DNA from: Escherichia phage phi92
Reading direction: 5' to 3' (one strand)
Length of the DNA stretch: 64,000 nucleotides
Sequence record: NC_023693.1
Shown here: piece after piece, positions 1 through 64,000 of the stretch
Layout: each line of letters starts with the position of its first letter
How positions within the stretch are numbered: position 1 is the first letter of the stretch
The notes under the pieces: generated by a model
What the model saw: the letters and a program-made list of their open reading frames with translations, nothing else
What the model was told of the DNA's origin: nothing
The model's database searches: none
Made by a program: the position numbers and the translations under genes

Positions 1-9609: not shown

Positions 9610-10245
9610 ATGGGAATACCATTTGATTTAAAACTTGATGGTTCTAACGATTTAGTAATGGTGGATGGTGATTTAACACTAACCACAACTAAAAGTGAAA
9701 TTGCAGCACAGACGCTTGGAATAACACTTAGAACTTTCCGTGGAGAATGGTTCCTCAACTCTAATTTTGGGGTTCCATATCTGCAAGAGATTATTGGTGT
9801 TGCCAAGAAGAAAGAGATTGTTGATCGCATTTTCTTATCAACTATCGCAAGTAATGTTTATATAGATAATATTAATTCCTACACATCCTCTTATGATAGA
9901 GATGATAGGTATTACTCAATGAACGTTACTGTTACAGTTGGTGAACAAGTTGTTAGTGCTCTATTCAGTACACAGCCGTCTGAAGAATATATCTATCCAG
10001 AAGCTGGTGACGATAATGCAGCAATCACTTGTGAAGCATTTGAAATTGTTGAATCTGCAAACAGACTCTATCGCTTTATTAACATTGTTGGTCTTCCTAG
10101 AGATACTTATTCTACTTGGTGGAATGAGTGGTCTAACGAGGCATTGATTGAAAAATACCTTGTTAACGAAGCCAATAAAGGTCTTGCAACCAATTACAAC
10201 TATGCTATAACAGCAACAATGGGAGCTACAAATAATAATGGCTGA
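9610..10245 (+). CDS. baseplate wedge protein (gp25/GPW-like)
   Basis: N-terminal pattern KSEIAAQTLGITLRTFRGEWFLNSNFGVPYLQE resembles the GPW/gp25 family; position after the spike gene. Confidence 0.45.
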   Translation: MGIPFDLKLDGSNDLVMVDGDLTLTTTKSEIAAQTLGITLRTFRGEWFLNSNFGVPYLQEIIGVAKKKEIVDRIFLSTIASNVYIDNINSYTSSYDRDDRYYSMNVTVTVGEQVVSALFSTQPSEEYIYPEAGDDNAAITCEAFEIVESANRLYRFINIVGLPRDTYSTWWNEWSNEALIEKYLVNEANKGLATNYNYAITATMGATNNNG

Positions 10246-10711
10246 TTTAACTACAATCAAGGTGTCTGATCTACCTGTAACAACATCTGTTTCAGACACA
10301 GATTATTTTGTAACAGATCAATCAGGCATCACTAAGAAAACATCATTACGTGTTCTTCTTGCGGGTGCTGGTGTTACACGAAATCGTCTTTCTGCAAGGG
10401 GTACTGTCACAAATACCCTAGCTTTAGATATTAGCACGGCAGAGTATTTCTCTGCCACTTTATCTAGTCCAACTTGCAGTATTTCATTTAGTAATGTTCC
10501 AGTTACAACTAACATTGTTCAAAACTTTACACTATCCCTACGTCAAGGCAGTGGAGCAAATAAAGTAACGTGGCCTCAATCTGTTAAATGGAGTTTTGGT
10601 CGCGCTCCTGTTTTGAGTTATAAACAGGGAGCTACAGATATTTTTGAATTTGTTAGTTATGATAATGGAGCTACCTGGATAGGTAGTTTAGTGATGGCAG
10701 GAGTGATTTAA
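10238..10711 (+). CDS. hypothetical baseplate protein
   Basis: 157 aa ORF with start overlapping the upstream stop. Confidence 0.4.
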   Translation: MADLTTIKVSDLPVTTSVSDTDYFVTDQSGITKKTSLRVLLAGAGVTRNRLSARGTVTNTLALDISTAEYFSATLSSPTCSISFSNVPVTTNIVQNFTLSLRQGSGANKVTWPQSVKWSFGRAPVLSYKQGATDIFEFVSYDNGATWIGSLVMAGVI

Positions 10712-13587
10712 TGTCAAGAATTAAGCACAGAATTGACAATGTTTTTCAACTGATCGATGGACATATTCAGTTCTTAGATCGTAATACAGGTTTAACTGTA
10801 GATCCTACAGTGCAACACTATGTATTAAACCCACAAAACGTTCTAGCTAATAACAGACACTTTATAAACTGGACTGCTCAAGAAGGGCAACCAAACGGGG
10901 ATGCTACAACAGAAGGTCAATCCGTGCTTATTCTTGGTTGCGCTTATGCATACCTAGCTTCCGGCGATACAAAGTATTTAGACTCTGCTAAAAAATATTG
11001 GCAAGCCTATATAGATTACTTCTTTGGTGGTCAACCTATCCCAGATCCGCCAGCAAAATATCGCCCTAACTGGATTATTAACGGTAAAGAACCACGTCTT
11101 GCACACTATCCTCTTACAGATGATGGCTACCCTACACACGGAGGTTTTAAGGGTAGCTTAATGACGTGGACTAACGGTAGAACAGTTATTCCTCATGGTG
11201 CTCCACATTGGGGAGAATACCTTGATAAAGCATGGTTTGCTTTTAATGGTAATCTAGGATGGAACTCTGTAAACGCTACAGTATATGCTGTTAATGCAGA
11301 TGGTACAACAGATTGGTCTAAGAATGGAGATCAATGGGATGTTGATTGGATCATTGATCGTCTAGGACGTAAAGTTGATTGGGATGGAAATATCTTAGAA
11401 GAAGGTTTTCCAACATCTCAATACGGAACAGTTCAACTAAAAAATACTTCTGTAAACGGTACATATAAATTTAACTACGCGACTTGTAACCCTGTTGAAC
11501 ACGGTGGTTATTTAATGGAGCGTAACACTATGTGGCATAACAGACCAGTTAACGTTCCGGTAGAAATGGGCTTTCAGGATAATGCGTCAGATGCTGAAAC
11601 TTGGTGGTGTGATGCTAATTACCTGATGTACCAAATTACAGGAGAAAGAAAATATTGGCTATGCTGGCAGTCTTCACTGTTAGTGTGTCAAGATTACTCA
11701 AACATTGATATGTTTGATAAATTCTTCCGTAAGTCTACATATGCAACTATCCCGTTTACAGATGGCATCTCTTACGATTATTCGTATCCATCTACAGCAA
11801 TACCTAAATATTCAAGAGATACTTTAGGCTATATTGTTATTAGACAAGATGTTGCTGCTCAAACAACATTAGAACAGCAAGCCATTTGGTTTAAAGTTGA
11901 TCAGAACTCTAAGTTACGAGTCCAGTTTCAAGGTGTAGATGACGCAGGACATGGTATTCTTTTCCGTCCAGAGTTGGAATTAAGTAAGACCAAAGATGAA
12001 AATAACACAGTAACTTACCGCTGTGGCTTACCACTAGGTACAGCTAATATGACAAGCATGGATATTCCACTATCCAGCTTTATGAGAAGTACCCCTCCTA
12101 GTGGTGGAACATATATTATCGCAGATCCGCGAATTATTGTTGACTGGGGTGACAATACTGTGGTACAATATAAGTATGTAACAGGTATTGCTGGAACTAA
12201 TAATGACCAGATTGTTACTGCATCAATGGATACGGATGGTGGTGTTACTGTTGGTTTTTGGTTAACTCCTACATCAAAAGCTAATGTTAAGTCTATTACA
12301 TATAGAACATATGAAGATGACTTTAACATGACTATCACGGATGCTCAAGGTTGGAGATGGTGGGCTATGCTGCCTAAAACGCAAGGGGCATGGAGTACGA
12401 AGACTTTATCAGCCTCTGCTTTTAAGTTAAGTGCTTACCAGCCTAATCATCCAGAAACAGATCCTAAACCTTCAGCAATAAATCTTACTGCTGTAGATCA
12501 GGTAAATTTAGTTCTTGATACGGCTCCTGTCAATGGTTTAACAGGAACAATAGATTTCTATTGTATTAACGATGTACCTGAAAGATATTCGTCATCTTCT
12601 GGTGATGATTATACCATGTACTTCCGTATTACTGTACAGGCTTCAAGTCCTCATACTGCTAAGTTAGGTGATTGTACTATTATTGACTATAAGTTAAATA
12701 GTCTTAATTACACACCAGGAGTAATTCCATTCTCTAATATCAGTGACCCAAACACTGCATTATACGATGGATGGCGTGGTATTCCATACCCAGGATACCA
12801 GTATCCTTCCTTATACTGTTTCGCAGGTAGGGATATTGATTGGACACGTTTAAACAACAGTATTGATTTCTTGTATGATGCTCAAATGTGGTTTTATAAC
12901 ACGTTTGATCCTGTGATGCCTGGGCCTATGGCACAAGCATATGTGTGGGATCGTTGGGATGCAAGAAAATACGGTGAACCTAATACGTTTACAATGAAAC
13001 ACTGGAATGAAAAAGCGTGGGATGGTTATGAAGCTCGTGCATTCTATTGTGCTTGTCATGCTGTATACGAACTTGTACAAAGAGGAGAAACACCTCCTGA
13101 AAAACTAGTAACTGTTTGTAAAAATTGGATCAACTACCTTAAATGGTTCCAAGACAATAATGATGGAAGAACACCAACTATCTTTAATCCAGATGGTACA
13201 GTTCTTGCACCTATAGATGACTTTACTAGTCATATGTCTGCACTGTTTATGGCGGGTTGTTCAATCATGGGCTTGGCAGGTTATGATTCACAAATTCCAA
13301 ACATTGGTATTGTAGCAGACAGATGTTTTGATCTGATTCAGCAAAACTATATTGTGCTTTCCCCTAACCATCCGATGAATGGTTCCTGGAGTGTTGCACC
13401 ACGCCCAGATTCAGATAACGGAATGTTCTTTGGTTTCCATGCTGGAGAACTATTACGTGGTTTTGGTTTATATGCCTTGTATCGTAAACTAAACCCTCAA
13501 AACGCTTTACCAATTTTGGATAATAGTAACATACCAACACTAACTGTTCTAACTATGAATGATATTAGTGTTGATGTAACCAAATAA
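10711..13587 (+). CDS. large tail/baseplate-associated protein (possible receptor-binding or enzymatic)
   Basis: 958 aa, Trp/Tyr/Asn-rich, within the baseplate-fibre block; no recognised motif. Confidence 0.4.
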   Translation: MSRIKHRIDNVFQLIDGHIQFLDRNTGLTVDPTVQHYVLNPQNVLANNRHFINWTAQEGQPNGDATTEGQSVLILGCAYAYLASGDTKYLDSAKKYWQAYIDYFFGGQPIPDPPAKYRPNWIINGKEPRLAHYPLTDDGYPTHGGFKGSLMTWTNGRTVIPHGAPHWGEYLDKAWFAFNGNLGWNSVNATVYAVNADGTTDWSKNGDQWDVDWIIDRLGRKVDWDGNILEEGFPTSQYGTVQLKNTSVNGTYKFNYATCNPVEHGGYLMERNTMWHNRPVNVPVEMGFQDNASDAETWWCDANYLMYQITGERKYWLCWQSSLLVCQDYSNIDMFDKFFRKSTYATIPFTDGISYDYSYPSTAIPKYSRDTLGYIVIRQDVAAQTTLEQQAIWFKVDQNSKLRVQFQGVDDAGHGILFRPELELSKTKDENNTVTYRCGLPLGTANMTSMDIPLSSFMRSTPPSGGTYIIADPRIIVDWGDNTVVQYKYVTGIAGTNNDQIVTASMDTDGGVTVGFWLTPTSKANVKSITYRTYEDDFNMTITDAQGWRWWAMLPKTQGAWSTKTLSASAFKLSAYQPNHPETDPKPSAINLTAVDQVNLVLDTAPVNGLTGTIDFYCINDVPERYSSSSGDDYTMYFRITVQASSPHTAKLGDCTIIDYKLNSLNYTPGVIPFSNISDPNTALYDGWRGIPYPGYQYPSLYCFAGRDIDWTRLNNSIDFLYDAQMWFYNTFDPVMPGPMAQAYVWDRWDARKYGEPNTFTMKHWNEKAWDGYEARAFYCACHAVYELVQRGETPPEKLVTVCKNWINYLKWFQDNNDGRTPTIFNPDGTVLAPIDDFTSHMSALFMAGCSIMGLAGYDSQIPNIGIVADRCFDLIQQNYIVLSPNHPMNGSWSVAPRPDSDNGMFFGFHAGELLRGFGLYALYRKLNPQNALPILDNSNIPTLTVLTMNDISVDVTK

Positions 13588-13595
13588 GGAAAATA

Positions 13596-15755
13596 ATGAA
13601 ACAGGCTATTTTTACTGTAACTCGAAATACGAGAGTAAATGCCAGTTCATTCAGCTATAAGACCGTCGATGGAACGGCGGTCGCTGGTAGAGATTATGTA
13701 GCTAAACAGGGAACAGTAACGTTCCCTTCTGATGCAGATTCTGCTACTGTGGTGGTTGATGTATATGAACGTCCGGCAAACTCTTTAGATCTTTATTTTA
13801 CTCTTGAGATTACTAGCATAAGTCAAAATAACATGATGATCAATGAAGAAATTCGTTGTGTTATTACGACTAATCAATCGAATACAACCCCGCTAACTTG
13901 GCCTGTTGTGAAGTCTAGAATGTTTGATCCTAAGTTTTGGACAATAGATTCTCAATCAACAGAAAGTTGTTCTATTATCTCTAATGGTGATTCTTTCACA
14001 GCAAGAATGGTTAATAGGACAGTGGCTGGTCTTGCTGGGATTATTTGGTCAACTTACGATAAATATGATCACAAAGGATTAGGCTACCAAGAACATTCTG
14101 ACTTAAGTAAAGAGAAACTTTGGTTTAAAATGGAACTTAGTCAAGGTGTTCCTGGATTAAAAGAAGAAAAATTAATACCATCCTTAACAGTGACACTGAA
14201 GGATGAAACAGTTCATTATGTATCTCTAAACTTTTATGCAGAAGAAGTTTCAGAAGATGGTAAGACAGCAACAATCAAACTAGATTTCTCAAATTTAAAA
14301 TCTGGGCCAGAAAATGATATTGTTGTTGACACTACACAGATAGATAATATGTTCTTCTCCTTGATCTCCGCAAGGTATCAAGAAATTGAAGATGTTATAC
14401 CTGTAGACAATATGGATCTTTCCTTTAAGTTTACCATACTAGAGCCTGATACTGGTTACAGTATGATGAATATGGGTAATTTAAATGTTCCGGCGCACAC
14501 CATAAGAATGTGTACATCTTATGATGATATGTATAACCTAACCCCGGAGCGAGTTATTTCTAATACCTATAGATTAGGTTATAGGGATATGATTAACCAT
14601 TATAATGGTATGTCACACTATTATCAATTCAGTTGGGATGCTGGCTCTAATAAATGGGCTTTGAACAGAACAGAATATTTAAACCCAGCAACAGAAGCCT
14701 GGTTTGATAATTTCCACGCTAATGCAAAAGCTATGGGCTACACAGTAATGAACTCCTTAAGTTTTGAACTTATGAGTACAGTGTGTCCTGTAGAATGGGT
14801 ACAACATACTTGGAATGATGATCTGGCTGCTACAGGTTATGAGCCACCAAGTTATGTTTTATCTCCTTCAATTGATGAAGGGATGAATTATTTACAAGGT
14901 GTAATAAATAAGATAGCTTCTATATCCGCTGCTAATGATCTTCCGGTTATTATTCAGGTTGGTGAACCGTGGTGGTGGTATAACACAGCTACCAATCTAC
15001 CGTGTATTTATGATTATACAACCAAAGTTGCATTTAATAATGAAACTGGATTATATGCACAAGATGTTGGTACAGTTAAAAATTATAAAACTGGTACACC
15101 ATATGATGAATATTATGCATTCCTATCTAAAACATTAGGACTGCGTGTTGCTAAATTTGCAACAGATACCAGATTAGCATACCCTGGAGCGAAAGTTACA
15201 TTGTTACCATTTGTACCATCCATCTTAGGTAATGGTATGATGGAGTTTGTTAACTTCCCTAAAGATTATTATATTCCAGAAAACTTTGACTTTTATTGTT
15301 CAGAATGTTATGATTGGTTGTTGGAAGGTAAGATGGAAAGATCTTTTGACGCTATCACAATACCTAATGAGCAACTAGGTTTTAGTTATGATAAGATACA
15401 TTATCTTGCAGGGTTTGTTCCAGATGCAACTCTAGCACCATTATATGGCTTTGATCCTGAATCAAACTATAGGACATATTTGTGGAAAATGATTATAGGT
15501 AATATTGTATTGAATGACCAGAAGTTTGTTGGTTTATATCAATACATATGGGCTTATCCACAAATAATGCATGATTCAATAACTGTTCTTAATTCAAAAT
15601 CCCAAGTTTTTTATATGGGTAATGTGCCTTTGAATTGCTATTTGCAAGATATCACTCTTAAACAGGTAAATGTTACGATTGCTACTATAAGCGGAATTAC
15701 ACTAGCCACTAAATCTGGAGAAGATTTAGTAACAACACAAAAATTTTATATATAG
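13596..15755 (+). CDS. large tail-associated protein
   Basis: 719 aa ORF with RBS; no recognised motif. Confidence 0.4.
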   Translation: MKQAIFTVTRNTRVNASSFSYKTVDGTAVAGRDYVAKQGTVTFPSDADSATVVVDVYERPANSLDLYFTLEITSISQNNMMINEEIRCVITTNQSNTTPLTWPVVKSRMFDPKFWTIDSQSTESCSIISNGDSFTARMVNRTVAGLAGIIWSTYDKYDHKGLGYQEHSDLSKEKLWFKMELSQGVPGLKEEKLIPSLTVTLKDETVHYVSLNFYAEEVSEDGKTATIKLDFSNLKSGPENDIVVDTTQIDNMFFSLISARYQEIEDVIPVDNMDLSFKFTILEPDTGYSMMNMGNLNVPAHTIRMCTSYDDMYNLTPERVISNTYRLGYRDMINHYNGMSHYYQFSWDAGSNKWALNRTEYLNPATEAWFDNFHANAKAMGYTVMNSLSFELMSTVCPVEWVQHTWNDDLAATGYEPPSYVLSPSIDEGMNYLQGVINKIASISAANDLPVIIQVGEPWWWYNTATNLPCIYDYTTKVAFNNETGLYAQDVGTVKNYKTGTPYDEYYAFLSKTLGLRVAKFATDTRLAYPGAKVTLLPFVPSILGNGMMEFVNFPKDYYIPENFDFYCSECYDWLLEGKMERSFDAITIPNEQLGFSYDKIHYLAGFVPDATLAPLYGFDPESNYRTYLWKMIIGNIVLNDQKFVGLYQYIWAYPQIMHDSITVLNSKSQVFYMGNVPLNCYLQDITLKQVNVTIATISGITLATKSGEDLVTTQKFYI

Positions 15756-15763
15756 GAGTAAAA

Positions 15764-18520
15764 ATGTCAACTACAATTACTAATTTACCCGAAACATCAA
15801 AAGTTAATAGTTCTGATTACCTGGTTTTAGACCAGCCTGATAAGACTGTTAAAAGCACAGTTTCCAACTTTCTTGCTGACACTGGGGTGGTTTTAGCCAC
15901 CCAGCTAAAAGATACTTCTGGTGCTACCAAGTATCCAGAACTTCAAATGTCGCGCTGGAGAGATGAAGGTGATCCTAGAGGATGGGGAGCAGTAGGTGAC
16001 GGAGCAACAGACGATACTAATGCTATAACACAGCTTCTTGCTGCTATGCCTGATGGATGGATTATTGATGGGCGTAATCTCACTTTCAAGGTTACAACAC
16101 TACCAGATATAAGCAAGTTTAAAAACGCTGCTTTTGTTTACGAGCGTATTGTTGGACAACCCCTTACTTATGTATCTGAAGGTTTCTTCGATGGAAATCT
16201 GACAAAGATTACGGATACACCATTTTACAATGCTTGGACGCAAGATAAGACGTTTGTTTATGATAATGTTATATATGCACCATTTATGGCTGGCGAACGT
16301 CATGGTGTACAAAACCTCCATGTAGCGTGGGTTAAATCAGGAGATGATGGACAAACTTGGTCTATGCCAGAATGGTTAACTCCAATTCATCCTGATTATA
16401 CAGCAGACAAAGTTAACTATCATTGTATGAGTATGGGTGTATGTGGTAATCGCCTATATGCAGTCATCGAAACCCGTTACTTATCTAACATGCGATTGAA
16501 GAAAGCAGAACTTTGGTCACGTCCAATGCCTTATTATAGAAGGCCAACTGGAGGTATAACAATTAGTTCTGGGTCTACTACGGCGACGATTGTTTTAAAA
16601 AAGCATGGTCTTAAAGTTGGAGATGCTGTTAACTTTTCCAATTCGGGTGCAACTGGTGTATCTGGAAATATGACTGTTGCATCTGTAATTAACAAGGATA
16701 CATTTACGGTTACATTAGCAAGGGCTGCCACATCTAATATAGATAATACAGGAACTACTTGGCATTTTGGAACACGTTTCTGGGATAGCCCTTGGGAAAT
16801 TACAGAATTACCAGATGTTGCCTATTCTACTAATGCAGACTTATGTGTTACAGAAACCCATAGTTTTACAGTTATAGATGATGATAATTACACTTTTGCT
16901 GTGGGTTATCACAATGGTGATATTTCCCCAAGAAGATTAGGTATTTTGTACTTCAATAATGCTTACTCTGACCCAAGTTCTTTTACTCGTAGAACAATTA
17001 GTCAAGAATATGCTGACAATGCAGCAGAACCCTGCATTAAATATTACGATGGAATTTTATATTTAACTACCAGGGGTACTTCAACTTCTGCTGCTGGTTC
17101 TACATTAGCAATGAGTGCTGACCTTGGAGAAAACTGGAATTACTTAAGATTTCCTAACAACGTTCATCATACAAACCTACCATTTGCAAAAGTTGGTGAT
17201 TATCTTTATATCTTTGGTACAGAACGTTCATTTGGAGAGTGGGAAGGGCAAGAACTAGATAATAGATATAAAGGTACGTATCCTCGAACGTTTATGTGCA
17301 AGATTAATGTATCTTCATGGCCTGTATCTTTATCCAATGTTCAATGGTTTAATATCACTGATCAGATATATCAAGGGCATATTGTTAATTCTGCATGTGG
17401 CGTTGGTTCGGTATGTGTTAAAGATGGCTGGTTATATTATATCTTTGGAGGTGAAGATTTCTTATCTCCTTGGTCTATCGGAGATAATAGTAAAAAATTA
17501 TGGTACAAGCATGATGGTCATCCAGCCGATTTATATAGCTATAGACTAAAGATTACCGAACATGATTTTGTATCACGTGACTTCAAATATGGAGCTACGC
17601 CAAACCGTACATTGCCTGTATCTATGGGTACAGATGGGGTAAGGCATGTCTCAGCCCCTGTAACTTTTGATAATGATGTACAGATGTACTCTTTAACAGT
17701 TACTGGTCTTGAGCATGATGGGACACAACAATCTGCCGTTAGAGTAAAATTAGATGGTGATTATGGGGTTATTGCAAAAAATATCCCAATAAAAAATCCT
17801 TCTGAACAGCGACTAATCTTATGTGGAGGAGAAACTCCTTACACTACTGATGGATCGTTATTACAATTGTATGGTTCAAACCATACGTATCCAAACAGAG
17901 CAATTTTATATGCCCCAGGAGGAGCATATACACAAAATAATTTCATGCCGTACTTAGATGGACAAGTTTCATTAGGTGGTGCATCTAATAGATGGTCAGA
18001 AGTGTATGCATCTACAGGAACCATTAATACTTCAGACGGAACATTAAAAACTAAACCTACAGAGATTGAAGATATTTTACTGAAAGCATGGGAAGATATT
18101 CATGTAATCTCTTACCAATGGCTTAGTGCTGTCGCGGAGAAAGGAGATTCTGCGCGTATTCATTTTGGTGTTATCGCTCAAGATGTAAGAGATATTCTGA
18201 TTAATTATGGTTTAATGGATGAAAATAGTACTGATTGTAAGTATGCTTTTCTATGTTATGATGAATACCCTGCTATGTATGATAGTGTTGTTACGGGACA
18301 AAAAGAAATCACTTTACTTGACGATGAAGGAAATAATGTAATTGATGAAGAAGGTAATCCAGTAACAATTGTAGAAGATGTTGTAGAAACTATCGAAGTA
18401 ATTCCAGCAGGATCGCGATGGGGTATCCGCGCTGACCAAATGTTTTTTATTGAGATGGCTTATCAACGTAAAAAGTTAAAAGCTCTTGAAGAAAGACTTG
18501 CAACCCTAGAAAGTAAATAA
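15764..18520 (+). CDS. tailspike/fibre with pectate-lyase-like motif, Asp-box repeats and C-terminal intramolecular chaperone (peptidase S74-like)
   Basis: WGAVGDGATDDTNAITQLL motif; Asp-boxes SGDDGQTWS and SADLGENWN; C-terminal region with NTSDGTLKTK and a coiled-coil tail, as in self-cleaving chaperone domains of endosialidase/T5 pb1-type fibres. Confidence 0.55.
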   Translation: MSTTITNLPETSKVNSSDYLVLDQPDKTVKSTVSNFLADTGVVLATQLKDTSGATKYPELQMSRWRDEGDPRGWGAVGDGATDDTNAITQLLAAMPDGWIIDGRNLTFKVTTLPDISKFKNAAFVYERIVGQPLTYVSEGFFDGNLTKITDTPFYNAWTQDKTFVYDNVIYAPFMAGERHGVQNLHVAWVKSGDDGQTWSMPEWLTPIHPDYTADKVNYHCMSMGVCGNRLYAVIETRYLSNMRLKKAELWSRPMPYYRRPTGGITISSGSTTATIVLKKHGLKVGDAVNFSNSGATGVSGNMTVASVINKDTFTVTLARAATSNIDNTGTTWHFGTRFWDSPWEITELPDVAYSTNADLCVTETHSFTVIDDDNYTFAVGYHNGDISPRRLGILYFNNAYSDPSSFTRRTISQEYADNAAEPCIKYYDGILYLTTRGTSTSAAGSTLAMSADLGENWNYLRFPNNVHHTNLPFAKVGDYLYIFGTERSFGEWEGQELDNRYKGTYPRTFMCKINVSSWPVSLSNVQWFNITDQIYQGHIVNSACGVGSVCVKDGWLYYIFGGEDFLSPWSIGDNSKKLWYKHDGHPADLYSYRLKITEHDFVSRDFKYGATPNRTLPVSMGTDGVRHVSAPVTFDNDVQMYSLTVTGLEHDGTQQSAVRVKLDGDYGVIAKNIPIKNPSEQRLILCGGETPYTTDGSLLQLYGSNHTYPNRAILYAPGGAYTQNNFMPYLDGQVSLGGASNRWSEVYASTGTINTSDGTLKTKPTEIEDILLKAWEDIHVISYQWLSAVAEKGDSARIHFGVIAQDVRDILINYGLMDENSTDCKYAFLCYDEYPAMYDSVVTGQKEITLLDDEGNNVIDEEGNPVTIVEDVVETIEVIPAGSRWGIRADQMFFIEMAYQRKKLKALEERLATLESK

Positions 18521-18548
18521 TACCGCTTCGGCGGTATTTCAATCTTTA
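18521..18548 (+). terminator. intrinsic terminator
   Basis: TACCGC-ttcg-GCGGTA followed by TTTCAATCTTTA. Confidence 0.5.
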
Positions 18549-18568
18549 TATCTCGCTTAGAGGTACTC

Positions 18569-18835
18569 ATGGTTAAAGAGAAAAATGGTTTTAAAAAATT
18601 TATTCGAGGTATGTTTTGTACATATCCTGATAATAAAGTCAGTTCTACTAAAGTTTGGAATGCTATTGGTATGATTGTTATGTCCAGTATGTTTATTTAT
18701 TTGGGAATTGATAAAGAAATTCCTGAATGGATGGGCTGGGCTTTTGTTTTTATGATCACACCATCCAGATTAATGAAGAATTTAATAGATTTACGTTGGG
18801 GCAGATCACCTGCCCCTGATAAGGAGGATAACTAA
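18569..18835 (+). CDS. small membrane protein (two predicted TM helices)
   Basis: 88 aa with hydrophobic stretches VWNAIGMIVMSSMFIYLGI and WMGWAFVFMITPS. Confidence 0.4.
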   Translation: MVKEKNGFKKFIRGMFCTYPDNKVSSTKVWNAIGMIVMSSMFIYLGIDKEIPEWMGWAFVFMITPSRLMKNLIDLRWGRSPAPDKEDN

Positions 18836-20322
18836 TGGCAGATTATGGTTTAACAGATGCTGGTTTTGTCATTCCAACGTTTGATGATATTTTAAATAAT
18901 TATATGACAGCATTGAAAAACACTTTCGGTGCAGATACAGCTACATCCGAAGATACTGTCTTTGGTCAACTGTTTCGTATTATTGCATATACAGATTACA
19001 CCCTTTGGGAAGGTATGCAAGGTGTTTACAATACCCAAACCTTAGATGGTGCAGAAGGTATTTACCTTGATGAAATTTTCTCTAAAAGGGGTTTTTATCG
19101 TAAAGCTGCTTCTGCTGGTAGTGGTTATGCTTATGTTAAATCTAACAATAAGGCAGCTTGGACTTATGAACTAAGCACAGATGTTTATTTTAATGCCGAT
19201 AACGATTTGACATATTATGTCAGTGCACCAACAATGTTGAATGCTAAGATTGGAGCATATACCATTTCTAAAGCAAACGCAACAGCTTCTGGTGAAACTT
19301 CTATTACTTTCTACATTCAAAGTGCTATTGATGGTGGTCTTAACAGTAAAACACTAAGTCCTAGCAATACAAACTTTATTTTAGATCTCACGAATTTCAT
19401 TAAAGCTAACGTATCAACAACAGATCGTGCTTTAGTATGGAATGATGCTAGTAATGTTTACATGGGTTATAATCCAGAAGATAATGTTAATCCAATAGGT
19501 CTAGTAACACCAGTGAAATTTTATGCATCTATTGCAATTGGTACAAAATGGAGTGAAATTCCAGTTACGTGTTCAGACGTTGGTTATAATCCAGTAGGTA
19601 CAGAAAGTATTACAGGTATTTCTTCAACGTTTACAGGCTTTTTAGATACAGGTAACTTCTATCCATTCTCTCCAGGTACAGATGTTGAAACAGATGCAGA
19701 ATTCCGCTCTCGTTTCAATGATAATATGGATGAAGCTAATGCTGCTACTCGTGCTGCTATTGTTAAAGCTCTGCTACTGACAGATGGTGTGACAAAGGTT
19801 AAGATTTATGATAACCCTACATTACATGATCAAGAACATGCTCCAGCTATGACATTCCAGACTATTGTGTATGGTGGTACAGCAGAAGAAGTTGCACAGG
19901 TTATTTATAATACTAAGCCTATTAACACCCTAACCTATGGTACAACAGCAATTACTATTGTAACAGAAGATGGCGGTCAAGAAGTAATTCGTTTTTCTCC
20001 TGGTGACAATGCTGAATATTCACTTAAACTAGTATATCAAACTGGCAATGGTAGTGTGTTAAGTACAACAGAAAGAGAAAATATTGTTTCTGCTCTTTCA
20101 AATCTACAGGCTTATTTTGAGTTAGGGTCAACAGTAACTAACGATCAGATAAAAGGTGTAATTTATTCTGCACTTGCGTTCGGACGCTTGACTTCTCTCC
20201 GTGTTTATGTTAAACTTAATACTGAGGATGACAGTAAATATAATGAGGGAGATATCACTCCAGCGTACAATGTTGTACCATCCTTTGACCTTGATAATAT
20301 TTCCTACGAGTACGGAGTCTAA
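18835..20322 (+). CDS. baseplate J-like wedge protein
   Basis: 495 aa; N-terminal region (FGQLFRIIAYTDYTLWEGMQGVYNTQTLDGAEGIYLDEIFSKRGFYRKAASAGSGYAYV) matches the Baseplate_J pattern as I recall it. Confidence 0.5.
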   Translation: MADYGLTDAGFVIPTFDDILNNYMTALKNTFGADTATSEDTVFGQLFRIIAYTDYTLWEGMQGVYNTQTLDGAEGIYLDEIFSKRGFYRKAASAGSGYAYVKSNNKAAWTYELSTDVYFNADNDLTYYVSAPTMLNAKIGAYTISKANATASGETSITFYIQSAIDGGLNSKTLSPSNTNFILDLTNFIKANVSTTDRALVWNDASNVYMGYNPEDNVNPIGLVTPVKFYASIAIGTKWSEIPVTCSDVGYNPVGTESITGISSTFTGFLDTGNFYPFSPGTDVETDAEFRSRFNDNMDEANAATRAAIVKALLLTDGVTKVKIYDNPTLHDQEHAPAMTFQTIVYGGTAEEVAQVIYNTKPINTLTYGTTAITIVTEDGGQEVIRFSPGDNAEYSLKLVYQTGNGSVLSTTERENIVSALSNLQAYFELGSTVTNDQIKGVIYSALAFGRLTSLRVYVKLNTEDDSKYNEGDITPAYNVVPSFDLDNISYEYGV

Positions 20323-20324
20323 AA

Positions 20325-20954
20325 ATGGCAGTGAGTGTTGACCATGTGACAACGTGGGATAGTATCAATGAAGATGTTAAAGACCTACTGATTGAAGATT
20401 TTAAATCTTCTCCGAACATTGTCAAACTACTCTATATCATTTCTAGCGAAAAACAAAAGATAGATCAGGCAATGATCTATCTTGCCAAACACCGCTTAAT
20501 CTCTACTGCAACTGGTAAGTATTTAGATCTTATTGGTGAAGAGATGGGGATGGAAAGAAATGGTGCTACAGATGAAGAGTATCGTACAATATTAAAAATC
20601 AGGGCTTATCGTGTTGCGTCTTCTGGTACGCGAGATGATATCATTGATATGTTCGCTCGTTTTACAGGAACAGAAAAAGAAACGATCAATACATACGTTG
20701 GATTAAATAAAACATTCGACGTATTCTTTTATAATTTGTGTCTACAATCCGATCAGGCAGTAGCACAGTTACTTAACGTTTTCCCGATCCTAAGTAGTTA
20801 TCGCTTAGGTGCGAAAGCGGGTGCAGCCTTTGGTTTCACTTCCTATTATGCCACAACTCCACCTCATGGTATAGGTGGTTTAGGTTCTCTTTACACAGAG
20901 GCTGAAGGAGATGATACAGGGCGAATGACTATGCTGATAGCTCAAATAGAATAA
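20325..20954 (+). CDS. baseplate wedge protein (gpI-like, by position)
   Basis: 209 aa ORF immediately after the J-like gene. Confidence 0.4.
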   Translation: MAVSVDHVTTWDSINEDVKDLLIEDFKSSPNIVKLLYIISSEKQKIDQAMIYLAKHRLISTATGKYLDLIGEEMGMERNGATDEEYRTILKIRAYRVASSGTRDDIIDMFARFTGTEKETINTYVGLNKTFDVFFYNLCLQSDQAVAQLLNVFPILSSYRLGAKAGAAFGFTSYYATTPPHGIGGLGSLYTEAEGDDTGRMTMLIAQIE

Positions 20955-20967
20955 GGAGTTACTCTTA

Positions 20968-21948
20968 ATGGCAAAGCCACAATACTACCCTGACTGGGCG
21001 ACACAAACAGTAACCCTCCCAGGAACGGGAAACACAAACAAGATTAGACCAAAAGAAACCATCCGTAATGTTGGTATGGACTTTGGTCAGATTATGACTT
21101 GTGAAGAAATGAACTGGATCTTAAACAATATTGGGTCTTGGATTCGCTATATGCAAGATGAATTCTTCCCAACATTGCCTACTACATATCTTCCTATAGT
21201 CGGTACTAAAATTACAATGGCAGGTGATGCTACAGGTGAAGTTACATGGAATGGTAATGCTGCTGTAACATTATCTATTCAAGTAGTAGATAACAGCCAT
21301 AATCACTTATCAGCTAACATTACAGACGCAACATCAAACCAAGTTGTAGGGAATGTCCTTGTTAAGCGTGATAATGGTGGTGCTATCTATGCAGGTGATA
21401 TTTACACTTGTGGTACAGGTGCTACAGATCCTGCAACATTATTCTTTAGAAACTACAACGGACAAACAGTAGGTAATATGTCCTCTGAACCAGGTGCAGG
21501 TGGTCAACTCTATATTTATAGAATAAACCCATCAACTGGAGGAACATCTTGTGCAGTCCGTTTATATGATGCAGGTTATGTTTTAATAGACAATCCTCGT
21601 TCTAATTCTGGTCAAGATACTGGTAATGGTAATGCTCTTGTAAGATTAGATTATCTTAACTCAAGACTAAACTCATTGCAAAGTACACTGCAAAATAATA
21701 TTAACAACGTTAATAGCAACTTGCAAGGCCAAATTAATAACATTAACAATAGAGTTTCTTCTGTTGTGTCTTCTATCCGTCTAGGTACACGTATTAAAGC
21801 TGGTGTGTCTGAGTCTCGTTTCTATGCTGGTCACGTGATCACAGGTTGGGGTTTTGGTGACAAGAAAGAACTTCGTGGTGCTTGGTATTGGTCTGCTCCG
21901 CTACAATATTACATTAATGGTAGGTGGATAACAGTAACCAACGTTTAG
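20968..21948 (+). CDS. tail fibre protein
   Basis: 326 aa with an Asn/Gln-rich coiled-coil heptad segment (NSRLNSLQSTLQNNINNVNSNLQGQINNINNR) and a beta-rich C-terminus. Confidence 0.5.
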   Translation: MAKPQYYPDWATQTVTLPGTGNTNKIRPKETIRNVGMDFGQIMTCEEMNWILNNIGSWIRYMQDEFFPTLPTTYLPIVGTKITMAGDATGEVTWNGNAAVTLSIQVVDNSHNHLSANITDATSNQVVGNVLVKRDNGGAIYAGDIYTCGTGATDPATLFFRNYNGQTVGNMSSEPGAGGQLYIYRINPSTGGTSCAVRLYDAGYVLIDNPRSNSGQDTGNGNALVRLDYLNSRLNSLQSTLQNNINNVNSNLQGQINNINNRVSSVVSSIRLGTRIKAGVSESRFYAGHVITGWGFGDKKELRGAWYWSAPLQYYINGRWITVTNV

Positions 21949-21960
21949 TAAGGAGAACAC

Positions 21961-22512
21961 ATGAAAAAAGATGTTATTTACACTGGCTTTGAACTATATC
22001 AACCAGAATTGACAGAAGAAAATGTCATCTATCTTTCAATAGGTGCTGGTTTTCTTAAAGATAAAGATGGTAATGATTGGTACGAAATTCAGAAATATTT
22101 ATCCAAAAATTACCCTGATGCCTATTTCTTAACTCTAGATCACAACAATGTAGTTGTTGCAGCTACGAAAGATGTTTCTACATATTTTCCCGCTGGTCTT
22201 ACTGTTCTTGTAACATACAATGTTCCAGATAAAATAGAAGAAGAAAGCAACCTAGGGTCGTGGAGATATGACAATGGTAAGTTTATTTCTCATAATGGGT
22301 TTGCAATAGAAGATGCCAACCTTAAGATGGAAAAAGAATTAACTTGGGCCACAAATCAAATATCTGCAATTCAAGATTTAGAGGAATTACAAGGTTTATC
22401 TGAAGAACAAAAAGATTGGTTAGGAAAAGTTAAACTATATCGTGCAACACTGATTCAAATTAACGTTGAAGATGCACCTAATATAACTTGGCCTACAAGA
22501 CCTAAGAAATAG
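21961..22512 (+). CDS. putative tail fibre assembly/chaperone protein
   Basis: 183 aa ORF directly after a fibre gene; size and position only. Confidence 0.3.
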   Translation: MKKDVIYTGFELYQPELTEENVIYLSIGAGFLKDKDGNDWYEIQKYLSKNYPDAYFLTLDHNNVVVAATKDVSTYFPAGLTVLVTYNVPDKIEEESNLGSWRYDNGKFISHNGFAIEDANLKMEKELTWATNQISAIQDLEELQGLSEEQKDWLGKVKLYRATLIQINVEDAPNITWPTRPKK

Positions 22513-22521
22513 GGGTAATGT

Positions 22522-22863
22522 ATGGAGCTAACAGAAGTATGGGATATCGCTAAAGAGGCGATTATCCCTCTTATTGGTGTAATCTGGGTGGTCTTCAAAC
22601 AGAAGATAGATGATATAGCAAGTGATTTGGATAAAATGGAAGACAAATACCGCGAACTAGAAAAGAAGTTGGTGTTTGTTGAATCCACTTATGCTACCAA
22701 AGCAGAACTTGCTCAAATGCTTAACCAGATCAACTCTACATTAATGGCAAATAATACTGCCTTAGAACAGAAGATTGAAAAAATAATGGATTTAAAAAAT
22801 GCTCCTGTTCAATTAATGCTAGAGGAGATTACGAAGCGCACACAAAGTAAGGACAAAAATTAA
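22522..22863 (+). CDS. small protein with N-terminal TM helix and coiled coil
   Basis: 113 aa; AIIPLIGVIWVVF hydrophobic segment followed by a coiled-coil region. Confidence 0.35.
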   Translation: MELTEVWDIAKEAIIPLIGVIWVVFKQKIDDIASDLDKMEDKYRELEKKLVFVESTYATKAELAQMLNQINSTLMANNTALEQKIEKIMDLKNAPVQLMLEEITKRTQSKDKN

Positions 22864-25277
22864 TGGCGAATTTTCCAACATATCCTGCTACGACACTAGA
22901 ACAAGGTGTTGATCTGGTTATATTCTCGTCTAACCAGATGCATGATGTTATTAATGGGGATGCTACAGCAACTGTAGAAACCGAAACAGGTTTAATACCT
23001 ACACTGCGTAAAGCACTTGTTGATAACTTCTTCTTTAAGAGTCCTGTTGCTTGGTCAGCAGGATCAACTGAAACTGTATTTAACCAGTTACGTTATTTTG
23101 AAAACGGTATCTTGAGTGGGTACTATTATGCCCCATCTGCCACTACTGCGAACCCTGTACCTATGCAGGGCACACCTGTAGGGGACAGTAACTGGACTCT
23201 GTACGCTCTTAAAACTGAACAGTTAGCTTCAGATGTGTATCCTTGGTATTTTAAAGGTGCTACAGGATATGAAACAGAAATCAGTCCTCCTTATATCTTT
23301 GATAATGCTATTGTCACCATTAACGGTGTAATTCAGATTCAAGGTGAAGCATTTACTATCAAAGATAGTAAAATTATTCTGGCAGAACCATTAGGTTTAG
23401 ATCCGTCTACTGGTCTACCTAACAAATTGTTTGCTTTTATTGGTAAAACAACAGCCTCTACTTCTTACGTAGAGAAAAACCTTTTGTCATCTACCACTGG
23501 TGCAGCAATGGTTGGTCTTCCATCTGGAGGCAACCTGTTACAAGCTCAATACTTTGTAACGCCTGAGCAGTTTGGTGCAATTGGTGATGGAGTTACCGAT
23601 GATACTCAAGCAATTTTAAAAACTATTACTTTCGCTAACACGAATAACATTCAAGTACGTGCAGATAAGAATTATAGATTCACAAGCTCAATTGCTATGT
23701 CTGGTGTTCGTTGGTATGGTGGTACATTCACTGGTAACGGTGGAACAATGATTTCTACTGTGTCCTGTTGGATGGAAAACGTTCGCTTTGAAAAATGTTA
23801 TGTTAAGATGTTAGGTGGTGATTGCCGATTCTATCGTAATATCTTCTCCAACGCAACATCTACAGCAGCATTCTTAATGCAAGCAATGACAAGTGAAGGT
23901 ACGTTGGACTTCAGTTACAACGAAATGTATGGTTGTAAATATGCGATCCTGCAACAAGGTACTGGAGAAGTAATGACCTATGGGCGTTACTCTAACAACT
24001 ATATTCACGATATCAAAGGTGATGCTATTGAACTTAACGTAGTTCAAAAACACTACACTGAAGGTTTGATTATCGAGAATAACCACATTGCTAACGTAGA
24101 TGCTTCTGGACAAGGTGCAAACTGGGGTATTGGTATTGGTGTAGCAGGTAGTGGCCCATATGGTGTTGATGTTCCTGATTCACAATATGTACGTAACTTC
24201 AGTATCGTTGGGAATAGGGTTTACAATTGCCGTCAATGTCTACACGTTGAAATGGGTAAAAACTTCACGATACGTGATAATGAAGTTTATCCTAACACAG
24301 CAGTTTCAACAGGTACAGGTTTAACTACTTGTGGTGTTGCATTATACGGATGCCAAGATTTTGAAGTTGATGGTTTAACTGGTTATCTGCTTAATGATCC
24401 ATCTGTTTCAACACGCATGGTCTTTATTGACTGGGGTGTTAACAATGGTAGATATGCGGGGCCACCAATTAACTTTACAATTAAGAATTTGGATATTCCA
24501 GAATCTTCAATTGAGATTGCAACATCTGGATCAGATGCCTGGGAAAACTCTACAATTGTTAGTAATATCAATTGTAATGTTTTTAAATGGCGTGGGCTAC
24601 CATCTAGCTCTACCTTTAATAATATTCGTTGCCGTAGTATTGACTTTATTGGTCAACACGGAAGCGGAGAAGGAAGTGGTGGCGGTTTCTATACTCGCAG
24701 CCAATTCACGTATATGAAGTGGGTAGGATGTACAGCACTTAGCGGAGATGAAACAACAGTTTCTTTTGCTAAAATCTACACTGATCGTTGCGATCAGGTT
24801 GGAAATAACTTTGGTGTTCCAACTGCTGTTGATGGTACAGGTCATCGTGGGCCAGTTTTAACTACTATTTCTGAACAATATTTTACAGCTTATGATGAAT
24901 TCCCAGGTGGGCGTGAATTCCCTACTGGAACAGTTATTCATTGTGCAAGCGGTAAAAAACATGTTGTTACAGTAGGTGGTGCTTTCTTTAGTGACAACGA
25001 GAAAATAAAAGCAACTGTTACAGGTCAAACCTATCTACAGTCTAATGCTTTAAACTGGGCTAGTAATGGCTACGCTAAAGCAGCAGGTACTAAGATTGTT
25101 ATTCCAGGTGCAGGTGCAAATGGCGGCGATCTTGTGACAACTATAGCACGTGCTACATACGTGACAAATAGTTTGTACACAATAGATATTGCAGATCCAA
25201 TTGTAACACCTACAGCAGAGAATACACAAATTAAAGCTCTGAATCCTGTTACTTTTGTTACTGTCAATAATGCTTAA
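22863..25277 (+). CDS. tailspike protein with right-handed beta-helix (pectate lyase-like), putative polysaccharide depolymerase
   Basis: FGAIGDGVTDDTQAILKTI motif typical of Pectate_lyase_3-type tailspikes; 804 aa; Asn/Gly-rich beta-strand repeats. Confidence 0.55.
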   Translation: MANFPTYPATTLEQGVDLVIFSSNQMHDVINGDATATVETETGLIPTLRKALVDNFFFKSPVAWSAGSTETVFNQLRYFENGILSGYYYAPSATTANPVPMQGTPVGDSNWTLYALKTEQLASDVYPWYFKGATGYETEISPPYIFDNAIVTINGVIQIQGEAFTIKDSKIILAEPLGLDPSTGLPNKLFAFIGKTTASTSYVEKNLLSSTTGAAMVGLPSGGNLLQAQYFVTPEQFGAIGDGVTDDTQAILKTITFANTNNIQVRADKNYRFTSSIAMSGVRWYGGTFTGNGGTMISTVSCWMENVRFEKCYVKMLGGDCRFYRNIFSNATSTAAFLMQAMTSEGTLDFSYNEMYGCKYAILQQGTGEVMTYGRYSNNYIHDIKGDAIELNVVQKHYTEGLIIENNHIANVDASGQGANWGIGIGVAGSGPYGVDVPDSQYVRNFSIVGNRVYNCRQCLHVEMGKNFTIRDNEVYPNTAVSTGTGLTTCGVALYGCQDFEVDGLTGYLLNDPSVSTRMVFIDWGVNNGRYAGPPINFTIKNLDIPESSIEIATSGSDAWENSTIVSNINCNVFKWRGLPSSSTFNNIRCRSIDFIGQHGSGEGSGGGFYTRSQFTYMKWVGCTALSGDETTVSFAKIYTDRCDQVGNNFGVPTAVDGTGHRGPVLTTISEQYFTAYDEFPGGREFPTGTVIHCASGKKHVVTVGGAFFSDNEKIKATVTGQTYLQSNALNWASNGYAKAAGTKIVIPGAGANGGDLVTTIARATYVTNSLYTIDIADPIVTPTAENTQIKALNPVTFVTVNNA

Positions 25278-25281
25278 TTAA

Positions 25282-25304
25282 AAAGGGGCGAAAGCCCCTT
25301 TATA
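25282..25304 (+). terminator. intrinsic terminator
   Basis: AAAGGGGC-gaaa-GCCCCTTT followed by AT-rich sequence. Confidence 0.6.
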
Positions 25305-25318
25305 AAAGGAGTAGTAAA

Positions 25319-27280
25319 GTGATTTTAACACGTCCAAATAGTGCCATTGCAGACATGGTAGAGTCTCGCTATAGAAAGCGTAGAAGTTTTGCAAGTGGTT
25401 TTACCTTAAGAGATGCTCGTGAAGCATTGCTCTTTGAAACTGACGGTAACTACTATCAGTGGAAAGGTTCTCTACCTAAAGTTGTACCTGCTAACTCTAC
25501 TCCTACATCTACTGGAGGGATTTCAGATACAGCTTGGAAAAATGTGGGTAATGCAGATGACATTGCTCAAATAGAATCAGAATTAGATGCTATTGAAGCT
25601 GAAATTGAAGATCTTAGAGAATCCATCCCAGAAGCTGGTAAATCAGCTTACCAAATTGCCGTAGACAATGGTTTCCAAGGTACTGAGACACAGTGGTTGG
25701 CTTCTTTAAAAGGTGATCCAGGTGCTCCATTAAAGCTACTAGGGACGCTATCTAATACCAACCAATTACCTACAACTGGAAACAATGCAGGGGATGCATG
25801 GATTGTAGGCGAGAATATGTATGCTTGGGATGGTACTGCTTGGAGAAAAGTAAACTCACAGGGGCCAGAAGGTAAATCTGCTTATGAAGTATGGCTTGCA
25901 GCAGGAAACGAAGGTACAGAACTAGATTATCTTGCCGCAATTAAAGGTGATAAAGGGGAGCCTGGCCCAGAGGGGCCACAAGGTGTGCCAGGTAATAATG
26001 CTAATGGTTTTGATTACCAAGGCGCAGCTAATTCCGTTTCAGATCTTCCTTCTGCATCTCCTGGAAACACATCTCAAGCATGGAGTATTGGTACATATCT
26101 ATACGTGTCAAACGGTGTAGAATGGATCAATATGGGCGCTATAGTGGGGCCAAAAGGAGATAAAGGCGACAAAGGAGATAAGGGTAACACTGGTGATTCA
26201 GCTTATCAAGTCTGGTTAAATGCTGGTAACGTTGGTACTATTGACGAATATATTGCCTCTCTGAAAGGAGAAAAAGGTGATAAGGGAGACAAGGGTGATC
26301 AAGGTGCACAGGGTATACAAGGCTTGACGGGGCCAACTGGTGCAGGGTTGACCATTATTGACATTCTGACTAGCACTTCTGAACTACCACAAACTGGAGA
26401 AGATGGTGATGGTTATCTGATCAATAATGAACTTTGGGTCTGGTTGCAAGGAGCCACAGAGTGGACAAATGTTGGTCGTTTAGCTGGTACTCCAATCACT
26501 GCAAAAGGATACGTTGCGTCTGCAAGTGCACTTCCTCCTACAGCCAATTACGGTGATGCTTATCTGACGGAAGATACAGGTCATCTTTACATTTACACCT
26601 ATGATGAACAAACTCAAACTGCTGAATATGTAGATATGGGTAGTTTGAAAGGTGATAAGGGTGAAAAAGGTGACGCTGGTACTAACGGTACAGACGGTGC
26701 AACTTGGATTGTTAAAACAACAGATCCAATCTCTAGTGATGGTAAACAAGGTGATTATGCCTTTAATATCTCCACTGGCGAGGTGTTCTTAAAAACATCT
26801 GCAACTATCTGGACTTCTCAAGGTACACTACCTAGTATCACAGATGCACCTAGTGATGGTAAGACTTATGCTCGTAAAGATGGAGCATGGGAAGAACTCA
26901 CTAATTCTGTAGATGGTCAAGATATAGTTCCAACAAAAGTAACAACTAATTTTATAGAGGTTACAGCATATACTAACAATTCTGTTACAGGGGACTGGAC
27001 ACCTCCAGGAACACATAACATGAATGTGTTGAATCTTACTGGTAACTCTACTATAAAAGCATGGCCTGGTGTCGAAGATAGCACAAAACCTAAACCATTC
27101 TCTGCAATAGTTTATCTTATCCAAGATGCCACTGGAGGTCGTACTGTTACTTTAGATCCATCTTACAAAGTAATTGGTTCCAGTGATATTAATACAGATC
27201 CTAACGGAGTAACAATACTACAACTAACATATTGTGGTGTTGGCGATTACGTGGATGCTATTGTTGCTAAACGCACATAA
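25319..27280 (+). CDS. tail fibre protein with collagen-like Gly-X-Y repeats
   Basis: GTG start with RBS; Gly-X-Y runs GPKGDKGDKGDKGNTGD, GEKGDKGDKGDQGAQGIQGLTGPTGAG, GEPGPEGPQGVPG and KGDKGEKGDAGTNGTDG. Confidence 0.6.
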   Translation: MILTRPNSAIADMVESRYRKRRSFASGFTLRDAREALLFETDGNYYQWKGSLPKVVPANSTPTSTGGISDTAWKNVGNADDIAQIESELDAIEAEIEDLRESIPEAGKSAYQIAVDNGFQGTETQWLASLKGDPGAPLKLLGTLSNTNQLPTTGNNAGDAWIVGENMYAWDGTAWRKVNSQGPEGKSAYEVWLAAGNEGTELDYLAAIKGDKGEPGPEGPQGVPGNNANGFDYQGAANSVSDLPSASPGNTSQAWSIGTYLYVSNGVEWINMGAIVGPKGDKGDKGDKGNTGDSAYQVWLNAGNVGTIDEYIASLKGEKGDKGDKGDQGAQGIQGLTGPTGAGLTIIDILTSTSELPQTGEDGDGYLINNELWVWLQGATEWTNVGRLAGTPITAKGYVASASALPPTANYGDAYLTEDTGHLYIYTYDEQTQTAEYVDMGSLKGDKGEKGDAGTNGTDGATWIVKTTDPISSDGKQGDYAFNISTGEVFLKTSATIWTSQGTLPSITDAPSDGKTYARKDGAWEELTNSVDGQDIVPTKVTTNFIEVTAYTNNSVTGDWTPPGTHNMNVLNLTGNSTIKAWPGVEDSTKPKPFSAIVYLIQDATGGRTVTLDPSYKVIGSSDINTDPNGVTILQLTYCGVGDYVDAIVAKRT

Positions 27281-27283
27281 TCA

Positions 27284-27308
27284 AAGCCCCTTCGGGGGCT
27301 TATTATTT
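27284..27308 (+). terminator. intrinsic terminator
   Basis: AAGCCCC-ttcg-GGGGCTT followed by ATTATTT. Confidence 0.6.
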
Positions 27309-27319
27309 AAGGAGATTAA

Positions 27320-27928
27320 ATGTATCCTATTCCTTTATTTATGTCAACAACATCAGCTTCAGTAGTAACAGCTACATCTATAACTACTTCCTCTATTGGT
27401 ATTGCAATAGTTGGTGGTAAAAAACAACTGACATACACAGTTACACCGGAAGATGGTGCATTATTTGATATAGCTTTTTCATCTTCAGATAATACCAAAA
27501 TGGTTATAGATAATAGTGGTATGATGGAGTTTGTTGCCGAAGGTGGTTTTGATGCAATAATGACAGCTAAAAATAATTTAGGTGCTGTCTTAACTGATCA
27601 ATCTGGTGGCTATGCTTCAGAATTAAGTGTGTACACTGAAAGTCTATCGGCTATGGATGTAGGCACTACTCAACAGTTGGTTGCTACAATCAGTCCAGAA
27701 GGTGCTAAAGACCTTCCAGATATGGTAATTACATACACCACAACAGATCCAGAAGTAGCTACTGTAAGCCCTACAGGGTTAATAACTGCTCTTAAAGATG
27801 GCGGTTGCCGTATAGGTTGTACTGCAACGTATCAAGGAACAGTTGTGGCCTCTGATAGGTCTTATTTAGGTGTTAATGCTATTCCTGTTATTTCTAATGT
27901 AACAGCCGTATCTTTAATAACTCAATAG
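27320..27928 (+). CDS. bacterial Ig-like (Big_2-type) domain protein
   Basis: Pattern GTTQQLVATISPEGA...VATVSPTGLITALKDGGCRIGCTATYQG resembles Big_2 domains; 202 aa. Confidence 0.45.
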   Translation: MYPIPLFMSTTSASVVTATSITTSSIGIAIVGGKKQLTYTVTPEDGALFDIAFSSSDNTKMVIDNSGMMEFVAEGGFDAIMTAKNNLGAVLTDQSGGYASELSVYTESLSAMDVGTTQQLVATISPEGAKDLPDMVITYTTTDPEVATVSPTGLITALKDGGCRIGCTATYQGTVVASDRSYLGVNAIPVISNVTAVSLITQ

Positions 27929-28094
27929 CTACAGATGATTCGTTCATTAAAGAAGTTATTGTCTTTGCTGGACAAGATAACGTAAATGCACACTTTACAG
28001 AACTATCTGGTGCAAATAAAGCAGCAATGAGTAGCACAACAGCCCGTAATGCATATGCTACGCAACGTGGTTTAGCAAATGCTGAAGTTCTTCC

Positions 28095-28982
28095 GTGTTA
28101 AATACAGCTTCTGGATCATCAGCAGCAGATAAATATGCTGACGATAAAGCTGGAACAGGTACACCAGATAACTACTGGTATGATCTGGATAACACAGCAG
28201 ATGGGCCATGCTTAACTAACTTTATCACTAAAGTCACACCTTATGCAAGTAAGGTTAAAGCAATTATTTGGGGACAAGGTGAAAATGATGCTGTATCAGC
28301 ATCTTCGACTGTTGCAGGTAGGTACAGTAACACTACACGTTACCATGATGCTACGATAGCTATCTTTGATAAGATGCGTACAATAGTTCCTGCTTCTCAA
28401 GCAAAAATTGTTTGGCAGATCCTAGGACGTTCTTATTTATATGGTGTAGAAGTTAATGGTGTGGATTGGCAGAAGTACAGAAATGTACAAAGAACCATCT
28501 CTACAGCACGTGATGATGTTATCATTGGTTCTTGGGTAGATGGTGCTGAACGTTACAGTGGTTATGTTTATGAAGAAGGTATTGATGGTCGTATCCATTA
28601 TATTTCTTCTGTATACCAAACAGCAGCTACAAAACTTGCTAAATCAGCAGCAGACGGTACAGATTTAACATCAACGTCACCTGTTTGGGTTGATATGTCT
28701 GTTCCAACAGGAGGAGCCGCTGTAAGACAAGCTAACCAAGATGTAATTATCTCTTGGGAACCAGCAGGATATACTAAACATTACTTCCGAAATGTAAACG
28801 TCCTCACAGCAGCAATTCTTACAGAACAAACCCTGGATACTAACACTTACACATTTACTTATGCAGATCAGGTTGAACAATATGGATTTGCAGCAGGTAC
28901 AACAGTGTTTGATGTTGCACACTATGATGCTGATAATGACGTGTTATCACCTCTTGTCAGATTTACAGTCAATGTTACATAA
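28095..28982 (+). CDS. hypothetical protein, possible SGNH-like carbohydrate esterase
   Basis: GTG start; motifs WGQGENDA (GxND-like) and DVAHYD (DxxH-like); an upstream open frame in another reading frame contains VIVFAGQDN. Confidence 0.3.
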   Translation: MLNTASGSSAADKYADDKAGTGTPDNYWYDLDNTADGPCLTNFITKVTPYASKVKAIIWGQGENDAVSASSTVAGRYSNTTRYHDATIAIFDKMRTIVPASQAKIVWQILGRSYLYGVEVNGVDWQKYRNVQRTISTARDDVIIGSWVDGAERYSGYVYEEGIDGRIHYISSVYQTAATKLAKSAADGTDLTSTSPVWVDMSVPTGGAAVRQANQDVIISWEPAGYTKHYFRNVNVLTAAILTEQTLDTNTYTFTYADQVEQYGFAAGTTVFDVAHYDADNDVLSPLVRFTVNVT

Positions 28983-28986
28983 ACAA

Positions 28987-29015
28987 AAAGGAGCCATTAG
29001 GCTCCTTTTCTTTTA
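28987..29015. terminator. bidirectional terminator between the convergent modules
   Basis: AAAGGAGCC-atta-GGCTCCTTT flanked by T-runs on both strands; lies between the + strand stop at 28982 and the - strand stop at 29018. Confidence 0.6.
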
Positions 29016-29017
29016 TC

Positions 29018-29449
29018 TTAATCAGTGAAAATTACGCTTACATCTTCTTTAGAGAAGAGTTTATGATCTTCACCTTTTGTCTCAAGAGTTTCATACAGAT
29101 TAAGAAGTTCTGAAACGTCTTTCTCTACCAGTTTCTTCAATGTTGCAATTTTCTGTTTGCGACTCTTAATACGTTCAGCTACAACCTTACGCTGGTATCC
29201 GGCAGTACGATAACCTGAGAAAGTTACACCAGTGAGACTTGCAGTTACAGGATCGTAGTGACGTTCAATCTGAAATTTATTAAAAGGTACAGCGTCATCA
29301 CGAATAATCTTACCGCCATTACTTACTTGACGAAGACCAGTAACTTGCTCCAGTCGTGCCATAGAAATCTTTGGAGACAGACCAGAGTCTAGGTTCATAC
29401 CATTGTTAATCAGTGCTTTCAGGGTGATTTTGCTGTTCAGTGTACTCAT
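29018..29449 (-). CDS. hypothetical protein
   Basis: 143 aa ORF overlapping the 3' end of the methyltransferase gene by 44 nt. Confidence 0.4.
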   Translation of the reverse strand: MSTLNSKITLKALINNGMNLDSGLSPKISMARLEQVTGLRQVSNGGKIIRDDAVPFNKFQIERHYDPVTASLTGVTFSGYRTAGYQRKVVAERIKSRKQKIATLKKLVEKDVSELLNLYETLETKGEDHKLFSKEDVSVIFTD

Positions 29450-30137
29450 TTAGTCGTTCCTCCGCTTGCTTAAAAATATTTACATCGGCTTCACAGCCAA
29501 AGTATTCTCTACCTGTTAAAAGTGCCGCAACTTGTGTTGTTGCACTTCCAGAGAAGAAGTCTAAGACTACATCTCCTTCGTTGGTGTGTATATTAATAAG
29601 GTCACAAAACAAAGTCAAGTGTTTTTGTGTTGGATGAAAACGATCTGCTCCTTGATAGATAGGATACTCAAACACACCCTTATGGTAGGAAGCATTGAAG
29701 GTTGGCTTCGAACCTTTAACACAAACAATAGCCATCTCTTTAGCGTTACTAAGATAGTTAACACCACTGTTGATGGGTACAGGGTTTGTTTTAATCCATT
29801 CAATAGTACGGAACATACGAAAACCAAGCGGTTCAAGGATTTCACGTAGCTCCTGGATCTTCCAGATATCATACCAAACTATGCAAGTACCACCTTTTCT
29901 AAGCACCCTGTAGGCTTCTTTGAATACTTCTTTAAAGTAAGGAATATCTACAACATCCCAATCACCAAAGTTGTAAGATACACGGAATCTATCCGTATCT
30001 TTTCCAGTCGGCTCTCCAGATTGAAAATTTGTGTCACGAGAAATAGCATATGGTGGGTCAGTAAGAATCAAATCTACACTATTGCTTTCGAGGGTTTGCA
30101 GGTAGTTTAATGCGGTGTTGTTTACAAATTCGCTCAT
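29406..30137 (-). CDS. DNA methyltransferase, beta-class (N6-adenine or N4-cytosine)
   Basis: DPPY catalytic motif (LILTDPPYA) lies N-terminal to the AdoMet-binding motif FFSGSATT; RBS GAAGGAG. Confidence 0.7.
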   Translation of the reverse strand: MSEFVNNTALNYLQTLESNSVDLILTDPPYAISRDTNFQSGEPTGKDTDRFRVSYNFGDWDVVDIPYFKEVFKEAYRVLRKGGTCIVWYDIWKIQELREILEPLGFRMFRTIEWIKTNPVPINSGVNYLSNAKEMAIVCVKGSKPTFNASYHKGVFEYPIYQGADRFHPTQKHLTLFCDLINIHTNEGDVVLDFFSGSATTQVAALLTGREYFGCEADVNIFKQAEERLNEYTEQQNHPESTD

Positions 30138-30149
30138 TATATCTCCTTC

Positions 30150-30176
30150 AAAGAAAAGGAGCCGTTAGGCTCCTTA
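30150..30176 (-). terminator. intrinsic terminator downstream of ssb
   Basis: On the - strand, AAGGAGCC-taac-GGCTCCTT followed by TTCTTT. Confidence 0.5.
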
Positions 30177-30197
30177 TATTCACACAATACTTAACTA

Positions 30198-31145
30198 TTA
30201 GAAACAGTGCAGGAAGTTTCGACCATACTGCAAACCAATAGGAGCAAATGGGATATCATCATCGAAATCTTGAACAACAGGTTCTGATTCTTTCGGTGCT
30301 GGCTCTTTCTTCTCTACTTTTTTAGTTTCTTTCTTAACTTCTTGTACTGAGGTAGACATTCCACGGATAGCAGCAGCTACTTTATCAGACAAAGCAAGAA
30401 CTTCACGAGCAGCTTCAATAATCTCTTCTGCCGTTACAGTTTTACCTGTATGATCACGACAAGCGTTAAGAATTGCGTGTCCAACTGAAGCACCAAGATC
30501 ATAGTCAGTCGCAGCAGCGCCACGATCTTTAGCAATTTCTGCTTTCAGAGTAACAGTTGCAGATTGTACCACACCAGCCAAGTCGAAAGCATCACCTTTC
30601 ACACCAGCACGTAGAAGCTCCAGAGCGCCGTTTACAGCGTGTCCTGTTTCAATCCCTACGGTATCACGTTTTTTGTAGTTAGGCTTGCTACCTTCGTTAT
30701 TAGATGGCTTATTTCCACCTTTTGAAGAAGATTGTGCTTGCTGAACACCTTCTGTTGAAAGAACAGTGATTTTACCTTTAGAGGAGTTGTAGTATGTTTT
30801 GCCATTCCATTCGGAAGGTTTAACATCTATAGTTACTTCTACACCTTTTTCGATAGTAATCCACTTATCACCATCTTTAACTTGCAGGTTTTCATGTTCT
30901 GGGTGCAGTTTAACTTCACCTAGGCTAACCCAAACACCTTTATCATCAGCACCAGCACCTTTCTCTTTAATAAGCAGAGATGCTTTGTGAGTTGATTCAA
31001 TTTTCTTATCTGGCTGACCTGCAACCTTAATATAAGAGACTTTCATTTCATCAAACTTATCCAGTTTGACATATTCAACGATACCTTCAGCCCAGAATGC
31101 TTCTTTTTTAGTACGACGGTCGATTTCAGAATTAATTACTGGCAT
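30198..31145 (-). CDS. ssb: single-stranded DNA-binding protein
   Basis: C-terminal acidic tail ...DFDDDIPF, the canonical SSB client-interaction tip; Gly/Ser-rich linker. Confidence 0.65.
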   Translation of the reverse strand: MPVINSEIDRRTKKEAFWAEGIVEYVKLDKFDEMKVSYIKVAGQPDKKIESTHKASLLIKEKGAGADDKGVWVSLGEVKLHPEHENLQVKDGDKWITIEKGVEVTIDVKPSEWNGKTYYNSSKGKITVLSTEGVQQAQSSSKGGNKPSNNEGSKPNYKKRDTVGIETGHAVNGALELLRAGVKGDAFDLAGVVQSATVTLKAEIAKDRGAAATDYDLGASVGHAILNACRDHTGKTVTAEEIIEAAREVLALSDKVAAAIRGMSTSVQEVKKETKKVEKKEPAPKESEPVVQDFDDDIPFAPIGLQYGRNFLHCF

Positions 31146-31161
31146 AAATTCTCCTCTATAA

Positions 31162-31560
31162 TTACATTACTTTAACACAAAACTCTCGTAAAAGAGTAGC
31201 GTCAGTTTCTTCCAACAGGTATTTACCAAGACCAATACCAAATCCTATTTCACCACTTTCGAAATGGAGGATTTGTATCTTTTCTCCACCAAGGTTAATT
31301 ACTTTTGCTTTTCCAGGATTATCCAAAACATCTCGTATTGTATCCTGTAGTAGCATTAGTTCACGTTTTGTGATAGTGGTTTCAGATATCTCTTTGTTTT
31401 CTACTCTCACTGTTAAACGGTTGTATCCACCAAAGAGACATAGTATTTGAATAAAAAAGGTATTATCTTGAGGTTCAACATCTTTTTTAGTTAGCTCAAG
31501 ACGATTAGTTTCTCTACTGTAGAACGTCTCGACTAAGATTTTAGAACGATTATCTGTCAT
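31162..31560 (-). CDS. hypothetical protein
   Basis: 132 aa ORF. Confidence 0.4.
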   Translation of the reverse strand: MTDNRSKILVETFYSRETNRLELTKKDVEPQDNTFFIQILCLFGGYNRLTVRVENKEISETTITKRELMLLQDTIRDVLDNPGKAKVINLGGEKIQILHFESGEIGFGIGLGKYLLEETDATLLREFCVKVM

Positions 31561-31603
31561 TCAAGTCCTCATAATAACACATAATTACAATGTTTGTCAA
31601 CAC

Positions 31604-32197
31604 TTAAATTTTAAATTCTTCATTGTTAAATGAATCCAGTGTACGTACTTCTGGTTCTTTGGGAATGAAAACGTCTTTTACAAAGCGGAACATAGGGAAA
31701 CGTTCTGCCATTTTACGGACGTGTGCTTCTTTACCTGTGTATCGGTGATTAATAGTGCAAATATTAGTTTTCAATGCAAATTCAAAATCTGGATGATATA
31801 CATAATTTTGACCATCCCAGTAACACAAGCAAATAGCTACATCAAAGTTCCATACGATTTCACTGCGTACACCTTCTTCCATGATCATAAAGTTAAACTT
31901 AAGATCTTTATAGTATGCTTCAAATACCCATTTCAAATGTGGTAGTTCGGCATAAGTGTGTTCTGTTTGCTTAGTAAGTTGTTTAACATTACGTGCACCA
32001 ACACCCAACATCAAAAATTTCTCTACTAATACGAGTGTATTGTGGTTAGGCATACGCAAGTAAATATCAATATCTTGCGCAGGTTTCTCTAATCGCCAAT
32101 CACGTACAGCGCCGCCAGCTACAATTGCAAACGGATCTACCAGTTGGCACATACGTAATACTTCTAAAGCTCGTACTTTTTGATCTTCAATATTCAT
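31604..32197 (-). CDS. minimal nucleotidyltransferase, CCA-adding enzyme/poly(A) polymerase head-domain-like
   Basis: FAIVAGGAVRDWRLEKPAQDIDIYL matches the GGAVRD...DxD signature of class II tRNA nucleotidyltransferases; only 197 aa. Confidence 0.5.
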   Translation of the reverse strand: MNIEDQKVRALEVLRMCQLVDPFAIVAGGAVRDWRLEKPAQDIDIYLRMPNHNTLVLVEKFLMLGVGARNVKQLTKQTEHTYAELPHLKWVFEAYYKDLKFNFMIMEEGVRSEIVWNFDVAICLCYWDGQNYVYHPDFEFALKTNICTINHRYTGKEAHVRKMAERFPMFRFVKDVFIPKEPEVRTLDSFNNEEFKI

Positions 32198-32232
32198 ATT
32201 TTCTCCTATCTCTTATGGTCTTTGCGTTATTC

Positions 32233-32250
32233 TAGATGTTCAAACATCTA
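32233..32250. repeat. 18 bp palindrome TAGATGTT-ca-AACATCTA (candidate operator), next to a hairpin at 32274-32303
   Basis: Perfect 8 bp inverted-repeat arms in the intergenic region between the DNA polymerase and nucleotidyltransferase genes. Confidence 0.4.
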
Positions 32251-32334
32251 ATTATGAAATGGTTTAAAAGTGCGGAACAACCTTGGCAATAACAGATTGT
32301 TCCACATAAAAACTCCTTTAAAATCAAAGAGTTG

Positions 32335-35300
32335 TCAGTGACAAGTTGACCATGAACTACCAACATCGTAACCAGCAGTGAGAGGTACATTAAGATTGTA
32401 ATACTCACCAGCTTTATTAACAGCGATAGATGCTAATTCTCCAGCACGACTGTAGGCTGTAAACCAACCACCTTTCGGAGATTCATGTACGTTAGCCCAA
32501 ATCTTGCCAGTACGTTTCTCTTCCTCTTCTTTCCAGGCATTAACTTTATCCAAACATTCTTTATCAATTTTCTTTTGTTCCTCTGGATCATCAACTTGAG
32601 TCCAACCTAAAGATTCTTTAGAGAACCATTTAAAATGCACCAGATCACGAGTTACTTCAAGCTGTGCTTCATCGTGATATGCAATCATTTGTTGAACGAA
32701 TGACTTATTTTTCCAGTCATCAACAAAAAAGTCAACAGCTAATCCTTCTTCTTCGATAAGATCGTCGTAGATAACCATTGCTCTTTTTGCACAAATAACA
32801 CCACCACTCTGGAACAGAGAGTTAAGTATTGCGTGTGCAGATCGTGTAGGTACTTTCCTACCATCAATACCAAGAATGTATTTCTTACCTGTTTTAACCC
32901 AAAAATCATGCAGACGTTCTTTAAGAAGCGCAAGAGGTTTTGCAGCTTCCCAGAAAGCATCGTATACAAGCTGTCCTGTATACATATCACTACCTATAGT
33001 TTTTGCTACTTTTGCAGCTTGAGCACCATAAGTAATACCATACTTAACAGATTTAGCAGGGCTTCGTTCAAACTTACGACCAATAGTGTCAGAAATACGT
33101 CGAGCCATCATTGTATGAACATCATTAGGTTTTTCCAATAATAGAGCATTACAATATTCGTGTGGTTCCTGCTCGTACCGCCAACAATTCCCTGTAATCG
33201 TGATGCAGTCTTTCTGACGCATAACCCATGTACCGAGTTCTGTTTGTGGACACCAAACATCTTCTACACCCCATTCTTCAATAGTCAGACTTTGAACAGG
33301 GATGTGAGAGCGGTTAGCCAACGTTGCCACTTTTACTTTCTGGTCTTTCGTATTGAAGGCTACAGAAATATTACCCCCATGAACCAGGTATGAGGCAGTT
33401 AAGGCTGCTTCAAAAAGTTCTCCTGGGTTCTGCGCCCAGCGCCAAACAGGTTTTTGTTTATGTTTGTGCCAGTAACCATCCGCAATCAAAAAACCTTCCA
33501 AGAAAGCCACACGCTCGGCATGAGACATATTAACTACACGTTCTACCCACGGAACATCCCATTTACCTTGTTGAACAGAAGTTAAACTATTTACTTGATC
33601 TTGTTCCATGTTAAATGGAGCATTACAAATAATGTTATCTCCTGTGCAAAGCTCGGCAGTTGTTCTGACTTTAGGCACATAAGTATTCCCTGTACTACGA
33701 GTATTAACATACCAACGGTGATCTGCTGTTGCACGATAAGTATGGGATTTTCCTTTAATCTCAAACGTCTTACTATTTTTATAGAAGACCTTACCTTTTA
33801 CTTTAGTCCATTCTTTAAGTCCTGTTTCTGGGTTATATCCTAAGATTTCATCCCCTTCTTGTAGATCGTGATAACCAACCCAACCTTTACGGGTTAGTGC
33901 TTGTGCATCCATAGGTACACAGTAGTGTGATTCTATTTTTGCCTCAAGAGAATCAAAGTCATAACCAATTTGGAAGTATTTTGGAACTTCTACACCAAAT
34001 AAGTTACGCATTTCATATCCGTACAGAGATGTTACACGTGGGATATTTGCTACTAACCTATGTTTCATACGAGACGTAGCTGCATCACACGTTGCAGCAG
34101 GAGTTGGTATACGACCATCAGCCCTTACTGCTGCCAGATAACCTTTATCGTAATCCTCTTCATCTTCTTCCCAATCAGCACCACCTCCTAGAATAGAGTT
34201 CCTACGGTGTTTATACGTAAGATACTGCACAATCTGCGTAGCATAAGGAAACTTTTCACCTAGTGCTTCCAAGTTAGGACAAATATCTTTCTCTTGCCCT
34301 TTTGTAAAGGAAGGGTTAGTAAGCACTTTAACACCACGACCTTTAGCTTTAGCAATACGATCTCTTAGTTTCCATTCCAAAGTTTCTGGTGTGCACTCCA
34401 GATGATCACATCTGTCCTGGCAGAAGTTAGATGCCAATGTTTGATCAACATAGTCACGAATAGCTTTCTCCATTTGTGCTTCATCTTTCTTAATCTTAGT
34501 GCCAGATTTAAGAGTGATATCTTTATCTTTATATTCAGATGGACTCCAACCTAAACCAACTAACCAGTTTTTAATATGTGTCGTGTCGTCTAAAGTAGCA
34601 GGTACTGTAGGATCACAAATAGGTTCTTCTGCTGGAATAGGTAGTTTAAACTCTTTACCTAAAGCAAATAACCACCAACCATCTTCTTTTTGTACAAGTT
34701 CACCAGAATGTTTCTCTGCAAACTTTATCATGTTACTTGAAGGTTCACCATTCTTTTTAAACTGTAGTTTAGGTGGAATGAATGATTTCAAATAACCTTT
34801 AGTAGCAGGTTTAGGAGGTAGCACAGGTTCTGCCTCTAAACGACATGCTTCCATTCGAGCATCCAGATCACGAATATTATCTTCTGCTTGTTTCATATTG
34901 AAAGCAAAGCCACGGTGCTCTTGACGTGTAATAATATCCGCTACACGTTGTTCTAAGTTAAATGGTTCAGACCACTTATTATAATCACCCCACTCTTCCA
35001 TCAAATAACGGAACACTGCGGTGTTAGCTTTGTTATCGTAAATACAGTAATACAGCATATCTGCTGCAAATGTTTTAAATCTTTCAGTTTCAGGGATATT
35101 TTTTCTAAAATCAATTTTAACATCCCCTCCAGCTTTCTTAGATAACTCTGCCAGACTATGACCACCGAAGCGATCAGGGTTTAGTGTCTTACTTAAGATC
35201 ATAGTATCACAAATTTCAATGTTACTATTACCCCAAGTATTGTACTTAATACTGTAGTTGAGTTTAAAAAATAATTTAATTGCCAGTAAGTCAAAGTTAA

Positions 35301-35649
35301 TGATGTTATGTCCAACTACTTTGGTAATTTTATAGTTTGAATTACCTTTAAATTTACCTGTTCCATTTACAAAATCAGGAAAATCTTTAAGAGGGAAATG
35401 GGTATATTCTAAATGCTCATATTCCTCCAGTCGGTATTCATACTTTCCGTCAGTCTCAACATACGGACGACCATCGAAAAGATATTTATCACCATCATGG
35501 AAAGCAATAATCTCTCCAGTATCATGACTTTCGCACACAATACAGTGCATTGCAAAACTATCTTTTAAACGATATGGACTTGCCAAGTAATCTACACTTT
35601 CGTCATTAAGCAAGTTGTTACTTTCAATGTCGAAAGTAAAAGCTCCCAT
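32335..35649 (-). CDS. DNA polymerase, family A (T7-like) with 3'-5' exonuclease domain; intein-containing
   Basis: Exo I motif FDIES near the N-terminus; motif A-like GYDFDSLEAKIESHY; motif B-like RKFERSPAKSVKYGITYGAQAAK; NDVHT; a ~245 aa insertion between motif A and the following conserved segment. Confidence 0.75.
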   Translation of the reverse strand: MGAFTFDIESNNLLNDESVDYLASPYRLKDSFAMHCIVCESHDTGEIIAFHDGDKYLFDGRPYVETDGKYEYRLEEYEHLEYTHFPLKDFPDFVNGTGKFKGNSNYKITKVVGHNIINFDLLAIKLFFKLNYSIKYNTWGNSNIEICDTMILSKTLNPDRFGGHSLAELSKKAGGDVKIDFRKNIPETERFKTFAADMLYYCIYDNKANTAVFRYLMEEWGDYNKWSEPFNLEQRVADIITRQEHRGFAFNMKQAEDNIRDLDARMEACRLEAEPVLPPKPATKGYLKSFIPPKLQFKKNGEPSSNMIKFAEKHSGELVQKEDGWWLFALGKEFKLPIPAEEPICDPTVPATLDDTTHIKNWLVGLGWSPSEYKDKDITLKSGTKIKKDEAQMEKAIRDYVDQTLASNFCQDRCDHLECTPETLEWKLRDRIAKAKGRGVKVLTNPSFTKGQEKDICPNLEALGEKFPYATQIVQYLTYKHRRNSILGGGADWEEDEEDYDKGYLAAVRADGRIPTPAATCDAATSRMKHRLVANIPRVTSLYGYEMRNLFGVEVPKYFQIGYDFDSLEAKIESHYCVPMDAQALTRKGWVGYHDLQEGDEILGYNPETGLKEWTKVKGKVFYKNSKTFEIKGKSHTYRATADHRWYVNTRSTGNTYVPKVRTTAELCTGDNIICNAPFNMEQDQVNSLTSVQQGKWDVPWVERVVNMSHAERVAFLEGFLIADGYWHKHKQKPVWRWAQNPGELFEAALTASYLVHGGNISVAFNTKDQKVKVATLANRSHIPVQSLTIEEWGVEDVWCPQTELGTWVMRQKDCITITGNCWRYEQEPHEYCNALLLEKPNDVHTMMARRISDTIGRKFERSPAKSVKYGITYGAQAAKVAKTIGSDMYTGQLVYDAFWEAAKPLALLKERLHDFWVKTGKKYILGIDGRKVPTRSAHAILNSLFQSGGVICAKRAMVIYDDLIEEEGLAVDFFVDDWKNKSFVQQMIAYHDEAQLEVTRDLVHFKWFSKESLGWTQVDDPEEQKKIDKECLDKVNAWKEEEEKRTGKIWANVHESPKGGWFTAYSRAGELASIAVNKAGEYYNLNVPLTAGYDVGSSWSTCH
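33187..33921 (-). mobile_element. intein (aa 577-821 of the polymerase ORF) with one LAGLIDADG-like motif
   Basis: Starts with Cys (CVPMD...), TxxH block (TADHRW), LAGLIDADG-like FLEGFLIADGY, ends ...ITGN with +1 Cys (CWRY); removing it restores a contiguous motif A segment. Confidence 0.6.
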
Positions 35650-35690
35650 TCTCCCTCCTTAAAATATTTCTAAAGTCTTAATTTGTTAAT

Positions 35691-35718
35691 ACTGTACCAC
35701 AAATTAATTGTTTTGTAA
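35691..35718 (-). promoter_or_regulatory. possible sigma70-like promoter upstream of the DNA polymerase gene (-35 TTTACA, -10 TACAGT)
   Basis: On the - strand, TTTACA, 16 nt spacer, TACAGT, about 40 nt upstream of the start; overlaps a GC hairpin (35716-35734) that follows the upstream gene. Confidence 0.3.
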
Positions 35719-35739
35719 AGGGGCTTTCGCCCCTTCTTG

Positions 35740-36135
35740 TTATTTATTGTCAGCACTTAGTTGTACTTTAATAAGGCAATTAGGGACACCATTGGTATTT
35801 CTCAAGCCTACACGTTCAATTTTAACAGTGCCTGTCAAACCATTAAAAGTGGAAACAATGTTATTAATGTTTTCATCCTTACTAGTGATATCAAGAATAA
35901 CTTTATCACTGACATTTTTCAACATACGATCTACAAGCTCTCCCACAAAACCACTGGTAGTTTGAATGAGAAGGTATAGACAACCATCCTCAAACCACAA
36001 ATGTTCACCATAAGCATAACCGTATGGTTCTAATTCTGATCCGTCTTGAAATTTAAACTTAGCAATAGTTTTCGTATAATCATACGCTAAAGCAGAAGGG
36101 CATACCCCATAGAGGATGTTTTCGTTGTCTTTCAT
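35740..36135 (-). CDS. hypothetical protein
   Basis: The ORF track gives 35740-36264; the internal ATG at 36135 (MKDNEN...) has AAGGAG RBS and avoids overlap with the primase-helicase gene. Confidence 0.45.
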   Translation of the reverse strand: MKDNENILYGVCPSALAYDYTKTIAKFKFQDGSELEPYGYAYGEHLWFEDGCLYLLIQTTSGFVGELVDRMLKNVSDKVILDITSKDENINNIVSTFNGLTGTVKIERVGLRNTNGVPNCLIKVQLSADNK

Positions 36136-36145
36136 ATTTTTCTCC

Positions 36146-37918
36146 TTAATAAGAACCAGCAGAAATATTTTCTGGGTTACTTGTGTATTGATCGTAATCG
36201 TGAAGTGTAGCTGTTTTAATCTCATAGAAGAAACTACCTGCTGCACCAGTCTCTGAGAACTCACGGTTCTTTAGAATGTAGCAATATGTGCGGTTACGTT
36301 CCATAGGATCTTCAGCTTGTTTATCACGCTCCAGCGCAATTGTGATACCAGCACCTTTAGCAAGGAAGCTACTACCCATTGCATCATCTTCTACAATATG
36401 TTCATTACTATTGTTAGAAGACTTTTTAACGTGTGAAATTACAACAATGGTTATTGCATACTCTTTCATAATGCGTTTGAGCCACGTCGCAAGTTCCTCT
36501 TGTTGTGACACGTCCATACCAGAAAGCAAATCAGAATAAGGGTCGATAACAAGAATGGTTACTCCGAAATAAATAATCATTTCCAGAACCTTCTCTTTAA
36601 TCACATCTACGTTAGCTCCACGATCATCACAAACATAGAAACGTGGTGTTCCATCTTCTCGTTCGTAAAAATCACGAATCTTTTCCTCATTATCTTTTAA
36701 AATCTTTTCCTTCTCTTCTTTCGTTTTACGGTGAAGAGGGATATGCAAGAATGAAGACAGTAAGTTACGAGAATACTTCTTATACGTTGCCTCCAAAGAT
36801 AAAATACCAAGAGTATGTTCTGGATGTGCAAGAATAATGTGCTTCGTAATCTCGTTAACCAACAGTGTCTTACCGATACTTGTTTTTGCAAGTATAACAG
36901 TAATTTCTTCTTCTACCAAGCCTCCACCTAACATATTTGAAGCAACACGCATGAATGGAGGAAGGGTGATCATTTTAGCTTCCAGGCATTCCAAGGCTGC
37001 TTCATACAGTACGTTAGAAGCGTAAACACCAGCAGGTGTGTACAGTTTAGCTTTGAAAAAGCGATCAATAAAATGATCAATTTTTCCTTCTACTAGCGCC
37101 TGGTTAGGATCTTTAACATCCGTTAGTTCCATCACGTAAACTTTATTACGTGGTAAGATTTTAACACATTTCTCAACTGCTGCACGTCCAGCTTCATCAT
37201 TATCCATACATAGAACAATCTTTTTAAATTGATCTAAGAATTTATAACGATGTTGAAGCTGCTTATGCAGAGATGTTTCGCCACAAGTACCAGATACTAC
37301 AGCAGGAACAGGATATTTACCACCCTTGTTATAATCTTTTAGCATCTGTGTTGCAGCCAGCATATCGTGTTCACCACCAACGATTAGAATAGTACCGCTG
37401 TGGTTACGATATTTAAACTCCCCAAAAAGATCACAATCCTTTCCTGTTTCACCGATAGGATGTGAGAAATCTTTTGGATCGATACGTTGTTTATACCCAG
37501 CAATATTGTAATCTTTAGTTGTAGGGTACAGTGTTGAAATTACTTCGCCAGTAGCTTCATCGTACATATAACGTACACCGAAAGGCTTAGAGATATCTTC
37601 ACGAATACCTCGATAACCTTTTGGATTAGTTCCAGTGCTGGCTTTTAGTTTATCATGTACTTCTGGATTAAACTCACTACCCAAGATATCCTCCTCTTCA
37701 ATTTCTTCGCCGTGTGCATTTAACCATTTTTGATCAGGGATAGTAAAGCCACAAGAAAAACAATGTGCGCCTCGATGGTCTTCATCGGCATCTAAGCCAT
37801 ATACCATCAAATTGTTTTGTGATCGATCACGCCCTCCTTTCATACAACGAGGACACCCAGTATGTCCTTCTTGACTTAGATCAATGTTATACCCATATTT
37901 ATTTACAACATAAGACAC
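36146..37918 (-). CDS. bifunctional DNA primase/helicase (T7 gp4-like)
   Basis: N-terminal zinc ribbon (CPRC...CFSCG), TOPRIM-like ILIVGGEHD, DnaB-like helicase Walker A (AKTSIGKT) and downstream helicase motifs. Confidence 0.7.
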   Translation of the reverse strand: MSYVVNKYGYNIDLSQEGHTGCPRCMKGGRDRSQNNLMVYGLDADEDHRGAHCFSCGFTIPDQKWLNAHGEEIEEEDILGSEFNPEVHDKLKASTGTNPKGYRGIREDISKPFGVRYMYDEATGEVISTLYPTTKDYNIAGYKQRIDPKDFSHPIGETGKDCDLFGEFKYRNHSGTILIVGGEHDMLAATQMLKDYNKGGKYPVPAVVSGTCGETSLHKQLQHRYKFLDQFKKIVLCMDNDEAGRAAVEKCVKILPRNKVYVMELTDVKDPNQALVEGKIDHFIDRFFKAKLYTPAGVYASNVLYEAALECLEAKMITLPPFMRVASNMLGGGLVEEEITVILAKTSIGKTLLVNEITKHIILAHPEHTLGILSLEATYKKYSRNLLSSFLHIPLHRKTKEEKEKILKDNEEKIRDFYEREDGTPRFYVCDDRGANVDVIKEKVLEMIIYFGVTILVIDPYSDLLSGMDVSQQEELATWLKRIMKEYAITIVVISHVKKSSNNSNEHIVEDDAMGSSFLAKGAGITIALERDKQAEDPMERNRTYCYILKNREFSETGAAGSFFYEIKTATLHDYDQYTSNPENISAGSY

Positions 37919-37930
37919 ATGATTCTCCTA

Positions 37931-38200
37931 CTAAAATGATTCGTTTGTCTCCATAATATATTGCATTTCCAAATCTTCCATATGTTTCTTAAATTGGTAA
38001 ACAATTTCCGATGGGGAAATATCTATATCAAAAAGTTCTTTTGTACCAGAATAAAATCTAATACCATCAACAATAAGACCACCATAATAATCCCAATCAC
38101 TTTCTCGTGAGAAAGGATTAGGTTCTTCATAATAGTAATCTACTTCAACAATAATAGGTTCTTTATTATCTTGTTTATACTCAAAATCAAAAGTGTTCAT
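37931..38200 (-). CDS. hypothetical protein
   Basis: 89 aa acidic ORF. Confidence 0.4.
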   Translation of the reverse strand: MNTFDFEYKQDNKEPIIVEVDYYYEEPNPFSRESDWDYYGGLIVDGIRFYSGTKELFDIDISPSEIVYQFKKHMEDLEMQYIMETNESF

Positions 38201-39144
38201 TATAAATCCTCGATAAGCAGTCTGCGGGTTTCATTTAAATCATCAATATTGTAGTTATCTCTTACATACTTAGCAAGAGCCAATCCTTTCTCAATACAAA
38301 CATCAGGAGATTCGATTAAGTATTCTACAATATCTTTCCACTCTTTAACTGAATCAGCAAAGAAGATTAGATCTTTAAATTCTTCAGTATAGTAGTTCTC
38401 TCGTGGTGAACAAACGAGTGGCAAACCTTTAGCACCAGCTTCAAGAATTTTTAAATTACTTTTGGCATTATTAAAATGATTATTTACTAATGGAGCTATG
38501 GAGATTTGATGACCATCGTATGCTTCCATATAACACTCATAAGGACGAATACCTTCATAAACACAACCTGGTTGAATATCTTCTTTAATTTGCAACCATT
38601 GAGCACTACTTAACTCTTCGTGATCTCTACGAAATCCACATAAAGTTAAATCTTTACCAAAATCAGGAAGAATTGCTAAATCATGTTTATGTGTTTCACT
38701 TCCCGCCCAAACTAGTGGACTTTTAGAATAACGGTCTTTAGTAAGAACAAACTGTCCTTCATCAAAAGGTAATCCGTTAGGCACAATATGTACATTATCA
38801 TTGTATTGGCTTAATTCAACCTTTAATGCCGGAGTTGTTGTGGTTACAAGATCGCTTCTTTCAAGGAACCATTTTAGGTCATCTCGGATTTGATTTTCAA
38901 ATAGTCCTTCAAGCATATGCCCTTCAGGAATAATTAAAGAATCATCCAGATCCATTACCAATTTAAACCCAATTTGTTTAAGAGCCAGGAAACCTGGCTT
39001 TCCACGTGTTGGTACTCCATTGAACACAAAAATATTATGCTTAGGATTAATGGTCAGTTTGCGTTTATATGGCAAAATGATTCTATGAAAATCACATACA
39101 CTATACTTTTCATTTCCGCGTGTGTCAAGAATAATATTAGGCAT
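38200..39144 (-). CDS. putative glycosyltransferase, GT-B fold-like (paralog 1)
   Basis: C-terminal KSNLKILEAGAKGLPLVCSP resembles the nucleotide-sugar-binding helix of GT-B enzymes; clear paralogy with the adjacent gene (CDFHRI.., WAGSETH.., LKILEAGAKGLP). Confidence 0.4.
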   Translation of the reverse strand: MPNIILDTRGNEKYSVCDFHRIILPYKRKLTINPKHNIFVFNGVPTRGKPGFLALKQIGFKLVMDLDDSLIIPEGHMLEGLFENQIRDDLKWFLERSDLVTTTTPALKVELSQYNDNVHIVPNGLPFDEGQFVLTKDRYSKSPLVWAGSETHKHDLAILPDFGKDLTLCGFRRDHEELSSAQWLQIKEDIQPGCVYEGIRPYECYMEAYDGHQISIAPLVNNHFNNAKSNLKILEAGAKGLPLVCSPRENYYTEEFKDLIFFADSVKEWKDIVEYLIESPDVCIEKGLALAKYVRDNYNIDDLNETRRLLIEDL

Positions 39145-39155
39145 ATAACTCCTTG

Positions 39156-40169
39156 TTAAAGACTTTCAATAACTTGACGACGCAGTTCATTGGCATCTGC
39201 AAGATTATAATTAAGACGAACGTGTTCTGCAAGCATCATACCACGATCTTCTGTGTATCTAGGATTCCTAATTAGCTTGACAACTTCATAGTGCCAAGAT
39301 GCTTTAGAGTCTGCATAGATAACAGCCTTTGCATCTACCGGATTGAAGTACGGCAGCACAGGAGAACAGATAATAGGAAGACCCTTTGCACCTGCTTCCA
39401 AAATCTTCAAATTGCTTTTACAGTTGTTGAAGTCATTATCTACCAGAGGAGCAATTGCAATACTATGACCGTCATACACAGACATATACTCACCTAAATT
39501 TTTAATAGCTGGTTTATACTGTGCATTTGGAATTTTACGTTTTATTTTAACCCACTCCGCAGTAGTTAGATACTGACTATTATTTCCAACAGGTGCAGAA
39601 GGATACACTTCATACCCTGCAATTGTCAATAGTGTATCATCAAATGTATTAGCTACAAGAGATAAATCAGGCTCATGGCTTGCTCCTCCAGCCCAGATAA
39701 TAGGTGTGTCAGAACTACGGTCTTTTGTCAAAGTAAATTGACCTTCGTCGTAAGGTAGTGCGTTTCTAATTACGACAACATTACGATTTAAATGACGAAT
39801 TTTGTAAGCTAGGTATTCTGTTGTTACAGTAACAACATCTGCTAACTTAACCATCTCTACAATAGTCTTTGAATGATTAGTAAATACGCCAGCCATATAA
39901 TGTTCAGGATTAAGTGAATAAAAGTCATCTAAATCAACAATAATCTTAACACCTTGTGCCTTCAGGCGTTTAACCTCGTCTGCTCCACGAGAATACACTC
40001 TATTAAAAACTAAAACGTCTTTCTTAGGTTTAAATGTATTTCCAGCAAATGGCATTACAATACGATGGTAATCACAACCACTGCCTAACTTATTATCACA
40101 CTTAAGTACAGGAGTATTAGGATTTACCATATTTTTGAGCCTCCTCATAAGAGATAAAAGTTTTACCAT
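39156..40169 (-). CDS. putative glycosyltransferase, GT-B fold-like (paralog 2; start uncertain)
   Basis: Shares CDYHRI, IWAGGASHEPDL and LKILEAGAKGLPIICSP blocks with 38200-39144; an internal ATG at 40130 aligns better with the paralog N-terminus. Confidence 0.4.
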   Translation of the reverse strand: MVKLLSLMRRLKNMVNPNTPVLKCDNKLGSGCDYHRIVMPFAGNTFKPKKDVLVFNRVYSRGADEVKRLKAQGVKIIVDLDDFYSLNPEHYMAGVFTNHSKTIVEMVKLADVVTVTTEYLAYKIRHLNRNVVVIRNALPYDEGQFTLTKDRSSDTPIIWAGGASHEPDLSLVANTFDDTLLTIAGYEVYPSAPVGNNSQYLTTAEWVKIKRKIPNAQYKPAIKNLGEYMSVYDGHSIAIAPLVDNDFNNCKSNLKILEAGAKGLPIICSPVLPYFNPVDAKAVIYADSKASWHYEVVKLIRNPRYTEDRGMMLAEHVRLNYNLADANELRRQVIESL

Positions 40170-40803
40170 TGCGAAGATCCTCCAGAGATTGTTTATATTG
40201 TTCCCAGTTTACACCAATCCCCTGTTCTTTCTCTTCTTTTGACAGATTCGCAAAAGGTAAAGGATTGTCTCCAAACACATCATCAGGATGGATAAACGCC
40301 ATAATTCGAATAGGACATGGCACGCCTTGAATACCTCGGTTCAAACCTGCCAGTGGAACGCGATGAATCCACTCTGCATCTTCATATCCATAACCGTGGG
40401 TGTATGAGCGGAAATAGCCAGCTTTCTCAATAACTGCACGGGAATACATACCAAACTGGCACATACCTAGTTCCCAAATAACCACTTCCCCTTCAATACC
40501 TTTTACTTTATCTTTAAAGTATTCAGGCATACCAAAGAAATCCCAACCATTTTCCTTCGCCTGTTTTACAAAATATGTTTCCCAACCTGGAACAACAGGA
40601 TAACAATCATCATCAAAAATAAACCAGTAGTCATACCCTTCATCATAAAACTTTTTCATCAGTTCATTACGGGCATATGCAACACCTTTTCGTTCACGAT
40701 CATACTGTACAACAAAAGTAGCATTAGGATCAGTTACAAGATAATCTTTAAGAGGACGCTTACCTACAGTAATAACACCAACACCAATTTTTGTATTTTC
40801 CAA
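40117..40803 (-). CDS. glycosyltransferase, GT-A fold-like (DxD)
   Basis: YWFIFDDDCYP (DxD motif) and HGYGYEDAEW; TTG start with AAGGAG RBS. Confidence 0.5.
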   Translation of the reverse strand: MENTKIGVGVITVGKRPLKDYLVTDPNATFVVQYDRERKGVAYARNELMKKFYDEGYDYWFIFDDDCYPVVPGWETYFVKQAKENGWDFFGMPEYFKDKVKGIEGEVVIWELGMCQFGMYSRAVIEKAGYFRSYTHGYGYEDAEWIHRVPLAGLNRGIQGVPCPIRIMAFIHPDDVFGDNPLPFANLSKEEKEQGIGVNWEQYKQSLEDLRNGKTFISYEEAQKYGKS

Positions 40804-40812
40804 AATAACTCC

Positions 40813-41376
40813 TTAAATAATTTTATTCATGTCTTGACAATGTAAAAGGTGTGAAACAGCTTTTCTAGGATCATCATTACCTAAACGGTATGTGTGAAAT
40901 AAATATAACCCACGTAGTAAACCTAGCCTTTTATTGTTAGCGTGCAATGCTTTAGAGAAAATTATATCAAACTGTATTGATCTTTCCTCAAAAGGAATTT
41001 CATTCCACAGACTCTTACGAAAGAGAAGAAAGAATCCTGCTAAGATAGCATCTGTAGGTACTTCCTCTATTGAGTTTCCCCATTCTAGATGTGCTCTTTT
41101 TGCAATCTCAATGTGGTGTAATATATTCGGATCTTCACTTCTTTCATTATTAAATAATTGATATGTTGATCCCAATCTGTTACAAGATGCACCAAGAACA
41201 TCAAAATCAGGATTTGAACGGACAATTGATTCCAGCCAAGCAGGTTGTTCTGGAAGAAGAAACATTGTATCAATGTCTCTTAGGCAAATCCAACTATCTT
41301 CTGGTAAGACACTTATTGTGTCATTGATACCTTTTCCAATATCTCCAGAAAGATAGGGAGTTATGTGAAATATCAT
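40813..41376 (-). CDS. hypothetical protein, possible glycosyltransferase-like
   Basis: 187 aa; contains CLRDIDTMF (DxD-like); weak evidence. Confidence 0.3.
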   Translation of the reverse strand: MIFHITPYLSGDIGKGINDTISVLPEDSWICLRDIDTMFLLPEQPAWLESIVRSNPDFDVLGASCNRLGSTYQLFNNERSEDPNILHHIEIAKRAHLEWGNSIEEVPTDAILAGFFLLFRKSLWNEIPFEERSIQFDIIFSKALHANNKRLGLLRGLYLFHTYRLGNDDPRKAVSHLLHCQDMNKII

Positions 41377-41433
41377 ACTCCCTCCGTATTATTACTTTAG
41401 CATTTTTAGACTAAAAAGTCCAAATGGTTTTAC

Positions 41434-41628
41434 CTATTGATTACGTTTTGCGAGTTCCATTTGGATAGCTAAACTGTGATCTCGTGCTTCCATATATTCT
41501 TTATATGTTTCATTAAGATGATCACGACAAACATCACGCAGTTTAATCAGTTTATCTGTAGGGATACCACTAAGATCATCCCAAGATTTTACAACTTCAC
41601 CAGTATCATTGATCCCAATGGTTTTCAT
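41434..41628 (-). CDS. hypothetical protein
   Basis: 64 aa ORF. Confidence 0.35.
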   Translation of the reverse strand: MKTIGINDTGEVVKSWDDLSGIPTDKLIKLRDVCRDHLNETYKEYMEARDHSLAIQMELAKRNQ

Positions 41629-41884
41629 CTACAACCTCCTTAATTGCTACAGCACAGTTTTTGCAGATACACTGCCCTTTACCTTTAGAAATCTGGATGT
41701 AAGGTTCATTTTCATTTTCGCCCTTACGTGAGTCATATATTACAGAATTGAAGCACACAACGCAAATATTTTTTAAGATTGTATACTTATCAACTTTCTT
41801 TTTTGTTTTAAAGTTAACTTCAATAACATCAGCCATCAGTGTAACACTCCCAGTATGTTGCTTTGTGACATAACCATAGAACAT
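41606..41884 (-). CDS. zinc-ribbon protein
   Basis: 92 aa with CVVCFN...CICKNC cysteine pairs. Confidence 0.4.
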   Translation of the reverse strand: MFYGYVTKQHTGSVTLMADVIEVNFKTKKKVDKYTILKNICVVCFNSVIYDSRKGENENEPYIQISKGKGQCICKNCAVAIKEVVDENHWDQ

Positions 41885-42114
41885 TCAACATTATCGTGAC
41901 TACGTGAAAAACGTTCCCAAACATCTTCATCGACTCGTAAAGCTATACAAGGATAGACGTTATCATTGATCATTTCAATTGAATAAACATCCACATTGTC
42001 TTCGTCTTCGATGAACATCATTGCAAACTGTTCTAAATGTTTCCTAATGTAATGTACATCCTCTTCTGTAAGACCAATAACAAGATAACTTGCAACGATA
42101 ACGCCATCTTTCAT
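41836..42114 (-). CDS. hypothetical protein
   Basis: 92 aa acidic ORF. Confidence 0.4.
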   Translation of the reverse strand: MKDGVIVASYLVIGLTEEDVHYIRKHLEQFAMMFIEDEDNVDVYSIEMINDNVYPCIALRVDEDVWERFSRSHDNVECSMVMSQSNILGVLH

Positions 42115-42124
42115 CTATATCTCC

Positions 42125-42634
42125 TTAGCGATAGAATTGATGTTCTTTGTAGCGGTACACTAGAACCATATCTTTTTCCCAGTGTGCTCTTATTGTAGAT
42201 TTTTTAAAGTATAATGCTCCTTTTGTAATATCTAATGCAATTCGTAATTCTGGAAAATGCGTATCGAGATAAAGTAGACGTTCTGCTATAGCCTTAGCTT
42301 CCTTCCACTTATCACGTTCCATAACGTTGAATGTCTTTGTGTAAGAGAATTGTCCTTTTTGAAACAAAACTTCTTTTATAGTATCAGGGAAATATGAATC
42401 TCTAGCCCTATTCAATACTACATTACCAACAGCAGACATACCGCGCTTTCCTTGATTACGACTTTCTGCATAGATTGCACAAGCTAATAGATTTTCTTTA
42501 CTATCACGCTTTGTACACTTGTGAACTACTTTAGCAGTTTTTACGTTTGCAGCTTCGGCTTGCGCCACAACAGGTGTAAATGTAAAAGCAGTTAAGGATA
42601 GTAACGCAATTGCGACAAAGGTTTTTATTGACAA
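42125..42634 (-). CDS. secreted cell wall hydrolase, SleB/Hydrolase_2-like
   Basis: N-terminal signal peptide (MSIKTFVAIALLSLTAFTFTPVVAQA) and LLACAIYAESRNQGKRGMSAVGNVVLNRA, which matches the SleB-type hydrolase motif. Confidence 0.55.
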   Translation of the reverse strand: MSIKTFVAIALLSLTAFTFTPVVAQAEAANVKTAKVVHKCTKRDSKENLLACAIYAESRNQGKRGMSAVGNVVLNRARDSYFPDTIKEVLFQKGQFSYTKTFNVMERDKWKEAKAIAERLLYLDTHFPELRIALDITKGALYFKKSTIRAHWEKDMVLVYRYKEHQFYR

Positions 42635-42665
42635 ACTTGCCTCCTATTTTGTTAAACGAACTTTT

Positions 42666-42694
42666 ATTGTAACACAGAAGAGGCTGTTTTGCAA
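42666..42694 (-). promoter_or_regulatory. sigma70-like promoter (-35 TTGCAA, 17 nt spacer, -10 TACAAT)
   Basis: On the - strand, TTGCAA (42689-42694) and TACAAT (42666-42671); RBS GGAGG and start at 42634. Confidence 0.55.
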
Positions 42695-42697
42695 GTG

Positions 42698-42716
42698 GAG
42701 GGGGATTATCCCCCTC
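42698..42716 (-). terminator. GC-rich hairpin, possible terminator downstream of 42727-43329
   Basis: GAGGGGGA-tta-TCCCCCTC; no clear T-run on the - strand, so termination is uncertain. Confidence 0.35.
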
Positions 42717-42726
42717 TTACACTCTG

Positions 42727-43329
42727 TTAGATATTGTAAACCTTTGTATGAGTTACTACACCATCTTCTACAAAATCAATACGTTCTTGATCCGTAACTA
42801 GTGCAGACAACACTTTAAATTTAATTTTTACACGTTCAAAAGCTGGTTGACCATCTTTAAGATAATTATGTTCAGTTGTCACTGTCTTGTTTACAAAATC
42901 AATTTTTGCTTTACCGTTTTCGCGTAGGTGGAATGTTTTTCCTGCTTTGTACACAATTTCAACATTACCTTCGAGAATAATTCCTTCAAAAAGTTCACCA
43001 TCTTCTTCATTTTCTTCACTTTTGAACAGACGACGAAACTCTTCCATATCAAGATAAACAACATCTTCAGGATGACTATCAGTAAGGTATGTCCTACCAT
43101 CCATTAACCCGAAATATTGCCAGACTGCAGAATAAACATCACAATTTGATCCTGCGGTTTCCTTTAGTTTAGTTCCACGGATTACTTCATAAACTTCAAA
43201 ATTAAAACCAGACTGCAAAGCATTAAACAGTACATCACTAACTTCTAAAGCATAATCTTCATTGTTGTCAATATCCACAAGAAAATTACCGCTACGAATA
43301 AGTTTTTGACCTACTAAAGTAATACCCAT
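42727..43329 (-). CDS. hypothetical protein
   Basis: 200 aa ORF with GAGGAG RBS, adjacent to terD. Confidence 0.4.
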   Translation of the reverse strand: MGITLVGQKLIRSGNFLVDIDNNEDYALEVSDVLFNALQSGFNFEVYEVIRGTKLKETAGSNCDVYSAVWQYFGLMDGRTYLTDSHPEDVVYLDMEEFRRLFKSEENEEDGELFEGIILEGNVEIVYKAGKTFHLRENGKAKIDFVNKTVTTEHNYLKDGQPAFERVKIKFKVLSALVTDQERIDFVEDGVVTHTKVYNI

Positions 43330-43348
43330 TGTTTTCTCCTCTTCTATT

Positions 43349-43372
43349 TAAAATATGCGCCCCGAAGGGCGC
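43349..43372 (-). terminator. intrinsic terminator downstream of terD
   Basis: GCGCCC-ttcg-GGGCGC followed on the - strand by ATATTTT. Confidence 0.5.
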
Positions 43373-43381
43373 TATGATTTA

Positions 43382-43978
43382 TTACTCGAACCAATCGTCG
43401 CCAGCGCCAAACGCTTTAACTACATCGTAAATATCAAGCCCAGCTTTACCCACACCATACGCTTTCAGTTTCCATTCGCTATCTTCTCGCACCAGGGAGG
43501 CAACGTGGCAAATGGTGTTACCTGCAAGTTCTGGAGCCAAGAAGTCAAAGTCCAGCAGTTCAACATTACGTTCATCATCGAAGATTTTAAGGAAACCTTC
43601 GGTAGCGTGACCAAGGCGTTTCTTACCCGTTTCGTCATCAATAGTAATTACGAATGCAATTTCCTGTGCTTCAGCAGAGATATTATCCAGTGTAACATCA
43701 ATCTGCTCCATTTGTCCTACACCGTCACGAACATCTTCACCTGCAAAAGTAGAACGTTCAGGATCAAATTTCTGTGCGTAGCATACCAGGTGGCGAGGAG
43801 ACAACAGTTCCGGCAGACCAGATGCATTGTGTCGGCAAATCAGAGCACTAACATCCAGATCCAGTTTTTCGTTAGATTTCCAAGAGAATTCCAGACGAAT
43901 GCGTTTCAGTGCTGGTGCGATCTTTTTCAGGGAAACTTTTTCGCTAGAACCTTTTTTCAGGGAAATTTTCTGAGTCAT
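43382..43978 (-). CDS. terD: TerD-family stress protein
   Basis: N-terminal ISLKKG...VSLKK, DLDVSA, FVITIDD and EWKLKAYG blocks match the TerD domain as I recall it; AAGGAG RBS. Confidence 0.6.
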   Translation of the reverse strand: MTQKISLKKGSSEKVSLKKIAPALKRIRLEFSWKSNEKLDLDVSALICRHNASGLPELLSPRHLVCYAQKFDPERSTFAGEDVRDGVGQMEQIDVTLDNISAEAQEIAFVITIDDETGKKRLGHATEGFLKIFDDERNVELLDFDFLAPELAGNTICHVASLVREDSEWKLKAYGVGKAGLDIYDVVKAFGAGDDWFE

Positions 43979-44015
43979 AATTTATTATCTCCTTTGTTGT
44001 TAATTTACGTTGTCT

Positions 44016-44043
44016 ATTTTACTAATCTTTTCTACAAAGTCAA
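44016..44043 (-). promoter_or_regulatory. sigma70-like promoter (-35 TTGACT, 16 nt spacer, -10 TAAAAT)
   Basis: On the - strand upstream of terD; TTGACT is the complement of 44038-44043 and TAAAAT of 44016-44021. Confidence 0.5.
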
Positions 44044-44050
44044 GCGTTTT

Positions 44051-44845
44051 TTACGCTTTTGCTCCGAATTTTTTAACCCACTCACCAAACTCTTCGGATA
44101 ACAGTTTATCGTAAAGTTCTTCGTCAGACAAGGACAAATCTGCAATACCGATAAAATCAACATTATCGTATTCTTTTGCCAAGTCTTTCAGGAATTTAAA
44201 GTTTGCATTACCTACACCAACCATAAACCAGTAAACAGGAGTGTTGCGGTGTTTGTTCAGCAAACTACGTACTGCTGAAGTATCCATGTTCTCCCCGTCA
44301 GTTTGGAAGAAAATCATTGCAGGAGTACGATCAACTTGTGCATCAGTATCTACAACCTGTTCTACAACAGTACGTGTAACTTCTACACGTTCTTTTTTAC
44401 CAGTTAGTTTAGCAAGGAAACCCTTAGCCGGAACTTCTTCATACTCAACGACTTCGCGTGTAATATTTTTCATAGGTACACTACCGAAGTATGTATCATA
44501 GATCTCTTGCATTACTGGGGCATAAGCTGTACCACCATTGATGCAAACATTAGACATACAAGAGCCGACATAATCATCATATACATCAGCCGTTGCGGGA
44601 GGCAGTTCAAAAGAAGAACTATTGAAAGCCCACATGTCAATCTGTGCATTATCATCAAATTTCATACCAAACGGCAGCAGCTTACCTACAAAATCACTAA
44701 CAGTGCCATCACGATACAGCTCACACATACTACCCGAAATATCTAAGGCGCTACCGACACGAAGAACAACATCGTTAATCTTTTTCTTACGCAGAGATAC
44801 GGTAAGAGTTTCTTGACGTTTTTTAAGACTGATTTTATTGGACAT
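44051..44845 (-). CDS. von Willebrand factor A domain protein (TerY-like)
   Basis: MIDAS motif DISGSM, downstream GGT and FQTDGE; TerD-like N-terminal ISLKK...VSLRK segment. Confidence 0.55.
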   Translation of the reverse strand: MSNKISLKKRQETLTVSLRKKKINDVVLRVGSALDISGSMCELYRDGTVSDFVGKLLPFGMKFDDNAQIDMWAFNSSSFELPPATADVYDDYVGSCMSNVCINGGTAYAPVMQEIYDTYFGSVPMKNITREVVEYEEVPAKGFLAKLTGKKERVEVTRTVVEQVVDTDAQVDRTPAMIFFQTDGENMDTSAVRSLLNKHRNTPVYWFMVGVGNANFKFLKDLAKEYDNVDFIGIADLSLSDEELYDKLLSEEFGEWVKKFGAKA

Positions 44846-44846
44846 A

Positions 44847-45116
44847 TTATTTCTCCTTTCTGAGTGTAATGTTAGTAACTTCTAAATCCACTTCTACCAT
44901 TTCTGTATCATATGAAATACAGCTAAGTTGACCTCTTTGTGAACCGTTCAGACACATTGCTTGGTTTGTATTAACCTTAATAAACACTAAGTTTCTGAAC
45001 GTATCTAAACCAGCATCTTGATAGGCAACATAATATACAAATGTATCACCTGCGTCAAGTTCTCCAAAACATTTAGGTTCATCTGATTCGTCGTCTTTGA
45101 TATTAAATTTAAGCAC
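44847..45116 (-). CDS. hypothetical protein
   Basis: 89 aa ORF. Confidence 0.4.
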   Translation of the reverse strand: MLKFNIKDDESDEPKCFGELDAGDTFVYYVAYQDAGLDTFRNLVFIKVNTNQAMCLNGSQRGQLSCISYDTEMVEVDLEVTNITLRKEK

Positions 45117-45672
45117 TATCTTCTCCTTTACCTACTTTCAAGCCTAAATAGAAAGCCTCTCTAGTGATTTTTTGCAACTCGTTTAAAGAGATAGTTACAA
45201 CTAAATCATCTTCAATTTCTAGTTTTGAGTCTTCTTCTGTCTCAATGCAAGTATTATGCACTTTGTGGTAAGGATTGTCAACACGTTTAAATTTATTATT
45301 TTCAGTGCTGAAGAAGCAATCTGGATCTTCTTCCCCATCACCCCAACCCTGGTTAGGATCTTCTTCAGATCTTTCTGTTGGGATCTCACCTGTAAAGTGT
45401 TCTTCTAATACCAGAGCAATCCCATCTCCAAGATCGGAAGAGAACATCAAATTACAAACTTCTTCCCAAGGCATAGACCACTTAAATCTTTTACGATTGC
45501 CATGTTTATCTTCTTCGTTAGAGAAAACACTACCATAGCTATCATAATTCCCATACATCTCTTCGACAACCTTACCACCTTTCAAAAGAAATAGGTAGCA
45601 AGGAGAGCCATCGAAAGAGGTAGAGAGAGCAGCATTACCAGACTCTTTGCACAAGAAACTAAAACACCCCAT
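45109..45672 (-). CDS. hypothetical protein
   Basis: 187 aa acidic ORF. Confidence 0.4.
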   Translation of the reverse strand: MGCFSFLCKESGNAALSTSFDGSPCYLFLLKGGKVVEEMYGNYDSYGSVFSNEEDKHGNRKRFKWSMPWEEVCNLMFSSDLGDGIALVLEEHFTGEIPTERSEEDPNQGWGDGEEDPDCFFSTENNKFKRVDNPYHKVHNTCIETEEDSKLEIEDDLVVTISLNELQKITREAFYLGLKVGKGEDSA

Positions 45673-45872
45673 TATACACCAGCCTTAAGATCAATTAAAG
45701 CCAAAGTTGTTTCAGAGTGTGTTTGCTCGTCTACAGGCGCAGTCATATGATAATACAAAAAATCTTCGGCATCATACCAATCTGATTCTTGACCTTGTTT
45801 CCAACCATCAATGAAAGCATCTTCCATAATGGTTTGCAATTCTTCACGAGTTAAGTGAATATCTTTACTCAT
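45672..45872 (-). CDS. hypothetical protein
   Basis: 66 aa ORF with start/stop coupled to neighbours. Confidence 0.35.
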   Translation of the reverse strand: MSKDIHLTREELQTIMEDAFIDGWKQGQESDWYDAEDFLYYHMTAPVDEQTHSETTLALIDLKAGV

Positions 45873-46105
45873 TACACATTCTCCTCTTTTACCAATTCCA
45901 TCGTTGAATTGTCAAAACCATCTTTAGAAGAATAGGTATAGACAGAACGTAGTTCTCGCAGGACAGTGAATACATTAGGATCATCTAACCAAGCATCCTG
46001 GAGGAGAACATAACGATCTTCATTGTCATACTGAACAGCAATCATAGAACCAGACAGTTTGTAAATTTTAATATTCATAATATATTTCTCCTTAAAGTAG
46101 ACCAC
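45872..46105 (-). CDS. hypothetical protein
   Basis: 77 aa ORF. Confidence 0.35.
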   Translation of the reverse strand: MVYFKEKYIMNIKIYKLSGSMIAVQYDNEDRYVLLQDAWLDDPNVFTVLRELRSVYTYSSKDGFDNSTMELVKEENV

Positions 46106-47195
46106 GTTTAACAGTTTGAATCATACCATCTTCAAGAGATTGCACTTCTTGAATGTAATCAATACGGGCAGCACGGGCTTCAGTGTTGATTCGGTTAGTT
46201 TCTTCCAACATTTTAACTAAGTTTTCTTGATCACGACGTAATGTTTCAATATCCAATACTTGACGATTAGCAAGTTGTGTAGCTTCAATTTGGTTTTGTG
46301 CAGCCAGATCACTACCCATTGCAATAGCAGCATTAAATTCATTCAGTACATTGTTCTGTGTATCGGCTGCTTTCTTCTGGCGTAGACTTTCAATATACAT
46401 AGAAAAGTTTGCAGAGTAAGCAGGGATAACATTATTCACAATATTACGGGCTGATCGCATCAAACTTGCAGATACTTTCTGCATACTTTGTACACGTGGC
46501 CCCATCTGAACACACAGTAAGCGTAAGGCTTTCAGGTCTGCAATACGAATTTCAAGCAGATCCATAGTATCACGAGTACGCTGACGCTCTTCTACGTCAT
46601 TTTCAGGCAGTGTATTAAGGCGAATTTCTTCTTTTTCATAAGTAGCTGTTAGAAGCTCTATATCTCTGTTTAAGCTAAGAGCATATTTTGCAATAGCCTC
46701 TTCTAAACGTTGCAGATATCGTAAAGAATCTTCTTCTTTTTTCAAGTCTGTTTGGAGTGTCTTTACCAAACCTTCAATACGGTTATTAATGGTGTCAAAT
46801 TCTCCAAACAAATCTTCTTTCATACCTAAAACTTTTTTAACTAGTTTACCTAAACCTTTAGATTGTTTAATAGAGTTAGGATCAAGTTGCTTTGCTTGCT
46901 TAATAAGTGCAGTTAAACGTTCACTCATTTCATCTCCCTGAGATGAACGCTGGTGTTTAAGCACTTCAGCATTAAGGTTACGAAGAGTAAGTCCTGCATC
47001 AGCACCAACCTGTTCAATCTCTTCACGCGACATTGGAGGCAGCATTTGTACAGGTCGTGCAACAGCAGGGGCATATACAGGGCTTGCATCCATAGCACTT
47101 GGAGCAAACAAAGACTTACTTTTTTCTGTTGTTGCCGTGAATACACTCATTTCAGACGGTTTGCTTTTTACGGCACTGATAAAAGGACTGGACAT
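46092..47195 (-). CDS. telA: TelA-like (toxic anion resistance) protein
   Basis: 367 aa, highly alpha-helical; C-terminal VLDIETLRRDQENLVKMLEETNRINTEARAARI resembles the conserved TelA/YceH C-terminal block; GGAGGA RBS. Confidence 0.5.
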   Translation of the reverse strand: MSSPFISAVKSKPSEMSVFTATTEKSKSLFAPSAMDASPVYAPAVARPVQMLPPMSREEIEQVGADAGLTLRNLNAEVLKHQRSSQGDEMSERLTALIKQAKQLDPNSIKQSKGLGKLVKKVLGMKEDLFGEFDTINNRIEGLVKTLQTDLKKEEDSLRYLQRLEEAIAKYALSLNRDIELLTATYEKEEIRLNTLPENDVEERQRTRDTMDLLEIRIADLKALRLLCVQMGPRVQSMQKVSASLMRSARNIVNNVIPAYSANFSMYIESLRQKKAADTQNNVLNEFNAAIAMGSDLAAQNQIEATQLANRQVLDIETLRRDQENLVKMLEETNRINTEARAARIDYIQEVQSLEDGMIQTVKRGLL

Positions 47196-47263
47196 TCAAT
47201 TTCCTCCATATTCTTTAGTAAATGGTGATACCTCTGTACCACCATCATAACACAAATTAAGTA

Positions 47264-48133
47264 TTAAACAAACATATCTAAATAATTTGTAGTAATAAAT
47301 GCTCCATCTGCTTCCAGATTAACATAACCAGTAGCATTAGTGGTTAAGAAATCCAGATCGAAGGACTCTTTAACACCCCGTACCTCAACACGAGAGATAT
47401 CGAATACAGGTAGTGTAACAGCCTCTTCGTGCAATACCGTACCTTTGTAGGTTGCCTTAATGATAAACTTGATATTACCTGTTCCAGCATCATATAAAAC
47501 ACTTTCAAACCCTTTGAGAGTATATTTATCACCAGAGGTGAAGTGCAAAGTTGCTTTGTTTACAGTACGGTTCTTACGAGGAGTTCCTTTCACACGTTTA
47601 TGATCACTACGTCTTTTGCATTTAGGAATGAATACAAACGATACACTCTCAAGAAAGGTATCAACATCAAGGATTTTAATATCCTCTGTTGCAGCAAATT
47701 TTGAAGTAGTTGCATCAAAATGCTTTTCCCTGCGATCATACATAAAGATATCAAACCGATCTTCTAAATCAAACCGATCTTCTAAATCAAACAAATTATG
47801 CAGTTTAATTTCAGAATGCTTGCACATTGCAGCAACCTTAAACTCTTCAAAACGTGGGTGTTCTACAAGTTCTTCAAGTTTTACACCAAAGACAGTATAT
47901 TGTTTCGAAGTTTTTTCTGGTGTTGGCATTACAGAAGCATAATCACCGATTGCGCTCTTAAAGCAAAATTGTTCTTGACCTGTATTTTTACCAACGAATT
48001 TACAGTATTCGTCATCGTGCATACTTTCCTGGGTAGTACCAACAAACTCAAAACCATCTTTATTCTTCTCAAGGATTTCTTGATTAAAGATCCAACCTTC
48101 CAGGCGATATACTTTACCAACTTCTAGTTTCAT
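47264..48133 (-). CDS. hypothetical protein (contains an 18 bp tandem duplication)
   Basis: 289 aa; internal DLEDRFDLEDRF encoded by the tandem repeat at 47751-47786. Confidence 0.4.
   Translation of the reverse strand: MKLEVGKVYRLEGWIFNQEILEKNKDGFEFVGTTQESMHDDEYCKFVGKNTGQEQFCFKSAIGDYASVMPTPEKTSKQYTVFGVKLEELVEHPRFEEFKVAAMCKHSEIKLHNLFDLEDRFDLEDRFDIFMYDRREKHFDATTSKFAATEDIKILDVDTFLESVSFVFIPKCKRRSDHKRVKGTPRKNRTVNKATLHFTSGDKYTLKGFESVLYDAGTGNIKFIIKATYKGTVLHEEAVTLPVFDISRVEVRGVKESFDLDFLTTNATGYVNLEADGAFITTNYLDMFV
47751..47786. repeat. perfect 18 bp tandem duplication (TCAAACCGATCTTCTAAA x2, plus a partial third copy)
   Basis: Positions 47751-47768 and 47769-47786 are identical; in frame within the CDS. 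Confidence 0.8.
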
Positions 48134-48168
48134 CTGTTTCTCCTTCTTATTTAATCTGTATTAAATTA

Positions 48169-48774
48169 TTAACGACGACGTGAGCTACTAAAACTACGTT
48201 TCGACGAAGAATAACTTTTCGAAGACTTACTATAAGAGCTAATAGGGCTTGAGTAAGACTTACGAGCAGAGTAATCACTATTCACTTTCGTTGTTGATGG
48301 GCGTGAATACGTTTGTACACTTTGCTGCTTAATTGTGTTTTGTTTAGTGGTTGTATATGTATTTCCTTGTTTATCATAAAAACTATGCTTTTGTGTTGTA
48401 TATGCTTTACTGTTAGTTGTAGGAGCAGCGTTGTTATTAATAATTGTTGTGTTGCTACCACCATCTCTATAACCGCCACCGCCACTATTACCACTCAACA
48501 TATGACCAAGAAGCATACCTGTAGCAAACTCACCTACACCAGAAGAACCACTGCCGCCTCCTTGCACAACAACTGTTGAAGGTTGTGCAGGTGCTGCTTG
48601 AACAACTTGAGGTGCAGGCTGATTTACATATTGTTCATCTACCATCTGATTTGGTGTTTGTTGGTAACGTTGATTTTGTACATTTTCAGAATCATCACAA
48701 CCTACCAGCAATGCACTACCTAAAACAACTGCAACAATAAAAGATTTAATGTTTTTCATTTGTAACCCTCTCAT
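48169..48774 (-). CDS. putative lipoprotein with low-complexity Ser/Tyr-rich C-terminus
   Basis: Signal peptide with lipobox-like LLVGC; Gly-rich stretch; C-terminal SYSSPISSYSKSSKSYSSSKRSFSSSRRR. Confidence 0.45.
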   Translation of the reverse strand: MRGLQMKNIKSFIVAVVLGSALLVGCDDSENVQNQRYQQTPNQMVDEQYVNQPAPQVVQAAPAQPSTVVVQGGGSGSSGVGEFATGMLLGHMLSGNSGGGGYRDGGSNTTIINNNAAPTTNSKAYTTQKHSFYDKQGNTYTTTKQNTIKQQSVQTYSRPSTTKVNSDYSARKSYSSPISSYSKSSKSYSSSKRSFSSSRRR

Positions 48775-48952
48775 TTAAAGTCTCAACACAATTTTTAAAA
48801 TCCCTAGAGAAACAATACATCTGTTCTCCGTTCCTGTTGATAGTAATTGTATGGTTATCAATATATGTTGTCAAGATAAAAATCAAACAAAACAACCCTA
48901 GAGCAAAACAAATATTTTCAAACAGAATCCAAAGAACACGTAAAACCACCAT
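48746..48952 (-). CDS. small membrane protein
   Basis: 68 aa with an N-terminal hydrophobic helix. Confidence 0.35.
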   Translation of the reverse strand: MVVLRVLWILFENICFALGLFCLIFILTTYIDNHTITINRNGEQMYCFSRDFKNCVETLNERVTNEKH

Positions 48953-48967
48953 CAGATCACCTCAACA

Positions 48968-48985
48968 AAGCCCCCGAAGGGGCTT
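48968..48985 (-). terminator. GC hairpin, possible terminator downstream of terC
   Basis: AAGCCCC-cgaa-GGGGCTT, weak T-tract. Confidence 0.4.
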
Positions 48986-48991
48986 AATGAA

Positions 48992-49969
48992 TTAAGCAAC
49001 AGTCTGGTCTTCTTTTTCAGGGAAGATTAAACTTGCAACAACACCCAACCCAAGAGTACCTAACACAATATACATACTGATCGTCGGATCAATGTGTGCT
49101 GGCAGGAAACTGGCTTTTGCGTGCAGAGTTTCTGCAAACGGGTGATACATCAGTTTTACACCCACAAACACCAGGACTACGATAACTGCTTTCTCCAGAT
49201 GAACCAAATATTTCAGTGCAACACTAAGGACAAAGAACAGAGCACGTAGACCTAAGATTGCACAGAGCATCGAAGAGAACACTAGCAGAGGTTCTTGTGT
49301 CACTGCAATCACTGCTGGAACAGAGTCTACTGCAAAGATTACGTCAACCATTTCCATTACAAACACACAAACCAGAGCCGGAGTTGCTACACGAACACCA
49401 TTTTTGATTGTGAAGAACTTCTCACCATCCATCTGATCAGATACAGGGAACAGCTTACGAACAATGCGAGTAGCCCAGTGTTTAGAGTAATCAACTTCTG
49501 CATCATTATCTCCAGCGAATACCATTTTAGCCGCACAGAAAAGGATGACAGCACCGAAGAAGATATTAACATACCAGCCCAAACTCAACAAGTAAGTACC
49601 TACTGCTACAAACACACCTCGGAAGACAATCGCACCTGCAATACCCCAAAGTAGAATCTTGTGCTGCAAGTGTGTGCTTTTAATACCAAAACTTGCGAAT
49701 ACTGCTACAAATACTACTAAGTTATCTACAGAAAGAGATTTCTCCAACACATACCCACTCAAGAACAAGCTCGCAAAATCAGCACCGTGTTGGAAGTATA
49801 CAAAACCATAGTAGGCTAATGATACCCCAATCCAGAAAATTGACCAGCCAATTGCAGATTTAAATGAAATTTCTTTGTTTTCTCTGTGTCCAAAGAAATC
49901 AATACAAATCGACAAGACTAAAATACCCACTAAAACAACCACATCAATAATTGGGAAACCCAGTTGCAT
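48992..49969 (-). CDS. terC: TerC-family integral membrane protein
   Basis: Multiple TM helices and the characteristic EKSLSVDNL segment. Confidence 0.6.
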   Translation of the reverse strand: MQLGFPIIDVVVLVGILVLSICIDFFGHRENKEISFKSAIGWSIFWIGVSLAYYGFVYFQHGADFASLFLSGYVLEKSLSVDNLVVFVAVFASFGIKSTHLQHKILLWGIAGAIVFRGVFVAVGTYLLSLGWYVNIFFGAVILFCAAKMVFAGDNDAEVDYSKHWATRIVRKLFPVSDQMDGEKFFTIKNGVRVATPALVCVFVMEMVDVIFAVDSVPAVIAVTQEPLLVFSSMLCAILGLRALFFVLSVALKYLVHLEKAVIVVLVFVGVKLMYHPFAETLHAKASFLPAHIDPTISMYIVLGTLGLGVVASLIFPEKEDQTVA

Positions 49970-50046
49970 TCTTTTCTCCTCTTTAATGCGGAGGACAATC
50001 CTCCGCTCTATGTCGTATACTATAAACTGTTTTTAAAGAAAGTCAA

Positions 50047-50295
50047 CTAGTTCAGTTCTGTAATTTTAAGTTTATCTTCTTTGTTAATGATAGGGAAAGC
50101 TACAGCATCACCTACATCATCAATAAAGCAAATAGCAAGACCACCTTCCACTTTGCTAACCTGACCATTAAAGGCGTGATACGGGGCAGGAACAATATCT
50201 CCATCTTCAAGGAGAATAGCCTCATAAACCTTACCAATAGTACAATCACGAGTGTTTTTAAATTTTTCAAGCACTTCAACATTTACTTTACGCAT
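50047..50295 (-). CDS. hypothetical protein
   Basis: 82 aa ORF. Confidence 0.4.
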   Translation of the reverse strand: MRKVNVEVLEKFKNTRDCTIGKVYEAILLEDGDIVPAPYHAFNGQVSKVEGGLAICFIDDVGDAVAFPIINKEDKLKITELN

Positions 50296-50309
50296 ATAAA
50301 GATCCTCTC

Positions 50310-50516
50310 TTATTTGTTAGATTGAAAGATACCACGAAGTACCGCAAGAATGAACGTCACACAGACTACACTCCAAAACGTTACAGGAACATGATGCCAG
50401 TCTAAACCGATAATGTCAATCATATAGTTGTATGCTAAAAGCAGTAGCCAACTAGGGATTAACACAATCAAGAACACAACAATAAAACAACCTAATACTG
50501 CTAAAACACCTGCCAT
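50310..50516 (-). CDS. small membrane protein
   Basis: 68 aa, two hydrophobic helices. Confidence 0.4.
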   Translation of the reverse strand: MAGVLAVLGCFIVVFLIVLIPSWLLLLAYNYMIDIIGLDWHHVPVTFWSVVCVTFILAVLRGIFQSNK

Positions 50517-50525
50517 ACTTTCTCC

Positions 50526-51242
50526 TTATTTCAGTTTGTAAACAATTACATTTAAACCTTTGTTCACTAGAGTTTCTTCGATCATAAGTTTTACAATATT
50601 CCAAGAACCTCCAGCCAAACCACAACCAAGCATTGGTAAACCTACAATTTTACCGCCTGAAGATACAACATCGTCTCCCATACTATCTAACGCATTGTAG
50701 ATAGCTTCATAATTCAGGTCACGCTTACCTTCCTCACGACGACTATAACCATATTGTCCATATAAATTATAAATTGTCAAATTGTTTTCTGTATACTTAG
50801 TAAACGTACCTAATTTTTTATAATCACCACGTTTAGTGGCACAATCTGCTTTAAACGCACCAGGCCACTTGCTTTTAATTTTTGGTGCAATACCACTACC
50901 CATAGTGCAAAAACAGTTACAGCAGTGTGCTATAGCGTCTATATCGCCTCTCTCGGCTGCTGCTAAAAGATCACCGTATACCTCAATGATACCTGCTGGA
51001 TAACTTGTTACAATTTCATCTTCCCAGTACATTTGCTCTACACCACCGATCAGTGCAAAGTTTTGTGTAATGCGATCATCAATATAATTAAGACCTGAAA
51101 CATACACAGCATATTCATCCTGTGCTGTAATACCTTGTACACGAATTCTTAAGACACCATCTTTATCTGTTGCTACACGCCCAAAATCTTTTTCTGTAAT
51201 ATTGGTGATAGGATCTCCGAAAGTCGTCACTTTATTAGACAT
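50526..51242 (-). CDS. macro domain protein (ADP-ribose binding/processing)
   Basis: IDAIAHCCNCFCTMGSGIA and LGCGLAGG resemble macro-domain Gly-rich loops; start taken at the internal ATG (MSNKV...) that overlaps the upstream stop (ATGTCTAA); the ORF track extends to 51359. Confidence 0.45.
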   Translation of the reverse strand: MSNKVTTFGDPITNITEKDFGRVATDKDGVLRIRVQGITAQDEYAVYVSGLNYIDDRITQNFALIGGVEQMYWEDEIVTSYPAGIIEVYGDLLAAAERGDIDAIAHCCNCFCTMGSGIAPKIKSKWPGAFKADCATKRGDYKKLGTFTKYTENNLTIYNLYGQYGYSRREEGKRDLNYEAIYNALDSMGDDVVSSGGKIVGLPMLGCGLAGGSWNIVKLMIEETLVNKGLNVIVYKLK

Positions 51243-52092
51243 AATAATCCCCTTTAACATTAGATTTGTTGATAATGTTGCTTTCAAAAAATTGACGCAG
51301 GAAATCAAAGTTCTCTTTGTATTTTTCAATATTATTGTAACCTTCTGCAAGGCAACCAAAGAACAGTTGTTCTACATAATACAAAGGAAGTTGTGAAAGT
51401 GCAATTTTAAAATCAACTTCGCTTTGACTCATTAGATACTTAATAGGACGAACCAAACATTTAGCATCAGTTTCTTGCTTAATCATTTTAATAAAAGCTG
51501 CCAGGTTATTGATATAGTTGAAGTTAAGTGCAGCTTCGGTGTTGGCTTCTGTACCTTCATACTTTGCAAAGTACAGGAAAAACGTATCGTTTTCAACACC
51601 TTCTTTGTCTAAAATTTCAATAAGTTTTTCTTCGTGTGTACCTGTAATATTAACATCATCAATGAAAATCAGATTTTTATCGCCCCAAAAATCACGATTG
51701 ATAGAGAAAGTATCACCATCGATCAAAGCCTTACGATCTTCTTTGCTAAGAAATCCATAATCATTGATATAGCTCACTTTACGATGAACGATATCCCACT
51801 CTACTGCTTTACCTCCTTTGATAGAGATTAGGTAGTTGAGGTGATCTACAAAATGTTCAGATAACACTGTAGCTGCATTTTTAACATAGTTATATGGAGA
51901 TGGAATAACAACAAAACTTTCATTTACCAGTCGTTCTTCATATTTAGAAAAGAAACTTTCAGCCAGAATGCGTCCCATTCTTTTTGCTGCCTGGTTGCTG
52001 CCAAACTTTAGTTTGGAATAATCTGCAATGTTAAATTTTGCTTCCTTCAGGTTAGTAAAAGTATTAGCAAAATGTTGAATTTGATTACGCAT
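51235..52092 (-). CDS. phosphoribosyltransferase (type I PRTase fold)
   Basis: NLIFIDDVNITGTHEEKL matches the PRPP-binding motif (hydrophobic strand, DD, then TG-T). Confidence 0.5.
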   Translation of the reverse strand: MRNQIQHFANTFTNLKEAKFNIADYSKLKFGSNQAAKRMGRILAESFFSKYEERLVNESFVVIPSPYNYVKNAATVLSEHFVDHLNYLISIKGGKAVEWDIVHRKVSYINDYGFLSKEDRKALIDGDTFSINRDFWGDKNLIFIDDVNITGTHEEKLIEILDKEGVENDTFFLYFAKYEGTEANTEAALNFNYINNLAAFIKMIKQETDAKCLVRPIKYLMSQSEVDFKIALSQLPLYYVEQLFFGCLAEGYNNIEKYKENFDFLRQFFESNIINKSNVKGDYYV

Positions 52093-52741
52093 TAATAAGT
52101 TCCTCTTTTTTAAGTTTAGCCAACAAGTCTTCTGGATTAATAATATGACAGAACTTCATCCCTATGTCAACAGCTTTTCCATCATAAATCAAACTATCTC
52201 CAACGTGTAAAATCTCCTCTGGTGCGAGATCAAACGTTACCATTTCATCAAAAGAGAGTTTAAAAAACCTAGGATCTGGTTTACACAAGCAAAACTCATC
52301 AGAAAAATGCATAAAGTCAAATGGTAATTTTGTCAAGCCAGAATATACAGCTAAGAAACTACCAGGTACAAAATTAGTATTGCTCTTAATACTCAAAGAG
52401 TAGGTTGAACTTAGCTCTTCCAACTTCTTGCAAAGTTCAGGATTCAAGGTTGGAGGATGTTTTATAAACATTGCTAAACAGTCTCTTTTTAACCCATCCA
52501 CTTTATCAAGATCAATGTTCAAACGAGTAGAAAGTGTTACCCAAGCATCCTTAGACGTTCCACAAATGCCTTTTTCTGCTTTTAAATCCAAGAGAGTTTT
52601 TACCTCTTTATATACGGTAGCTGCTTCTACCTCAGAACAAGAGGCATACTCGGCAATAACCTTGTTGCGCTCTTCTGCATACAAAGGGTTAGCAGTAATA
52701 AGAGTATTCCATACATCAAAAGAAATATGCTTAACAGTCAT
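52085..52741 (-). CDS. HAD-superfamily hydrolase
   Basis: N-terminal HISFDVWNTL (motif I-like) and C-terminal HVGDSLIYDGKA (motif IV-like); start taken at ATG 52741 with GGAGGA RBS (the ORF track starts at TTG 52759). Confidence 0.45.
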   Translation of the reverse strand: MTVKHISFDVWNTLITANPLYAEERNKVIAEYASCSEVEAATVYKEVKTLLDLKAEKGICGTSKDAWVTLSTRLNIDLDKVDGLKRDCLAMFIKHPPTLNPELCKKLEELSSTYSLSIKSNTNFVPGSFLAVYSGLTKLPFDFMHFSDEFCLCKPDPRFFKLSFDEMVTFDLAPEEILHVGDSLIYDGKAVDIGMKFCHIINPEDLLAKLKKEELINA

Positions 52742-52910
52742 TTTTAATCCTCCGTCCAAAAGAATATCATCTGCTTAATTTTATTGATTTCTTGATGTAG
52801 TAACTTTCCAGCATGTGATTGATCTTTAATATTGACAGCAAGAATTTCAAGTTCCGTTAGTTTTTCTTGGATAGCTTTATATTCATCATCTGTAAGCATT
52901 TTCTTCCCCT

Positions 52911-53102
52911 TTAGAATGGTAATCTTTGTATGTCACTTATCCCCACACCAAGAAGTCTAGCAATATCCTTATCTAAAAGCAACTCTTTTTGTTCTAAAAT
53001 GTTAATCAGATCTCCTAATACTTCTTTAATGTCACGATCATTTTTAGCAACGTGACCACCTGCCGTATCAACTTTATCTTTAAAAACAAAGTAATGATCC
53101 AT
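52911..53102 (-). CDS. hypothetical protein
   Basis: Start taken at the second ATG (MDHYF...), which has GGAGGG RBS; the ORF track extends to 53114. Confidence 0.35.
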   Translation of the reverse strand: MDHYFVFKDKVDTAGGHVAKNDRDIKEVLGDLINILEQKELLLDKDIARLLGVGISDIQRLPF

Positions 53103-53111
53103 AATACCCTC

Positions 53112-53142
53112 CATATAAATAAAGGAGGCTTTCGCCTCCTTT
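53112..53142 (-). terminator. intrinsic terminator downstream of the AAA+ ATPase gene
   Basis: AAAGGAGGC-gaaa-GCCTCCTTT followed on the - strand by ATTTATAT. Confidence 0.5.
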
Positions 53143-53148
53143 TATCAC

Positions 53149-54309
53149 TTAGTAAGAACGAGCACCAAACACATACTCTGTGTAGTTTTTACGTTCTTTG
53201 TTTTTAATAACAACTTCAATGTTGTTGCCTTTATCATCGGTGAACACAAAGTGATAACCGTCACCACCCATTGTACGGATGTGTTTTTCATCATACGTCA
53301 GCAAGATACGGTCTACACCCCAGTAGTAGTCACCTTCTTCATCTTTGTCTTCTACTGTAACGACCCCTTCCATTTCAGGAAGATGTTCTTCTCCTAGCTT
53401 ATGGTCTACAGCTACAACATAACGATTACCGCTAAACAAACCCTGTGCTGTCATACCGTCAATATCGGTATCTGCCGAAACATCTCCTGTACGATCTACA
53501 CCGTTGACTTTCAGAAGTTTAACTTCTTTTGCAGCATAGCGGTGTTCAGTAATACTGATACCCATTAATGCAAGTGCATCAGAGAATTTGTCATTAGGGT
53601 AACGGTTAAGTTCTTCTACTAATGACTGAACAATATCAAAGTTCAAGTCCACGGAAAGATTATAAAGCGTTTCAAAATCTGGTAAAAAGGCTTTGTTCTC
53701 CAGATTTTTAGCCAGATAGTCATCCATAGTAGCTTTAGGTAGTTTCTTATAGCTAAAGCTGTAGAAAATACGGCTAGGACGATTACGCAAAAATTCTGAT
53801 ACATAACCATCGTTTTTAGTCAATACAAACAGCTTGTCGTAGCCACCTACACCATCCAGCAGGGTAAGCAAGCCATCCTGTGCATCTTTTTCAGCATACA
53901 GTTTATCAAATTCATCGATCATAATCATCACAGGTTGTGTGATTTTAGACATAAAATTGATAAAGCCTTCGCCATTAAAAGCACTACCGATAGGAATAGT
54001 AGGAATACCCATTTCACGAAGAGCAGAAGACAGCATTTTAGCTTGCAAAGTTTTACCGCTACCCTTCGTACCCTCAAGGAGAACACCTGTGTTTTTACCT
54101 TTGCGGCTAAGGAACGTCTTGATAATACGTTCTGATTTATCATCAGTATCACCGTATGTTACTGAAGGGACTTCCATATCGTTTTTAGGATACAGGAAGA
54201 ACTCACCACTTTGAGTAACACCTACACCAAAAGTTCCTGCTGGAATTTCTTCAATATCTGTACCAGACTTCTGACGCAGGAAGATTTGATTGCCGAATAC
54301 TGTAAACAT
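53149..54309 (-). CDS. AAA+ ATPase
   Basis: Walker A GTKGSGKT and Walker B VMIMIDEFD. Confidence 0.55.
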   Translation of the reverse strand: MFTVFGNQIFLRQKSGTDIEEIPAGTFGVGVTQSGEFFLYPKNDMEVPSVTYGDTDDKSERIIKTFLSRKGKNTGVLLEGTKGSGKTLQAKMLSSALREMGIPTIPIGSAFNGEGFINFMSKITQPVMIMIDEFDKLYAEKDAQDGLLTLLDGVGGYDKLFVLTKNDGYVSEFLRNRPSRIFYSFSYKKLPKATMDDYLAKNLENKAFLPDFETLYNLSVDLNFDIVQSLVEELNRYPNDKFSDALALMGISITEHRYAAKEVKLLKVNGVDRTGDVSADTDIDGMTAQGLFSGNRYVVAVDHKLGEEHLPEMEGVVTVEDKDEEGDYYWGVDRILLTYDEKHIRTMGGDGYHFVFTDDKGNNIEVVIKNKERKNYTEYVFGARSY

Positions 54310-54329
54310 AGTTTTCTCCTCTATTTAAT

Positions 54330-54800
54330 TTAGTCAGATTCCCAAATGTTGTCTTTCTTAATCCACATTCGTTGATTATCTGAACCTCTATAACGTTTCG
54401 TTGTTGGTTGATTCATATCATACTTACCATCTATCACTATGTCAACCAGTTTTTTAATTTTTTCTGGAATTTCCTCAAAAAGATATCCTGTATATAAGAC
54501 AATATCTTTTTTGTTTCCAAAACAATCTCTTACCTTCTCAAGAACATACTCTACAGTGTCAATGTTCTCTTTGTCAAGAGGTTCACCACCTAAAACTGTT
54601 AATCCTTTAATGAAAGGTCGAGATAAATCTTTCAAGATAAGATCTAATGTTTCAGTAGTGAACTCTTGTCCGTAGTTATACGACCAGGCTTTCTGGTTAA
54701 AGCAGCCACGGCAACCGTGGCTACAACCGCTCACCCACAAAGAGCATCTTACACCGTCACCGTTGAGCATGTCAACAGGTTCATATCCGGCGTAATTCAA
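54330..54800 (-). CDS. nrdG: anaerobic ribonucleoside-triphosphate reductase activating protein (radical SAM)
   Basis: Cys cluster CSHGCRGC (CxxxCxxC), 156 aa, immediately downstream of nrdD with ATGA overlap. Confidence 0.7.
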   Translation of the reverse strand: MNYAGYEPVDMLNGDGVRCSLWVSGCSHGCRGCFNQKAWSYNYGQEFTTETLDLILKDLSRPFIKGLTVLGGEPLDKENIDTVEYVLEKVRDCFGNKKDIVLYTGYLFEEIPEKIKKLVDIVIDGKYDMNQPTTKRYRGSDNQRMWIKKDNIWESD

Positions 54801-55738
54801 AAATGTTTCTCCCTTTCTAGTACCTCTTGCATTTTACCTTTATTATAAGGGCGAGAGTTAGGGGCAGAAAGGTATCCTGACACTCTTCTGATCACAGATA
54901 TGGATTCTTCTTCATGATTACCGCAACTTGGACACTCGAAGCCTTTAGCCGTTGCTTTAAATTCACCATGAAAACCACATTTGAAACACTGATCTACAGG
55001 TTGGTTCACGCCAAAATAAGGAATTTTATTGTAGGCATAATCTACAAGAGTTTCCAGTGCTTGCAAGTTATTTTTAAGGTTTGGTGTTTCTACATAACCT
55101 ATGTTCCCACCATTACTAATTTGTGCAAAACCTTCCTCATAATCCCACTTTTGGAACGGGGTAGTGTGCATCCATACAGGTTGATGGAAAGAGTTTGTCA
55201 AGTAGTCACGATCAATAGAACCAGGATAGCGATCATTTAACGCTTTGGCAAATTTATAGCACAAGGATTCTGCTGGTGTTCCATACAAACTAAAAGCTAA
55301 ACCAGAACGTTCTTTAAATGTGCCACAGATATCCTTCATATATTGAAGGATGTTTTTACCCATTGCTTTTGGATTGGTGTTACCTGGGTATAAAATCTCC
55401 ATAGCTTCTGCTAAACCTACATAACCGATACTAATAGAGGCATAACCACCTTCGAATAGTTTACCAATCTCTTCATTAGCTTCTAATCGAGCTAAAGCCC
55501 CTTCCATAAACAATGTAGGGTTTTGAGATGCTTTGGTATGTCTAATACGGTTAACACGTAGCATATGTGCCTTATACGCCATCTCCATATGTTGTTCCAA
55601 CAGTTCAGTAAATAAGATGCCCTTTTCACGGGACTCTGCTGCAATGATAGGTAAGTTTAAAGAAACTACGCCTAAGTTGAAACGACCATCATATTTTTCA
55701 CCTTGCTCTGTTGCATAGTATGACAAGAAACTTCTACA
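54797..55738 (-). CDS. nrdD: anaerobic ribonucleoside-triphosphate reductase, exon 2
   Basis: Begins CRSFLS... in continuity with exon 1; C-terminal zinc ribbon (CFKCG...CPSCG) and glycyl-radical region RRVSGYL. Confidence 0.7.
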   Translation of the reverse strand, partial: CRSFLSYYATEQGEKYDGRFNLGVVSLNLPIIAAESREKGILFTELLEQHMEMAYKAHMLRVNRIRHTKASQNPTLFMEGALARLEANEEIGKLFEGGYASISIGYVGLAEAMEILYPGNTNPKAMGKNILQYMKDICGTFKERSGLAFSLYGTPAESLCYKFAKALNDRYPGSIDRDYLTNSFHQPVWMHTTPFQKWDYEEGFAQISNGGNIGYVETPNLKNNLQALETLVDYAYNKIPYFGVNQPVDQCFKCGFHGEFKATAKGFECPSCGNHEEESISVIRRVSGYLSAPNSRPYNKGKMQEVLEREKHF

Positions 55739-56017
55739 CATTATGTTCAAAGTGGCTCGCAAGGCCACTCCCGCACCATTACGTGCTGCTGCATGTCACC
55801 ATGCAGATCAGACTATATCTTCATGCTTAAAGCATGTCTACCATTTGGGGTGTCATAGGCTTACACCCTACGCTGCTACATTCATCACAGCTAGTCGTTA
55901 GGCATTTCGTAACAGTACCCCCTTCTTCTGTGTTGGGAGTTCTGTTACGTTTAGCACGGGATTGTCTCGTTGAGAGTTCCCCCGTTTAGGCAGATTTTAC
56001 ATGAGCAGTTATAGTTT
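55739..56017 (-). ncRNA. group I self-splicing intron (ORF-less) interrupting nrdD
   Basis: 279 nt with no ORF separating two in-frame nrdD halves; exon 1 ends in U and the intron ends in G; paired elements present (ACGACTA/TAGTC P7-like, CTGCATG-GTGA-CATGCAG hairpin with GNRA loop, CATGC-TTTAA-GCATG hairpin); resembles my recollection of the T4 nrdD (sunY) intron core. Confidence 0.65.
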
Positions 56018-56875
56018 ACCCATGCTTGTGACGCGACCATCTGAAGATCCTGTAACTTCTTTGTTTAAAGGTACAGAGATAAAATCAGGATAAATGCGTT
56101 CAGCACAACACTCCATTGCCAGTTGCTTCAAATCATAGTTTGGATCGCCAGCTTTCATGTTAACACCATCTTCCAAGAAGAAGATAACTTTAGGAAACAC
56201 AGGAGTTACCCTATCTTTTCCTAATCCTTGTTTGTGCACCATTAGGTAGTTTTTAGTGATCATTCTACCAAAAGCAGAGGTATCCAAACCTAAACTAATT
56301 GTTATAAAAGGTGACTGACCATTTACACTCATTAGAGTGTTCACCTGGTAGATTAAAGTTTGCATTGCATCATAGACCTGTTTATCTACCATACGCATAG
56401 CAATATCATAATCGCCAACATCGGCATATATTTTATTAAAACTTGCTTTAACGTATTGACTAAGCCCAGTATCAACATGTGCACAAGTTTGTCCACCATA
56501 TTGGCTAGAAGCTACTGCTTGAATAATTTGAGTTAGGACAGTAGTCGCTACACCGATAGATTTTGGTTTTTCAATATGTGCATTACCAATACGGAAACCG
56601 TTCTCAAGCATATCTTGGTAATTTACCAGGCAACAATTAGTTAAAGGTGAGAGTAAATAATCTAAATCGTGAATGTGACCATACCCACTTTTATGCCATT
56701 CTGCCAGATCTTCCGGTAAAATATGGGTCATTGCCATGTGCTTGCTTAGGATACCTGCTAGTAAATCTCGGTGAGTATTAACAATCATTGCAGGTTTGTT
56801 TGCATTTTCACGAGTAAATTCTTCGGATGTTTGTTCGAGGAATCCGATTACATCCTCATATAGTTTTTGGGTCAT
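56018..56875 (-). CDS. nrdD: anaerobic ribonucleoside-triphosphate reductase, exon 1
   Basis: N-terminal NrdD-like sequence (RDLLAGILSKH, HIHDLDY, TNCCLV, IEKPKSIGVAT); the ORF track runs two codons (KL) into the intron before the stop. Confidence 0.7.
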
Positions 56876-56884
56876 TAATCCTCC

Positions 56885-56917
56885 GTGGAAAATAAAAGCC
56901 AGCTTAATGCTGGCTTT
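56885..56917 (-). terminator. intrinsic terminator upstream of nrdD
   Basis: AAAGCCAGC-ttaat-GCTGGCTTT followed on the - strand by TTATTTTCC. Confidence 0.55.
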
Positions 56918-56964
56918 AGGGTGGATCTTTATTTTAAATCTTTTTCGTAAGATTGTCCTTGATC

Positions 56965-57915
56965 TTAGTCAAGGTTTTTGGTAATACGTGTACAACCGTC
57001 AGAAGTCAAACCGTCAAATTGAGTTTCCCAAGTGCCATGAATATTTCGGAACAATGTTGTTACACCTTTTGGTTCATTAATAATGATTGCCATAACAAGT
57101 TTAGGATCGATAACAGACATAATCTTTTCCTCAATACCCTCTGTAATAACATTATTGCGCACAATATTAATTGCATCTTCTTGTACAGTAAGAACACTTA
57201 CGTTCTTAAGAGTATATACCTGCTGTGTAGTGTAAATGATACGAACATAACTTACAGAACGAGTAGGCACAGGTTTACGCGGTCGGCGAAAACGTGGTTT
57301 TGGTGAAGATTCAGTCTTACTTTCATTTTTTGAATAATACTCCTCAAACAGTTTAGTAAATGTTTTTACATCAACTACAAACCGATCTTTCCGATATGGA
57401 GAATTCTTATGTGCACCATTAATACCACTGTTTTCATCGAAGAAAGTAATGTTTTCTTCAGTTGAATACATTAGATAATGATCTGCATTTTTCCAATGTG
57501 GTTGTGGACAACGAGGATTACAAACGGAAAGCAGATAACTAATATCTTCTTCCGTGGCATCAGTATCCAGGAAACACGTATTATGCACAGTCAGTTGTAC
57601 TTTTTCAGCCATATCTTTTTCTTTATCCTCTTTAGCAAGATATTCAGTACGAATAATCTCCAGAAAATTTTCAGGTGTTACTTCCATAAATGTATATTCA
57701 GGATGAAGTTCCATATATTCAAATCCACAACCATCTAATTGCTGTAGAAAGTTAGGGTAGAAGAACAAATCATTAACACTGTGAATCAGATCATTGATTT
57801 CTGCTTCAGTTGTGTAACCAAAACTCTTGTGAATTGCTTCGTTAAGAATATGCAGGATACCCATCTCTTCTGCTGCTTTTTTAACTTCCAGTTTATTAGC
57901 GTAAAATGCAATCAT
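56965..57915 (-). CDS. hypothetical protein
   Basis: 316 aa ORF; no motif recognised. Confidence 0.45.
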   Translation of the reverse strand: MIAFYANKLEVKKAAEEMGILHILNEAIHKSFGYTTEAEINDLIHSVNDLFFYPNFLQQLDGCGFEYMELHPEYTFMEVTPENFLEIIRTEYLAKEDKEKDMAEKVQLTVHNTCFLDTDATEEDISYLLSVCNPRCPQPHWKNADHYLMYSTEENITFFDENSGINGAHKNSPYRKDRFVVDVKTFTKLFEEYYSKNESKTESSPKPRFRRPRKPVPTRSVSYVRIIYTTQQVYTLKNVSVLTVQEDAINIVRNNVITEGIEEKIMSVIDPKLVMAIIINEPKGVTTLFRNIHGTWETQFDGLTSDGCTRITKNLD

Positions 57916-57932
57916 TATGTTCTCCTTCTAAA

Positions 57933-58367
57933 TTAGTTTAAAATTTCTTTTGCAATGGTAGAAGCAAGTTTTCCATCATATTGGTTCGGATACTCTGCTT
58001 TAAGGTGTTTCATCATATCTGGCATTTTCTTGCCTGTCAAGGCAAATTCTTCGGCAATAGCTCGAAGATCATCTTCAGATAGCATTTCTGGTAAATATTT
58101 TTCCAGGGTGGTGATATCACGCATAGCTCGCTCACATTTGCTAATGGAGGCATTAACTTTCTTAAGCGAGTCTAGTTCCTCTTTAGCGTGTGCAATACCA
58201 ATCTTAACAATGTTAATCATAATATCATCTTCTGATTTATTCAGATTTGCCTTTTGAGTACGAGCAAGGTCAAACTCACCAATAATATTAGTTAACAAAG
58301 CAAAAGCACCCTTATCGGTTGTACGTGCTAAGATACGATCTGCTTTCATTTGTGTCACAATAGACAT
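57933..58367 (-). CDS. GatB/YqeY domain protein
   Basis: 144 aa helical protein whose size and sequence pattern (IVKIGIAHAKEEL...EEFALTGKKMPDMMKHLKAEYP) resemble the YqeY family. Confidence 0.4.
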   Translation of the reverse strand: MSIVTQMKADRILARTTDKGAFALLTNIIGEFDLARTQKANLNKSEDDIMINIVKIGIAHAKEELDSLKKVNASISKCERAMRDITTLEKYLPEMLSEDDLRAIAEEFALTGKKMPDMMKHLKAEYPNQYDGKLASTIAKEILN

Positions 58368-58379
58368 TCTATTCTCCTC

Positions 58380-58952
58380 TTATTTGCTAATGATTTGAAT
58401 CTTATTTACAACACGGTTTATTGCCAGTGAAGCCCTAGGCTCCGCAATACCTGTTGCATAGATATAAGGATGACCTTTTGGAGACTCCCTCATACCGAAT
58501 GAACCTAATTCTAAACCATATTCATCCTCTACGTCAACCCCAATATTAGTGGGTACTAAATATGTTTTAACTCCATAATAAGTAGAGAAGAAACAGCGCA
58601 TAGAGTTAGCATACTCTTCAATTGTAGCATCAGGGTAGAACTCAATCAACTCCAATTTCAAGAAAATATTAAAATGGGTATCATCTAAATTTTCTTCTGT
58701 GCGGTAACATGGTGTTAGTGCCATATACGGATTACCTGCTGCAAATTCAAAACCATCCTTCTCCATTTGCAGGAAAGATTGTTCTGCACTAGCTACATAG
58801 TATTTACCGTTAGGATGCCCTAATGGGCGATCCTCTTTATTTTCTGGTAGTGTATACGCCAGTATATCAGCATCCACGAGATATGGAACTTCTAACATTT
58901 GTGCAAATCGACCATAGTAATCAATAGCTTGAGCTATTACTGCAACATTCAT
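58380..58952 (-). CDS. class II aminoacyl-tRNA synthetase-like minimal catalytic domain (AsnA/EpmA-like)
   Basis: CYRTEENLDDTHFNIFLKLELIEFY resembles class II motif 2 (FRNE...H.PEFT..E.Y); VASAEQSFLQMEKDGFE resembles the motif 1 region; Gly-rich C-terminal region. Confidence 0.35.
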   Translation of the reverse strand: MNVAVIAQAIDYYGRFAQMLEVPYLVDADILAYTLPENKEDRPLGHPNGKYYVASAEQSFLQMEKDGFEFAAGNPYMALTPCYRTEENLDDTHFNIFLKLELIEFYPDATIEEYANSMRCFFSTYYGVKTYLVPTNIGVDVEDEYGLELGSFGMRESPKGHPYIYATGIAEPRASLAINRVVNKIQIISK

Positions 58953-59200
58953 GATCGACCTCCATTGCGGAATGCACGTTTAGTAATGTTTGACATAGTG
59001 ATCAAATCTTGAAGCGTCATACCAGGAAAATGCTGTTCAAGAACACCTTCAACAGCGCCTACAATATCTGATAACTCAATAAGTTGCATCAGCTTGCAAT
59101 CTTGATCAATAGCATCTTGAAGTTCATAAAGCTCTTCTTGAATCTTAGCAATAGAACCGTATTTCTCTTTGCTAATCTCCTTCAAATGATACCCTGCCAC
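58949..59200 (-). CDS. hypothetical protein, possible MazG-like nucleotide pyrophosphohydrolase
   Basis: 83 aa helical protein with EELYELQDA...ELSD acidic pattern; weak. Confidence 0.3.
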   Translation of the reverse strand: MAGYHLKEISKEKYGSIAKIQEELYELQDAIDQDCKLMQLIELSDIVGAVEGVLEQHFPGMTLQDLITMSNITKRAFRNGGRS

Positions 59201-59210
59201 TTTAACCCCC

Positions 59211-61985
59211 TTAGTTTACCAGTTTATTTATATCGGGTAAAAGATTTATTTCACCTAAAAAATCACCTTCACCTTCCTCTAACCAACTCTCATATGCTTG
59301 TGCATGATTATAGTTACCATCAAAAGAATCTGCAACAAATTTTTCTACAGTTTTTCGAGATGTGCCAGCGCCAAATACACCAAGTTTAATACCATTGATC
59401 GGTAAAGTGGTGCTTGTTGGTACTTTCTCTGTTGCAACACGGTTGATATCTATAATCTCCTGTACGGTTGTGTTCCATTGTAAGCATTTAACACAACGGG
59501 TATGCGCTACATACAGTAGGTTTCGCTCTGCCTCTTCCAGTCCTACCCATTCACCAGTCTTTTTATCATAGTTGGAAGGAAAATCATTAGCAACAATAAC
59601 CTGATCCCACTCCAAACCTTTAGACTTGTGTGCTGTAGTCAGTGTGACTTTTGCTGTAGGAGAATTTCTATGCGTTCTAAGTGTATGTGCTATAGTGTTC
59701 GCCTTACCAGAAACTACGATGTTTAACAAGCGTTTAGCATCTGGATCAGCCTCTGCACACTCAACAAATTCATTCCAATCTGCGTAAGGTAATACAGTTT
59801 CATGTTTTACTTTCTCAATATCTCCTCTCCGAAGAGCATTAACACTATCTACCATAGAGATAAAATCCCTGGTATCTACGTTAATAATAATTTCTTCCCC
59901 ATTTGCAATACGATCCATTGCCTCCATAAGCAAGGTTAAATTCTTGCGAAAGATGATAGTGTAAGGTTTTGTATAGTCTACAACATCTGATTTGTAGCTA
60001 CCTACTACAGTATCAAAGCCTTTACCAACCAAAGGATGACGCAAAGGTTCTTTATCGCTTAAAATCATATTGGCAATGTTTGCCACTTTGGGGCCAAAAC
60101 GGAAGCAAGCAGTTAATGGAAGCTCTGCCCCATACTTAGCTGTTTCAATCATCATATTAGAGCTACCTCTAAATTGATAAATGCAGTTGTGGCTAAGAAT
60201 TTCATTGCCAAAGAAGTTAGCAGTATCCTCTACTTCAATATCATAATAGATACCCTCACTATCTACAATGTCCACAATCTCTTCTGCCGTTACAGTATCA
60301 CCATCTTTTACCAACACAGACATGCCTTTAAACAAACCCGCTGCCGGAATTAAGTTATATTTGGCAGTGTCTACAGAGGACATGCATTCTTTTAAAGATG
60401 CAAACGGAACTATTTCAAGGATCTTTTGTGCAAAACTCAATGCTTCACGATAAGAATTGAAATACTTACGTACACGGTAACGACCTTCCAATTTAGCAAC
60501 ACTTACGCTTACACCTGCTTTAATGAGTGAAGCATAGATCGGCATTTCACTTTCTGTCCACTCAAAACTGACTTGTGTTCCTTTACAACCTTGTGCTCGC
60601 AAAGTCACTGTTAACATTTTTCTTTCATCTACTGCACAATTGATGCTGTGCCAATGTGGATAAGCAAAATGATAGTCTTTATCCTCTAAAAGTTTAAAAC
60701 CATTCTGTCCGAATTGTTCAAAGATGTTATTGATCCTTTCTTGATTAATGCCGCGTGAACTTGCTTCAAATACACAAGTAGGAATGCCATATTGTAAACT
60801 GTATGCCATTTCTTTTTCCATAGCAGCTTCGCGATTTTCAACAATGTCCAACACCCATAATTTCTGTGCTTTTTCAGAACGTGTACGTTGCCCCAGTTTA
60901 GAAAAACCTTCTTTATCATCGAATTTGTTAGTGATCCCTACTCGGAAACCTAAATCTTTCCTCCACATTAGGTATACCACCATCTGGTCATCTTTCAGAA
61001 CATAGGATGAAGCCCAAATACGATGGTTATGTGTCATATCTAAAGTTTTACCTGTAGCAGTAATAATATTCCTACCTTTTGTACGTGTAGATAAAGTTTT
61101 ATTTGTTACTTTTCTAAATGTAACTTTACCATTAGAATAAGACTCTACCTTATCACCGATTTGCAGGTCTTTCATTGTAACCTGACCATTCTCGGTGTTA
61201 AGTACCGTGTTTTCCGACACACATTGGAATTCATCGCCCACTACCACAATTTGTTTTGCAGATTTAGCATTTCGCAGAATAGACAAGAATGCAGGGTTAA
61301 CATCCTGGAATTCATCACCAAAAATAATATCATAACCAAGATCAGCACCAGACAATTCAAACAATTTTACATAGGTGTCATGCGTCATCAAAGTATCTGT
61401 ATTAGGATCAATGCGCTCTCGCCACAATTGTTTTGCATACTTAACTACTTCTGTAATTAGTTTGTGTTCGTTAATACCTTTTCTTTTAATATCTGCAAGA
61501 TGTACACTAGGAAAATGTTTACGGCTGATAAAAGGATCATCCGAAAATTCAAACTTACCTACGGTTTGCTTGATCATTAAACCGATCATAGCACGAGTTA
61601 AAAGTGTTTTCCCTCGTTTATCAATAAGATTATTAATCTTAAATTTCTTTGCTATCTCGCTACCTGTACCTGCAACGTTAACATACTGTCCTTCTGGTCG
61701 TGACAGTTTTGCACGTAAACGATGATCCAGGAATTGATAGCAAATAGAATGCAATGTACGGCATTCTACATTTAGTGGCATCTTACGTCGTGCTTCTTCT
61801 GCCATGCTTTTATTGAAAGCTAAGTAAAGAATGCGATCTTCTGTACTGTTAGCCAGCAAATAAAGTGTTGACGTTTTGCCTGATCCAGATTTAGCTTGGA
61901 TAGTTAAAAAGCGATGGTCTGGAAAAGCCTCCTTAATAGCTGTTTGCTCTTCTGTTGGAGTGAAGCTCAAATCTTTCTTAGCCAT
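59211..61985 (-). CDS. SF1 DNA helicase (UvrD/Rep-like), intein-containing
   Basis: Walker A AKSGSGKT, motif II IFGDEFQD; motif III split as VVGDEFQ / CIYQFRGS by a 346 aa insertion; start taken at ATG 61985 (MAKKD...) next to the upstream stop (the ORF track starts at 62024). Confidence 0.65.
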   Translation of the reverse strand: MAKKDLSFTPTEEQTAIKEAFPDHRFLTIQAKSGSGKTSTLYLLANSTEDRILYLAFNKSMAEEARRKMPLNVECRTLHSICYQFLDHRLRAKLSRPEGQYVNVAGTGSEIAKKFKINNLIDKRGKTLLTRAMIGLMIKQTVGKFEFSDDPFISRKHFPSVHLADIKRKGINEHKLITEVVKYAKQLWRERIDPNTDTLMTHDTYVKLFELSGADLGYDIIFGDEFQDVNPAFLSILRNAKSAKQIVVVGDEFQCVSENTVLNTENGQVTMKDLQIGDKVESYSNGKVTFRKVTNKTLSTRTKGRNIITATGKTLDMTHNHRIWASSYVLKDDQMVVYLMWRKDLGFRVGITNKFDDKEGFSKLGQRTRSEKAQKLWVLDIVENREAAMEKEMAYSLQYGIPTCVFEASSRGINQERINNIFEQFGQNGFKLLEDKDYHFAYPHWHSINCAVDERKMLTVTLRAQGCKGTQVSFEWTESEMPIYASLIKAGVSVSVAKLEGRYRVRKYFNSYREALSFAQKILEIVPFASLKECMSSVDTAKYNLIPAAGLFKGMSVLVKDGDTVTAEEIVDIVDSEGIYYDIEVEDTANFFGNEILSHNCIYQFRGSSNMMIETAKYGAELPLTACFRFGPKVANIANMILSDKEPLRHPLVGKGFDTVVGSYKSDVVDYTKPYTIIFRKNLTLLMEAMDRIANGEEIIINVDTRDFISMVDSVNALRRGDIEKVKHETVLPYADWNEFVECAEADPDAKRLLNIVVSGKANTIAHTLRTHRNSPTAKVTLTTAHKSKGLEWDQVIVANDFPSNYDKKTGEWVGLEEAERNLLYVAHTRCVKCLQWNTTVQEIIDINRVATEKVPTSTTLPINGIKLGVFGAGTSRKTVEKFVADSFDGNYNHAQAYESWLEEGEGDFLGEINLLPDINKLVN
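60186..61223 (-). mobile_element. intein (aa 268-613 of the helicase ORF)
   Basis: Begins with Cys (CVSENTVL), TxxH block (DMTHNHRIW), ends ...ILSHN with +1 Cys (CIYQFRG); it sits inside helicase motif III, which excision would restore. Confidence 0.65.
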
Positions 61986-61986
61986 T

Positions 61987-62463
61987 TCAACCTCTCTTAA
62001 TTTGTTTAACAAGCATAGGAACAAAATCTCGTTTTAAAATTTGTTCAATAATATGATCAGGTAGCTGTTGGAAATTATAATTAAAAGCTACTGTCTCACC
62101 TTTAGGTGTTTCTACCCGCACATATAACATGTTACGAAGTTTATCCACTTGTGCTGTATATTCTAAACCATGTAATTGATGTATTGCAAACATCAAATCG
62201 TCAGTTTCAGTTTGGAATCTATCACTTCCTTGCATCAAGGACAAGGTAAAAGGTAGATTTTCCCTAAGAGCCACCTTCTTAGGCACTAGTGAAGGGAAAT
62301 ACTCCCCAATAACTTCCTGTGTAAGCTGAATACACTCTTTTTCAAGCTGGTTTTGTTCCTTGAGTTCACAAACACTTTTTTGTAAAGTGTTAACCTCTTT
62401 TTGCAAAGCTGCTAGTTGAGCACTTAACTTTCTTTTTTGATTACGACCAAAACGTTTAGACAT
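61987..62463 (-). CDS. hypothetical protein
   Basis: 158 aa basic N-terminus with coiled coil. Confidence 0.4.
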   Translation of the reverse strand: MSKRFGRNQKRKLSAQLAALQKEVNTLQKSVCELKEQNQLEKECIQLTQEVIGEYFPSLVPKKVALRENLPFTLSLMQGSDRFQTETDDLMFAIHQLHGLEYTAQVDKLRNMLYVRVETPKGETVAFNYNFQQLPDHIIEQILKRDFVPMLVKQIKRG

Positions 62464-62471
62464 ATTTCCCC

Positions 62472-62987
62472 CTAGTAAAACCCCTTAACAATTTGTATTA
62501 ACTCGGCACAACGGTTGACCAACTTTTCCTCATACAATACACGTTGTGGCATATGTTGTATAATATACTCCATTTGCTCATGCCATGTCCACTTTTCTTT
62601 TTTGTCTGGGATAACATCACTAGCACGAGAATTATCTTTTAATGTTTGTATAATCCAATTGCTTGGAAAGTGCTCTCCACCTTTCTTAAATGGTTTATAG
62701 TGGCCTAGAGTAAATTGAGAATCCCCTGTTAGAGCACCCAATTTATTTAGATGGATAATCAAACTACGAAACACGTAGTATTCATAGATGTTATCCACCG
62801 TATAGCAAGCATAATATTTCAAGATGCCCTTATCTCGCGGATACTTACCAACATCCAGATTGCACCAGTTGACATTTTCTGGATCATAGTGGTGTTCCTT
62901 AAGCCATATTTCTCTTTCATCAAAGTCTGGATATATTACCGCCCTGCTTACAGAGTCAACAAGTGGAGATTGAGCATCAAAAAACAT
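62472..62987 (-). CDS. hypothetical protein
   Basis: 171 aa ORF. Confidence 0.4.
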   Translation of the reverse strand: MFFDAQSPLVDSVSRAVIYPDFDEREIWLKEHHYDPENVNWCNLDVGKYPRDKGILKYYACYTVDNIYEYYVFRSLIIHLNKLGALTGDSQFTLGHYKPFKKGGEHFPSNWIIQTLKDNSRASDVIPDKKEKWTWHEQMEYIIQHMPQRVLYEEKLVNRCAELIQIVKGFY

Positions 62988-63009
62988 TATATTTTTCCTT
63001 ATTGGTTTA

Positions 63010-63375
63010 TTAAACGTTTTCTAAATCTTTTAAGGCATTACCCAACGTTAGAACAATAACATCGTTTGCTGCCTCTTCCCCATTGATATTGGTGAAATTT
63101 GGTGTGACAAAAGTAACCATATAAAACTCGTCCACCTGGAAGACAGCAATAACACCATCCATCTTAACATCTTGACGAAAGGAAAAACCAATCATCTTCT
63201 CTTGCAAAGGCATATCCCCTTCCTTCATTACTGCCAGGGAGTCTTCAGGAATGTTATATTTATCTGCTCCGATGTAGATGTATGTAATGTTATCTTTATC
63301 GTGATGATACAGGGTTGCTTTTTCCATATCTAAACCTGACAGATCAAATACGTTAATTTCTTGTATAGTCTTCAT
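63010..63375 (-). CDS. hypothetical protein
   Basis: Start taken at ATG 63375 (MKTIQ...) with GGGAGGA RBS; the ORF track extends to 63450. Confidence 0.4.
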   Translation of the reverse strand: MKTIQEINVFDLSGLDMEKATLYHHDKDNITYIYIGADKYNIPEDSLAVMKEGDMPLQEKMIGFSFRQDVKMDGVIAVFQVDEFYMVTFVTPNFTNINGEEAANDVIVLTLGNALKDLENV

Positions 63376-63739
63376 AAATATCCTCCCAAATCCAATAATC
63401 ATCTGTGTAAGTAGGATGCCTTTTATCCCACTCTGTTCTAGCCCAAGCAACCGCTGCTACCAACACATCACCATGACAAGGTTGAGGTGCGCAGAAGCAA
63501 ACTAAGTCTTTCCCTTCTAATTCTAACAAATCCTCAAGAGTGATTTTACCACAACGAATTTGCTCCCACAACCACTCTTTATATCTTTGTATAGTTGATC
63601 CTCGTGGTTCATCATCCTTTAACTTAAAAGGATTTGCAAACTTTGAGGCTTTTAACCCCATATGAGGCATAGCTCTGCCAATGTACACTGCACCTTCAGG
63701 TATTACTTTACCTAAGTGGTAAAAATTTAATACTTTCAT
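63353..63739 (-). CDS. DUF4326-like protein
   Basis: VYIGRAMP...NPF...CFCAPQPCHGD pattern; start taken at ATG 63739 immediately after the upstream stop (the ORF track starts at TTG 63763). Confidence 0.4.
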   Translation of the reverse strand: MKVLNFYHLGKVIPEGAVYIGRAMPHMGLKASKFANPFKLKDDEPRGSTIQRYKEWLWEQIRCGKITLEDLLELEGKDLVCFCAPQPCHGDVLVAAVAWARTEWDKRHPTYTDDYWIWEDIYEDYTRN

Positions 63740-63740
63740 A

Positions 63741-64000
63741 TTAACCCAAACACATCTGTGCAATCAAGCCTTGTATAAATTTATTAGCTTCTTTACTGTC
63801 GTAGTCAGTCTCTTCTGGATATCCATCTTCATCGTACACAACTGTACCTTCAATATACCCTGCCTCAATTAAGGCGCGGATCATATCAAATTGCCAGCAT
63901 GAATTACCAAATGGACGTTTACCATTAAAACACTCTTCTTCTCTCCATAACGTAGAGAGTAGTTGTCGGAAATATTCCCGTACAGTGACAGTACCAAGAT
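63741..64000 (-). CDS. hypothetical protein, 3' portion of a gene that begins beyond the window
   Basis: Open frame on the - strand from the window edge to TAA at 63741-63743 (...KFIQGLIAQMCLG*). Confidence 0.4.
   Translation of the reverse strand, partial: LGTVTVREYFRQLLSTLWREEECFNGKRPFGNSCWQFDMIRALIEAGYIEGTVVYDEDGYPEETDYDSKEANKFIQGLIAQMCLG

Follow-up and report, generated by a model that had tools for sequence, protein, structure and literature searches.

Within the gene cluster for the baseplate and tail fibers, Escherichia phage phi92 carries an open reading frame whose product combines a motif resembling those of pectate lyases, two Asp-boxes of the sialidase type and a C-terminal region resembling self-cleaving chaperones, raising the question of which enzyme the gene encodes and how the protein is held on the virion. 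The frame occupies positions 15764..18520 of the window, by which we mean the whole 64,000-nucleotide stretch of sequence record NC_023693.1 that was analyzed; this gene and its parts described below lie on the + strand. It is a complete coding sequence of 918 aa plus a stop codon, starts with ATG and is preceded by an AGGAG Shine-Dalgarno sequence 8 nt upstream. The open reading frame listing and a string search confirmed that the frame is real and that every string quoted in the original prediction, which was made from the sequence alone, lies where it had been placed, including GAVGDGATDDT at aa 75–85 (nt 15986–16018) and NTSDGTLKTK at aa 755–764 (nt 18026–18055). Open reading frames of 61–73 aa on the minus strand inside the gene were without support.

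Identity of the gp143 gene product

An exact-sequence look-up revealed that the 918-aa product is, letter for letter, Phi92_gp143 (CBY99572.1 / YP_009012475.1), and that the two open reading frames upstream are exactly Phi92_gp141 and gp142. When the PDB was searched, aa 75–756 matched entry 4HIZ, the phi92 'Endosialidase', with 100% identity over 682 aligned residues. This entry contains three chains, and the next matches were the K1F endoNF structures (1V0E, 3GVL and others) with E-values of about 1e-239. The protein also matched PHROG 1171, 'tail spike protein', with an E-value of 1.2e-301. EndoN92, the enzyme represented by 4HIZ, and the product of the open reading frame in the window are the same protein over the full 918 aa, with no difference between them. 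We are therefore confident, to a degree that leaves very little room for doubt, that the frame encodes EndoN92, gp143 of phi92, a homotrimeric endo-N-acetylneuraminidase tailspike of family GH58, and the gp143 sequence holds nothing against this reading. Because the gene is that of the already crystallized and biochemically characterized phi92 endosialidase, the finding is not new, and it adds no new biology to what was known of the enzyme. That this enzyme had a name and a solved structure had escaped the original prediction.

The surrounding genes are those of a baseplate and tail-fiber cluster, which comprises gp141, gp142, gp143, gp144 (a small membrane protein), wedge proteins, a gpH-like fiber, gp150 (a colanidase, at 22863–25277) and gp151 (a collagen-repeat fiber). 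A tail-protein gene at 27.3–29.0 kb of phi92 is broken over three frames, which may be genuine or an artifact of sequencing. Near gp143, neither promoter-like sites (17 vs 15.6) nor terminator-like sites (3 vs 2.0) were commoner than in shuffled sequences.

Domain architecture and active site

Pfam profile searching, in which domains were accepted above the curated cut-offs, identified five endosialidase and S74 domains that together tile aa 76–816 of gp143, with E-values far beyond chance (4.5e-214, 3.4e-63, 1.8e-37, 1.3e-33 and 1.4e-12). Similarity to the endosialidases of K1F, CUS-3 and siphoviruses starts at about aa 42, and the segment at aa 52–75 (15917..15988) is a linker kept among endosialidases (YPEL..RW.DE.D.RGWGA), as judged by tblastn and alignment similarity. 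It is followed by the endosialidase N-terminal extension (End_N_terminal, PF12218) at aa 76–142 (15989..16189), which scored 114.9 bits over the full-length profile. The catalytic domain, a six-bladed beta-propeller (End_beta_propel, PF12217), occupies aa 143–597 (16190..17554) and scored 710.6 bits with an E-value of 4.5e-214, the match spanning profile positions 1–366 of 367 against a cut-off of 24 bits. Inserted in the propeller, at aa 256–338 (16529..16777), is a lectin-like domain (End_beta_barrel, PF12195; 127.6 bits, profile positions 1–83 of 83). The stalk, a triple-beta-helix / beta-prism (End_tail_spike, PF12219; 212.9 bits), extends over aa 600–756 (17561..18031), and the C-terminal intramolecular chaperone / S74 autoprotease domain over aa 757–918 (18032..18517). 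Within the latter, Peptidase_S74 (PF13884; cut-off 22 bits) matched aa 757–816 with 48.1 bits.

The Asp-box pattern S-x-D-x-G-x-x-[WFY] occurs at exactly two sites in gp143, aa 192–199 and aa 451–458. These correspond to Asp-box 1 (SGDDGQTWS, aa 192–200, 16337..16363) and Asp-box 2 (SADLGENWN, aa 451–459, 17114..17140), which were also found as strings. The sialidase-type propeller with two Asp-boxes that had been read from the raw sequence was borne out by the propeller profile.

To locate the active site, gp143 was aligned by MAFFT with the K1F sia product (CAD44528.2, 1064 aa). A deep mutational scan of the K1F enzyme identified H350, R549, E581, R596 and R647 as catalytic, mutation-intolerant residues. 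In the alignment they correspond to phi92 His180 (codon 16301–16303), Arg390 (16931–16933), Glu422 (17027..17029, the equivalent of the endoNF catalytic Glu581), Arg437 (17072–17074) and Arg488 (17225–17227), and all five are kept. The propeller active site would accordingly be formed by Glu422, Arg437 and Arg488 together with His180 and Arg390, and the propeller and barrel (aa 76–597) would cleave internal linkages in the polysialic acid of E. coli K1 and K92 capsules. The endo-activity and linkage specificity of EndoN92 are taken from the literature: as cited, Schwarzer et al. (2015) reported that phi92 gp143 is bifunctional and hydrolyzes both alpha2,8- and alpha2,9-linked polysialic acid, as in the K1 and K92 capsules, which agrees with the sialic-acid-directed depolymerase originally predicted.

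In the polysialic-acid-binding site of the K1F stalk, one residue is kept in phi92 (R837 = R683), and two differ (S848 = T694 and Q853 = L699). EndoNF is said to be alpha2,8-specific and processive, whereas EndoN92 reportedly cuts alpha2,9 linkages too and is non-processive. The differences at T694 and L699 would fit such non-processive behavior.

The same two substitutions, along with the Asp-boxes and a match to BNR_2 (PF13088), could instead be taken to indicate a generic exo-sialidase of the BNR family or a catalytically dead spike that only binds the capsule. We consider this very improbable. The BNR_2 match reached 13.5 bits, short of its 31.4-bit cut-off, and covered the Asp-box region only, and on that ground the exo-sialidase reading was rejected. 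Moreover, every active-site residue found to be mutation-intolerant in K1F is kept, it is the specific endosialidase propeller model that matches with a score in the hundreds of bits, and endo-activity of gp143 on both linkage types is reported in the literature as cited. Oligomeric products of polysialic acid cleavage have been reported as well, and they refute an exo-acting or inactive enzyme. Even less probable, to the point of being negligible, is a capsule depolymerase with the right-handed beta-helix of pectate lyases, a reading favored by a weak match to Pect-lyase_RHGA_epim (PF12708, Pectate_lyase_3; aa 74–93, E-value 0.035) and by the occurrence of the same GDGxTDDT motif at aa 236–247 of the colanidase gp150, but refuted by the domain assignment and the identity to 4HIZ: the match reaches 14.3 bits where the curated cut-off is 27, and it spans just 20 residues (profile positions 7–26 of 213), the matched region belongs to the PF12218 extension, the likeness to gp150 is confined to a local match of 22 residues, and the remainder of gp143 is a beta-propeller identical to the solved structure. 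Since the motif residues belong to the PF12218 extension, gp143 contains no pectate-lyase beta-helix domain. Of the three profile families named in the original prediction, Peptidase_S74 was found, while BNR_2 and Pectate_lyase_3 stayed below their cut-offs; likewise, the pectate-lyase-like string is present and the domain that it suggested is not.

The C-terminal chaperone and its cleavage site

The endosialidase identity of gp143 extends to its C-terminal domain. The mechanism of chaperone action and autoproteolysis has been established for endoNF, where the autocleavage dyad consists of Ser911 and Lys916, helped by Arg897. In the alignment with K1F, these residues correspond to phi92 Ser757 (codon 18032–18034), Lys762 (18047–18049) and Arg743, and all three are kept, so that a putative Ser-x4-Lys dyad lies at the start of the S74 domain and the helper arginine in the preceding stalk. 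The structure of the endoNF chaperone domain (3GW6) matched gp143 with E-values of 1.5e-70 and 2.8e-57, the latter over aa 702–918, and the C-terminal 217 residues of gp143 align with it up to the last residue, terminal helix included. The position of Ser757 is occupied in 3GW6 by an engineered alanine (the S911A mutant). The chaperone domains of phi29 gp12 and of the T5 L-shaped fiber were also matched in the PDB search. Together with the Pfam match described above, these results substantiate the S74-type, self-cleaving C-terminal chaperone that had been proposed.

Two records mark the end of the mature protein: the crystallized chain of 4HIZ stops exactly at Thr756, and the RefSeq mature peptide 'endoN92-CTD', of 162 aa, corresponds to gp143 aa 757–918. 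The predicted scissile bond, Thr756|Ser757, is located at nt 18031|18032. Because 4HIZ ends at Thr756 and endoN92-CTD comprises aa 757–918, the position originally predicted for the cut, about 18034 and thus in the Ser757 codon, is correct to within one codon. The catalytic and cleavage residues are kept, and the mature C-terminus coincides with the end of the crystallized chain. From the complete conservation of these residues, we infer that the phi92 chaperone excises itself as in endoNF. Residues 757–918 would act as an intramolecular chaperone that nucleates trimerization and folding of the intertwined stalk (aa 600–756), and once the trimer has folded, autoproteolysis by the Ser757–Lys762 dyad between Thr756 and Ser757 would free the C-terminal domain.

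Comparison with known systems places gp143 among the phage endosialidases. K1F endoNF (1V0E, 3GVL, 3GW6) is 53.7% identical to it over 884 aligned residues and has the same domain order; both enzymes have the catalytic E, R, R, H and R, the helper Arg and the Ser-Lys dyad in common, and conservation is lowest in the stalk (40.8%). EndoNF, at 1064 aa, possesses a T7-gp17-like particle-binding domain of about 200 residues at its N-terminus, whereas phi92 has a 51-residue anchor there. The S74 C-terminal domain, with its Ser-x4-Lys dyad and terminal helix, is the same in T5 pb1 (4UW8), phi29/GA-1 gp12 (3GUD), the K5 lyase and eukaryotic MYRF, whose passenger domains (fibers, appendages, a transcription factor) are unrelated to sialidase. 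By tblastn, 111 phage records cover at least 80% of gp143, among them the podovirus K1F (52.9% identity), the siphovirus UTI89UKE1 (74.1%), the prophage CUS-3 (59.9%), K1E/K1-5-like podoviruses and myoviruses (Phapecoctavirus), and hundreds of further phage records have only the C-terminal chaperone domain in common with it. In summary, all features that define phage endosialidases or the S74 chaperone domain and can be tested in sequence are present in gp143.

A putative N-terminal anchor and exchange of the spike gene

The part of gp143 upstream of the linker has a different distribution from the rest of the protein. The Justusliebigvirus sisters of phi92 (KMB37, alia, VEcB and others) are 98–100% identical to the window on both flanks of the gene, but the DNA homology ends at nt 15915 and restarts at nt 18595, with an unrelated spike between these points. 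Consistent with this pattern, tblastn detected aa 1–54/55 of gp143 in EF1-1 and KMB37 with 91–94% identity, the proteins of these phages being otherwise unrelated to it. DNA homology and tblastn thus delimit a putative N-terminal anchor, aa 1–51 (15764..15916), that is common to the different spikes of sister phages. In KMB37, the alternative cassette likewise has an S74-like motif, TSDERLK, at its end; no Pfam match was obtained for the KMB37 spike.

The reverse situation is seen in Phapecoctavirus. The endosialidases of phAPEC8, ESCO5, nepoznato, REC, ECO340P2 and others are 96–97% identical to that of phi92 in both DNA and protein over the whole gene, and their genes lie in the same place, between the gp142 and gp144 homologues; the proteins have 921 aa, compared with 918 in phi92, owing to a 3-residue insertion near aa 213. 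The best DNA match to the gp143 gene in the phage collection was 96.9%. Because the flanks of the gene in these phages (nepoznato, ESCO5, phAPEC8 and others) share only 70–80% DNA identity with phi92, as against 96–99% inside the gene, the gp143 gene is much more similar than the genomic background. In a three-way site analysis, the left crossover fell within approximately 15690–15915, a segment that is conserved in all three genomes and spans the last part of gp142 and gp143 codons 1–51; the right one was placed at 18606|18607, 13 codons into gp144. Based on this pattern of homology and crossovers, the first ~51 residues appear to be a conserved anchor and the rest an exchangeable cassette, so that the gp143 gene beyond codon 51 is, judging from these alignments, a swapped cassette. 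Inside it, a hairpin (18519..18538) that has a perfect 8-bp stem and a TTCG loop overlaps the gp143 stop codon. This hairpin may serve as a transcript-end or stabilizing structure, the T-run on the + strand being weak.

A broader proposal is that gp143 aa 1–51 and the conserved 3′ end of gp142 together form a universal arm for docking and recombination, by which Stephanstirmvirinae phages exchange entire receptor-destroying cassettes, and that the phi92 endosialidase came from a Phapecoctavirus-like donor through homologous recombination, the crossovers lying at ~15690–15915 and 18606|18607. We give this proposal an even chance of being right. The first ~51 residues of gp143 would dock the trimer on the periphery of the baseplate, an attachment role suggested by their conservation in front of different spikes. 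EndoN92 has been reported to be present on the phi92 particle. In a 2026 cryo-EM study, the density of gp143 was 'not discernible', and the protein was placed, by inference, at the distal part of the baseplate 'fiber I'. The low conservation of this spike among Justusliebigvirus phages and the 96.7% identity of the phAPEC8/ESCO5 enzyme have also been published; what would be new here is confined to the exact junctions and the anchor hypothesis.

As a known enzyme, gp143 constitutes a positive control, in which the reading of motifs in raw sequence arrived at the right function and cleavage position. For the S74/MYRF autoprocessing domain, the C-terminal chaperone of endosialidases is the prototype, and these enzymes are used as reagents to strip polysialic acid from neural cells. 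They are also the classic capsule depolymerases, enabling phage infection of E. coli K1 and K92, agents of neonatal meningitis and urinary tract infection. In phi92, degradation of the capsule by EndoN92 would allow this myovirus to get to its outer-membrane receptor.

Borders and contents of the endosialidase cassette

As judged from a comparison of three genomes, the endosialidase cassette is horizontally exchanged and is bounded by window positions 15690-15915 on the left and 18606-18607 on the right. Up to approximately position 15686 the window tracks the backbone of Justusliebigvirus, the genus of phi92, and from approximately 15916 to 18606 it tracks a donor resembling Phapecoctavirus, a genus with a near-identical endosialidase gene. 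The left crossover falls within a stretch common to all three genomes, consisting of the end of gp142 and the first 51 codons of the endosialidase gene gp143, while the right crossover lies 13 codons inside gp144, which encodes a small membrane protein. The swapped cassette includes a hairpin at 18519-18538 that overlaps the gp143 stop codon and has a perfect 8-bp stem and a TTCG loop (AATACCGC-TTCG-GCGGTATT). Because the T-run 3′ of the stem is weak, this element could be either a terminator or an RNA-stabilizing hairpin.

In phage vB-Eco-KMB37, another Justusliebigvirus, a different spike takes the place of the endosialidase (record L002, 15764-17828). It retains the 51-aa N-terminus and ends in FNTTSDERLK, which resembles the Ser..Lys motif of the S74 chaperone domain; a Pfam search found no domain in it. 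Its coding sequence is divided between two ORFs (283 and 408 aa) that overlap, and it may therefore contain a frameshift.

Other tail genes and the replication region

The gp142 gene (13596-15755) encodes a Calx-beta domain together with NCTSP_N and TIM-barrel_NCTSP (274.9 bits), both of which are domains of proteins classed as 'non-contractile tail sheath'. These domains occur here in a phage with a contractile tail. The GDGxTDDT signature of the endosialidase is also present in the colanidase gp150 (22863-25277) at aa 236-247, and the C-terminal region of this protein carries a TSP Ig-like domain. The product of gp151 (25319-27280) starts with a domain of the TSP1/Gp66 type and also has collagen repeats and a fibritin-C-like end.

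The sign of the GC skew flips around 28-29 kb, where structural genes on the + strand give way to replication and nucleotide-metabolism genes on the − strand. Within the window, nrdD, encoding the anaerobic ribonucleotide reductase, is interrupted by a group I intron at 55789-56063 on the − strand (RF00028, full-length model, 70.6 bits). The ORF at 56009-56875 covers positions 1-263 of the NRDD profile, and that at 54797-55768 covers positions 263-562 and the glycyl-radical domain; a gene for an nrdG-like activase follows (54330-54800). This intron-split arrangement is analogous to that of T4 nrdD. ARAGORN detected no tRNA genes in window 1-64000.

A broken tail-protein gene

A tail-protein gene at 27320-28982 is spread over three reading frames, whereas its counterpart in the sister phage arall is one 628-aa ORF (record L003, 421-2307). 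Compared with arall, phi92 has a deletion of 226 nt following nt 27908; it lies between direct repeats of CAGCCGT and eliminates an FN3-like domain. In addition, phi92 has two additional nucleotides (TG) at 28095-28096. Either the gene is a pseudogene, or the phi92 sequence contains an artefact of sequencing. Its C-terminal part (28095-28982) matches PDB 9LC0, a 'non-contractile tail sheath' (1e-24), and gives a faint match to the sialate O-acetylesterase family SASA (16.3 bits, under the Pfam cut-off of 24.8). The evidence for a sialate esterase next to the endosialidase is weak; such an enzyme, if present, would be relevant to O-acetylated K1 capsules.

Follow-up and report, generated by a model that had tools for sequence, protein, structure and literature searches.

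The DNA analysed here (the window) is a stretch of 64,000 nucleotides, and the genes considered lie on its + strand (Table 1). The three open reading frames of the original prediction, together with a fourth one just downstream, are exact matches to the phi92 proteins gp150, gp151, gp152 and gp153, each of them found on one 148,612-bp contig. Upstream of gp150 lies gp149, for which a Pfam search returned no significant family and whose stop codon overlaps the gp150 start (TAATG), as well as a gene for a 918-aa protein that matches the 4HIZ endosialidase with 1611 bits. More than 50 Justusliebigvirus genomes share 95–99.6% identity with the region, and in their annotations it codes for a colanidase tailspike, a tail fibre and a tail component protein. 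As the best explanation of the whole, we consider it very probable that the window belongs to the E. coli phage phi92 (Stephanstirmvirinae, Justusliebigvirus) and that positions 22863–28982 form the distal end of its tail/adsorption gene module.

Table 1. Features of the distal tail gene region; positions are those of the window
Feature	Position	Strand	Evidence or remark
gp149, 113 aa (context)	22522..22863	+	hydrophobic N-terminal helix, remainder coiled-coil-like
gp150, colanidase (colanic-acid-degrading) tailspike, 804 aa	22863..25277	+	exact match YP_009012482.1
gp150 putative N-terminal adaptor region, aa 12-126	22896..23240	+	PDB 9CUY chain g residues 15-130, E 9.5e-18
GAIGDGVTDDT motif, aa 238-248, start of catalytic domain	23574..23606	+	inside the part solved in 6E0V
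gp150 C-terminal TSP_Ig-like domain, aa 704-792	24972..25238	+	Pfam PF20745, E 8e-15, 55.3 bits (cutoff 27.9)
GC-rich GAAA-tetraloop hairpin after gp150, weak U tract, UUUAUAAAA	25282..25301	+	-14.5 kcal/mol, z -3.5
gp151, collagen-like tail fibre, 653 aa	25319..27280	+	exact match YP_009012483.1; phrog_15437 tail fibre, 1363 bits
gp151 Tail_spike_N docking domain, aa 11-77	25349..25549	+	Pfam PF18668, E 3e-21, 75.6 bits (cutoff 25)
Gly-X-Y run 1, 6 triplets, GDKGEPGPEGPQGVPGNN	25946..25999	+	
Gly-X-Y run 2, 6 triplets, GPKGDKGDKGDKGNTGDS	26147..26200	+	imperfect 9-bp repeat 26153-26178
Gly-X-Y run 3, 9 triplets	26267..26347	+	imperfect 9/18-bp repeat 26267-26304; site of the Pfam Collagen match
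Gly-X-Y run 4, 6 triplets	26651..26704	+	+GEK variant in some close relatives
Foldon-like motif LPSITDAPSDGKTYARKDGAWEEL, aa 504-529	26828..26905	+	Pfam Fibritin_C PF07921, 19.5 bits, just under cutoff (21)
gp151 C-terminal beta-rich domain, aa 530-653, presumed distal tip	26906..27277	+	phrog_4549 C-terminus
GC-rich UUCG-tetraloop hairpin after gp151, terminator-like	27284..27301	+	-13.1 kcal/mol
gp152, 202 aa, two tandem Big_2 Ig-like domains; 5' fragment (frame A)	27320..27928	+	exact match YP_009012484.1
226-bp deletion junction relative to phage arall	27903..27910	+	between two CAGCCGT direct repeats
Frame B remnant, 63 codons, esterase-like domain start (VFAGQDNV)	27910..28100	+	without start codon; TAA end
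2-bp GT insertion, second frame shift	28095..28098	+	GTGT in phi92, GT in relatives
gp153, 295 aa, frame C, 3' remnant	28095..28982	+	exact match YP_009012485.1; GTG start
Bidirectional intrinsic terminator after gp153	28986..29009	both strands	-16.3 kcal/mol, z -5.1; only canonical one

The colanidase tailspike gp150

The product of the first gene is, without any difference, the phi92 gp150 protein of known structure (PDB 6E0V, 6E0W; YP_009012482.1), and its residues 180–804 show 100% identity to 6E0V. The GAIGDGVTDDT motif lies within this part. The 804-aa β-helix-type tailspike that had been predicted is borne out. The protein matches phrog_6117 'colanic acid degradation' (E 4e-270), and residues 358–553 contain a WcaM-like core (E 7e-29), a domain-level match that falls under the equivalog cutoff. 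It has been characterised as a colanic-acid depolymerase with the crystal structures 6E0V and 6E0W (PMC13450770), and according to the literature cited in PMC13450770 it hydrolyses the β-1,4 Glc-Fuc bond of colanic acid. According to these reports and structures, gp150 is a trimeric tailspike whose catalytic domain depolymerises colanic acid.

The N-terminal region of gp150, which is outside the crystal construct, has a homologue in the N-terminus by which the phiTE long tail fibre is bound to the baseplate; residues 14–171 of that fibre have been modelled there (PDB 9CUY). The first ~125 residues of gp150 may be the adaptor that fixes the tailspike to the baseplate or to the fibre network.

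The collagen-like fibre gp151

Gene 151 has a GTG start with AAGGAG 7 nt upstream, and codes for a protein built of modular repeats. Its N-terminal domain has PDB matches to the N-domains of CBA120 TSP3 and TSP4 and to those of other solved tailspikes. gp151 has Gly-X-Y runs at four places (aa 210–227, 277–294, 317–343 and 445–462), with 6, 6, 9 and 6 unbroken triplets, and none of 5000 shuffles of gp151 produced a 9-triplet run or four runs of at least 5 triplets. Pfam Collagen (PF01391) scored 33.2 bits against a cutoff of 27.2, and this match, the four runs and the Tail_spike_N domain, also above its cutoff, confirm the 653-aa collagen-like fibre of the original prediction. The nucleotide repeats placed there around 26150–26200 and 26267–26350 correspond to runs 2 and 3. 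TRF located imperfect 9-bp repeats at 26153–26178 (2.9 copies) and 26267–26304 (4.1 copies), as well as a third array at 26648–26673.

The foldon-like motif is kept in homologues of gp151, some of which reach 32.6 bits with Fibritin_C, and a Foldseek alignment with T4 fibritin covered 28 residues with 46% identity. In both proteins the motif AP(S/R)DG..Y.RKDG.W comes after a fibrous region; in gp151, however, it is not C-terminal, a ~125-aa domain lying beyond it, and its Pfam score stays just below the threshold. As for this C-terminal domain, homologues carry PF26209. Its AF2 model is of low confidence (pLDDT 63), and the top Foldseek match, the Pa223 capsid spike, is weak (E 0.016). The orthologues, among them the phAPEC8 gp087 tail fibre and the PaulScherrer 'lateral tail fiber protein with type I collagen domain', have the same domain order, and identity to gp151 amounts to 96.6–99.6% in Justusliebigvirus and to 62% in phAPEC8.

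We propose that gp151 is a trimeric fibre, in which an N-terminal tailspike-type docking domain and a short coiled coil would be followed by a unit, present three times, that consists of a helical 'SAYxxWLxxGNxGT...LKG' element, a Gly-X-Y spacer and a small β knob. Thereafter would come two further knobs, the fourth Gly-X-Y run, the foldon-like trimerisation motif and the ~125-aa C-terminal tip, which presumably binds a receptor. The KGD/KGE-rich Gly-X-Y runs may act as short, collagen-type triple-helical spacers whose register is held by the flanking trimeric domains; a point against this is that the putative triple helix would have to form from 6–9 triplets with few prolines. These spacers would set the reach of the fibre, with a length that evolves slowly and by whole triplets. 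As in the bacterial and phage collagen-like proteins (PF01391; streptococcal Scl1/Scl2, Legionella Lcl), the runs are uninterrupted, charged and rich in KGD/KGE, and they have trimerising flanks. In contrast to Scl and Lcl, those of gp151 are far shorter (6–9 triplets versus tens) and are interspersed with globular knobs. Assignment of gp151 to the Scl1, Scl2 or Lcl adhesins was rejected, the NCBIfam scores being 45, 32 and 29 bits against cutoffs of 400, 325 and 500, respectively.

The original prediction had added that the repeats could vary in length. In the comparison of run length, made with 55 records covering at least 80% of the query, runs 2 and 3, which are the two arrays then flagged, had a constant length in the ~55 close relatives (95–99.6% identity) and in 15/15 cluster members read. 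Some variation does exist elsewhere: run 4, which alone differs in copy number between close relatives, has one additional triplet (+GEK, +9 bp) in ECGD1, EC.P2, PD06 and PD211, and in the phAPEC8 homologue (62% identity) the Gly-X-Y runs exceed those of gp151 by 6, 3 and 15 aa, that is, by whole triplets. Every length difference among the gp151 homologues is a multiple of 3 aa and lies within the runs. Thus, the suggestion of variable repeats finds slight backing in run 4 and in phAPEC8, but none in the arrays for which it was made.

A disrupted third tail gene

The third protein had been predicted to be Big_2-like, and gp152 indeed matches Big_2 (PF02368) in two stretches (E 7e-15, 55.2 bits against a cutoff of 22.8), and its ATG start is preceded by a strong Shine-Dalgarno sequence. 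Its homology to the intact protein is limited to the first 198 aa, and the four C-terminal residues are out of frame. Relative to phage arall, a 226-bp deletion takes out the FN3-like domain (arall aa 197–272) plus 1 nt, and the GT insertion shifts the frame again; both lesions were mapped base by base from the single phi92 reference sequence. gp153 holds the rest of the N4-gp65-like esterase-type domain and a C-terminal FN3-like domain, and no Shine-Dalgarno sequence was found before it. One PHROG profile runs across both ORFs, gp152 corresponding to positions 1–219 and gp153 to positions 358–655 of the 655 in phrog_32204. In 52 of 54 related phage genomes there is a gene of 628 or 939 aa that is colinear through the phi92 break point.

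Judged from these alignments, gp152 and gp153 are the remains of what, in almost all relatives, is an intact single gene for a third tail protein. The predicted Big_2 domains are therefore present in a 202-aa ORF that is not an intact gene but the 5' fragment of a disrupted 628/939-aa one. A stand-alone Ig-like receptor-binding gene was rejected for gp152 in view of the deletion, the insertion, the full-length gene of the relatives and the lack of a hairpin behind the ORF. In the intact gene the order is tandem Big_2, FN3, N4-gp65-like esterase-type domain and FN3. In phi92, the deletion and the insertion leave three reading frames, from which at most the 202-aa tandem-Ig fragment would be made, and the enzymatic or glycan-binding part would be lost.

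The hairpins after gp150 and gp151 are stable, with short, interrupted U tracts, and the first one, unflagged by a consensus scan, is an annotated terminator in phage Paula. No hairpin was found after gp152 (-5.7 kcal/mol, z -1.0); the next strong one is the terminator past gp153, situated at the junction of the + strand tail module and the - strand replication module, where the GC skew also turns. The earlier statement that each of the three genes has its own terminator is thus incorrect for gp152.

Discussion

Except for the status of gp152 and gp153, the gene cluster at 22863–28982 is already known, having been published as the multivalent adsorption apparatus of phi92; the original prediction of an unusually elaborate apparatus agrees with it. 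The multivalent 'Swiss army knife' apparatus of this phage has reportedly been in the literature since the work of Schwarzer et al. in 2012. A 'Swiss army knife' adsorption apparatus is also described for phi92-like phages and Vequintavirinae in the BASEL collection (PMC8594841), with the same locus and with several co-expressed tailspikes and fibres bearing glycan-degrading domains. In a 2026 cryo-EM study, neither the AlphaFold3 model of gp150 nor that of gp151 could be fitted into the 'fibre II' density. In the papers examined on the phi92 apparatus, other than Schwarzer et al. 2012, we found no mention of gp152 and gp153 as pieces of one gene, and the only new point here is a modest one, the repeated truncation of the third tail gene at the same module boundary.

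Could gp151 be placed elsewhere on the virion? Its foldon-like motif resembles that of T4 fibritin, as might be expected of a head or neck fibre similar to the fibritin whiskers or to capsid spikes, instead of a baseplate fibre. We consider this location improbable, since the N-terminal domain, which determines the docking site in such proteins, is a Tail_spike_N domain as in CBA120 and other phage tailspikes, the gene lies in the tail module between the gp150 tailspike gene and another tail gene, and the strong PHROG matches are without exception to tail fibre families. It is even harder to believe that the 9-bp Gly-X-Y repeats are fast-slipping contingency loci that alter fibre length among isolates. 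TRF does find such arrays, and the +9 bp variant of one run occurs on two sequence backgrounds, P0021 and P0028; however, the arrays are short (2.9–4.1 copies) and imperfect (75–82% matches), and the two named in the original prediction never changed length among the relatives and cluster members compared.

Does the gp152/gp153 split reflect decay, a selected short form or a sequencing error? There is a single phi92 sequence, with each exact ORF on one contig, and a clean CAGCCGT-to-CAGCCGT deletion would have removed 225 bp and kept the frame, so that the observed 226 bp requires the loss of one extra T. These facts would fit an error in the phi92 reference or its assembly, the real gene being intact or deleted in frame. 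Such an error is nevertheless quite unlikely: a 226-bp deletion is atypical of base calling, the inserted GT does not belong to the homopolymer class of errors, the two lesions together fail to restore the frame (net -224 bp), and a different, 1111-bp deletion in Salmonella phage UAB_1 shows that real deletions do arise at this site. More can be said for gp152 as a short form that has a function and is under selection, be it a small Ig-like adhesin decorating the virion or a required structural core of the third tail protein. It retains its strong ribosome-binding site and its ATG, and three independent truncations lie no more than ~10 codons away from where Ig domain 2 ends (198 aa in phi92, 189 aa in UAB_1, and P0055, a 193-aa protein on 12 contigs). 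Furthermore, in more distant relatives the third protein ends naturally straight after Ig domain 2 (L013, 582 aa; L011, 383 aa), and the tandem Big_2 module is the sole constant part across otherwise differing architectures. Even so, we hold a selected short form to be rather unlikely, because the full 628/939-aa gene is kept in 52 of the 54 close relatives, phi92 shows two distinct lesions that each break the frame, a pattern that decay under relaxed selection would produce, and the last four residues of gp152 are out-of-frame junk.

As a tentative hypothesis, possible although in our opinion not the probable outcome, the third tail protein of Stephanstirmvirinae may occupy a modular slot in which the tandem Big_2 module, that of gp152, is the invariable core needed for the structure, and in which the partner domains are swapped and repeatedly shed. 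The partner differs with the lineage, some having the N4-gp65-like esterase-type domain, others an RCC1-like propeller or a ConA-like lectin, and phi92, UAB_1 and the P0055 lineage may each have lost everything past Ig domain 2 through different lesions. If this were true, phi92 would carry its 'Swiss army knife' minus one blade, and the loss would indicate that, on capsulated or laboratory hosts, this blade can be spared or is selected against.

What was the function of the part lost? The intact third protein is homologous to a domain of N4 gp65 (E 7e-25), the matched portion comprising gp65 residues 429–592, 743–1067 and beyond. With N4 gp65, a non-contractile tail sheath and receptor-binding protein (PDB 9LC0, 9YF4), it shares FN3-like repeats at the C-terminus as well as the esterase-type domain. 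The two differ in length (1382 aa in N4 gp65 versus 628/939 aa) and in the type of phage (podovirus versus myovirus), and the N-terminal tandem Big_2 module is unmatched in N4 gp65. Block I also differs, reading GQDN in the third protein and GESQ in N4 gp65, and the phi92 copy is broken. As a candidate SGNH/SASA carbohydrate esterase the intact protein was rejected, with a SASA score of 16.3 bits against a cutoff of 24.8 and GQDN in place of the GQSN-type block I serine. Its sequence suggests a resemblance to an esterase-type fold, of doubtful catalytic competence. Upstream in the phi92 genome, gp142 has matches to N4 gp64 and to a different part of gp65.

Fragmentation of the third tail gene

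Our results show that gp152 and gp153 of phage phi92 are fragments of one gene, which is intact in nearly all relatives, either as a single 628-aa ORF in phage arall or in a 939-aa form in Paula, phiWec187 and others. On PHROG family 32204 (655 positions), gp152 covers positions 1-219 and gp153, whose ORF lies directly beyond the end of the stretch originally flagged (22863-27928), covers positions 358-655. Relative to arall, phi92 carries a 226-bp deletion with its junction at 27909/27910, between two direct repeats of CAGCCGT, which takes out an FN3-like domain (arall aa 197-272) and one further nucleotide, and a GT insertion at 28095-28098. By these two lesions the gene is split over three frames. 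The homology of gp152, in frame A, is confined to its first 198 aa; frame B (27910-28100) holds 63 codons without a start codon and includes the first motif of an esterase-type domain; and gp153, in frame C, has no Shine-Dalgarno sequence. The original prediction of an intact Ig-like gene with its own terminator was a misreading: no hairpin was found after the gp152 stop, and the gp152/gp153 unit is served by the bidirectional terminator at 28986-29009. In 52 of 54 records of related phages, the alignment to the first 1775-1780 bp of the intact gene shows no difference in length, and the gene is also intact in IMG/VR loci and in a close JGI metagenome locus. Since it is fragmented in phi92, this phage probably lacks one of the glycan-directed tail proteins of its group. 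A literature search pairing phi92 with gp152 or gp153, which did not reach Schwarzer et al. 2012, returned nothing relevant, and further papers on Stephanstirmvirinae and the BASEL collection mention neither gp150, gp151 or gp152 nor collagen or colanic acid.

Features of the phi92 tail locus (window coordinates)
Feature	Coordinates	Strand	Description	Database match
gp150 ORF	22863-25277	+	804 aa	exact match YP_009012482.1
gp151 ORF	25319-27280	+	653 aa, GTG start	exact match YP_009012483.1
Gly-X-Y run 1	25946-25999	+	6 triplets, uninterrupted	
Gly-X-Y run 2	26147-26200	+	6 triplets, uninterrupted	
Gly-X-Y run 3	26267-26347	+	9 triplets, uninterrupted	
Gly-X-Y run 4	26651-26704	+	6 triplets, uninterrupted	
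gp152 ORF	27320-27928	+	202 aa	exact match YP_009012484.1
gp153 ORF	28095-28982	+	295 aa, GTG start	exact match YP_009012485.1

Recurrent truncation at the end of Ig domain 2

The third tail gene has been broken elsewhere at nearly the same place. Salmonella phage UAB_1 (OL656106.1, 2501-3278) carries an independent 1111-bp deletion, whose left end precedes the phi92 junction by 22 nt and which leaves a 190-aa "putative Ig-like protein" and a 73-aa ORF. A third truncated form, the 193-aa protein P0055, is recorded on 12 contigs; its allele had no match in complete E. coli genomes or GTDB genome contigs, and a search of IMG/VR found two loci only, both intact. In distant relatives, the tandem Big_2 domains are joined to an RCC1-like propeller (loci L013 and L016) and also to a ConA-like lectin domain (L011), and the proteins of L013 and L011 end naturally directly after Ig domain 2. 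The truncations, together with the swapped partners and natural ends of the distant proteins, mark the end of Ig domain 2 as a module boundary, and the comparison suggests a variable slot with one constant element, the tandem Ig module. Schwarzer et al. 2012 aside, this recurrent truncation is the only part of our analysis not plainly in the literature consulted. In phage ALITA (PP359570.1, 18458-21277), a 939-type allele is annotated as two ORFs of 719 and 172 aa, which may reflect either a further disruption or a frameshift introduced by sequencing.

The intact protein and its esterase-type domain

In the arall protein, a pair of Big_2 domains is followed by an FN3-like domain, by a domain homologous to residues 429-592 and 743-1067 of N4 gp65 (E 7e-25), the non-contractile sheath and receptor-binding protein of PDB entry 9LC0, and by FN3-like C-terminal repeats. 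Some annotators label the third gene "tail carbohydrate esterase". SGNH/SASA esterases carry a serine at the first conserved motif, where N4 gp65 has GESQ, whereas the arall-type domain has GQDN, with aspartate in place of the usual serine. Because of this replacement, and because the Pfam SASA match of the intact protein falls below threshold, we make no claim of esterase activity; the domain may serve to bind glycans instead of hydrolysing them. The GQDN motif occurs in all three sequences examined, namely arall (locus 1621-3507, protein aa ~290-296), cluster member P0040 and the phi92 remnant (window 27960-27980, frame B).

Similarity to the N4 sheath extends to a 719-aa protein at 13596-15755, which from its position we take to be phi92 gp142, and in which Calx-beta and NCTSP_N domains are combined with a TIM-barrel of the N4 sheath family. 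Its matches are to N4 gp64 (E 2e-27) and to part of N4 gp65. Pieces of the gp64/gp65 receptor-binding sheath of N4 are thus distributed over two genes in phi92-like phages, this one and the gp152/gp153 gene.

The colanidase tailspike gp150

The 804-aa protein was rightly read as a beta-helix tailspike: its residues 180-804 are 100% identical to PDB 6E0V, "Bacteriophage Phi92 gp150". The GAIGDGVTDDT motif lies at aa 238-248, the profile match to phrog_6117, "colanic acid degradation", reaches E 4e-270, and profile searches relate the core (aa 358-553) to host WcaM and place a TSP_Ig-like domain at the C-terminus (aa 704-792). No pectate-lyase-type Pfam match was obtained at E < 0.01, so the beta-helix reading is owed not to Pfam but to the crystal structure and to knowledge of the family. 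The enzyme is reported to cleave the beta-1,4 linkage between glucose and fucose in colanic acid by hydrolysis (PMC13450770). The first ~125 residues, outside the crystal construct, share homology (E 9.5e-18) with the N-terminus of a tail fibre protein of 793 aa in PDB entry 9CUY, the phiTE baseplate. This protein is most likely the long tail fibre of phiTE, residues 14-171 of which are built into the baseplate density. We infer that this part of gp150 is a virion-attachment adaptor. The stop codon of gp149 overlaps the start of gp150 (TAATG, 22861-22865), an arrangement which suggests that translation of gp149, a small hydrophobic/coiled-coil protein, is coupled to that of the tailspike.

The collagen-like fibre gp151

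In gp151, aa 11-77 form a Tail_spike_N domain (Pfam, 75.6 bits), which also matches the N-terminal domains of CBA120 TSP3 and TSP4 and of several other solved tailspikes. After a short coiled-coil-like stretch, one module follows three times over, made of a helical element (GKSAYxxWLxxGNxGT...LKG), a Gly-X-Y run and a small beta-rich knob (LP..G..GDAW.V....Y.W.G..W). A self-BLAST for internal repeats gave zero matches, and the modules emerge only when segments cut by hand are aligned with MAFFT. At aa 504-529, LPSITDAPSDGKTYARKDGAWEEL resembles the foldon of T4 fibritin, with which 28 residues align at 46% identity (Foldseek); the motif scores 19.5 bits with Pfam Fibritin_C, slightly below the cutoff of 21, and is kept in homologues. 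For the C-terminal domain, AlphaFold2 on a 9-sequence alignment gave a model of pLDDT 63, with nothing in the PDB at E <= 0.001 by Foldseek; the best match of the predicted fold, to the capsid spike of Pa223 (E 0.016), is a hint only.

The reading of gp151 as a collagen-like fibre is borne out by four uninterrupted Gly-X-Y runs and a Pfam Collagen match above threshold; none of 5000 shuffles of the protein equalled its longest run or its number of runs. Run 1 alone is proline-rich, and the others are rich in KGD/KGE, a composition that, as in collagen peptides, would be stabilising. Part of the same prediction was that the encoding repeats could vary in length, an idea for which support is weak. 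TRF finds imperfect 9-bp arrays at 26153-26178, 26267-26304 and 26648-26673, which are short (2.9-4.1 copies, 75-82% matches). The 851-bp segment with all runs is identical in length or 9 bp longer in each close relative listed; the longer variant, in ECGD1, EC.P2, PD06 and PD211, has one additional GEK triplet in run 4, and the arrays originally named, those of runs 2 and 3, are without the insertion. Within the 90% protein cluster, runs 1-3 are equal in length in 15 of the 15 members read, and the extra triplet occurs in two whose backgrounds differ slightly. In phAPEC8, whose orthologue is 62% identical, the differences amount to +6, +3 and +15 residues, whole triplets in every case and all within runs. 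The runs tolerate length change and behave as structural spacers, which change slowly and by whole triplets only; they are neither fast-varying loci nor hypervariable switches.

The phi92 adsorption apparatus and its surroundings

The tail locus (22863-28982) is the already published adsorption apparatus of phi92, rediscovered here; exact protein matches and the literature show that the original description of an elaborate apparatus was largely accurate, and the discovery value of the locus is small. This multivalent apparatus was published in 2012 (by Schwarzer et al.) and is the textbook example of its kind. Justusliebigvirus phages are described as expressing several tailspikes and fibres together as a "Swiss army knife" (PMC8594841), and phi92 was revisited by cryo-EM in 2026, in a study that discusses gp150 and gp151 by name and could fit neither into the "fibre II" density (PMC13450770). 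Users of phi92 as a model of the group should know that gp152 and gp153 are pieces of one gene, and the probable lack of one tail protein could affect host-range comparisons and the assignment of unassigned fibre densities.

At the DNA level, more than 50 Justusliebigvirus phages in GenBank share 95-99.6% identity with 22863-27909. The region is annotated there as colanidase tailspike, (potential) tail fibre and tail component protein, and the Paula record names phi92 gp147-gp161 explicitly. Opposite-strand ORFs in the tail region are short and the GC skew is positive until ~28000, where it turns, so the plus-strand genes are the real ones. Promoter-like sites are not enriched (21 seen, 21.5 expected), and a separate promoter per gene has no support. 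Upstream, the 918-aa protein matches the 4HIZ endosialidase at 1611 bits, and gp141 (958 aa) has no match in Pfam, NCBIfam or PDB.

Several further observations were made. The bidirectional terminator at 28986-29009 is the exact meeting point of the plus-strand tail module and a minus-strand replication/modification module (methyltransferase, DNA polymerase and primase-helicase in relatives' annotation), and cumulative GC skew peaks there. The endosialidase gp143 cassette (15764-18520; with flanks 10711-18835) is not common to other Justusliebigvirus genomes, which match the flanks only (98-99% identity, 67-68% coverage); it is present at ~84% identity in phAPEC8-like phages (ESCO5, phAPEC8), a distribution that points to cassette exchange between genera at this slot. 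Four "Campylobacter phage" records (MG065639, MG065645, MG065656 and MG065689; host Campylobacter jejuni) are 98.5% identical to the phi92 tail region over 5 kb and are probably mislabelled or contaminant Justusliebigvirus genomes. No tRNA genes were found across the window, and its single Rfam match, outside the tail region, is a group I intron on the minus strand (55789-56063; RF00028, 70.6 bits, E 7e-16). Resembling the intron of T4 nrdD (sunY), it interrupts the anaerobic ribonucleotide reductase gene nrdD, whose upstream ORF (56009-56875) covers NRDD profile positions 1-263 and whose downstream ORF (54797-55768) covers positions 263-562 and the glycyl-radical domain, with an nrdG-like activase next at 54330-54800.

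Follow-up and report, generated by a model that had tools for sequence, protein, structure and literature searches.

The stretch 27320-28982 of the analysed window (64,000 nt of Escherichia phage phi92, record NC_023693.1) very probably represents one ancestral tail-protein gene that has been inactivated; the annotation divides it into gp152 and gp153. In phi92, this gene appears to be a recent pseudogene, interrupted by a 226-nt deletion and by the tandem duplication of a GT dinucleotide, both of which were mapped to base level. For multivalent "Swiss-army-knife" adsorption, phi92 serves as the reference phage, and it is also the type member of its genus. Even the most recent cryo-EM work leaves its tail fibres unassigned (PMC13450770). 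Treating gp152 and gp153 as the halves of one broken gene makes the annotation correctable and explains why a separate function of gp153 will not be found. Moreover, the reference phage is then without a distal tail module that is present in 52 relatives, which matters when structures and host ranges are extrapolated from phi92 to the genus and from the genus to phi92. The pseudogene is ordinary in kind, but useful for annotating a model phage.

Gene order and domain content of the locus

The two ORFs are exact protein matches to Phi92_gp152 and Phi92_gp153, as the upstream tail-fibre gene is to Phi92_gp151, and the exact matches to all three lie on one 148,612-bp contig. Both GenBank and RefSeq label gp152 as well as gp153 'tail protein', and neither is mentioned in the papers of the literature collection searched. 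Terminators on both sides bracket the gene unit (Table 1), the downstream one being situated between gp153 and a convergent minus-strand gene. The hairpin that closes gp151 marks the 5' limit of the gp152/gp153 transcription unit, and the AAGGAG in front of gp152 is the sole good ribosome-binding site of the locus.

Table 1. Features of the gp152/gp153 locus of phi92, with positions in the window.
Feature	Position	Strand	Detail or basis
Terminator-like hairpin closing the upstream tail-fibre gene gp151	27284..27301	+	7-pair stem with 5 G-C pairs, then T-rich tail
Shine-Dalgarno AAGGAG	27309..27314	+	5 nt 5' of the ATG at 27320; kept in arall and UAB_1
phi92 gp152, 202 aa	27320..27928	+	exact match to Phi92_gp152
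Junction of the 226-nt deletion, one CAGCCGT copy left	27903..27909	+	alignments to arall
Stranded middle piece, frame 1, ancestral residues 273-334	27910..28094	+	alignment to arall
phi92 gp153, 295 aa as annotated	28095..28982	+	exact match to Phi92_gp153
GTGT, 2-nt tandem duplication	28095..28098	+	relatives carry a single GT: CCGTTAAA -> CCGTGTTAAA
Bidirectional terminator hairpin	28986..29009	.	stem of 10-11 pairs, found on either strand

Residues 1-197 of gp152 are native and comprise the two Ig-like (Big_2) domains of an ancestral 628-aa protein (Pfam Big_2, E 7e-15). They are identical to residues 1-197 of arall_18 except for one substitution, and this region is all-beta in the full-length AF2 model (pLDDT 85-91), while the end of gp152 consists of five out-of-frame residues (SLITQ) followed by a TAG stop. 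From 28098 onward, gp153 equals ancestral residues 335-628 and matches positions 358-655 of the 655 positions of phrog_32204; it contains the C-terminal ~200 residues of an SGNH-like domain (to ~28700) and then an FN3-like domain (~28713-28979). The middle piece stranded between the two annotated genes encodes the N-terminal part of the SGNH-like domain, with its first beta-strand and helices and with block I (G-Q-D-N, 27970-27981). A single start codon is found in this piece, giving an ORF of 23 codons, and no listed ORF of at least 40 aa occurs in its frame.

The first-pass annotation of this DNA had pointed out a gap of 166 nt before the GTG-initiated ORF at 28095 and had described another frame as open from 27898 to 28098; both descriptions are accurate. 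The Ig-like ORF ends at 27928, and the open frame (mod 3 = 1) lies between TAA at 27895-97 and TAA at 28099-101 and encodes ...KEVIVFAGQDNVNAHF... This open out-of-frame stretch is more than chance, since it shows 100% DNA identity to the in-frame coding sequence of the same gene in phage arall. On the other hand, the Ig-like ORF had been taken for a separate preceding gene, while it is actually the N-terminus of the same gene, severed by the deletion. This larger lesion (at ~27903-27909) had been missed.

The intact gene in related phages

Among the matching phage records of deposited Justusliebigvirus genomes, 52 of 54 span the region fully, and all 52 carry 224 extra nt (825 nt where the phi92 query has 601 nt). 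In each of these full-length matches the gene is one continuous ORF of 1,887 nt (628 aa), annotated as a single CDS in the five records inspected (arall, muut, VEcB, ECGD1, and cardinal). The frame disruption suspected earlier is borne out by this continuity, with the GT insertion falling within the interval 28085-28100 that had been singled out. Likewise, comparison of the orthologous loci revealed homology upstream of 28095, a position at which the gene of the relatives does not start. The 628-aa product is made up of five parts, i.e. two Big_2 Ig-like domains, an FN3-like domain, an esterase-like domain of SGNH/SASA fold, and a second FN3-like domain. In 26 pairwise comparisons among relatives, pN/pS was 0.10-0.27 for the whole gene, and it was 0.06-0.23 for the esterase-like domain. 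The intact gene can be regarded as a real gene because it is under purifying selection in these phages. Phi92 itself has one unique substitution within the gene when compared to eight relatives, which fits a recent break but is equally expected from a sequencing or cloning artefact.

Two lesions in one gene

In the intact relatives, a 7-nt direct repeat (CAGCCGT) flanks the segment that is missing in phi92, and the loss of DNA between two such copies is typical of slipped-strand or microhomology deletion. The deletion takes out ancestral residues ~198-272, an FN3-like beta-sandwich (beta-strands cover residues 190-274 in the full-length AF2 model), and shifts the reading frame. The GT duplication, located 185 nt 3' of the deletion, causes a second frameshift and itself generates the annotated GTG start of gp153. 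Along the phi92 gene the frames are 2 -> 1 -> 0, the second lesion failing to offset the first. Ribosomes that start at the single good binding site would, after the first frameshift, terminate at the end of the 202-aa Ig-like stub. The duplication shifts the frame once more, the block I segment is left without a start codon, and the remaining domain is reachable solely from the insertion-made GTG, itself without a Shine-Dalgarno sequence. The esterase-like part, we infer, is in all likelihood not produced, or, if produced, could not fold without strand 1 and the first helices.

Exact-match scans gave zero matches for the deletion junction in IMG/VR and JGI metagenomes and zero matches for the GT-insertion sequence in IMG/VR, and these scans say little because even the intact version of the GT site has just one occurrence in IMG/VR. 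Both lesions are unique to one record, and the exact 202-aa and 295-aa products were each found on one contig only, as would be the case if they were artefacts of the deposited phi92 record (e.g. from a shotgun clone that had suffered a deletion, or from faulty assembly or base calling) and the phage itself carried the intact 628-aa gene. Cloning in E. coli can also produce deletions between short repeats, and the one unique substitution in the remaining gene is consistent with such an origin. However, we consider an artefact quite unlikely. The record is not error-prone, as the alignment to arall (~48.7 kb, 98-99% identity) contains just three small indels, and of these the GT duplication alone breaks a frame; the remaining ones are a duplication of 18 nt, which keeps the frame, and a change of 1 nt within a C-run that is intergenic in arall. 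The duplication of a GT dinucleotide is unlike a homopolymer-type error, and for two separate artefacts to fall within 190 nt of each other in one gene would be coincidental, whereas a gene that is already dead can be expected to take a second hit. Furthermore, natural deletions and a nonsense allele in other phages (see below) show that loss of the gene is tolerated.

It is very improbable that gp152 and gp153 are two real, separately functional genes, one for an Ig-like tail protein and the other for a shortened esterase-like protein. The database entries list each as a tail protein of its own, gp152 has kept a complete and confidently folded Ig-like module, and split domains are conceivable, as the SGNH-like domain of N4 may be shared by gp65 and gp64. 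Yet gp153 owes its start codon to the GT insertion alone and is not preceded by a Shine-Dalgarno sequence, its product would lack block I together with strand 1 and the initial helices of the fold, the frame of the missing piece offers nothing beyond the 23-codon ORF mentioned above, and the two-gene arrangement exists in no relative. Some phages add Ig-like domains to structural proteins by frameshifting, both frame changes in phi92 are formally -1, and both frame overlaps (27898-27925 and 28086-28098) are open, but programmed recoding by two successive -1 ribosomal frameshifts that fuse gp152, the middle piece, and gp153 is hardly conceivable, given that neither overlap contains a canonical X_XXY_YYZ heptamer (in the first-pass annotation, too, no slippery site had been evident in the overlap), that the protein is read in a single frame in all 52 relatives, without such changes, and that the first frame change coincides with the junction of a deletion by which an entire domain is lost.

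An SGNH/SASA-like domain with an altered active site

The domain that is divided between the middle piece and gp153 is predicted to have the three-layer alpha/beta/alpha SGNH/SASA fold. For the repaired domain, the AF2 model reached a pLDDT of 94.5 and a pTM of 0.92, and a Foldseek search with this model returned N4 gp65 first (TM 0.75-0.77, E 2e-12), followed by SGNH/GDSL/CE2/SASA enzymes at E <= 1e-3. The phi92-type protein matches Pfam SASA (PF03629) at E 0.005 with 16-17 bits, below the gathering cut-off of 24.8, while 15 of the 22 family members match it, the best at E 5.6e-13. A search of the family profile against the PDB yielded N4 gp65 (E 3.9e-72) and weak matches to 2apj and 1zmb. 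These results bear out the SGNH/SASA relationship that had been proposed for the region. The fold argument rests on the model of the domain and not on the full-length model, which was computed from a 5-sequence alignment, has a pLDDT of 58 past residue ~280, and was used for N-terminal domain boundaries only. A domain-only query against an index of 5.8 billion proteins retrieved just two fragments and was replaced by a full-length query and an exhaustive representative search.

Two downstream motifs had been put forward as SGNH blocks. One of them, WGQGENDA (28269-28292), is block III and stands within IIWGQGENDA in gp153; of the 127 aligned family domains, 117 have the Gly, 91 the Glu, and 102 the Asp of this motif. 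The other, DVAHYD, is present, although not as the DxxH block; it is located in the C-terminal FN3-like beta-sandwich and was rejected as block V, which is GRIHY in the phi92-type domain (His codon at 28596-98). The family alignment has no conserved Asp at position -3 to this His, and the His itself is replaced by Gln in two of the four diverged orthologues (41-44% identical).

The replacement of the nucleophilic Ser by Asp in a GQSN-like block I, also noticed in the first-pass annotation, holds as well (codon GAT at 27976-78). Phi92 and close relatives have GQDN as block I, the orthologues at 41-44% identity have GGDN, and the wider family has GQSN. In that family, 62 of the 78 domains covering block I have Ser at the nucleophile position; across the aligned phi92-like proteins, Asp is invariant at this position. 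The change from Ser to Asp is shown to be a derived state, and the altered active site is ancestral to the phi92 clade and not a result of the gene break. The description of the locus as a degenerate or frameshifted esterase is right, though incomplete. From sequence and fold, we suppose that the domain lost in phi92 probably served to bind a glycan or receptor and was not an active serine esterase, because Asp replaces Ser and yet the domain is under purifying selection, and because the closest solved relative, domain 2 of N4 gp65, is without both Ser and His. Alternatively, the domain may possess an Asp-based or other catalytic mechanism. Besides N4 gp65, this serine-less SGNH domain is a second case in which an esterase fold has probably been taken over as a binding module on a phage tail.

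Comparison with known tail proteins and esterases

In coliphage N4, gp65 serves both as the major sheath subunit of the non-contractile tail and as a receptor-binding protein. Its unit of esterase-like and FN3-like domains (PDB 9LC0, 9YF4, 9YF5, 9YFT) is homologous to the phi92-group protein, and a single phi92-group sequence already matches it in the PDB at E 6.9e-25. In domain 2 of gp65 (residues 719-987), the nucleophile Ser is absent (VGINQFGGGH) and Tyr replaces the block V His, which makes it an SGNH-shaped non-catalytic module within a receptor-binding protein, a role that the phi92-clade domain might share. With 1,382 aa, gp65 has ten domains, pairs with gp64, and wraps a podovirus tail tube (PMC13434306). 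In contrast, the phi92-group protein comes from a myovirus that has side fibres, is 628 aa long, and carries a double Ig-like module at its N-terminus; the phi92-type domain further differs from gp65 domain 2 in its Asp substitution with the His kept, and its gene is broken in phi92.

The phi92-clade domain has the alpha/beta/alpha fold in common with the SASA/SGNH esterases (1ZMB, 2APJ, and the sialate O-acetylesterase 8F9O), and the motif order is the same, strand 1 being followed by G-Q-x-N, then W-x-Q-G-E-x-D, and finally a late His ahead of the last helix. It is unlike these enzymes in having Asp for Ser, a sub-threshold Pfam score, and a DxxH position without conserved Asp. The SGNH esterases of tail fibres retain Ser-His catalytic residues, which is not the case in the phi92-clade domain, but both are SGNH domains on a tail appendage, placed between beta-sandwich domains. 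Such esterases deacetylate surface glycans, e.g. G7C gp63.1 and tailspikes of Schitoviridae (literature cited in PMC8594841 and PMC13434306).

Pieces homologous to the N4 sheath make up not only the gp152/gp153 gene but also the gp142-type fibre of phi92 (encoded at 13596-15752), which has an N4 gp64-like deacetylase domain and the gp65 'GMSHY' segment. This fibre, however, matches other N4 segments (residues 109-367 of gp64 and 343-416 of gp65) and is intact in phi92, and a preprint (10.64898/2026.04.02.716166) ties recognition of the NGR glycan to the gp142-type fibre as a proposed receptor-binding protein, not to gp152/gp153. Relatives of phi92 depend on NGR (PMC8669472), and this dependence, together with the homology to N4 gp65, could suggest that NGR/NfrA recognition in the genus was the task of the lost module; this is not favoured as the leading idea, as the preprint maps NGR specificity to the intact gp142-type fibre.

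Independent losses and the Ig-like stub

Three other lineages have lost the distal part of the gene independently, namely UAB_1 through a deletion of 1,109 nt, a group of at least 19 contigs through a deletion of 896 nt, and one assembly through a change of Gly353 to a stop codon. Counting phi92, there are three independent out-of-frame deletions, whose left ends are within 25 nt of one another, at the Ig/FN3 junction, and the stubs of the three deletion alleles end 0-5 residues further on. It is conceivable, albeit unlikely, that the Asp-for-Ser domain is a specialised receptor-recognition module or an Asp-dependent esterase, and that its repeated removal reflects an adaptive host-range switch and not drift. 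If this were true, phages on capsulated or smooth hosts would shed a useless or harmful module while keeping an Ig-like stub that the tail requires.

The gp152 stub probably still occupies its position in the tail. This is suggested by the truncations elsewhere, which independently keep exactly the module of ~190 aa, and by the joining of the same module to another C-terminal part in another tail protein, P0081, whose homology stops at residue ~190 and whose C-terminal part is different.

A probable broken tail gene in phi92

The open reading frames at 25319-27280, 27320-27928 and 28095-28982 have translations identical to Phi92_gp151, gp152 and gp153 of the 148,612-bp contig, and the neighbouring genes (a colanic-acid-degrading tailspike, a collagen-like tail fibre, a DNA methyltransferase and an intein-containing DNA polymerase) are consistent with the phi92 identity of the window. 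A megablast search with 27300-29000 matched 54 phage records, nearly all from Escherichia coli Justusliebigvirus, with the whole query covered in 52. All 52 are 224 nt longer than the window here (1,925 vs. 1,701 nt; 825 vs. 601 nt for an inner query), and arall, muut, VEcB, ECGD1 and cardinal have a single 1,887-nt CDS (628 aa) at this locus. The main idea of the first-pass annotation, a frame-disrupted esterase-like gene, is therefore correct, as relatives possess one ORF where phi92 carries two lesions.

Base-level alignment to arall revealed exactly two length differences within the gene. The first is a 226-nt deletion. In arall, the segment concerned is bordered on either side by a copy of CAGCCGT, while a single copy is left in phi92 at 27903-27909. 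As 226 is not a multiple of three, the frame is shifted and gp152 consists of 197 native residues followed by SLITQ and a stop. Ancestral residues ~198-272 are lost, and the removed segment is predicted to be an FN3-like domain (beta-sandwich), with residues 190-274 of the full-length model forming beta-strands throughout (pLDDT 72-83). A tandem duplication of GT at 28095-28098 (CCGTTAAA in arall, CCGTGTTAAA in phi92) forms the second difference and causes another frame shift; the frames run from 2 to 1 to 0 and the two lesions thus do not compensate each other. The GTG annotated as the start of gp153 arose through this insertion and lacks an upstream Shine-Dalgarno sequence. The middle piece (27910-28094, 185 nt) codes for the strand and helices with which the esterase-like domain begins, block I included, and its sole start codon gives an ORF of just 23 codons.

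The 166-nt gap between the end of gp152 (27928) and the next listed ORF (GTG at 28095), the out-of-frame stretch (mod 3 = 1, open at 27898-28098, translated as ...KEVIVFAGQDNVNAHF...AEVLPC) and the lack of a slippery site (zero canonical heptamers in either frame overlap) were all described accurately beforehand. The stretch singled out there for an indel check, 28085-28100, does hold the GT insertion, but the Ig-like ORF had been taken for a separate gene, whereas the 226-nt deletion shows it to be the N-terminal part of the same broken gene.

Real mutation or faulty record

On indirect evidence, the locus is very probably a genuine pseudogene. That the deposited phi92 record is in error seems unlikely, even though both lesions are confined to this single record and A550V is the only substitution in the gene unique to phi92 compared to eight relatives, which would make the break, if real, a recent one. 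Against such an artefact, ~48.7 kb of the window can be aligned to arall at 98-99% identity with three small indels only: the GT insertion, a duplication of 18 nt at 47750 that keeps the frame, and a difference of 1 nt within a C-run at 48971. Indel errors are thus not a general problem of the record. Moreover, both lesion types, i.e. a deletion between 7-nt repeats and a dinucleotide duplication, are classic products of replication slippage, and while a further mutation is expected once a gene is dead, it would take a coincidence to place two artefacts 185 nt from each other.

Judged from the sequence, transcription and the single ribosome binding site of the unit would yield a 202-aa stub that probably still occupies its tail site. 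The FN3, esterase-like and FN3 part would give no functional protein because a start codon, the N-terminal third of the fold and a ribosome binding site are missing, leaving phi92 without the distal module displayed by its relatives. The locus most likely represents a known kind of tail module whose gene was inactivated recently, a faulty record being the less likely option, and it does not represent a new mechanism. The value of this result is corrective, as two annotated genes of a model phage, gp152 and gp153, belong to one broken gene.

Signals of the phi92 unit (window positions) and broken copies of the gene in relatives (positions within L, loci of relatives)
Feature	Position	Remark
Upstream terminator hairpin	27284-27301	5' bracket of unit
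Ribosome binding site AAGGAG	27309-27314	only good one of unit
Downstream terminator hairpin	28986-29009	3' bracket of unit
Salmonella phage UAB_1 (L003)	3621-4398	1,109-nt deletion; 190-aa 'Ig-like protein' + 73-aa ORF
Group of at least 19 assembled contigs (incl. L011-L014)	3001-3991	896-nt deletion; 193-aa + 144-aa ORFs
One E. coli-labelled assembly (L015)	1723-3609	nonsense, Gly353 to stop

An SGNH fold with an altered active site

The N-terminal ~190 residues of the intact protein form two Ig-like domains (Pfam Big_2, E 7e-15; model pLDDT 85-91). For the esterase-like domain, an exhaustive HMMER search with a five-sequence domain profile against 1.84 billion representative proteins gave 113 clusters at E <= 1e-3. 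An AlphaFold2 model of the repaired domain, built from an alignment of 22 full-length domains headed by the repaired phi92 sequence, displayed alternating strands and helices (pLDDT 94.5, pTM 0.92). Foldseek ranked the coliphage N4 tail complex first in the PDB (9YF5, 9LC0; TM 0.75-0.77, E 2e-12). The next ranks went to SGNH hydrolases, namely CE2, GDSL, PatB, acetylxylan esterase 1ZMB, 2APJ and sialate O-acetylesterase. Among PDB sequences, the family profile matched N4 gp65 at E 3.9e-72, its matches to 2APJ and 1ZMB being weak, and Pfam SASA was matched by 15 of the 22 domains (best E 5.6e-13). These lines agree and the assignment to the SGNH clan, SASA-like, holds as previously suggested; the phi92-type protein, scoring 17 bits against SASA and thus under the cut-off of 24.8, is a divergent member of this family.

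Block I reads G-Q-S-N, with Ser as nucleophile, in 62 of the 78 other domains covering it in the profile alignment, versus G-Q-D-N in phi92 and near relatives, confirming the proposed Asp-for-Ser exchange. Diverged full-length orthologues (645-647 aa, 41-44% identical, the only ones found) have G-G-D-N, hence Asp is invariant among the phi92-like proteins aligned. Block III is WGQGENDA in phi92-type and WSLGEQDA in diverged proteins. While IIWGQGENDA and DVAHYD both occur in gp153 as initially noted, the latter is not block V, as it is located in the C-terminal beta-sandwich, unrelated to the active site. The block V His lies within GRIHY (codon 28596-98), while two of the four diverged orthologues carry Gln instead. 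In intact relatives, the domain is under purifying selection (pN/pS 0.06-0.23).

The best structural match, domain 2 of the receptor-binding protein N4 gp65 (PMC13434306), also misses the Ser (VGINQFGGGH), as in the phi92 clade, and has Tyr at the block V His position. The most economical reading would be an esterase fold retained for binding rather than catalysis, although the Asp-bearing domain may still be catalytically active. The domain adds a second example of an SGNH fold on a phage tail that lacks the serine, with a substitution differing from that of N4 gp65.

Relation to the N4 sheath

Phi92-like phages need wecB and nfrB on K-12, likewise N4 (PMC8594841, PMC8669472), and NGR-glycan recognition in the genus has been assigned to the gp142-type protein (2026 preprint, 10.64898/2026.04.02.716166). 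In phi92, gp142 (13596-15752, plus strand) is unbroken; its residues 358-608 are homologous to N4 gp64 (E 2.4e-27), and it also shares homology with residues 343-416 of N4 gp65, a stretch that contains the GMSHY motif. The homology of the 628-aa protein to gp65 spans residues ~430-1070, far more than the segment shared with gp142, and is not mentioned in the preprint, which covers the short gp65 segment only. Annotated names across records comprise 'hypothetical protein', 'tail protein', 'tail carbohydrate esterase', 'lateral tail fiber protein' and, in one GenBank record, 'non-contractile tail sheath', the last of which shows that annotation software had already caught the gp65 homology.

Domain 1 of N4 gp65 (9lc0_I, 431-603; FAGESQ, WGQGDQDA) matches positions 16-183 only of the esterase-family profile (alignment A3), while the N-terminus of gp64 (9lc0_M, 15-77; ...GQIHFN...) matches positions 193-257, block V included. 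Together, these matches suggest a split domain, in that two polypeptides may jointly form the first SGNH-like domain of the N4 sheath.

Allele types and recurrent truncation

About half of the relatives carry a longer, 939-aa allele, e.g. inny, KMB37 and PaulScherrer (loci L005-L007, CDS from 621 onward; proteins P0002, P0005, P0015). It has an additional ~310-aa C-terminal domain beyond the second FN3-like domain, for which a Pfam search matched no family. The phi92 remnant is of the short type (628 aa). Four matching records (MG065639, MG065656, MG065689, MG065645; hits H3-H5, H83) are labelled 'Campylobacter phage' A150, C3, A110a and A145, yet they are 97.5-98.4% identical to E. coli Justusliebigvirus genomes at this locus, with whole genomes of ~146.4 kb, and the host label looks doubtful.

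Judging by their sequences, the alleles of UAB_1, the contig group and the Gly353-stop assembly appear to be three further independent disruptions, adding a small pattern of repeated module loss. The three deletions (phi92, UAB_1, 896-nt group) have their left ends at gene positions 566-590 (codons 189-197), the Ig/FN3 junction, and after each the shifted frame reaches a stop within 0-5 codons. Homology to P0081, a tail protein with a different C-terminal part, stops at the same point. Three left ends in one 25-nt window would occur about once per thousand trials if spread evenly, by our own post-hoc estimate. In our reading, the clustering reflects clean truncation at a module boundary that is either tolerated or selected: the phages retain the Ig-like stub, and the distal part can be dispensed with in some settings.

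Other differences from arall

A ~2.9-kb segment at 15651-18607 (plus strand) is not present in arall. It includes the greater part of an ORF for a 918-aa tailspike (15764-18520; phrog_1171 'tail spike protein'), which is presumably the phi92 endosialidase, and illustrates how tailspike cassettes are exchanged within the genus. The DNA polymerase ORF (32335-35649, minus strand, 1,104 aa) contains a ~733-nt insertion at about 33186-33919 that is missing in arall, and in other relatives this is annotated as a polymerase precursor containing an intein. As for the minor indels, the tandem duplication at 47750 (ATCAAACCGATCTTCTAA) resides within a minus-strand gene, and the C-run at 48971 is intergenic in arall.

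Follow-up and report, generated by a model that had tools for sequence, protein, structure and literature searches.

The stretch of DNA analysed here (the window, 64 000 nucleotides) comes from a Justusliebigvirus, that is, a phi92-like myovirus of E. coli (98.9% identity to Justusliebigvirus muut). In our reading, the features with which we are concerned (Table 1) make up that end of this phage's replication gene block which is farthest from the promoter, and we see two separate things in it. One is the gene for a protein resembling single-stranded DNA-binding proteins (the SSB-like protein), with polymerase and primase-helicase genes to one side of it and the end of the operon to the other; the second is a pair of genes determining a DNA methyltransferase (MTase) and a small protein, p143, whose reading frame overlaps the 3' end of the MTase gene by 44 nt. 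The genes for the MTase and the SSB-like protein had been placed between positions 29406 and 31145 by an earlier note on this DNA, and both are present there as minus-strand open reading frames (ORFs).

Table 1. Features of the MTase/p143 and SSB-like region of the window
Feature	Position	Strand	Basis
Bidirectional terminator-like hairpin in the interval between p143 and a convergent tail gene	28985..29010	.	
p143, 143-aa ORF	29018..29449	-	Relative of IceA1/NlaIII N-terminal domain, without HNH
p143 aa 16-94, aligned to ICEA columns 37-111 of 239	29168..29404	-	hhalign
MTase, beta-class, 243 aa	29406..30137	-	ORF, PF01555
GGAGGA Shine-Dalgarno sequence, 8 nt 5' of the p143 ATG, within the MTase gene	29458..29463	-	Sequence
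MTase motif I, FSGSAT, aa 195-200 (FxGxG-like AdoMet site)	29538..29555	-	Sequence
MTase motif IV, DPPY, aa 27-30	30048..30059	-	Sequence
Terminator-like hairpin separating the SSB-like gene from the MTase gene	30156..30175	-	
Remnant, MVETSCTVSNS*, of the first codons of an HNH homing-endonuclease ORF	30191..30226	-	ORF intact there in ZCKP1
SSB-like protein, 315 aa, phrog_4477 family	30198..31145	-	ORF, PHROGs, AF2
15-aa extension APIGLQYGRNFLHCF, aa 301-315, then stop	30201..30245	-	Sequence
DFDDDIPF, E. coli SSB-like acidic tip, internal, aa 293-300 of 315	30246..30269	-	Sequence
Four-helix domain, aa 163-260, conserved through rV5 and PVP-SE1	30366..30659	-	
Predicted N-terminal OB-like beta-barrel, aa 1-130	30756..31145	-	AF2 block, pLDDT 88-96

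The MTase matches the N6_N4_Mtase family PF01555 over the whole profile (positions 1-221 of 221; 106.1 bits against a curated cut-off of 26.7 bits; E = 3e-30), and is assigned to phrog_67. Its motifs are in the beta-class order, motif IV being N-terminal to motif I, and the earlier description of a beta-class enzyme with DPPY before an FxGxG-like motif is thus borne out. The best solved relative, M1.HpyAVI (PDB 5hek/5hfj; E = 2e-28 to 5hek, over the full length), is likewise a small, compact beta-class N6-adenine MTase with the same motif order. The presence of DPPY (rather than SPPY/F), together with the adenine specificity of its relatives, suggests m6A as the product. An identical MTase is found in phage Paula, and more than 50 deposited genomes give the enzyme a generic annotation only.

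What sequence might this enzyme methylate? Among its nearest homologs in the genomes of bacteria and archaea (80 loci, at 47-57% identity), 41 have a PF05315 (ICEA) ORF 3' of the MTase gene and on the same strand, at a gap of 2-400 nt, and the MTase-then-ICEA arrangement also occurs at 22 of 90 viral and metagenomic loci. This is the gene order of the IceA1/R.NlaIII and M.HpyI (hpyIM)/M.NlaIII systems of Helicobacter, Neisseria and Campylobacter, and IceA1/NlaIII with hpyIM constitutes a CATG system (PMC4202330). We therefore predict from the gene neighbourhoods of its homologs that the MTase is akin to M.NlaIII and M.HpyI, deriving from the IceA1/NlaIII (CATG) restriction-modification (RM) lineage, and that its target is C-m6A-TG, although enzymes that share 50-57% identity can differ in specificity. 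No 4-mer is more strongly depleted in the window than CATG (rank 1 of 136; O/E 0.44, from 103 occurrences against an expected 233), the corresponding O/E values being 0.55 for the whole Eryne genome, 0.85 for rV5, 0.71 for E. coli and 0.71 for ESCO13, which does not have the cassette; this depletion is circumstantial support for a CATG target. M1.HpyAVI, for its part, is a GAGG enzyme. A GAGG target by analogy with it was considered and set aside as a caveat only: GAGG/CCTC is unbiased in the window (O/E = 1.1), and genomic linkage points to CATG.

Depletion of CATG is not what one would expect of a site protected by the phage itself, and the O/E of E. coli itself is already 0.71. To our knowledge, none of the RM systems in the BASEL panel is CATG-specific. 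No NlaIII-like endonuclease was found on enterobacterial plasmids, the one match in an ICEA search of plasmids being on a Priestia plasmid, and a tblastn search of 50,697 phage records, including those of Justusliebigvirus, found no ICEA gene. Against an anti-restriction role, phi92-like phages are described in the BASEL data as exceptionally susceptible to the RM systems in that panel (PMC8594841).

The gene for p143 occupies the slot in which bacterial MTase homologs have the ICEA endonuclease. Comparison of the p143 and ICEA families by hhalign gave 96.9% (E = 1.7e-10), against 0.2-0.3% for unrelated controls, and p143 also hit an endonuclease ORF directly (that of locus L306; tblastn, E = 8e-5). 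The aligned part is the N-terminal domain, and the conserved core of the p143 family reads SNGGKIIRDD..PF.KF.I.R...GY. The HNH and Cys4 consensus of ICEA (DHKdG...NdAKRqHCk.C...C.GCYW) has no counterpart in p143, there is no conserved Cys or His in its family, and Pfam returned no match at E <= 0.01. Since these C-terminal motifs are missing, p143 is better regarded as a derivative of the PF05315 endonucleases than as a member. It was present 3' of all six fetched MTase homologs with at least 63% identity, and the overlapping pair recurs in four diverged phages (L138, L139, L146 and L147); the family comprises 29 representative clusters, and has been retained among phages in which its copies share only 40-55% identity. 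Its AF2 model is unusable (pLDDT 53.5), the C-terminal half being predicted, at low confidence, as a single long helix. The idea that p143 is a restriction enzyme or controller was rejected, as searches of Pfam, PHROGs, NCBIfam and PADLOC gave no match to a family of nucleases or HTH proteins. Judged from these family relationships and the layout of the two genes, the conserved neighbour of the MTase is a translationally coupled partner, probably made from the N-terminal domain of an endonuclease.

How far, then, is the MTase an orphan? No catalytically competent restriction endonuclease adjoins it according to ORFs, Pfam, PHROGs and PADLOC, the Eryne annotation has no restriction enzyme adjoining the gene, and none that is competent occurs elsewhere in related complete genomes. 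An endonuclease gene beside the MTase in complete genomes, which the earlier note had named as the finding that would tell against it, was not found in those genomes. Its statement that no endonuclease candidate is adjacent is right as regards a competent enzyme, but it overlooked p143 as a relative of the endonuclease family. The same is true of its suggestion of an anti-restriction or regulatory orphan: an anti-restriction role is plausible, but the enzyme is not free-standing. Because its homologs are linked to ICEA, an HNH-less p143 fills the endonuclease slot and CATG is depleted, we regard the MTase as functionally orphan, yet part of a decayed RM module.

We propose that the two-gene accessory cassette descends from an IceA1/NlaIII-type Type II RM system, and that the intact MTase most likely modifies phage DNA to C-m6A-TG, which would shield such CATG sites as remain from host endonucleases resembling NlaIII. 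The endonuclease partner may have shrunk to p143 by keeping its N-terminal domain, losing its HNH/zinc half and gaining a long C-terminal helix; we infer that it is unable to cut DNA and has been retained for a non-nucleolytic job. Our leading guess is that it binds CATG sites or endonuclease subunits, so hindering related host enzymes, or that it takes part in control of the cassette. The pair differs from the IceA1/NlaIII systems in the absence of the catalytic half and in being carried by a virulent phage. There is a partial precedent in the truncated iceA1 alleles of H. pylori, in which a shortened, part-length NlaIII-family endonuclease gene lies beside that of an active CATG methylase; but those alleles represent decay at the level of strains, whereas p143 is a conserved family with a C-terminal helix of its own.

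The second protein had been called an SSB, a name that profile searches do not bear out: it matches nothing in Pfam, including PF00436, there is no SSB match in NCBIfam except for TIGR00621 on the tail only (E = 0.01; 16 bits against a cut-off of 54), and its PHROGs family, phrog_4477, is annotated 'unknown function'. The AF2 model (overall pLDDT 83.8) consists of the OB-like barrel and the four-helix domain, followed by a tail predicted to be disordered (pLDDT about 50-56). Its Foldseek neighbours are OB-fold ssDNA binders (RPA32, STN1, MCM OB, phage p2 SSB and Rim1 among the matches listed, all with E > 1e-3). In the related complete genome of Eryne it is the only annotated SSB. The label 'SSB' thus rests on the predicted OB fold, the position of the gene and the tail, and binding of ssDNA is probable in view of the modelled fold, the location in a replication module and the lack of any other SSB candidate in the genome. 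Among the 54 closest phage-record matches (tblastn, >= 90% identity), 45 were Escherichia phages or records named Justusliebigvirus, and these diverge so little that conservation among them alone says little.

The tail differs from what had been reported. The protein was said to end in DFDDDIPF, but this motif is internal and is followed by APIGLQYGRNFLHCF and a stop codon. The extended C-terminal end is ...DDDIPFAPIGLQYGRNFLHCF-COOH, where a plain tip would be ...PPMDFDDDIPF-COOH and E. coli SSB has ...PPMDFDDDIPF*. The likeness to E. coli is close in that an identical PPMDFDDDIPF/DFDDDIPF sequence ends a disordered linker; the differences are that the phage Phe is not terminal, that 15 conserved residues follow it, and that the carrier has an extra helical domain and a fold other than the PF00436 OB domain. 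In solved complexes of E. coli partners, a pocket takes up the ultimate Phe and a basic residue anchors the C-terminal carboxyl (PMC3152348, PMC3632105). An internal tip has no free terminal carboxylate, so canonical recruitment of host partners by the SSB-like protein is doubtful, and, for the protein in its encoded form, there are no grounds for the earlier expectation that it probably recruits them in that way.

The extension is not peculiar to this phage. It is present in about 20 of the 96 clusters of the family, the others stopping at IPF, and a scan of IMG/VR found at least 120 loci with it. It always starts directly after the tip Phe, its length was 14-16 aa in all 121 cases recovered among the IMG/VR matches listed, and its consensus is AP[IVM]G[LK]x[YFH]...[ILM][HYN]x[ILMV]-COOH. 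The carriers belong to PF00436, phrog_743, phrog_112, phrog_44, phrog_2544 and phrog_4477, and also include the DnaB-like helicase of KpS8, so that at least six ssDNA-binding scaffolds of phages, unrelated to one another, and one helicase are represented. In the DNA encoding it, variation is highest at the third codon positions of the SSB frame: all nine nucleotide differences between the window and ZCKP1 are synonymous, and the 18 differences from PVP-SE1 give only two amino-acid changes. By this pattern of substitution, the extension is under purifying selection. In the papers searched, the sequence 'DIPFAP' does not occur, and none of them brings together the SSB-Ct and a phage-encoded SSB, or an acidic tip and a C-terminal extension; the tail extension is apparently new to the literature. 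An origin by read-through into the 3' flank of host ssb was discarded (the flank in E. coli, FVIKTIGY..., bears no relation to it), and resemblances to clamp-binding peptides or degrons were judged by eye only and are not claimed.

Our overall account, to which we give a probability of roughly 0.68, is that the locus combines a decayed CATG-type RM cassette with a non-canonical OB-fold ssDNA-binding protein having an extended tail. The phage protein would comprise a non-canonical OB fold, an additional domain of helices and a disordered tail that copies the E. coli SSB tip and then adds 15 further conserved residues, tip and extension acting as a single portable C-terminal peptide module, which phages of gamma-proteobacteria appear to attach to many unrelated ssDNA-binding proteins and to at least one DnaB-like helicase. 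We infer that the module serves for docking with a conserved host factor and is recognized in another way than the carboxylate-anchored DDDIPF-COOH, not as a canonical SSB tip. There is a parallel in phage T7, whose gp2.5 and gp4 helicase have acidic, Phe-terminated tails that both dock on T7 polymerase: there, as here, one type of C-terminal peptide is found on an SSB and a replicative helicase. The sequence is different, however, and the module discussed here is found also on lambdoid-type prophage SSBs without a phage polymerase, which makes a host partner more likely. Tentatively, and at slightly less than even odds, we suggest that the peptide after DDDIPF is a distinct, portable interaction module that redirects the host SSB-interactome hub or denies access to it, for example by binding a factor of the host's replisome or repair machinery to which the plain tip does not bind, or by evading a tail-sensing defence.

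Might the extension instead be simply a mask? It could serve to remove the free carboxylate, so that host ExoI, RecJ, RecQ or Ung, or tail-sensing defences, are avoided, the acidic stretch being retained only for intramolecular regulation of ssDNA binding. Its invariable start straight after the tip Phe would suit such a role, as would the predicted disorder of the tail, and the coexistence of members with and without it is to be expected of an arms-race trait. But a pure cap needs no conserved sequence, fixed length or hydrophobic C-terminus across unrelated carriers, and the occurrence on a helicase fits docking better, so that we consider masking rather unlikely.

The reading of the earlier note, in which a free-standing orphan methylase (anti-restriction or regulatory) adjoins a canonical SSB whose acidic tip recruits host proteins, accords with the lack of an active endonuclease beside a beta-class MTase and with the presence of the very tip found in E. 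coli; several GenBank records annotate both genes in this way, and orphan MTases of the genus have been mentioned (PMC12210895). We nevertheless think it distinctly improbable, given that the tip is internal while partner pockets anchor the ultimate Phe and the carboxyl, that Pfam and NCBIfam do not recognize an SSB, and that the MTase has a conserved endonuclease-derived partner.

It is very improbable that the extension is a functionless scar left by a hitch-hiking homing-endonuclease cassette inserting right after SSB genes, although there are local signs of such an association. In ZCKP1, SCS31 and rV5, a related HNH ORF begins within or just past the DNA encoding the extension, and its first codons are kept in the window; among Phapecoctavirus phages, extension and HNH gene are present together in ZCKP1 and are both missing from ESCO13. 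Against this, that HNH family occurs at only one of 120 extension-bearing loci among the IMG/VR matches listed, the genes 3' of such loci are highly diverse, and substitutions in the SSB frame are overwhelmingly synonymous in lineages without the HNH gene. Overlap with an HNH gene was therefore rejected as a general cause of the extension, being local to these three phages and the remnant in the window.

Least probable of all, an MTase and p143 still forming an active restriction or exclusion system, with p143 cutting or nicking through an unrecognized site or recruiting a nuclease (for use in, say, host DNA degradation or the exclusion of competing phages), would explain a conserved, translationally coupled pair in the classic M-then-R order and the depletion of CATG, as selection expected from self-exposure to a CATG nuclease, but it is hard to reconcile with a p143 in which neither HNH nor PD-(D/E)xK nor any other signature of a nuclease is seen, in which no His or Cys is conserved, and whose C-terminal half is predicted, at low confidence, to be one long helix.

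The C-terminal tip of SSB is a central hub, by way of which over a dozen proteins of genome maintenance are recruited in E. coli; it has been proposed as a target for drugs and is known to determine the portability of phage recombinases. If our reading of the tail is correct, phages would not only copy this hub but edit it, through a conserved, widespread and phage-specific elaboration of the tip on scaffolds that are unrelated. As to the cassette, an endonuclease without its nuclease domain, yet conserved next to the methylase in several lineages of phage, is a candidate for a defence protein that has been co-opted for anti-defence or regulation, and CATG provides a concrete target-site prediction for the many generically annotated copies of the methylase.

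The region belongs to a phi92-like myovirus. Between 28900 and 32300 it shares 98.9% identity with Escherichia phage muut (Stephanstirmvirinae, Justusliebigvirus), and this region is covered to at least 80%, at 95-99% identity, by 54 phage records. The methyltransferase (MTase) and SSB-like genes lie where a minus-strand replication block (in order: primase/helicase, family-A DNA polymerase, nucleotidyltransferase, a 132-aa ORF and the SSB-like gene) joins plus-strand tail genes. Four records named 'Campylobacter phage', host C. jejuni (MG065639, MG065645, MG065656 and MG065689), are 98.8% identical here to E. coli Justusliebigvirus, and are probably mislabelled or contaminant genomes. The homologue of gp034, in muut a single 628-aa tail protein, is broken by a 218-nt deletion and another indel; this marks a pseudogene or, alternatively, a fault in the assembly. 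The nucleotidyltransferase gene is conserved upstream of the SSB-like gene, and its orthologue in a metagenomic relative gives a weak Pfam Gad2 match. The polymerase insertion, missing from the muut and Eryne polymerases (99.5% identical elsewhere), begins with Cys, contains LEGFLIADGY and ends in ITGN, followed by Cys; it resembles an intein carrying a LAGLIDADG homing endonuclease, although Pfam flagged nothing in it at E <= 0.001.

Features of the window discussed in the text
Feature	Coordinates	Strand	Remarks
Broken gp034 homologue	27320..28982	+	pieces in three frames (ORFs 27320..27928, 28095..28982)
p143	29018..29449	-	143 aa; downstream of MTase, 44-nt overlap; GGAGGA Shine-Dalgarno upstream
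MTase	29406..30137	-	243 aa; PF01555 N6_N4_Mtase over whole profile; phrog_67
HNH ORF remnant	30191..30226	-	MVETSCTVSNS*; +1 frame relative to SSB-like gene
SSB-like protein	30198..31145	-	315 aa; phrog_4477 'unknown function'
Nucleotidyltransferase	31604..32197	-	197 aa; phrog_1614; weak PolyA_pol head match
DNA polymerase	32335..35649		contains insertion
Polymerase insertion	33187..33921	-	245 aa (aa 577-821 of polymerase)

The MTase is, as the earlier note had it, a beta-class enzyme: it matches its Pfam family at 106 bits (cut-off 26.7), and DPPY (aa 27-30) is N-terminal to FSGSAT (aa 195-200), so that the catalytic motif precedes the AdoMet motif. Among solved structures its closest match is M1.HpyAVI, a small N6-adenine enzyme (5hek; E = 2e-28). 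Among phage isolates it is at least 99% identical genus-wide, the next relatives falling below 35%, and in metagenomes its relatives number thousands; the annotation itself is ordinary and already in public records.

What might this enzyme methylate? When a single genome was scanned for each prokaryotic species, 41 of the 80 nearest homologues (47-57% identity) had a same-strand ORF of the ICEA family (PF05315) 2-400 nt downstream. The linkage recurs at 22 of 90 viral or metagenomic loci, and an ICEA gene directly adjoins one bacterial (57% identity) and one phage-contig homologue (55%). ICEA is the IceA1/NlaIII endonuclease family; hpyIM, the methyltransferase partnered with it, is specific for CATG (PMC4202330). 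No tetranucleotide in the window is more depleted than CATG, which occurs 103 times where a second-order Markov model predicts 233 (O/E = 0.44, rank 1/136). The O/E is 0.55 in the whole Eryne genome, 0.85 in rV5 and 0.71 in E. coli K-12; Phapecoctavirus ESCO13, a phage without the MTase-p143 cassette, likewise gives 0.71 over its syntenic 50 kb. From the linkage and the depletion together we predict C-m6A-TG as the product. Other tetranucleotides are also avoided (GTAC in the ESCO13 50 kb, O/E = 0.23; GGCC/CCGG in Justusliebigvirus sequences, 0.39-0.59), which suggests different restriction pressures on the sister genera.

The overlapping ORF p143 occupies the exact slot of the endonuclease in the bacterial MTase-ICEA systems. 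It had no Pfam, NCBIfam or PADLOC match (PHROG gives 'unknown'), and its AF2 model (pLDDT 53.5) is too poor for use. It is present at all six fetched loci with an MTase at least 63% identical, diverged phages included, where p143 itself is only 40-55% identical. By tblastn it aligned to the N-terminal part of an ICEA ORF (in locus L306), and a comparison of profiles from 33 p143-family sequences and 54 ICEA ORFs matched p143 columns 16-92 to ICEA columns 37-111 of 239 (96.9% probability, E = 1.7e-10; two unrelated alignments gave 0.2-0.3%). The C-terminal half of ICEA carries a conserved DHKdG...NdAKRqHCk.C...C.GCYW (HNH plus cysteines); p143 has no counterpart to it, and neither Cys nor His is conserved anywhere in its family. 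The MTase-p143 pair therefore appears to be a decayed RM module in which the methylase is intact and the endonuclease has been stripped of its nuclease domain; a cryptic active nuclease is very improbable. The cassette would quite probably combine a protective CATG methylase with a non-nucleolytic endonuclease remnant.

The MTase had been called an orphan with no endonuclease neighbour. Functionally this label stands, with no ICEA-like gene in 50,697 phage records and no restriction enzyme beside the MTase copy in the full annotation of Eryne, but the adjoining p143 is endonuclease-derived. Eryne has five methyltransferase genes, one of which (75424..75975), outside the window, directly follows a 397-aa 'endonuclease' (74230..75423). 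Orphan methylases of Justusliebigvirus have been noted before (PMC12210895). The cassette has the distribution of an accessory insertion: in ESCO13 the SSB-like gene is directly followed by the convergent tail gene, and in ZCKP1 and rV5 a homing endonuclease fills the slot. None of the RM systems tested in the BASEL study is known to target CATG. In that study phi92-like phages were exceptionally susceptible to the RM systems tested (PMC8594841).

The neighbouring protein, which the earlier note took simply for an SSB, has no Pfam match. An AF2 model built from 68 homologues (pLDDT 83.8) has a confident beta-barrel (aa 1-130) and four-helix domain (aa 163-260), with a disordered linker between them and a disordered tail. 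Foldseek found nothing in the PDB at E <= 1e-3; the top of the list, all above that value, consists of OB-fold ssDNA binders (RPA32, probability 0.96-0.98; STN1; MCM N-domains; phage p2 SSB; Rim1), and against a viral library uncharacterised relatives came first, SSB-family entries further down. The protein is the only SSB candidate in the genome and is encoded within the replication module, so 'SSB-like' seems reasonable, short of family membership.

Nor does the protein end in DFDDDIPF. Whereas E. coli SSB stops exactly at PPMDFDDDIPF, here the tip (aa 293-300) is followed by APIGLQYGRNFLHCF before the stop. The flank 3' of E. coli ssb is unrelated to this extension and was rejected as its origin. 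About 20 of 96 cluster representatives of the family carry an extension; the others stop at IPF. It is present in rV5 gp209 (DFCDDIPFAPVGLQYGKSRIHAL), PVP-SE1 gp39 and ZCKP1 and absent from ESCO13. Between the window and ZCKP1 the 69-nt tail has 9 nucleotide differences, every one of them synonymous (whole-protein dN = 0.25), and 18 differences from PVP-SE1 bring only two amino-acid changes, both conservative. In pairwise comparisons from extension codon 5 to the end (14-aa/15-aa length classes), diversity was 0.63/0.62 at third, 0.45/0.50 at first and 0.29/0.36 at second positions. These patterns show selection in the SSB reading frame; a neutral scar is most unlikely.

The extension is also portable. 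It terminates the canonical SSB of Salmonella phage epsilon34 (DDDIPFAPVTLPFPRHAIHAI) and occurs on SSBs of Hafnia phage Pocitis76, Vibrio phage K433 and the Drexlerviridae phage SCS31. An IMG/VR scan with a degenerate DNA pattern gave more than 120 loci, a lower bound; among the matches listed, all 121 recovered extensions are 14-16 aa long and fit AP[IVM]G[LK]x[YFHEC]....[ILMV][HYN]x[ILMV]. Carriers span PF00436 SSBs, phrog_743, gp2.5-like phrog_112, phrog_44, phrog_2544 and phrog_4477, with subtypes common to unrelated carriers. The DnaB-like primase/helicase of Klebsiella phage KpS8 (518..2581) ends in DDDTPFAPIGLQYAKHAIYVI; here a helicase, not an SSB, carries the tip-plus-extension module. 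Among the papers searched, none has the junction peptide or reports an extension of this kind.

A related HNH homing-endonuclease ORF starts inside or just after the extension-coding DNA in ZCKP1, SCS31 and rV5. It is intact in ZCKP1 (MVETSCIASKVCFKCG...HH..WH) and related to the ORFs after the SSB genes of the other two; in the window only its start is kept. One homing-endonuclease family seems to prefer the 3' end of SSB genes. This accounts for local history and perhaps for some horizontal spread, but not for the module, since only 1 of 120 extension-bearing loci, among the matches listed, has that HNH, and the downstream genes are highly diverse.

What may the tail do? In solved complexes the ultimate Phe of SSB sits in a hydrophobic pocket, its C-terminal carboxyl anchored on an arginine (PMC3152348, PMC3632105). 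A Phe inside the chain cannot take that role, so the recruitment of host partners by a canonical tip, as earlier proposed, is doubtful. Our preferred reading, held tentatively (probability about 0.4-0.45), is that tip and extension form one unit, a specific docking peptide, because the length is fixed, the hydrophobic terminus is conserved and SSBs and a helicase alike use it. The main rival of this reading, a masking role, seems rather unlikely. The partner of a docking peptide would probably be a host factor, as the carriers include many SSBs of prophages whose genomes have no phage polymerase. The observation in the earlier note is thus partly confirmed and its interpretation partly supported; the extended SSB tail is the foremost of the new leads, beside the endonuclease-derived partner p143 and the predicted CATG target.

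Follow-up and report, generated by a model that had tools for sequence, protein, structure and literature searches.

A minimal, probably active nucleotidyltransferase related to Gad2 in the DNA replication module of Escherichia phage phi92

Does a short phage protein that carries the signature motif of CCA-adding enzymes, but not their body and tail domains, work on tRNA, or is it better understood as a nucleotidyltransferase of another kind? The question is raised by a gene in Escherichia phage phi92 (sequence record NC_023693.1), of which we analyzed a single stretch of 64,000 nucleotides, hereafter called the window. A sequence-only reading had described a 197-aa open reading frame with a GGAVRD...DxD signature and proposed that its product could repair tRNA 3' ends or tail other RNAs. 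The open reading frame was confirmed at 31604..32197 on the minus strand, and the nucleotidyltransferase gene is real. The window comes from a phi92-like myovirus of E. coli that belongs to the genus Justusliebigvirus (Stephanstirmvirinae), and the 2 kb around the gene are 98-99% identical to the corresponding DNA of phages muut, Paula, VivaForever, UAB_1 and others. The gene occurs at 95% identity or more in 54 records, and equally many records cover at least 80% of the 2-kb query. The CCA-type interpretation is not new and is already present in GenBank annotations of related phages; in related Phapecoctavirus, for example phAPEC8 (JX561091), the gene is named 'putative tRNA nucleotidyl transferase / poly(A) polymerase'. 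The analysis described here indicates that the product is a minimal nucleotidyltransferase of the DNA-polymerase-beta superfamily, probably active, and that it belongs to an already catalogued family (PHROG 1614, Pfam Gad2). Taken loosely, the statement that it is a Gad2-family enzyme and not a CCA-adding enzyme has, in our estimate, a probability of about 0.55.

The gene lies in a replication module encoded entirely on the minus strand, in the order primase-helicase, a small ORF, family A polymerase, nucleotidyltransferase and a 132-aa protein, and the module continues past the 132-aa protein with a 315-aa protein followed by an N6/N4 DNA methyltransferase (Table 1). The polymerase, mapped against that of muut, contains a 244-aa intein-like insertion, and the 132-aa downstream neighbour is also present in Phapecoctavirus, where synteny is kept. 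The C-terminal tail of the 315-aa protein resembles that of single-strand-binding proteins.

Table 1 Features of the nucleotidyltransferase locus, in coordinates of the window
Feature	Coordinates	Strand	Details
Nucleotidyltransferase CDS	31604..32197	minus	ATG start, 197 aa, stand-alone; Pfam PF26128 'Gad2', PHROG 1614
Motif A, residues 28-46 GGAVRDWRLEKPAQDIDIY	32060..32116	minus	Gly-Gly turn, R32-D33 pair, predicted metal-binding D42xD44
E93, candidate third catalytic carboxylate	31919..31921	minus	Strand 88-96 of the model
Immediate downstream neighbour, a 132-aa protein of unknown function	31162..31560	minus	PHROG 16560, E 7e-76
Intergenic region, polA stop to nucleotidyltransferase start	32198..32334	minus	137 nt
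Ribosome-binding site AGGAG	32203..32207	minus	5 nt before the ATG; direct sequence reading
Weak sigma-70-like promoter match TTCATA-18-TAGAAT	32229..32258	minus	Consensus only, 9/12
8+2+8 inverted repeat TAGATGTTcaAACATCTA	32233..32250	.	Within the promoter-like site; possible operator
Hairpin, 13-bp stem, 10-nt loop, then UUUUAAA on the sense strand	32271..32306	minus	Fold
Family A DNA polymerase, adjoining the nucleotidyltransferase upstream on the same strand	32335..35649	minus	Pfam DNA_pol_A
Toprim + DnaB-type primase/helicase	36146..37918	minus	Pfam DnaB_C, Toprim_2

The region between the polymerase and the nucleotidyltransferase had been called unusually long, a description that held up, as it ranked fifth in length among the 77 gaps of the window, with a median of 11 nt, in a crude gene call. 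Folded as sense-strand RNA it reached -32.1 kcal/mol (z = -3.46), better than all 200 shuffles, and it was nearly identical in phage muut; a search of the gap for known structured RNAs gave no Rfam match. Read along the sense strand, the polymerase stop codon is followed shortly by the hairpin, whose arms of 13 nt each (32271..32283 and 32294..32306) are 85% complementary and whose stem is kept in muut, where the one change falls in the loop. A terminator scan of the region called no terminator, the hairpin having been missed because its loop is longer than 8 nt. Judged from the fold alone, the hairpin is probably a terminator or attenuator of the polymerase transcript. The inverted repeat has the layout TAGATGTT-ca-AACATCTA, with arms of 8 nt around a 2-nt centre that lacks self-complementarity, so that what had been reported as an 18 bp palindrome exists as a repeat of this form and not as a perfect 18-mer. 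It is identical in muut, and no second copy with two or fewer mismatches was found in the window. Sigma-70-like matches were fewer in the region than in its shuffles. The gap may thus be laid out as a terminator or attenuator of the polymerase, a promoter with a possible operator, and a ribosome-binding site. The palindrome and hairpin had also been said to flank the gene, which proved incorrect: both lie upstream only, between the polA stop and the start of the open reading frame, and the 43-nt downstream gap holds a sigma-70-like consensus match and nothing else.

We examined conservation of the putative active site in a 220-member family alignment of sequences sharing approximately 25% identity. 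Motif A falls within residues 27-46 (AGGAVRDWRLEKPAQDIDIY) and aligns with the GGAVRD...DxD of CCA-adding enzymes, with GGAVRD at residues 28-33 followed by D42-I-D44. Five residues were invariant (G28, G29, W34, D42 and D44), and A27, A30, R32 and D33 were conserved in at least 93% of sequences, R32 reaching 99%. Because this conservation extends across 220 family members, the motif is a selected feature and not a chance occurrence. In class II enzymes the spacing to the third carboxylate is 41-52 residues (PMC3925840). The corresponding candidate in the phage protein is E93, which is 49 residues from D44 and lies at a position that is acidic (E or D) in 71% of members and is therefore not strictly conserved; this spacing, combined with the acidic conservation, makes E93 a plausible third carboxylate. 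Downstream of the core, the same alignment showed conservation of Q/N102, F118, C123, F138, Y153, K162 and F167. On this evidence we consider it quite probable that the protein is a catalytically active nucleotidyltransferase.

An AlphaFold2 model built from a 70-sequence alignment had a pLDDT of 90.4 and a pTM of 0.84, with low confidence limited to the last ~20 residues (175-197). It showed a long N-terminal helix, a five-stranded catalytic core and two short helices, and the latter, at the C-terminal end of the model, appear to be the counterparts of the first part of the class II 'neck'. The best structural matches of the model in the PDB were class II CCA enzymes and PAP I, and the predicted fold thus agrees with the earlier assignment to the class II head domain. 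Antibiotic nucleotidyltransferases had been named as an example of a fold that would contradict this assignment; such enzymes, the kanamycin type included, were not the best structural match. In BFVD, the model matched many stand-alone phage relatives of 165-215 aa with TM scores up to 0.79-0.84. The absence of body and tail domains was likewise borne out: E. coli Cca has 412 aa and PAP I 465 aa, but the phage protein stops at 197 aa.

Comparison with sequence families placed the protein elsewhere. The precomputed Pfam match for the exact protein was PF26128 Gad2, with E <= 1e-5 and no 'weak' mark, and a precomputed PF26128:Gad2 match was also recorded for most close relatives. The PHROG 1614 'nucleotidyltransferase' profile matched residues 7-193 with E 2e-34. 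Gad2, or Gabija anti-defence 2, is a protein of ~400 aa from SPbeta-like Bacillus phages including SPbetaL7; its deletion sensitises the phage to Gabija, a homologue from a Brevibacillus prophage blocks Gabija, and AlphaFold predicted a nucleotidyltransferase domain within it (10.1101/2023.05.01.538930). BLASTP against the experimentally verified Brevibacillus Gad2 gave E 1e-5 over residues 24-138. Using hhalign, the family profile matched this single Brevibacillus protein with 92% probability (E 5.6e-7, 113 columns) and a set of nine Gad2 homologues, taken from Table S10 of Yirmiya et al., with 97.2% probability (E 4.8e-11, 123 columns). The alignable part of Gad2 is limited to its N-terminal ~145 residues, identity is ~20-24%, and the residues held in common beyond the generic motif are Q/N102, F118...C123 and F138. 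The published list of Gad2 homologues itself includes short proteins of 214-278 aa (Yirmiya et al., 10.1101/2023.05.01.538930). The profile and sequence matches place the phage protein in the Gad2 family at the level of the domain, and Gad2 is a far closer match to the family than CCA enzymes are. A sequence search of the PDB with a Gad2 profile gave no match, and literature searches found nothing on the Pfam accession PF26128 and nothing usable on Gabija tests of Justusliebigvirus or BASEL phages.

The extent of the family became apparent only through profile methods: a single-sequence homology search found 2 clusters, and a profile search combined with an exhaustive HMMER search was needed to reach further. 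At a threshold of E <= 1e-3 the HMMER search returned representatives of 997 clusters; most were 175-230 aa long, typically about 190 aa, and they came mostly from phage-like contigs. Length and sequence were conserved from 99% down to approximately 25% identity, and a minority of members had N-terminal extensions. Pfam scans of the protein, 70 relatives and 10 N-terminally extended relatives yielded sub-threshold PolyA_pol and noise, and nothing else.

We then asked how often family members are found near replication genes, using 80 IMG/VR loci plus the window, in which ORFs were called, compared by all-against-all BLAST and scored within a distance of 6 kb. A DnaB-type helicase was present within 6 kb in 57 of the 81 loci and a family A polymerase (PolA) in 48, and the linked genes almost always shared one strand. 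When the loci were dereplicated at 50% identity, one or both of these genes were present in 20 of 32 lineages, the other 12 having no such linkage. Gene orders varied (helicase-NTase-pol, helicase-pol-NTase, NTase-helicase-pol, pol-NTase-helicase). A syntenic gene at 37% identity is found in Phapecoctavirus, a Vibrio podophage of 47.7 kb and a metagenomic phage of 83 kb each carry a member in their replication modules, and ICP1 has a 137-aa version near a DNA ligase. The family is thus linked to the replication module, part of the linkage to polymerase and helicase may be inherited synteny, and the pattern shown by the gene is that of a conserved part of the replication module rather than of a mobile accessory gene. 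Accessory anti-defence loci are thus not the only setting of the Gad2 nucleotidyltransferase domain, and many phage lineages have short stand-alone versions as conserved components of their DNA replication modules. Since the family reaches well-studied, genetically tractable E. coli phages (BASEL Bas60-62), these phages offer a convenient system for learning what the family transfers, and onto what, and whether anti-Gabija activity is general within it.

From these results the following picture can be drawn. The enzyme would be expressed along with the replisome genes, its own gene lying just past the probable polymerase terminator. Motif A would bind NTP-Mg2+, and the enzyme would attach a nucleotidyl group to the 3'-OH of its acceptor in an untemplated reaction. 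Because it lacks both a neck Asp/Arg template and a body and tail anchor, the enzyme alone cannot measure out C-C-A on a tRNA. Most likely, its role would be Gad2-like: while the phage DNA is replicated, the enzyme would contribute to counter-defence or to takeover of the host by acting on the ends of nucleic acids or on nucleotides. Set as a claim about function, a counter-defence or replication-linked role is a tentative proposal, to which we give less weight than to family membership. A 2026 review lists the mechanism of Gad2 as unknown, so to say that the phage protein works like Gad2 specifies no chemistry yet (PMC12904381).

Other activities compatible with the fold have to be weighed against a Gad2-like role. 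One is host shut-off by RNA tailing, in which a mini-enzyme of the poly(A)-polymerase or MenT type would extend host mRNA or the acceptor ends of tRNA with untemplated nucleotides. The tails would promote RNA decay or block translation, freeing nucleotides for phage DNA synthesis. The loss of base-templating residues fits an unspecific tailing enzyme of this kind, and two small CCA-like proteins, fHe-Kpn01 Gp22 and Emajogi gp22, are toxic on expression, as is SPbetaL7 Gad2 (10.1101/2023.05.01.538930). Toxicity upon over-expression is not specific evidence, however, and fHe-Kpn01 Gp22 comes from a more CCA-like family that is not demonstrably the same one. The phage protein also has no RNA-binding domain and its gene has no link to early host-takeover genes, and we regard RNA tailing as an unlikely function.

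Equally unlikely, in our assessment, is that the protein serves the replisome as a terminal transferase, adding nucleotides or deoxynucleotides to the 3' ends of phage DNA or to primers. Such DNA-end tailing could assist replication or concatemer processing, or could conceal the ends from nucleases and defences that sense them, Gabija and RecBCD among them. It would draw together several of the observations made above, since a single mechanism would account for both the activity of Gad2 and residence in the replication module: PolA and DnaB-type helicase genes are close by in many lineages, in varying order, and the family is without a conserved RRD-type motif, which in class II enzymes is the reader of the ribose 2'-OH. 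In addition, Gabija has been described as sensing DNA ends (PMC12904381). The argument is nonetheless entirely inferential, the nearest characterised folds all use rNTPs on RNA 3' ends, and no DNA-binding domain is evident. A broader and more speculative version, which we consider somewhat less probable again, is that Gad2-type mini-nucleotidyltransferases in general are replisome-associated enzymes whose untemplated tailing of phage DNA 3' ends or primers hides the DNA from Gabija and from RecBCD-linked systems. If true, DNA-end tailing would explain both the anti-Gabija activity of Gad2 and the presence of ~190-aa relatives in PolA/DnaB modules of many unrelated phage lineages.

The reading with which the question began, that the protein repairs tRNA 3' ends, fared slightly worse than RNA tailing and DNA-end tailing in the replisome, and is the weakest reading still in play. 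On this reading, a mini-enzyme would restore C, C or A on CCA ends trimmed by host nucleases, with a partner that might bind the tRNA. The closest solved folds are indeed those of CCA-adding enzymes, motif A is near-canonical, GenBank annotators chose a corresponding name, and the lineage invests in tRNA, with 15 tRNA genes in muut and an annotated RNA ligase adjoining a phosphoesterase. The resemblance to class II enzymes is, however, restricted in extent: it spans helix 1 plus motif A alone, or 22-47 residues. PDB CCA enzymes matched the family profile over 47 residues (E 0.03), and profile comparisons with E. coli PAP I (38.7% probability, 43 columns) and E. coli Cca (6% probability, 22 columns) gave alignments that stop after motif A. 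The Pfam head-domain model PolyA_pol scored 19.1 bits, below its cut-off of 23, and only 5 of 70 family members matched it at E <= 0.01; NCBIfam gave nothing significant, its CCA equivalog models scoring 15 bits (cut-off 290) and 13.9 bits (cut-off 281).

The features that class II enzymes require were examined next. These enzymes need three head carboxylates, an Asp/Arg pair in the neck that base-pairs with CTP and ATP, and body and tail domains to hold the acceptor and T arms of the tRNA (PMC3925840). In the 220-sequence alignment, with positions matched by eye, neither the neck Asp/Arg (ED..R) pair nor an RRD-type motif was conserved, and the phage protein ends where the class II neck begins. 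The RRD motif of class II enzymes reads the ribose 2'-OH.

The check for tRNA genes that had been suggested pointed the same way. None was found in the 64-kb window, a distance of ~50 kb or more separates the gene from the tRNA and ligase genes, and in muut, a near-identical phage, CCA is encoded by every one of the 15 tRNA genes. Because all 15 end in an encoded CCA, synthesis of CCA from scratch is not needed, and the variant explanation that phage tRNAs without encoded CCA require a phage enzyme was ruled out (15 of 15 in muut). The E. coli host has its own Cca. In addition, no tRNA genes were found in the 47.7-kb Vibrio podophage that carries a family member within its replication module. 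A CCA-repair or tRNA-tailing role was therefore not supported, with similarity confined to motif A, the template pair and RRD not conserved, the body and tail absent, and the family nearer to Gad2 and linked to polymerase and helicase genes rather than to tRNA genes. Repair of tRNA CCA ends is less likely than a Gad2-like role. Repair of host tRNA would be compatible with these findings, but none of them specifically supports it, and the sequence does not justify labelling these genes 'tRNA nucleotidyltransferase / CCA-adding'.

Finally, a catalytically dead scaffold that keeps the fold and acts by binding alone, for example as a decoy or polymerase accessory subunit, would fit the incomplete conservation of the third carboxylate and the loss of several class II motifs, but is very improbable given that G28, G29, D42 and D44 never vary, and R32 and D33 hardly do, in 220 sequences at ~25% identity, which is typical of a maintained active site.

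A Gad2-like role thus remains the reading that we favour, and it can be set against the systems to which the protein is most readily compared. With class II CCA enzymes it has in common helix 1 and the motif A GGxVRD...DxD, and the third carboxylate may have similar spacing. It differs from them in having half the length, no body or tail, and no conserved RRD or neck Asp/Arg template, and in a genomic context of DNA replication rather than tRNA processing.

A parallel in size and setting is found in small proteins of Autographiviridae. Klebsiella phage fHe-Kpn01 Gp22 is a 182-aa 'tRNA nucleotidyltransferase-like' protein that is toxic in E. coli (PMC7291057), and Pectobacterium Autographiviridae carry such a gene between helicase and polymerase genes, e.g. 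PP47 gp28 (PMC7693777). These proteins are likewise stand-alone and head-domain-sized, and are encoded between primase/helicase and DNA polymerase genes; the Autographiviridae-type protein of Pectobacterium phage PP2 was itself a BFVD structural match to our model (E 4e-8). They are nevertheless much nearer to true CCA enzymes, with a reported HHpred E of 3e-19 for Gp22 (PMC7291057), whereas the present family shares motif A only. Emajogi gp22 is a cytotoxic nucleotidyltransferase encoded beside the primase/helicase, and its homologues in some phages are annotated as Gad2-family. The toxicity of SPbetaL7 Gad2 and Emajogi gp22 may be taken to mean that these relatives act on something essential. 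Our literature search found no biochemical assay of fHe-Kpn01 Gp22, the Pectobacterium proteins, Emajogi gp22 or the Phapecoctavirus homologues.

Two further kinds of small nucleotidyltransferase are of interest. NP_344798.1 of Streptococcus pneumoniae (PDB 2la3) is a stand-alone 'CCA-adding enzyme head domain' that is bacterial and not of phage origin, and at 10% identity it has no detectable sequence relationship to the phage protein. MenT and AbiEii-type toxins are small enzymes with a Pol-beta fold that attach nucleotides to the acceptor ends of tRNA, and by analogy they offer a possible model for how a domain without body and tail might act.

The nearest known system is Gad2 itself. Both Gad2 and the phage protein have AGGA, DxD-[IV]-[YF], Q/N102, F118...C123 and F138, and both are mostly phage-borne. 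Verified Gad2 is ~400 aa and includes a C-terminal part of ~200 aa that the 197-aa phage protein is without, and it reads GG[AT]ITS, lacking R-D, where the phage protein reads GGAVRD and is more CCA-like. The settings differ as well: verified Gad2 is encoded in an accessory anti-defence locus of temperate Bacillus phages, whereas the phi92 gene belongs to a virulent E. coli myovirus, is conserved, and resides not in a variable anti-defence locus but in the replication module, where it follows polA in two genera.

Some relatives of the nucleotidyltransferase (P0139, P0030, P0111, P0130 and P0173, at loci L013, L018, L026, L027 and L030) carry N-terminal extensions of 100-210 aa, and in several loci these longer ORFs begin about 60 nt past the helicase gene. 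Two or more unrelated types of extension occur, one consisting of a roughly 70-aa unit repeated in tandem, and none of the extensions had a match in Pfam. They might point to a substrate or partner of the nucleotidyltransferase. At the other extreme, Vibrio phage ICP1 encodes a homologue of only 137 aa (ORF223) that matches residues 3-126 of the window protein and thus lacks the C-terminal helices bearing Y153 and K162. Because two ORFs are annotated beneath the match in several ICP1 records, these annotations suggest a split or decaying gene.

Features in the window and in related genomes
Feature	Genome or locus	Coordinates	Strand	Remark
Sigma-70 consensus match	window	31571..31600	-	TTGACA-18-TATTAT with extended TG; near-perfect, 11/12
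Intein-like insertion in family A DNA polymerase gene (32335..35649)	window	33187..33918	-	comparison with muut polymerase
Four consecutive putative glycosyltransferase genes	window; L001	38200..41376; 14465..17641	-	annotation of muut; strand is that of the window genes
tRNA cluster and neighbouring genes	muut (L007)	8242..11279, 12026..14724, 17619..19104		outside window
Nucleotidyltransferase homologue ORF223	ICP1 (L031 / L092)	4477..4890		137 aa

The sigma-70 match takes up the 43 nt that separate the nucleotidyltransferase stop codon from the downstream 132-aa gene. Its -10 element ends just 10 nt upstream of the ATG of the 132-aa gene, which places the GAGGA ribosome-binding site approximately at the expected transcription start. 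The match may have arisen by chance or may be the source of an almost leaderless transcript.

The family A DNA polymerase of the window phage is 1104 aa long, compared to 859 aa in the near-identical Justusliebigvirus phage muut, and the two differ by a clean 244-aa insertion (residues 578-821 of the window polymerase) between flanks that are 100% and 98.6% identical. The first residue of the insertion is Cys, its last residues are TITGN with a Cys directly after them, and a LAGLIDADG-like stretch (FLEGFLIADGY) lies within it; it had no Pfam match. Its appearance is that of an intein carrying the remnant of a homing endonuclease. Elsewhere in the replication module, the primase/helicase gene is directly adjoined by the four putative glycosyltransferase genes, whose targets could be the host surface or phage DNA. 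A complete dTDP-rhamnose pathway is encoded elsewhere in the muut genome.

Four related records (MG065639, MG065645, MG065656 and MG065689) are labelled as Campylobacter phages with Campylobacter jejuni as host. Their nucleotidyltransferase regions share 99% identity with E. coli Justusliebigvirus genomes, which suggests wrong host labels or coliphage contamination of the preparations.

The muut tRNA cluster comprises 15 genes, all of which encode CCA. It is adjoined by genes for nicotinamide phosphoribosyltransferase and ribose-phosphate pyrophosphokinase, a pair reminiscent of an NAD+ reconstitution pathway, and muut also has neighbouring phosphoesterase and putative RNA ligase genes that resemble a T4-style RNA repair set. 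The same nicotinamide phosphoribosyltransferase/ribose-phosphate pyrophosphokinase pair is found in ICP1, where it lies within a few kb of the truncated nucleotidyltransferase homologue.
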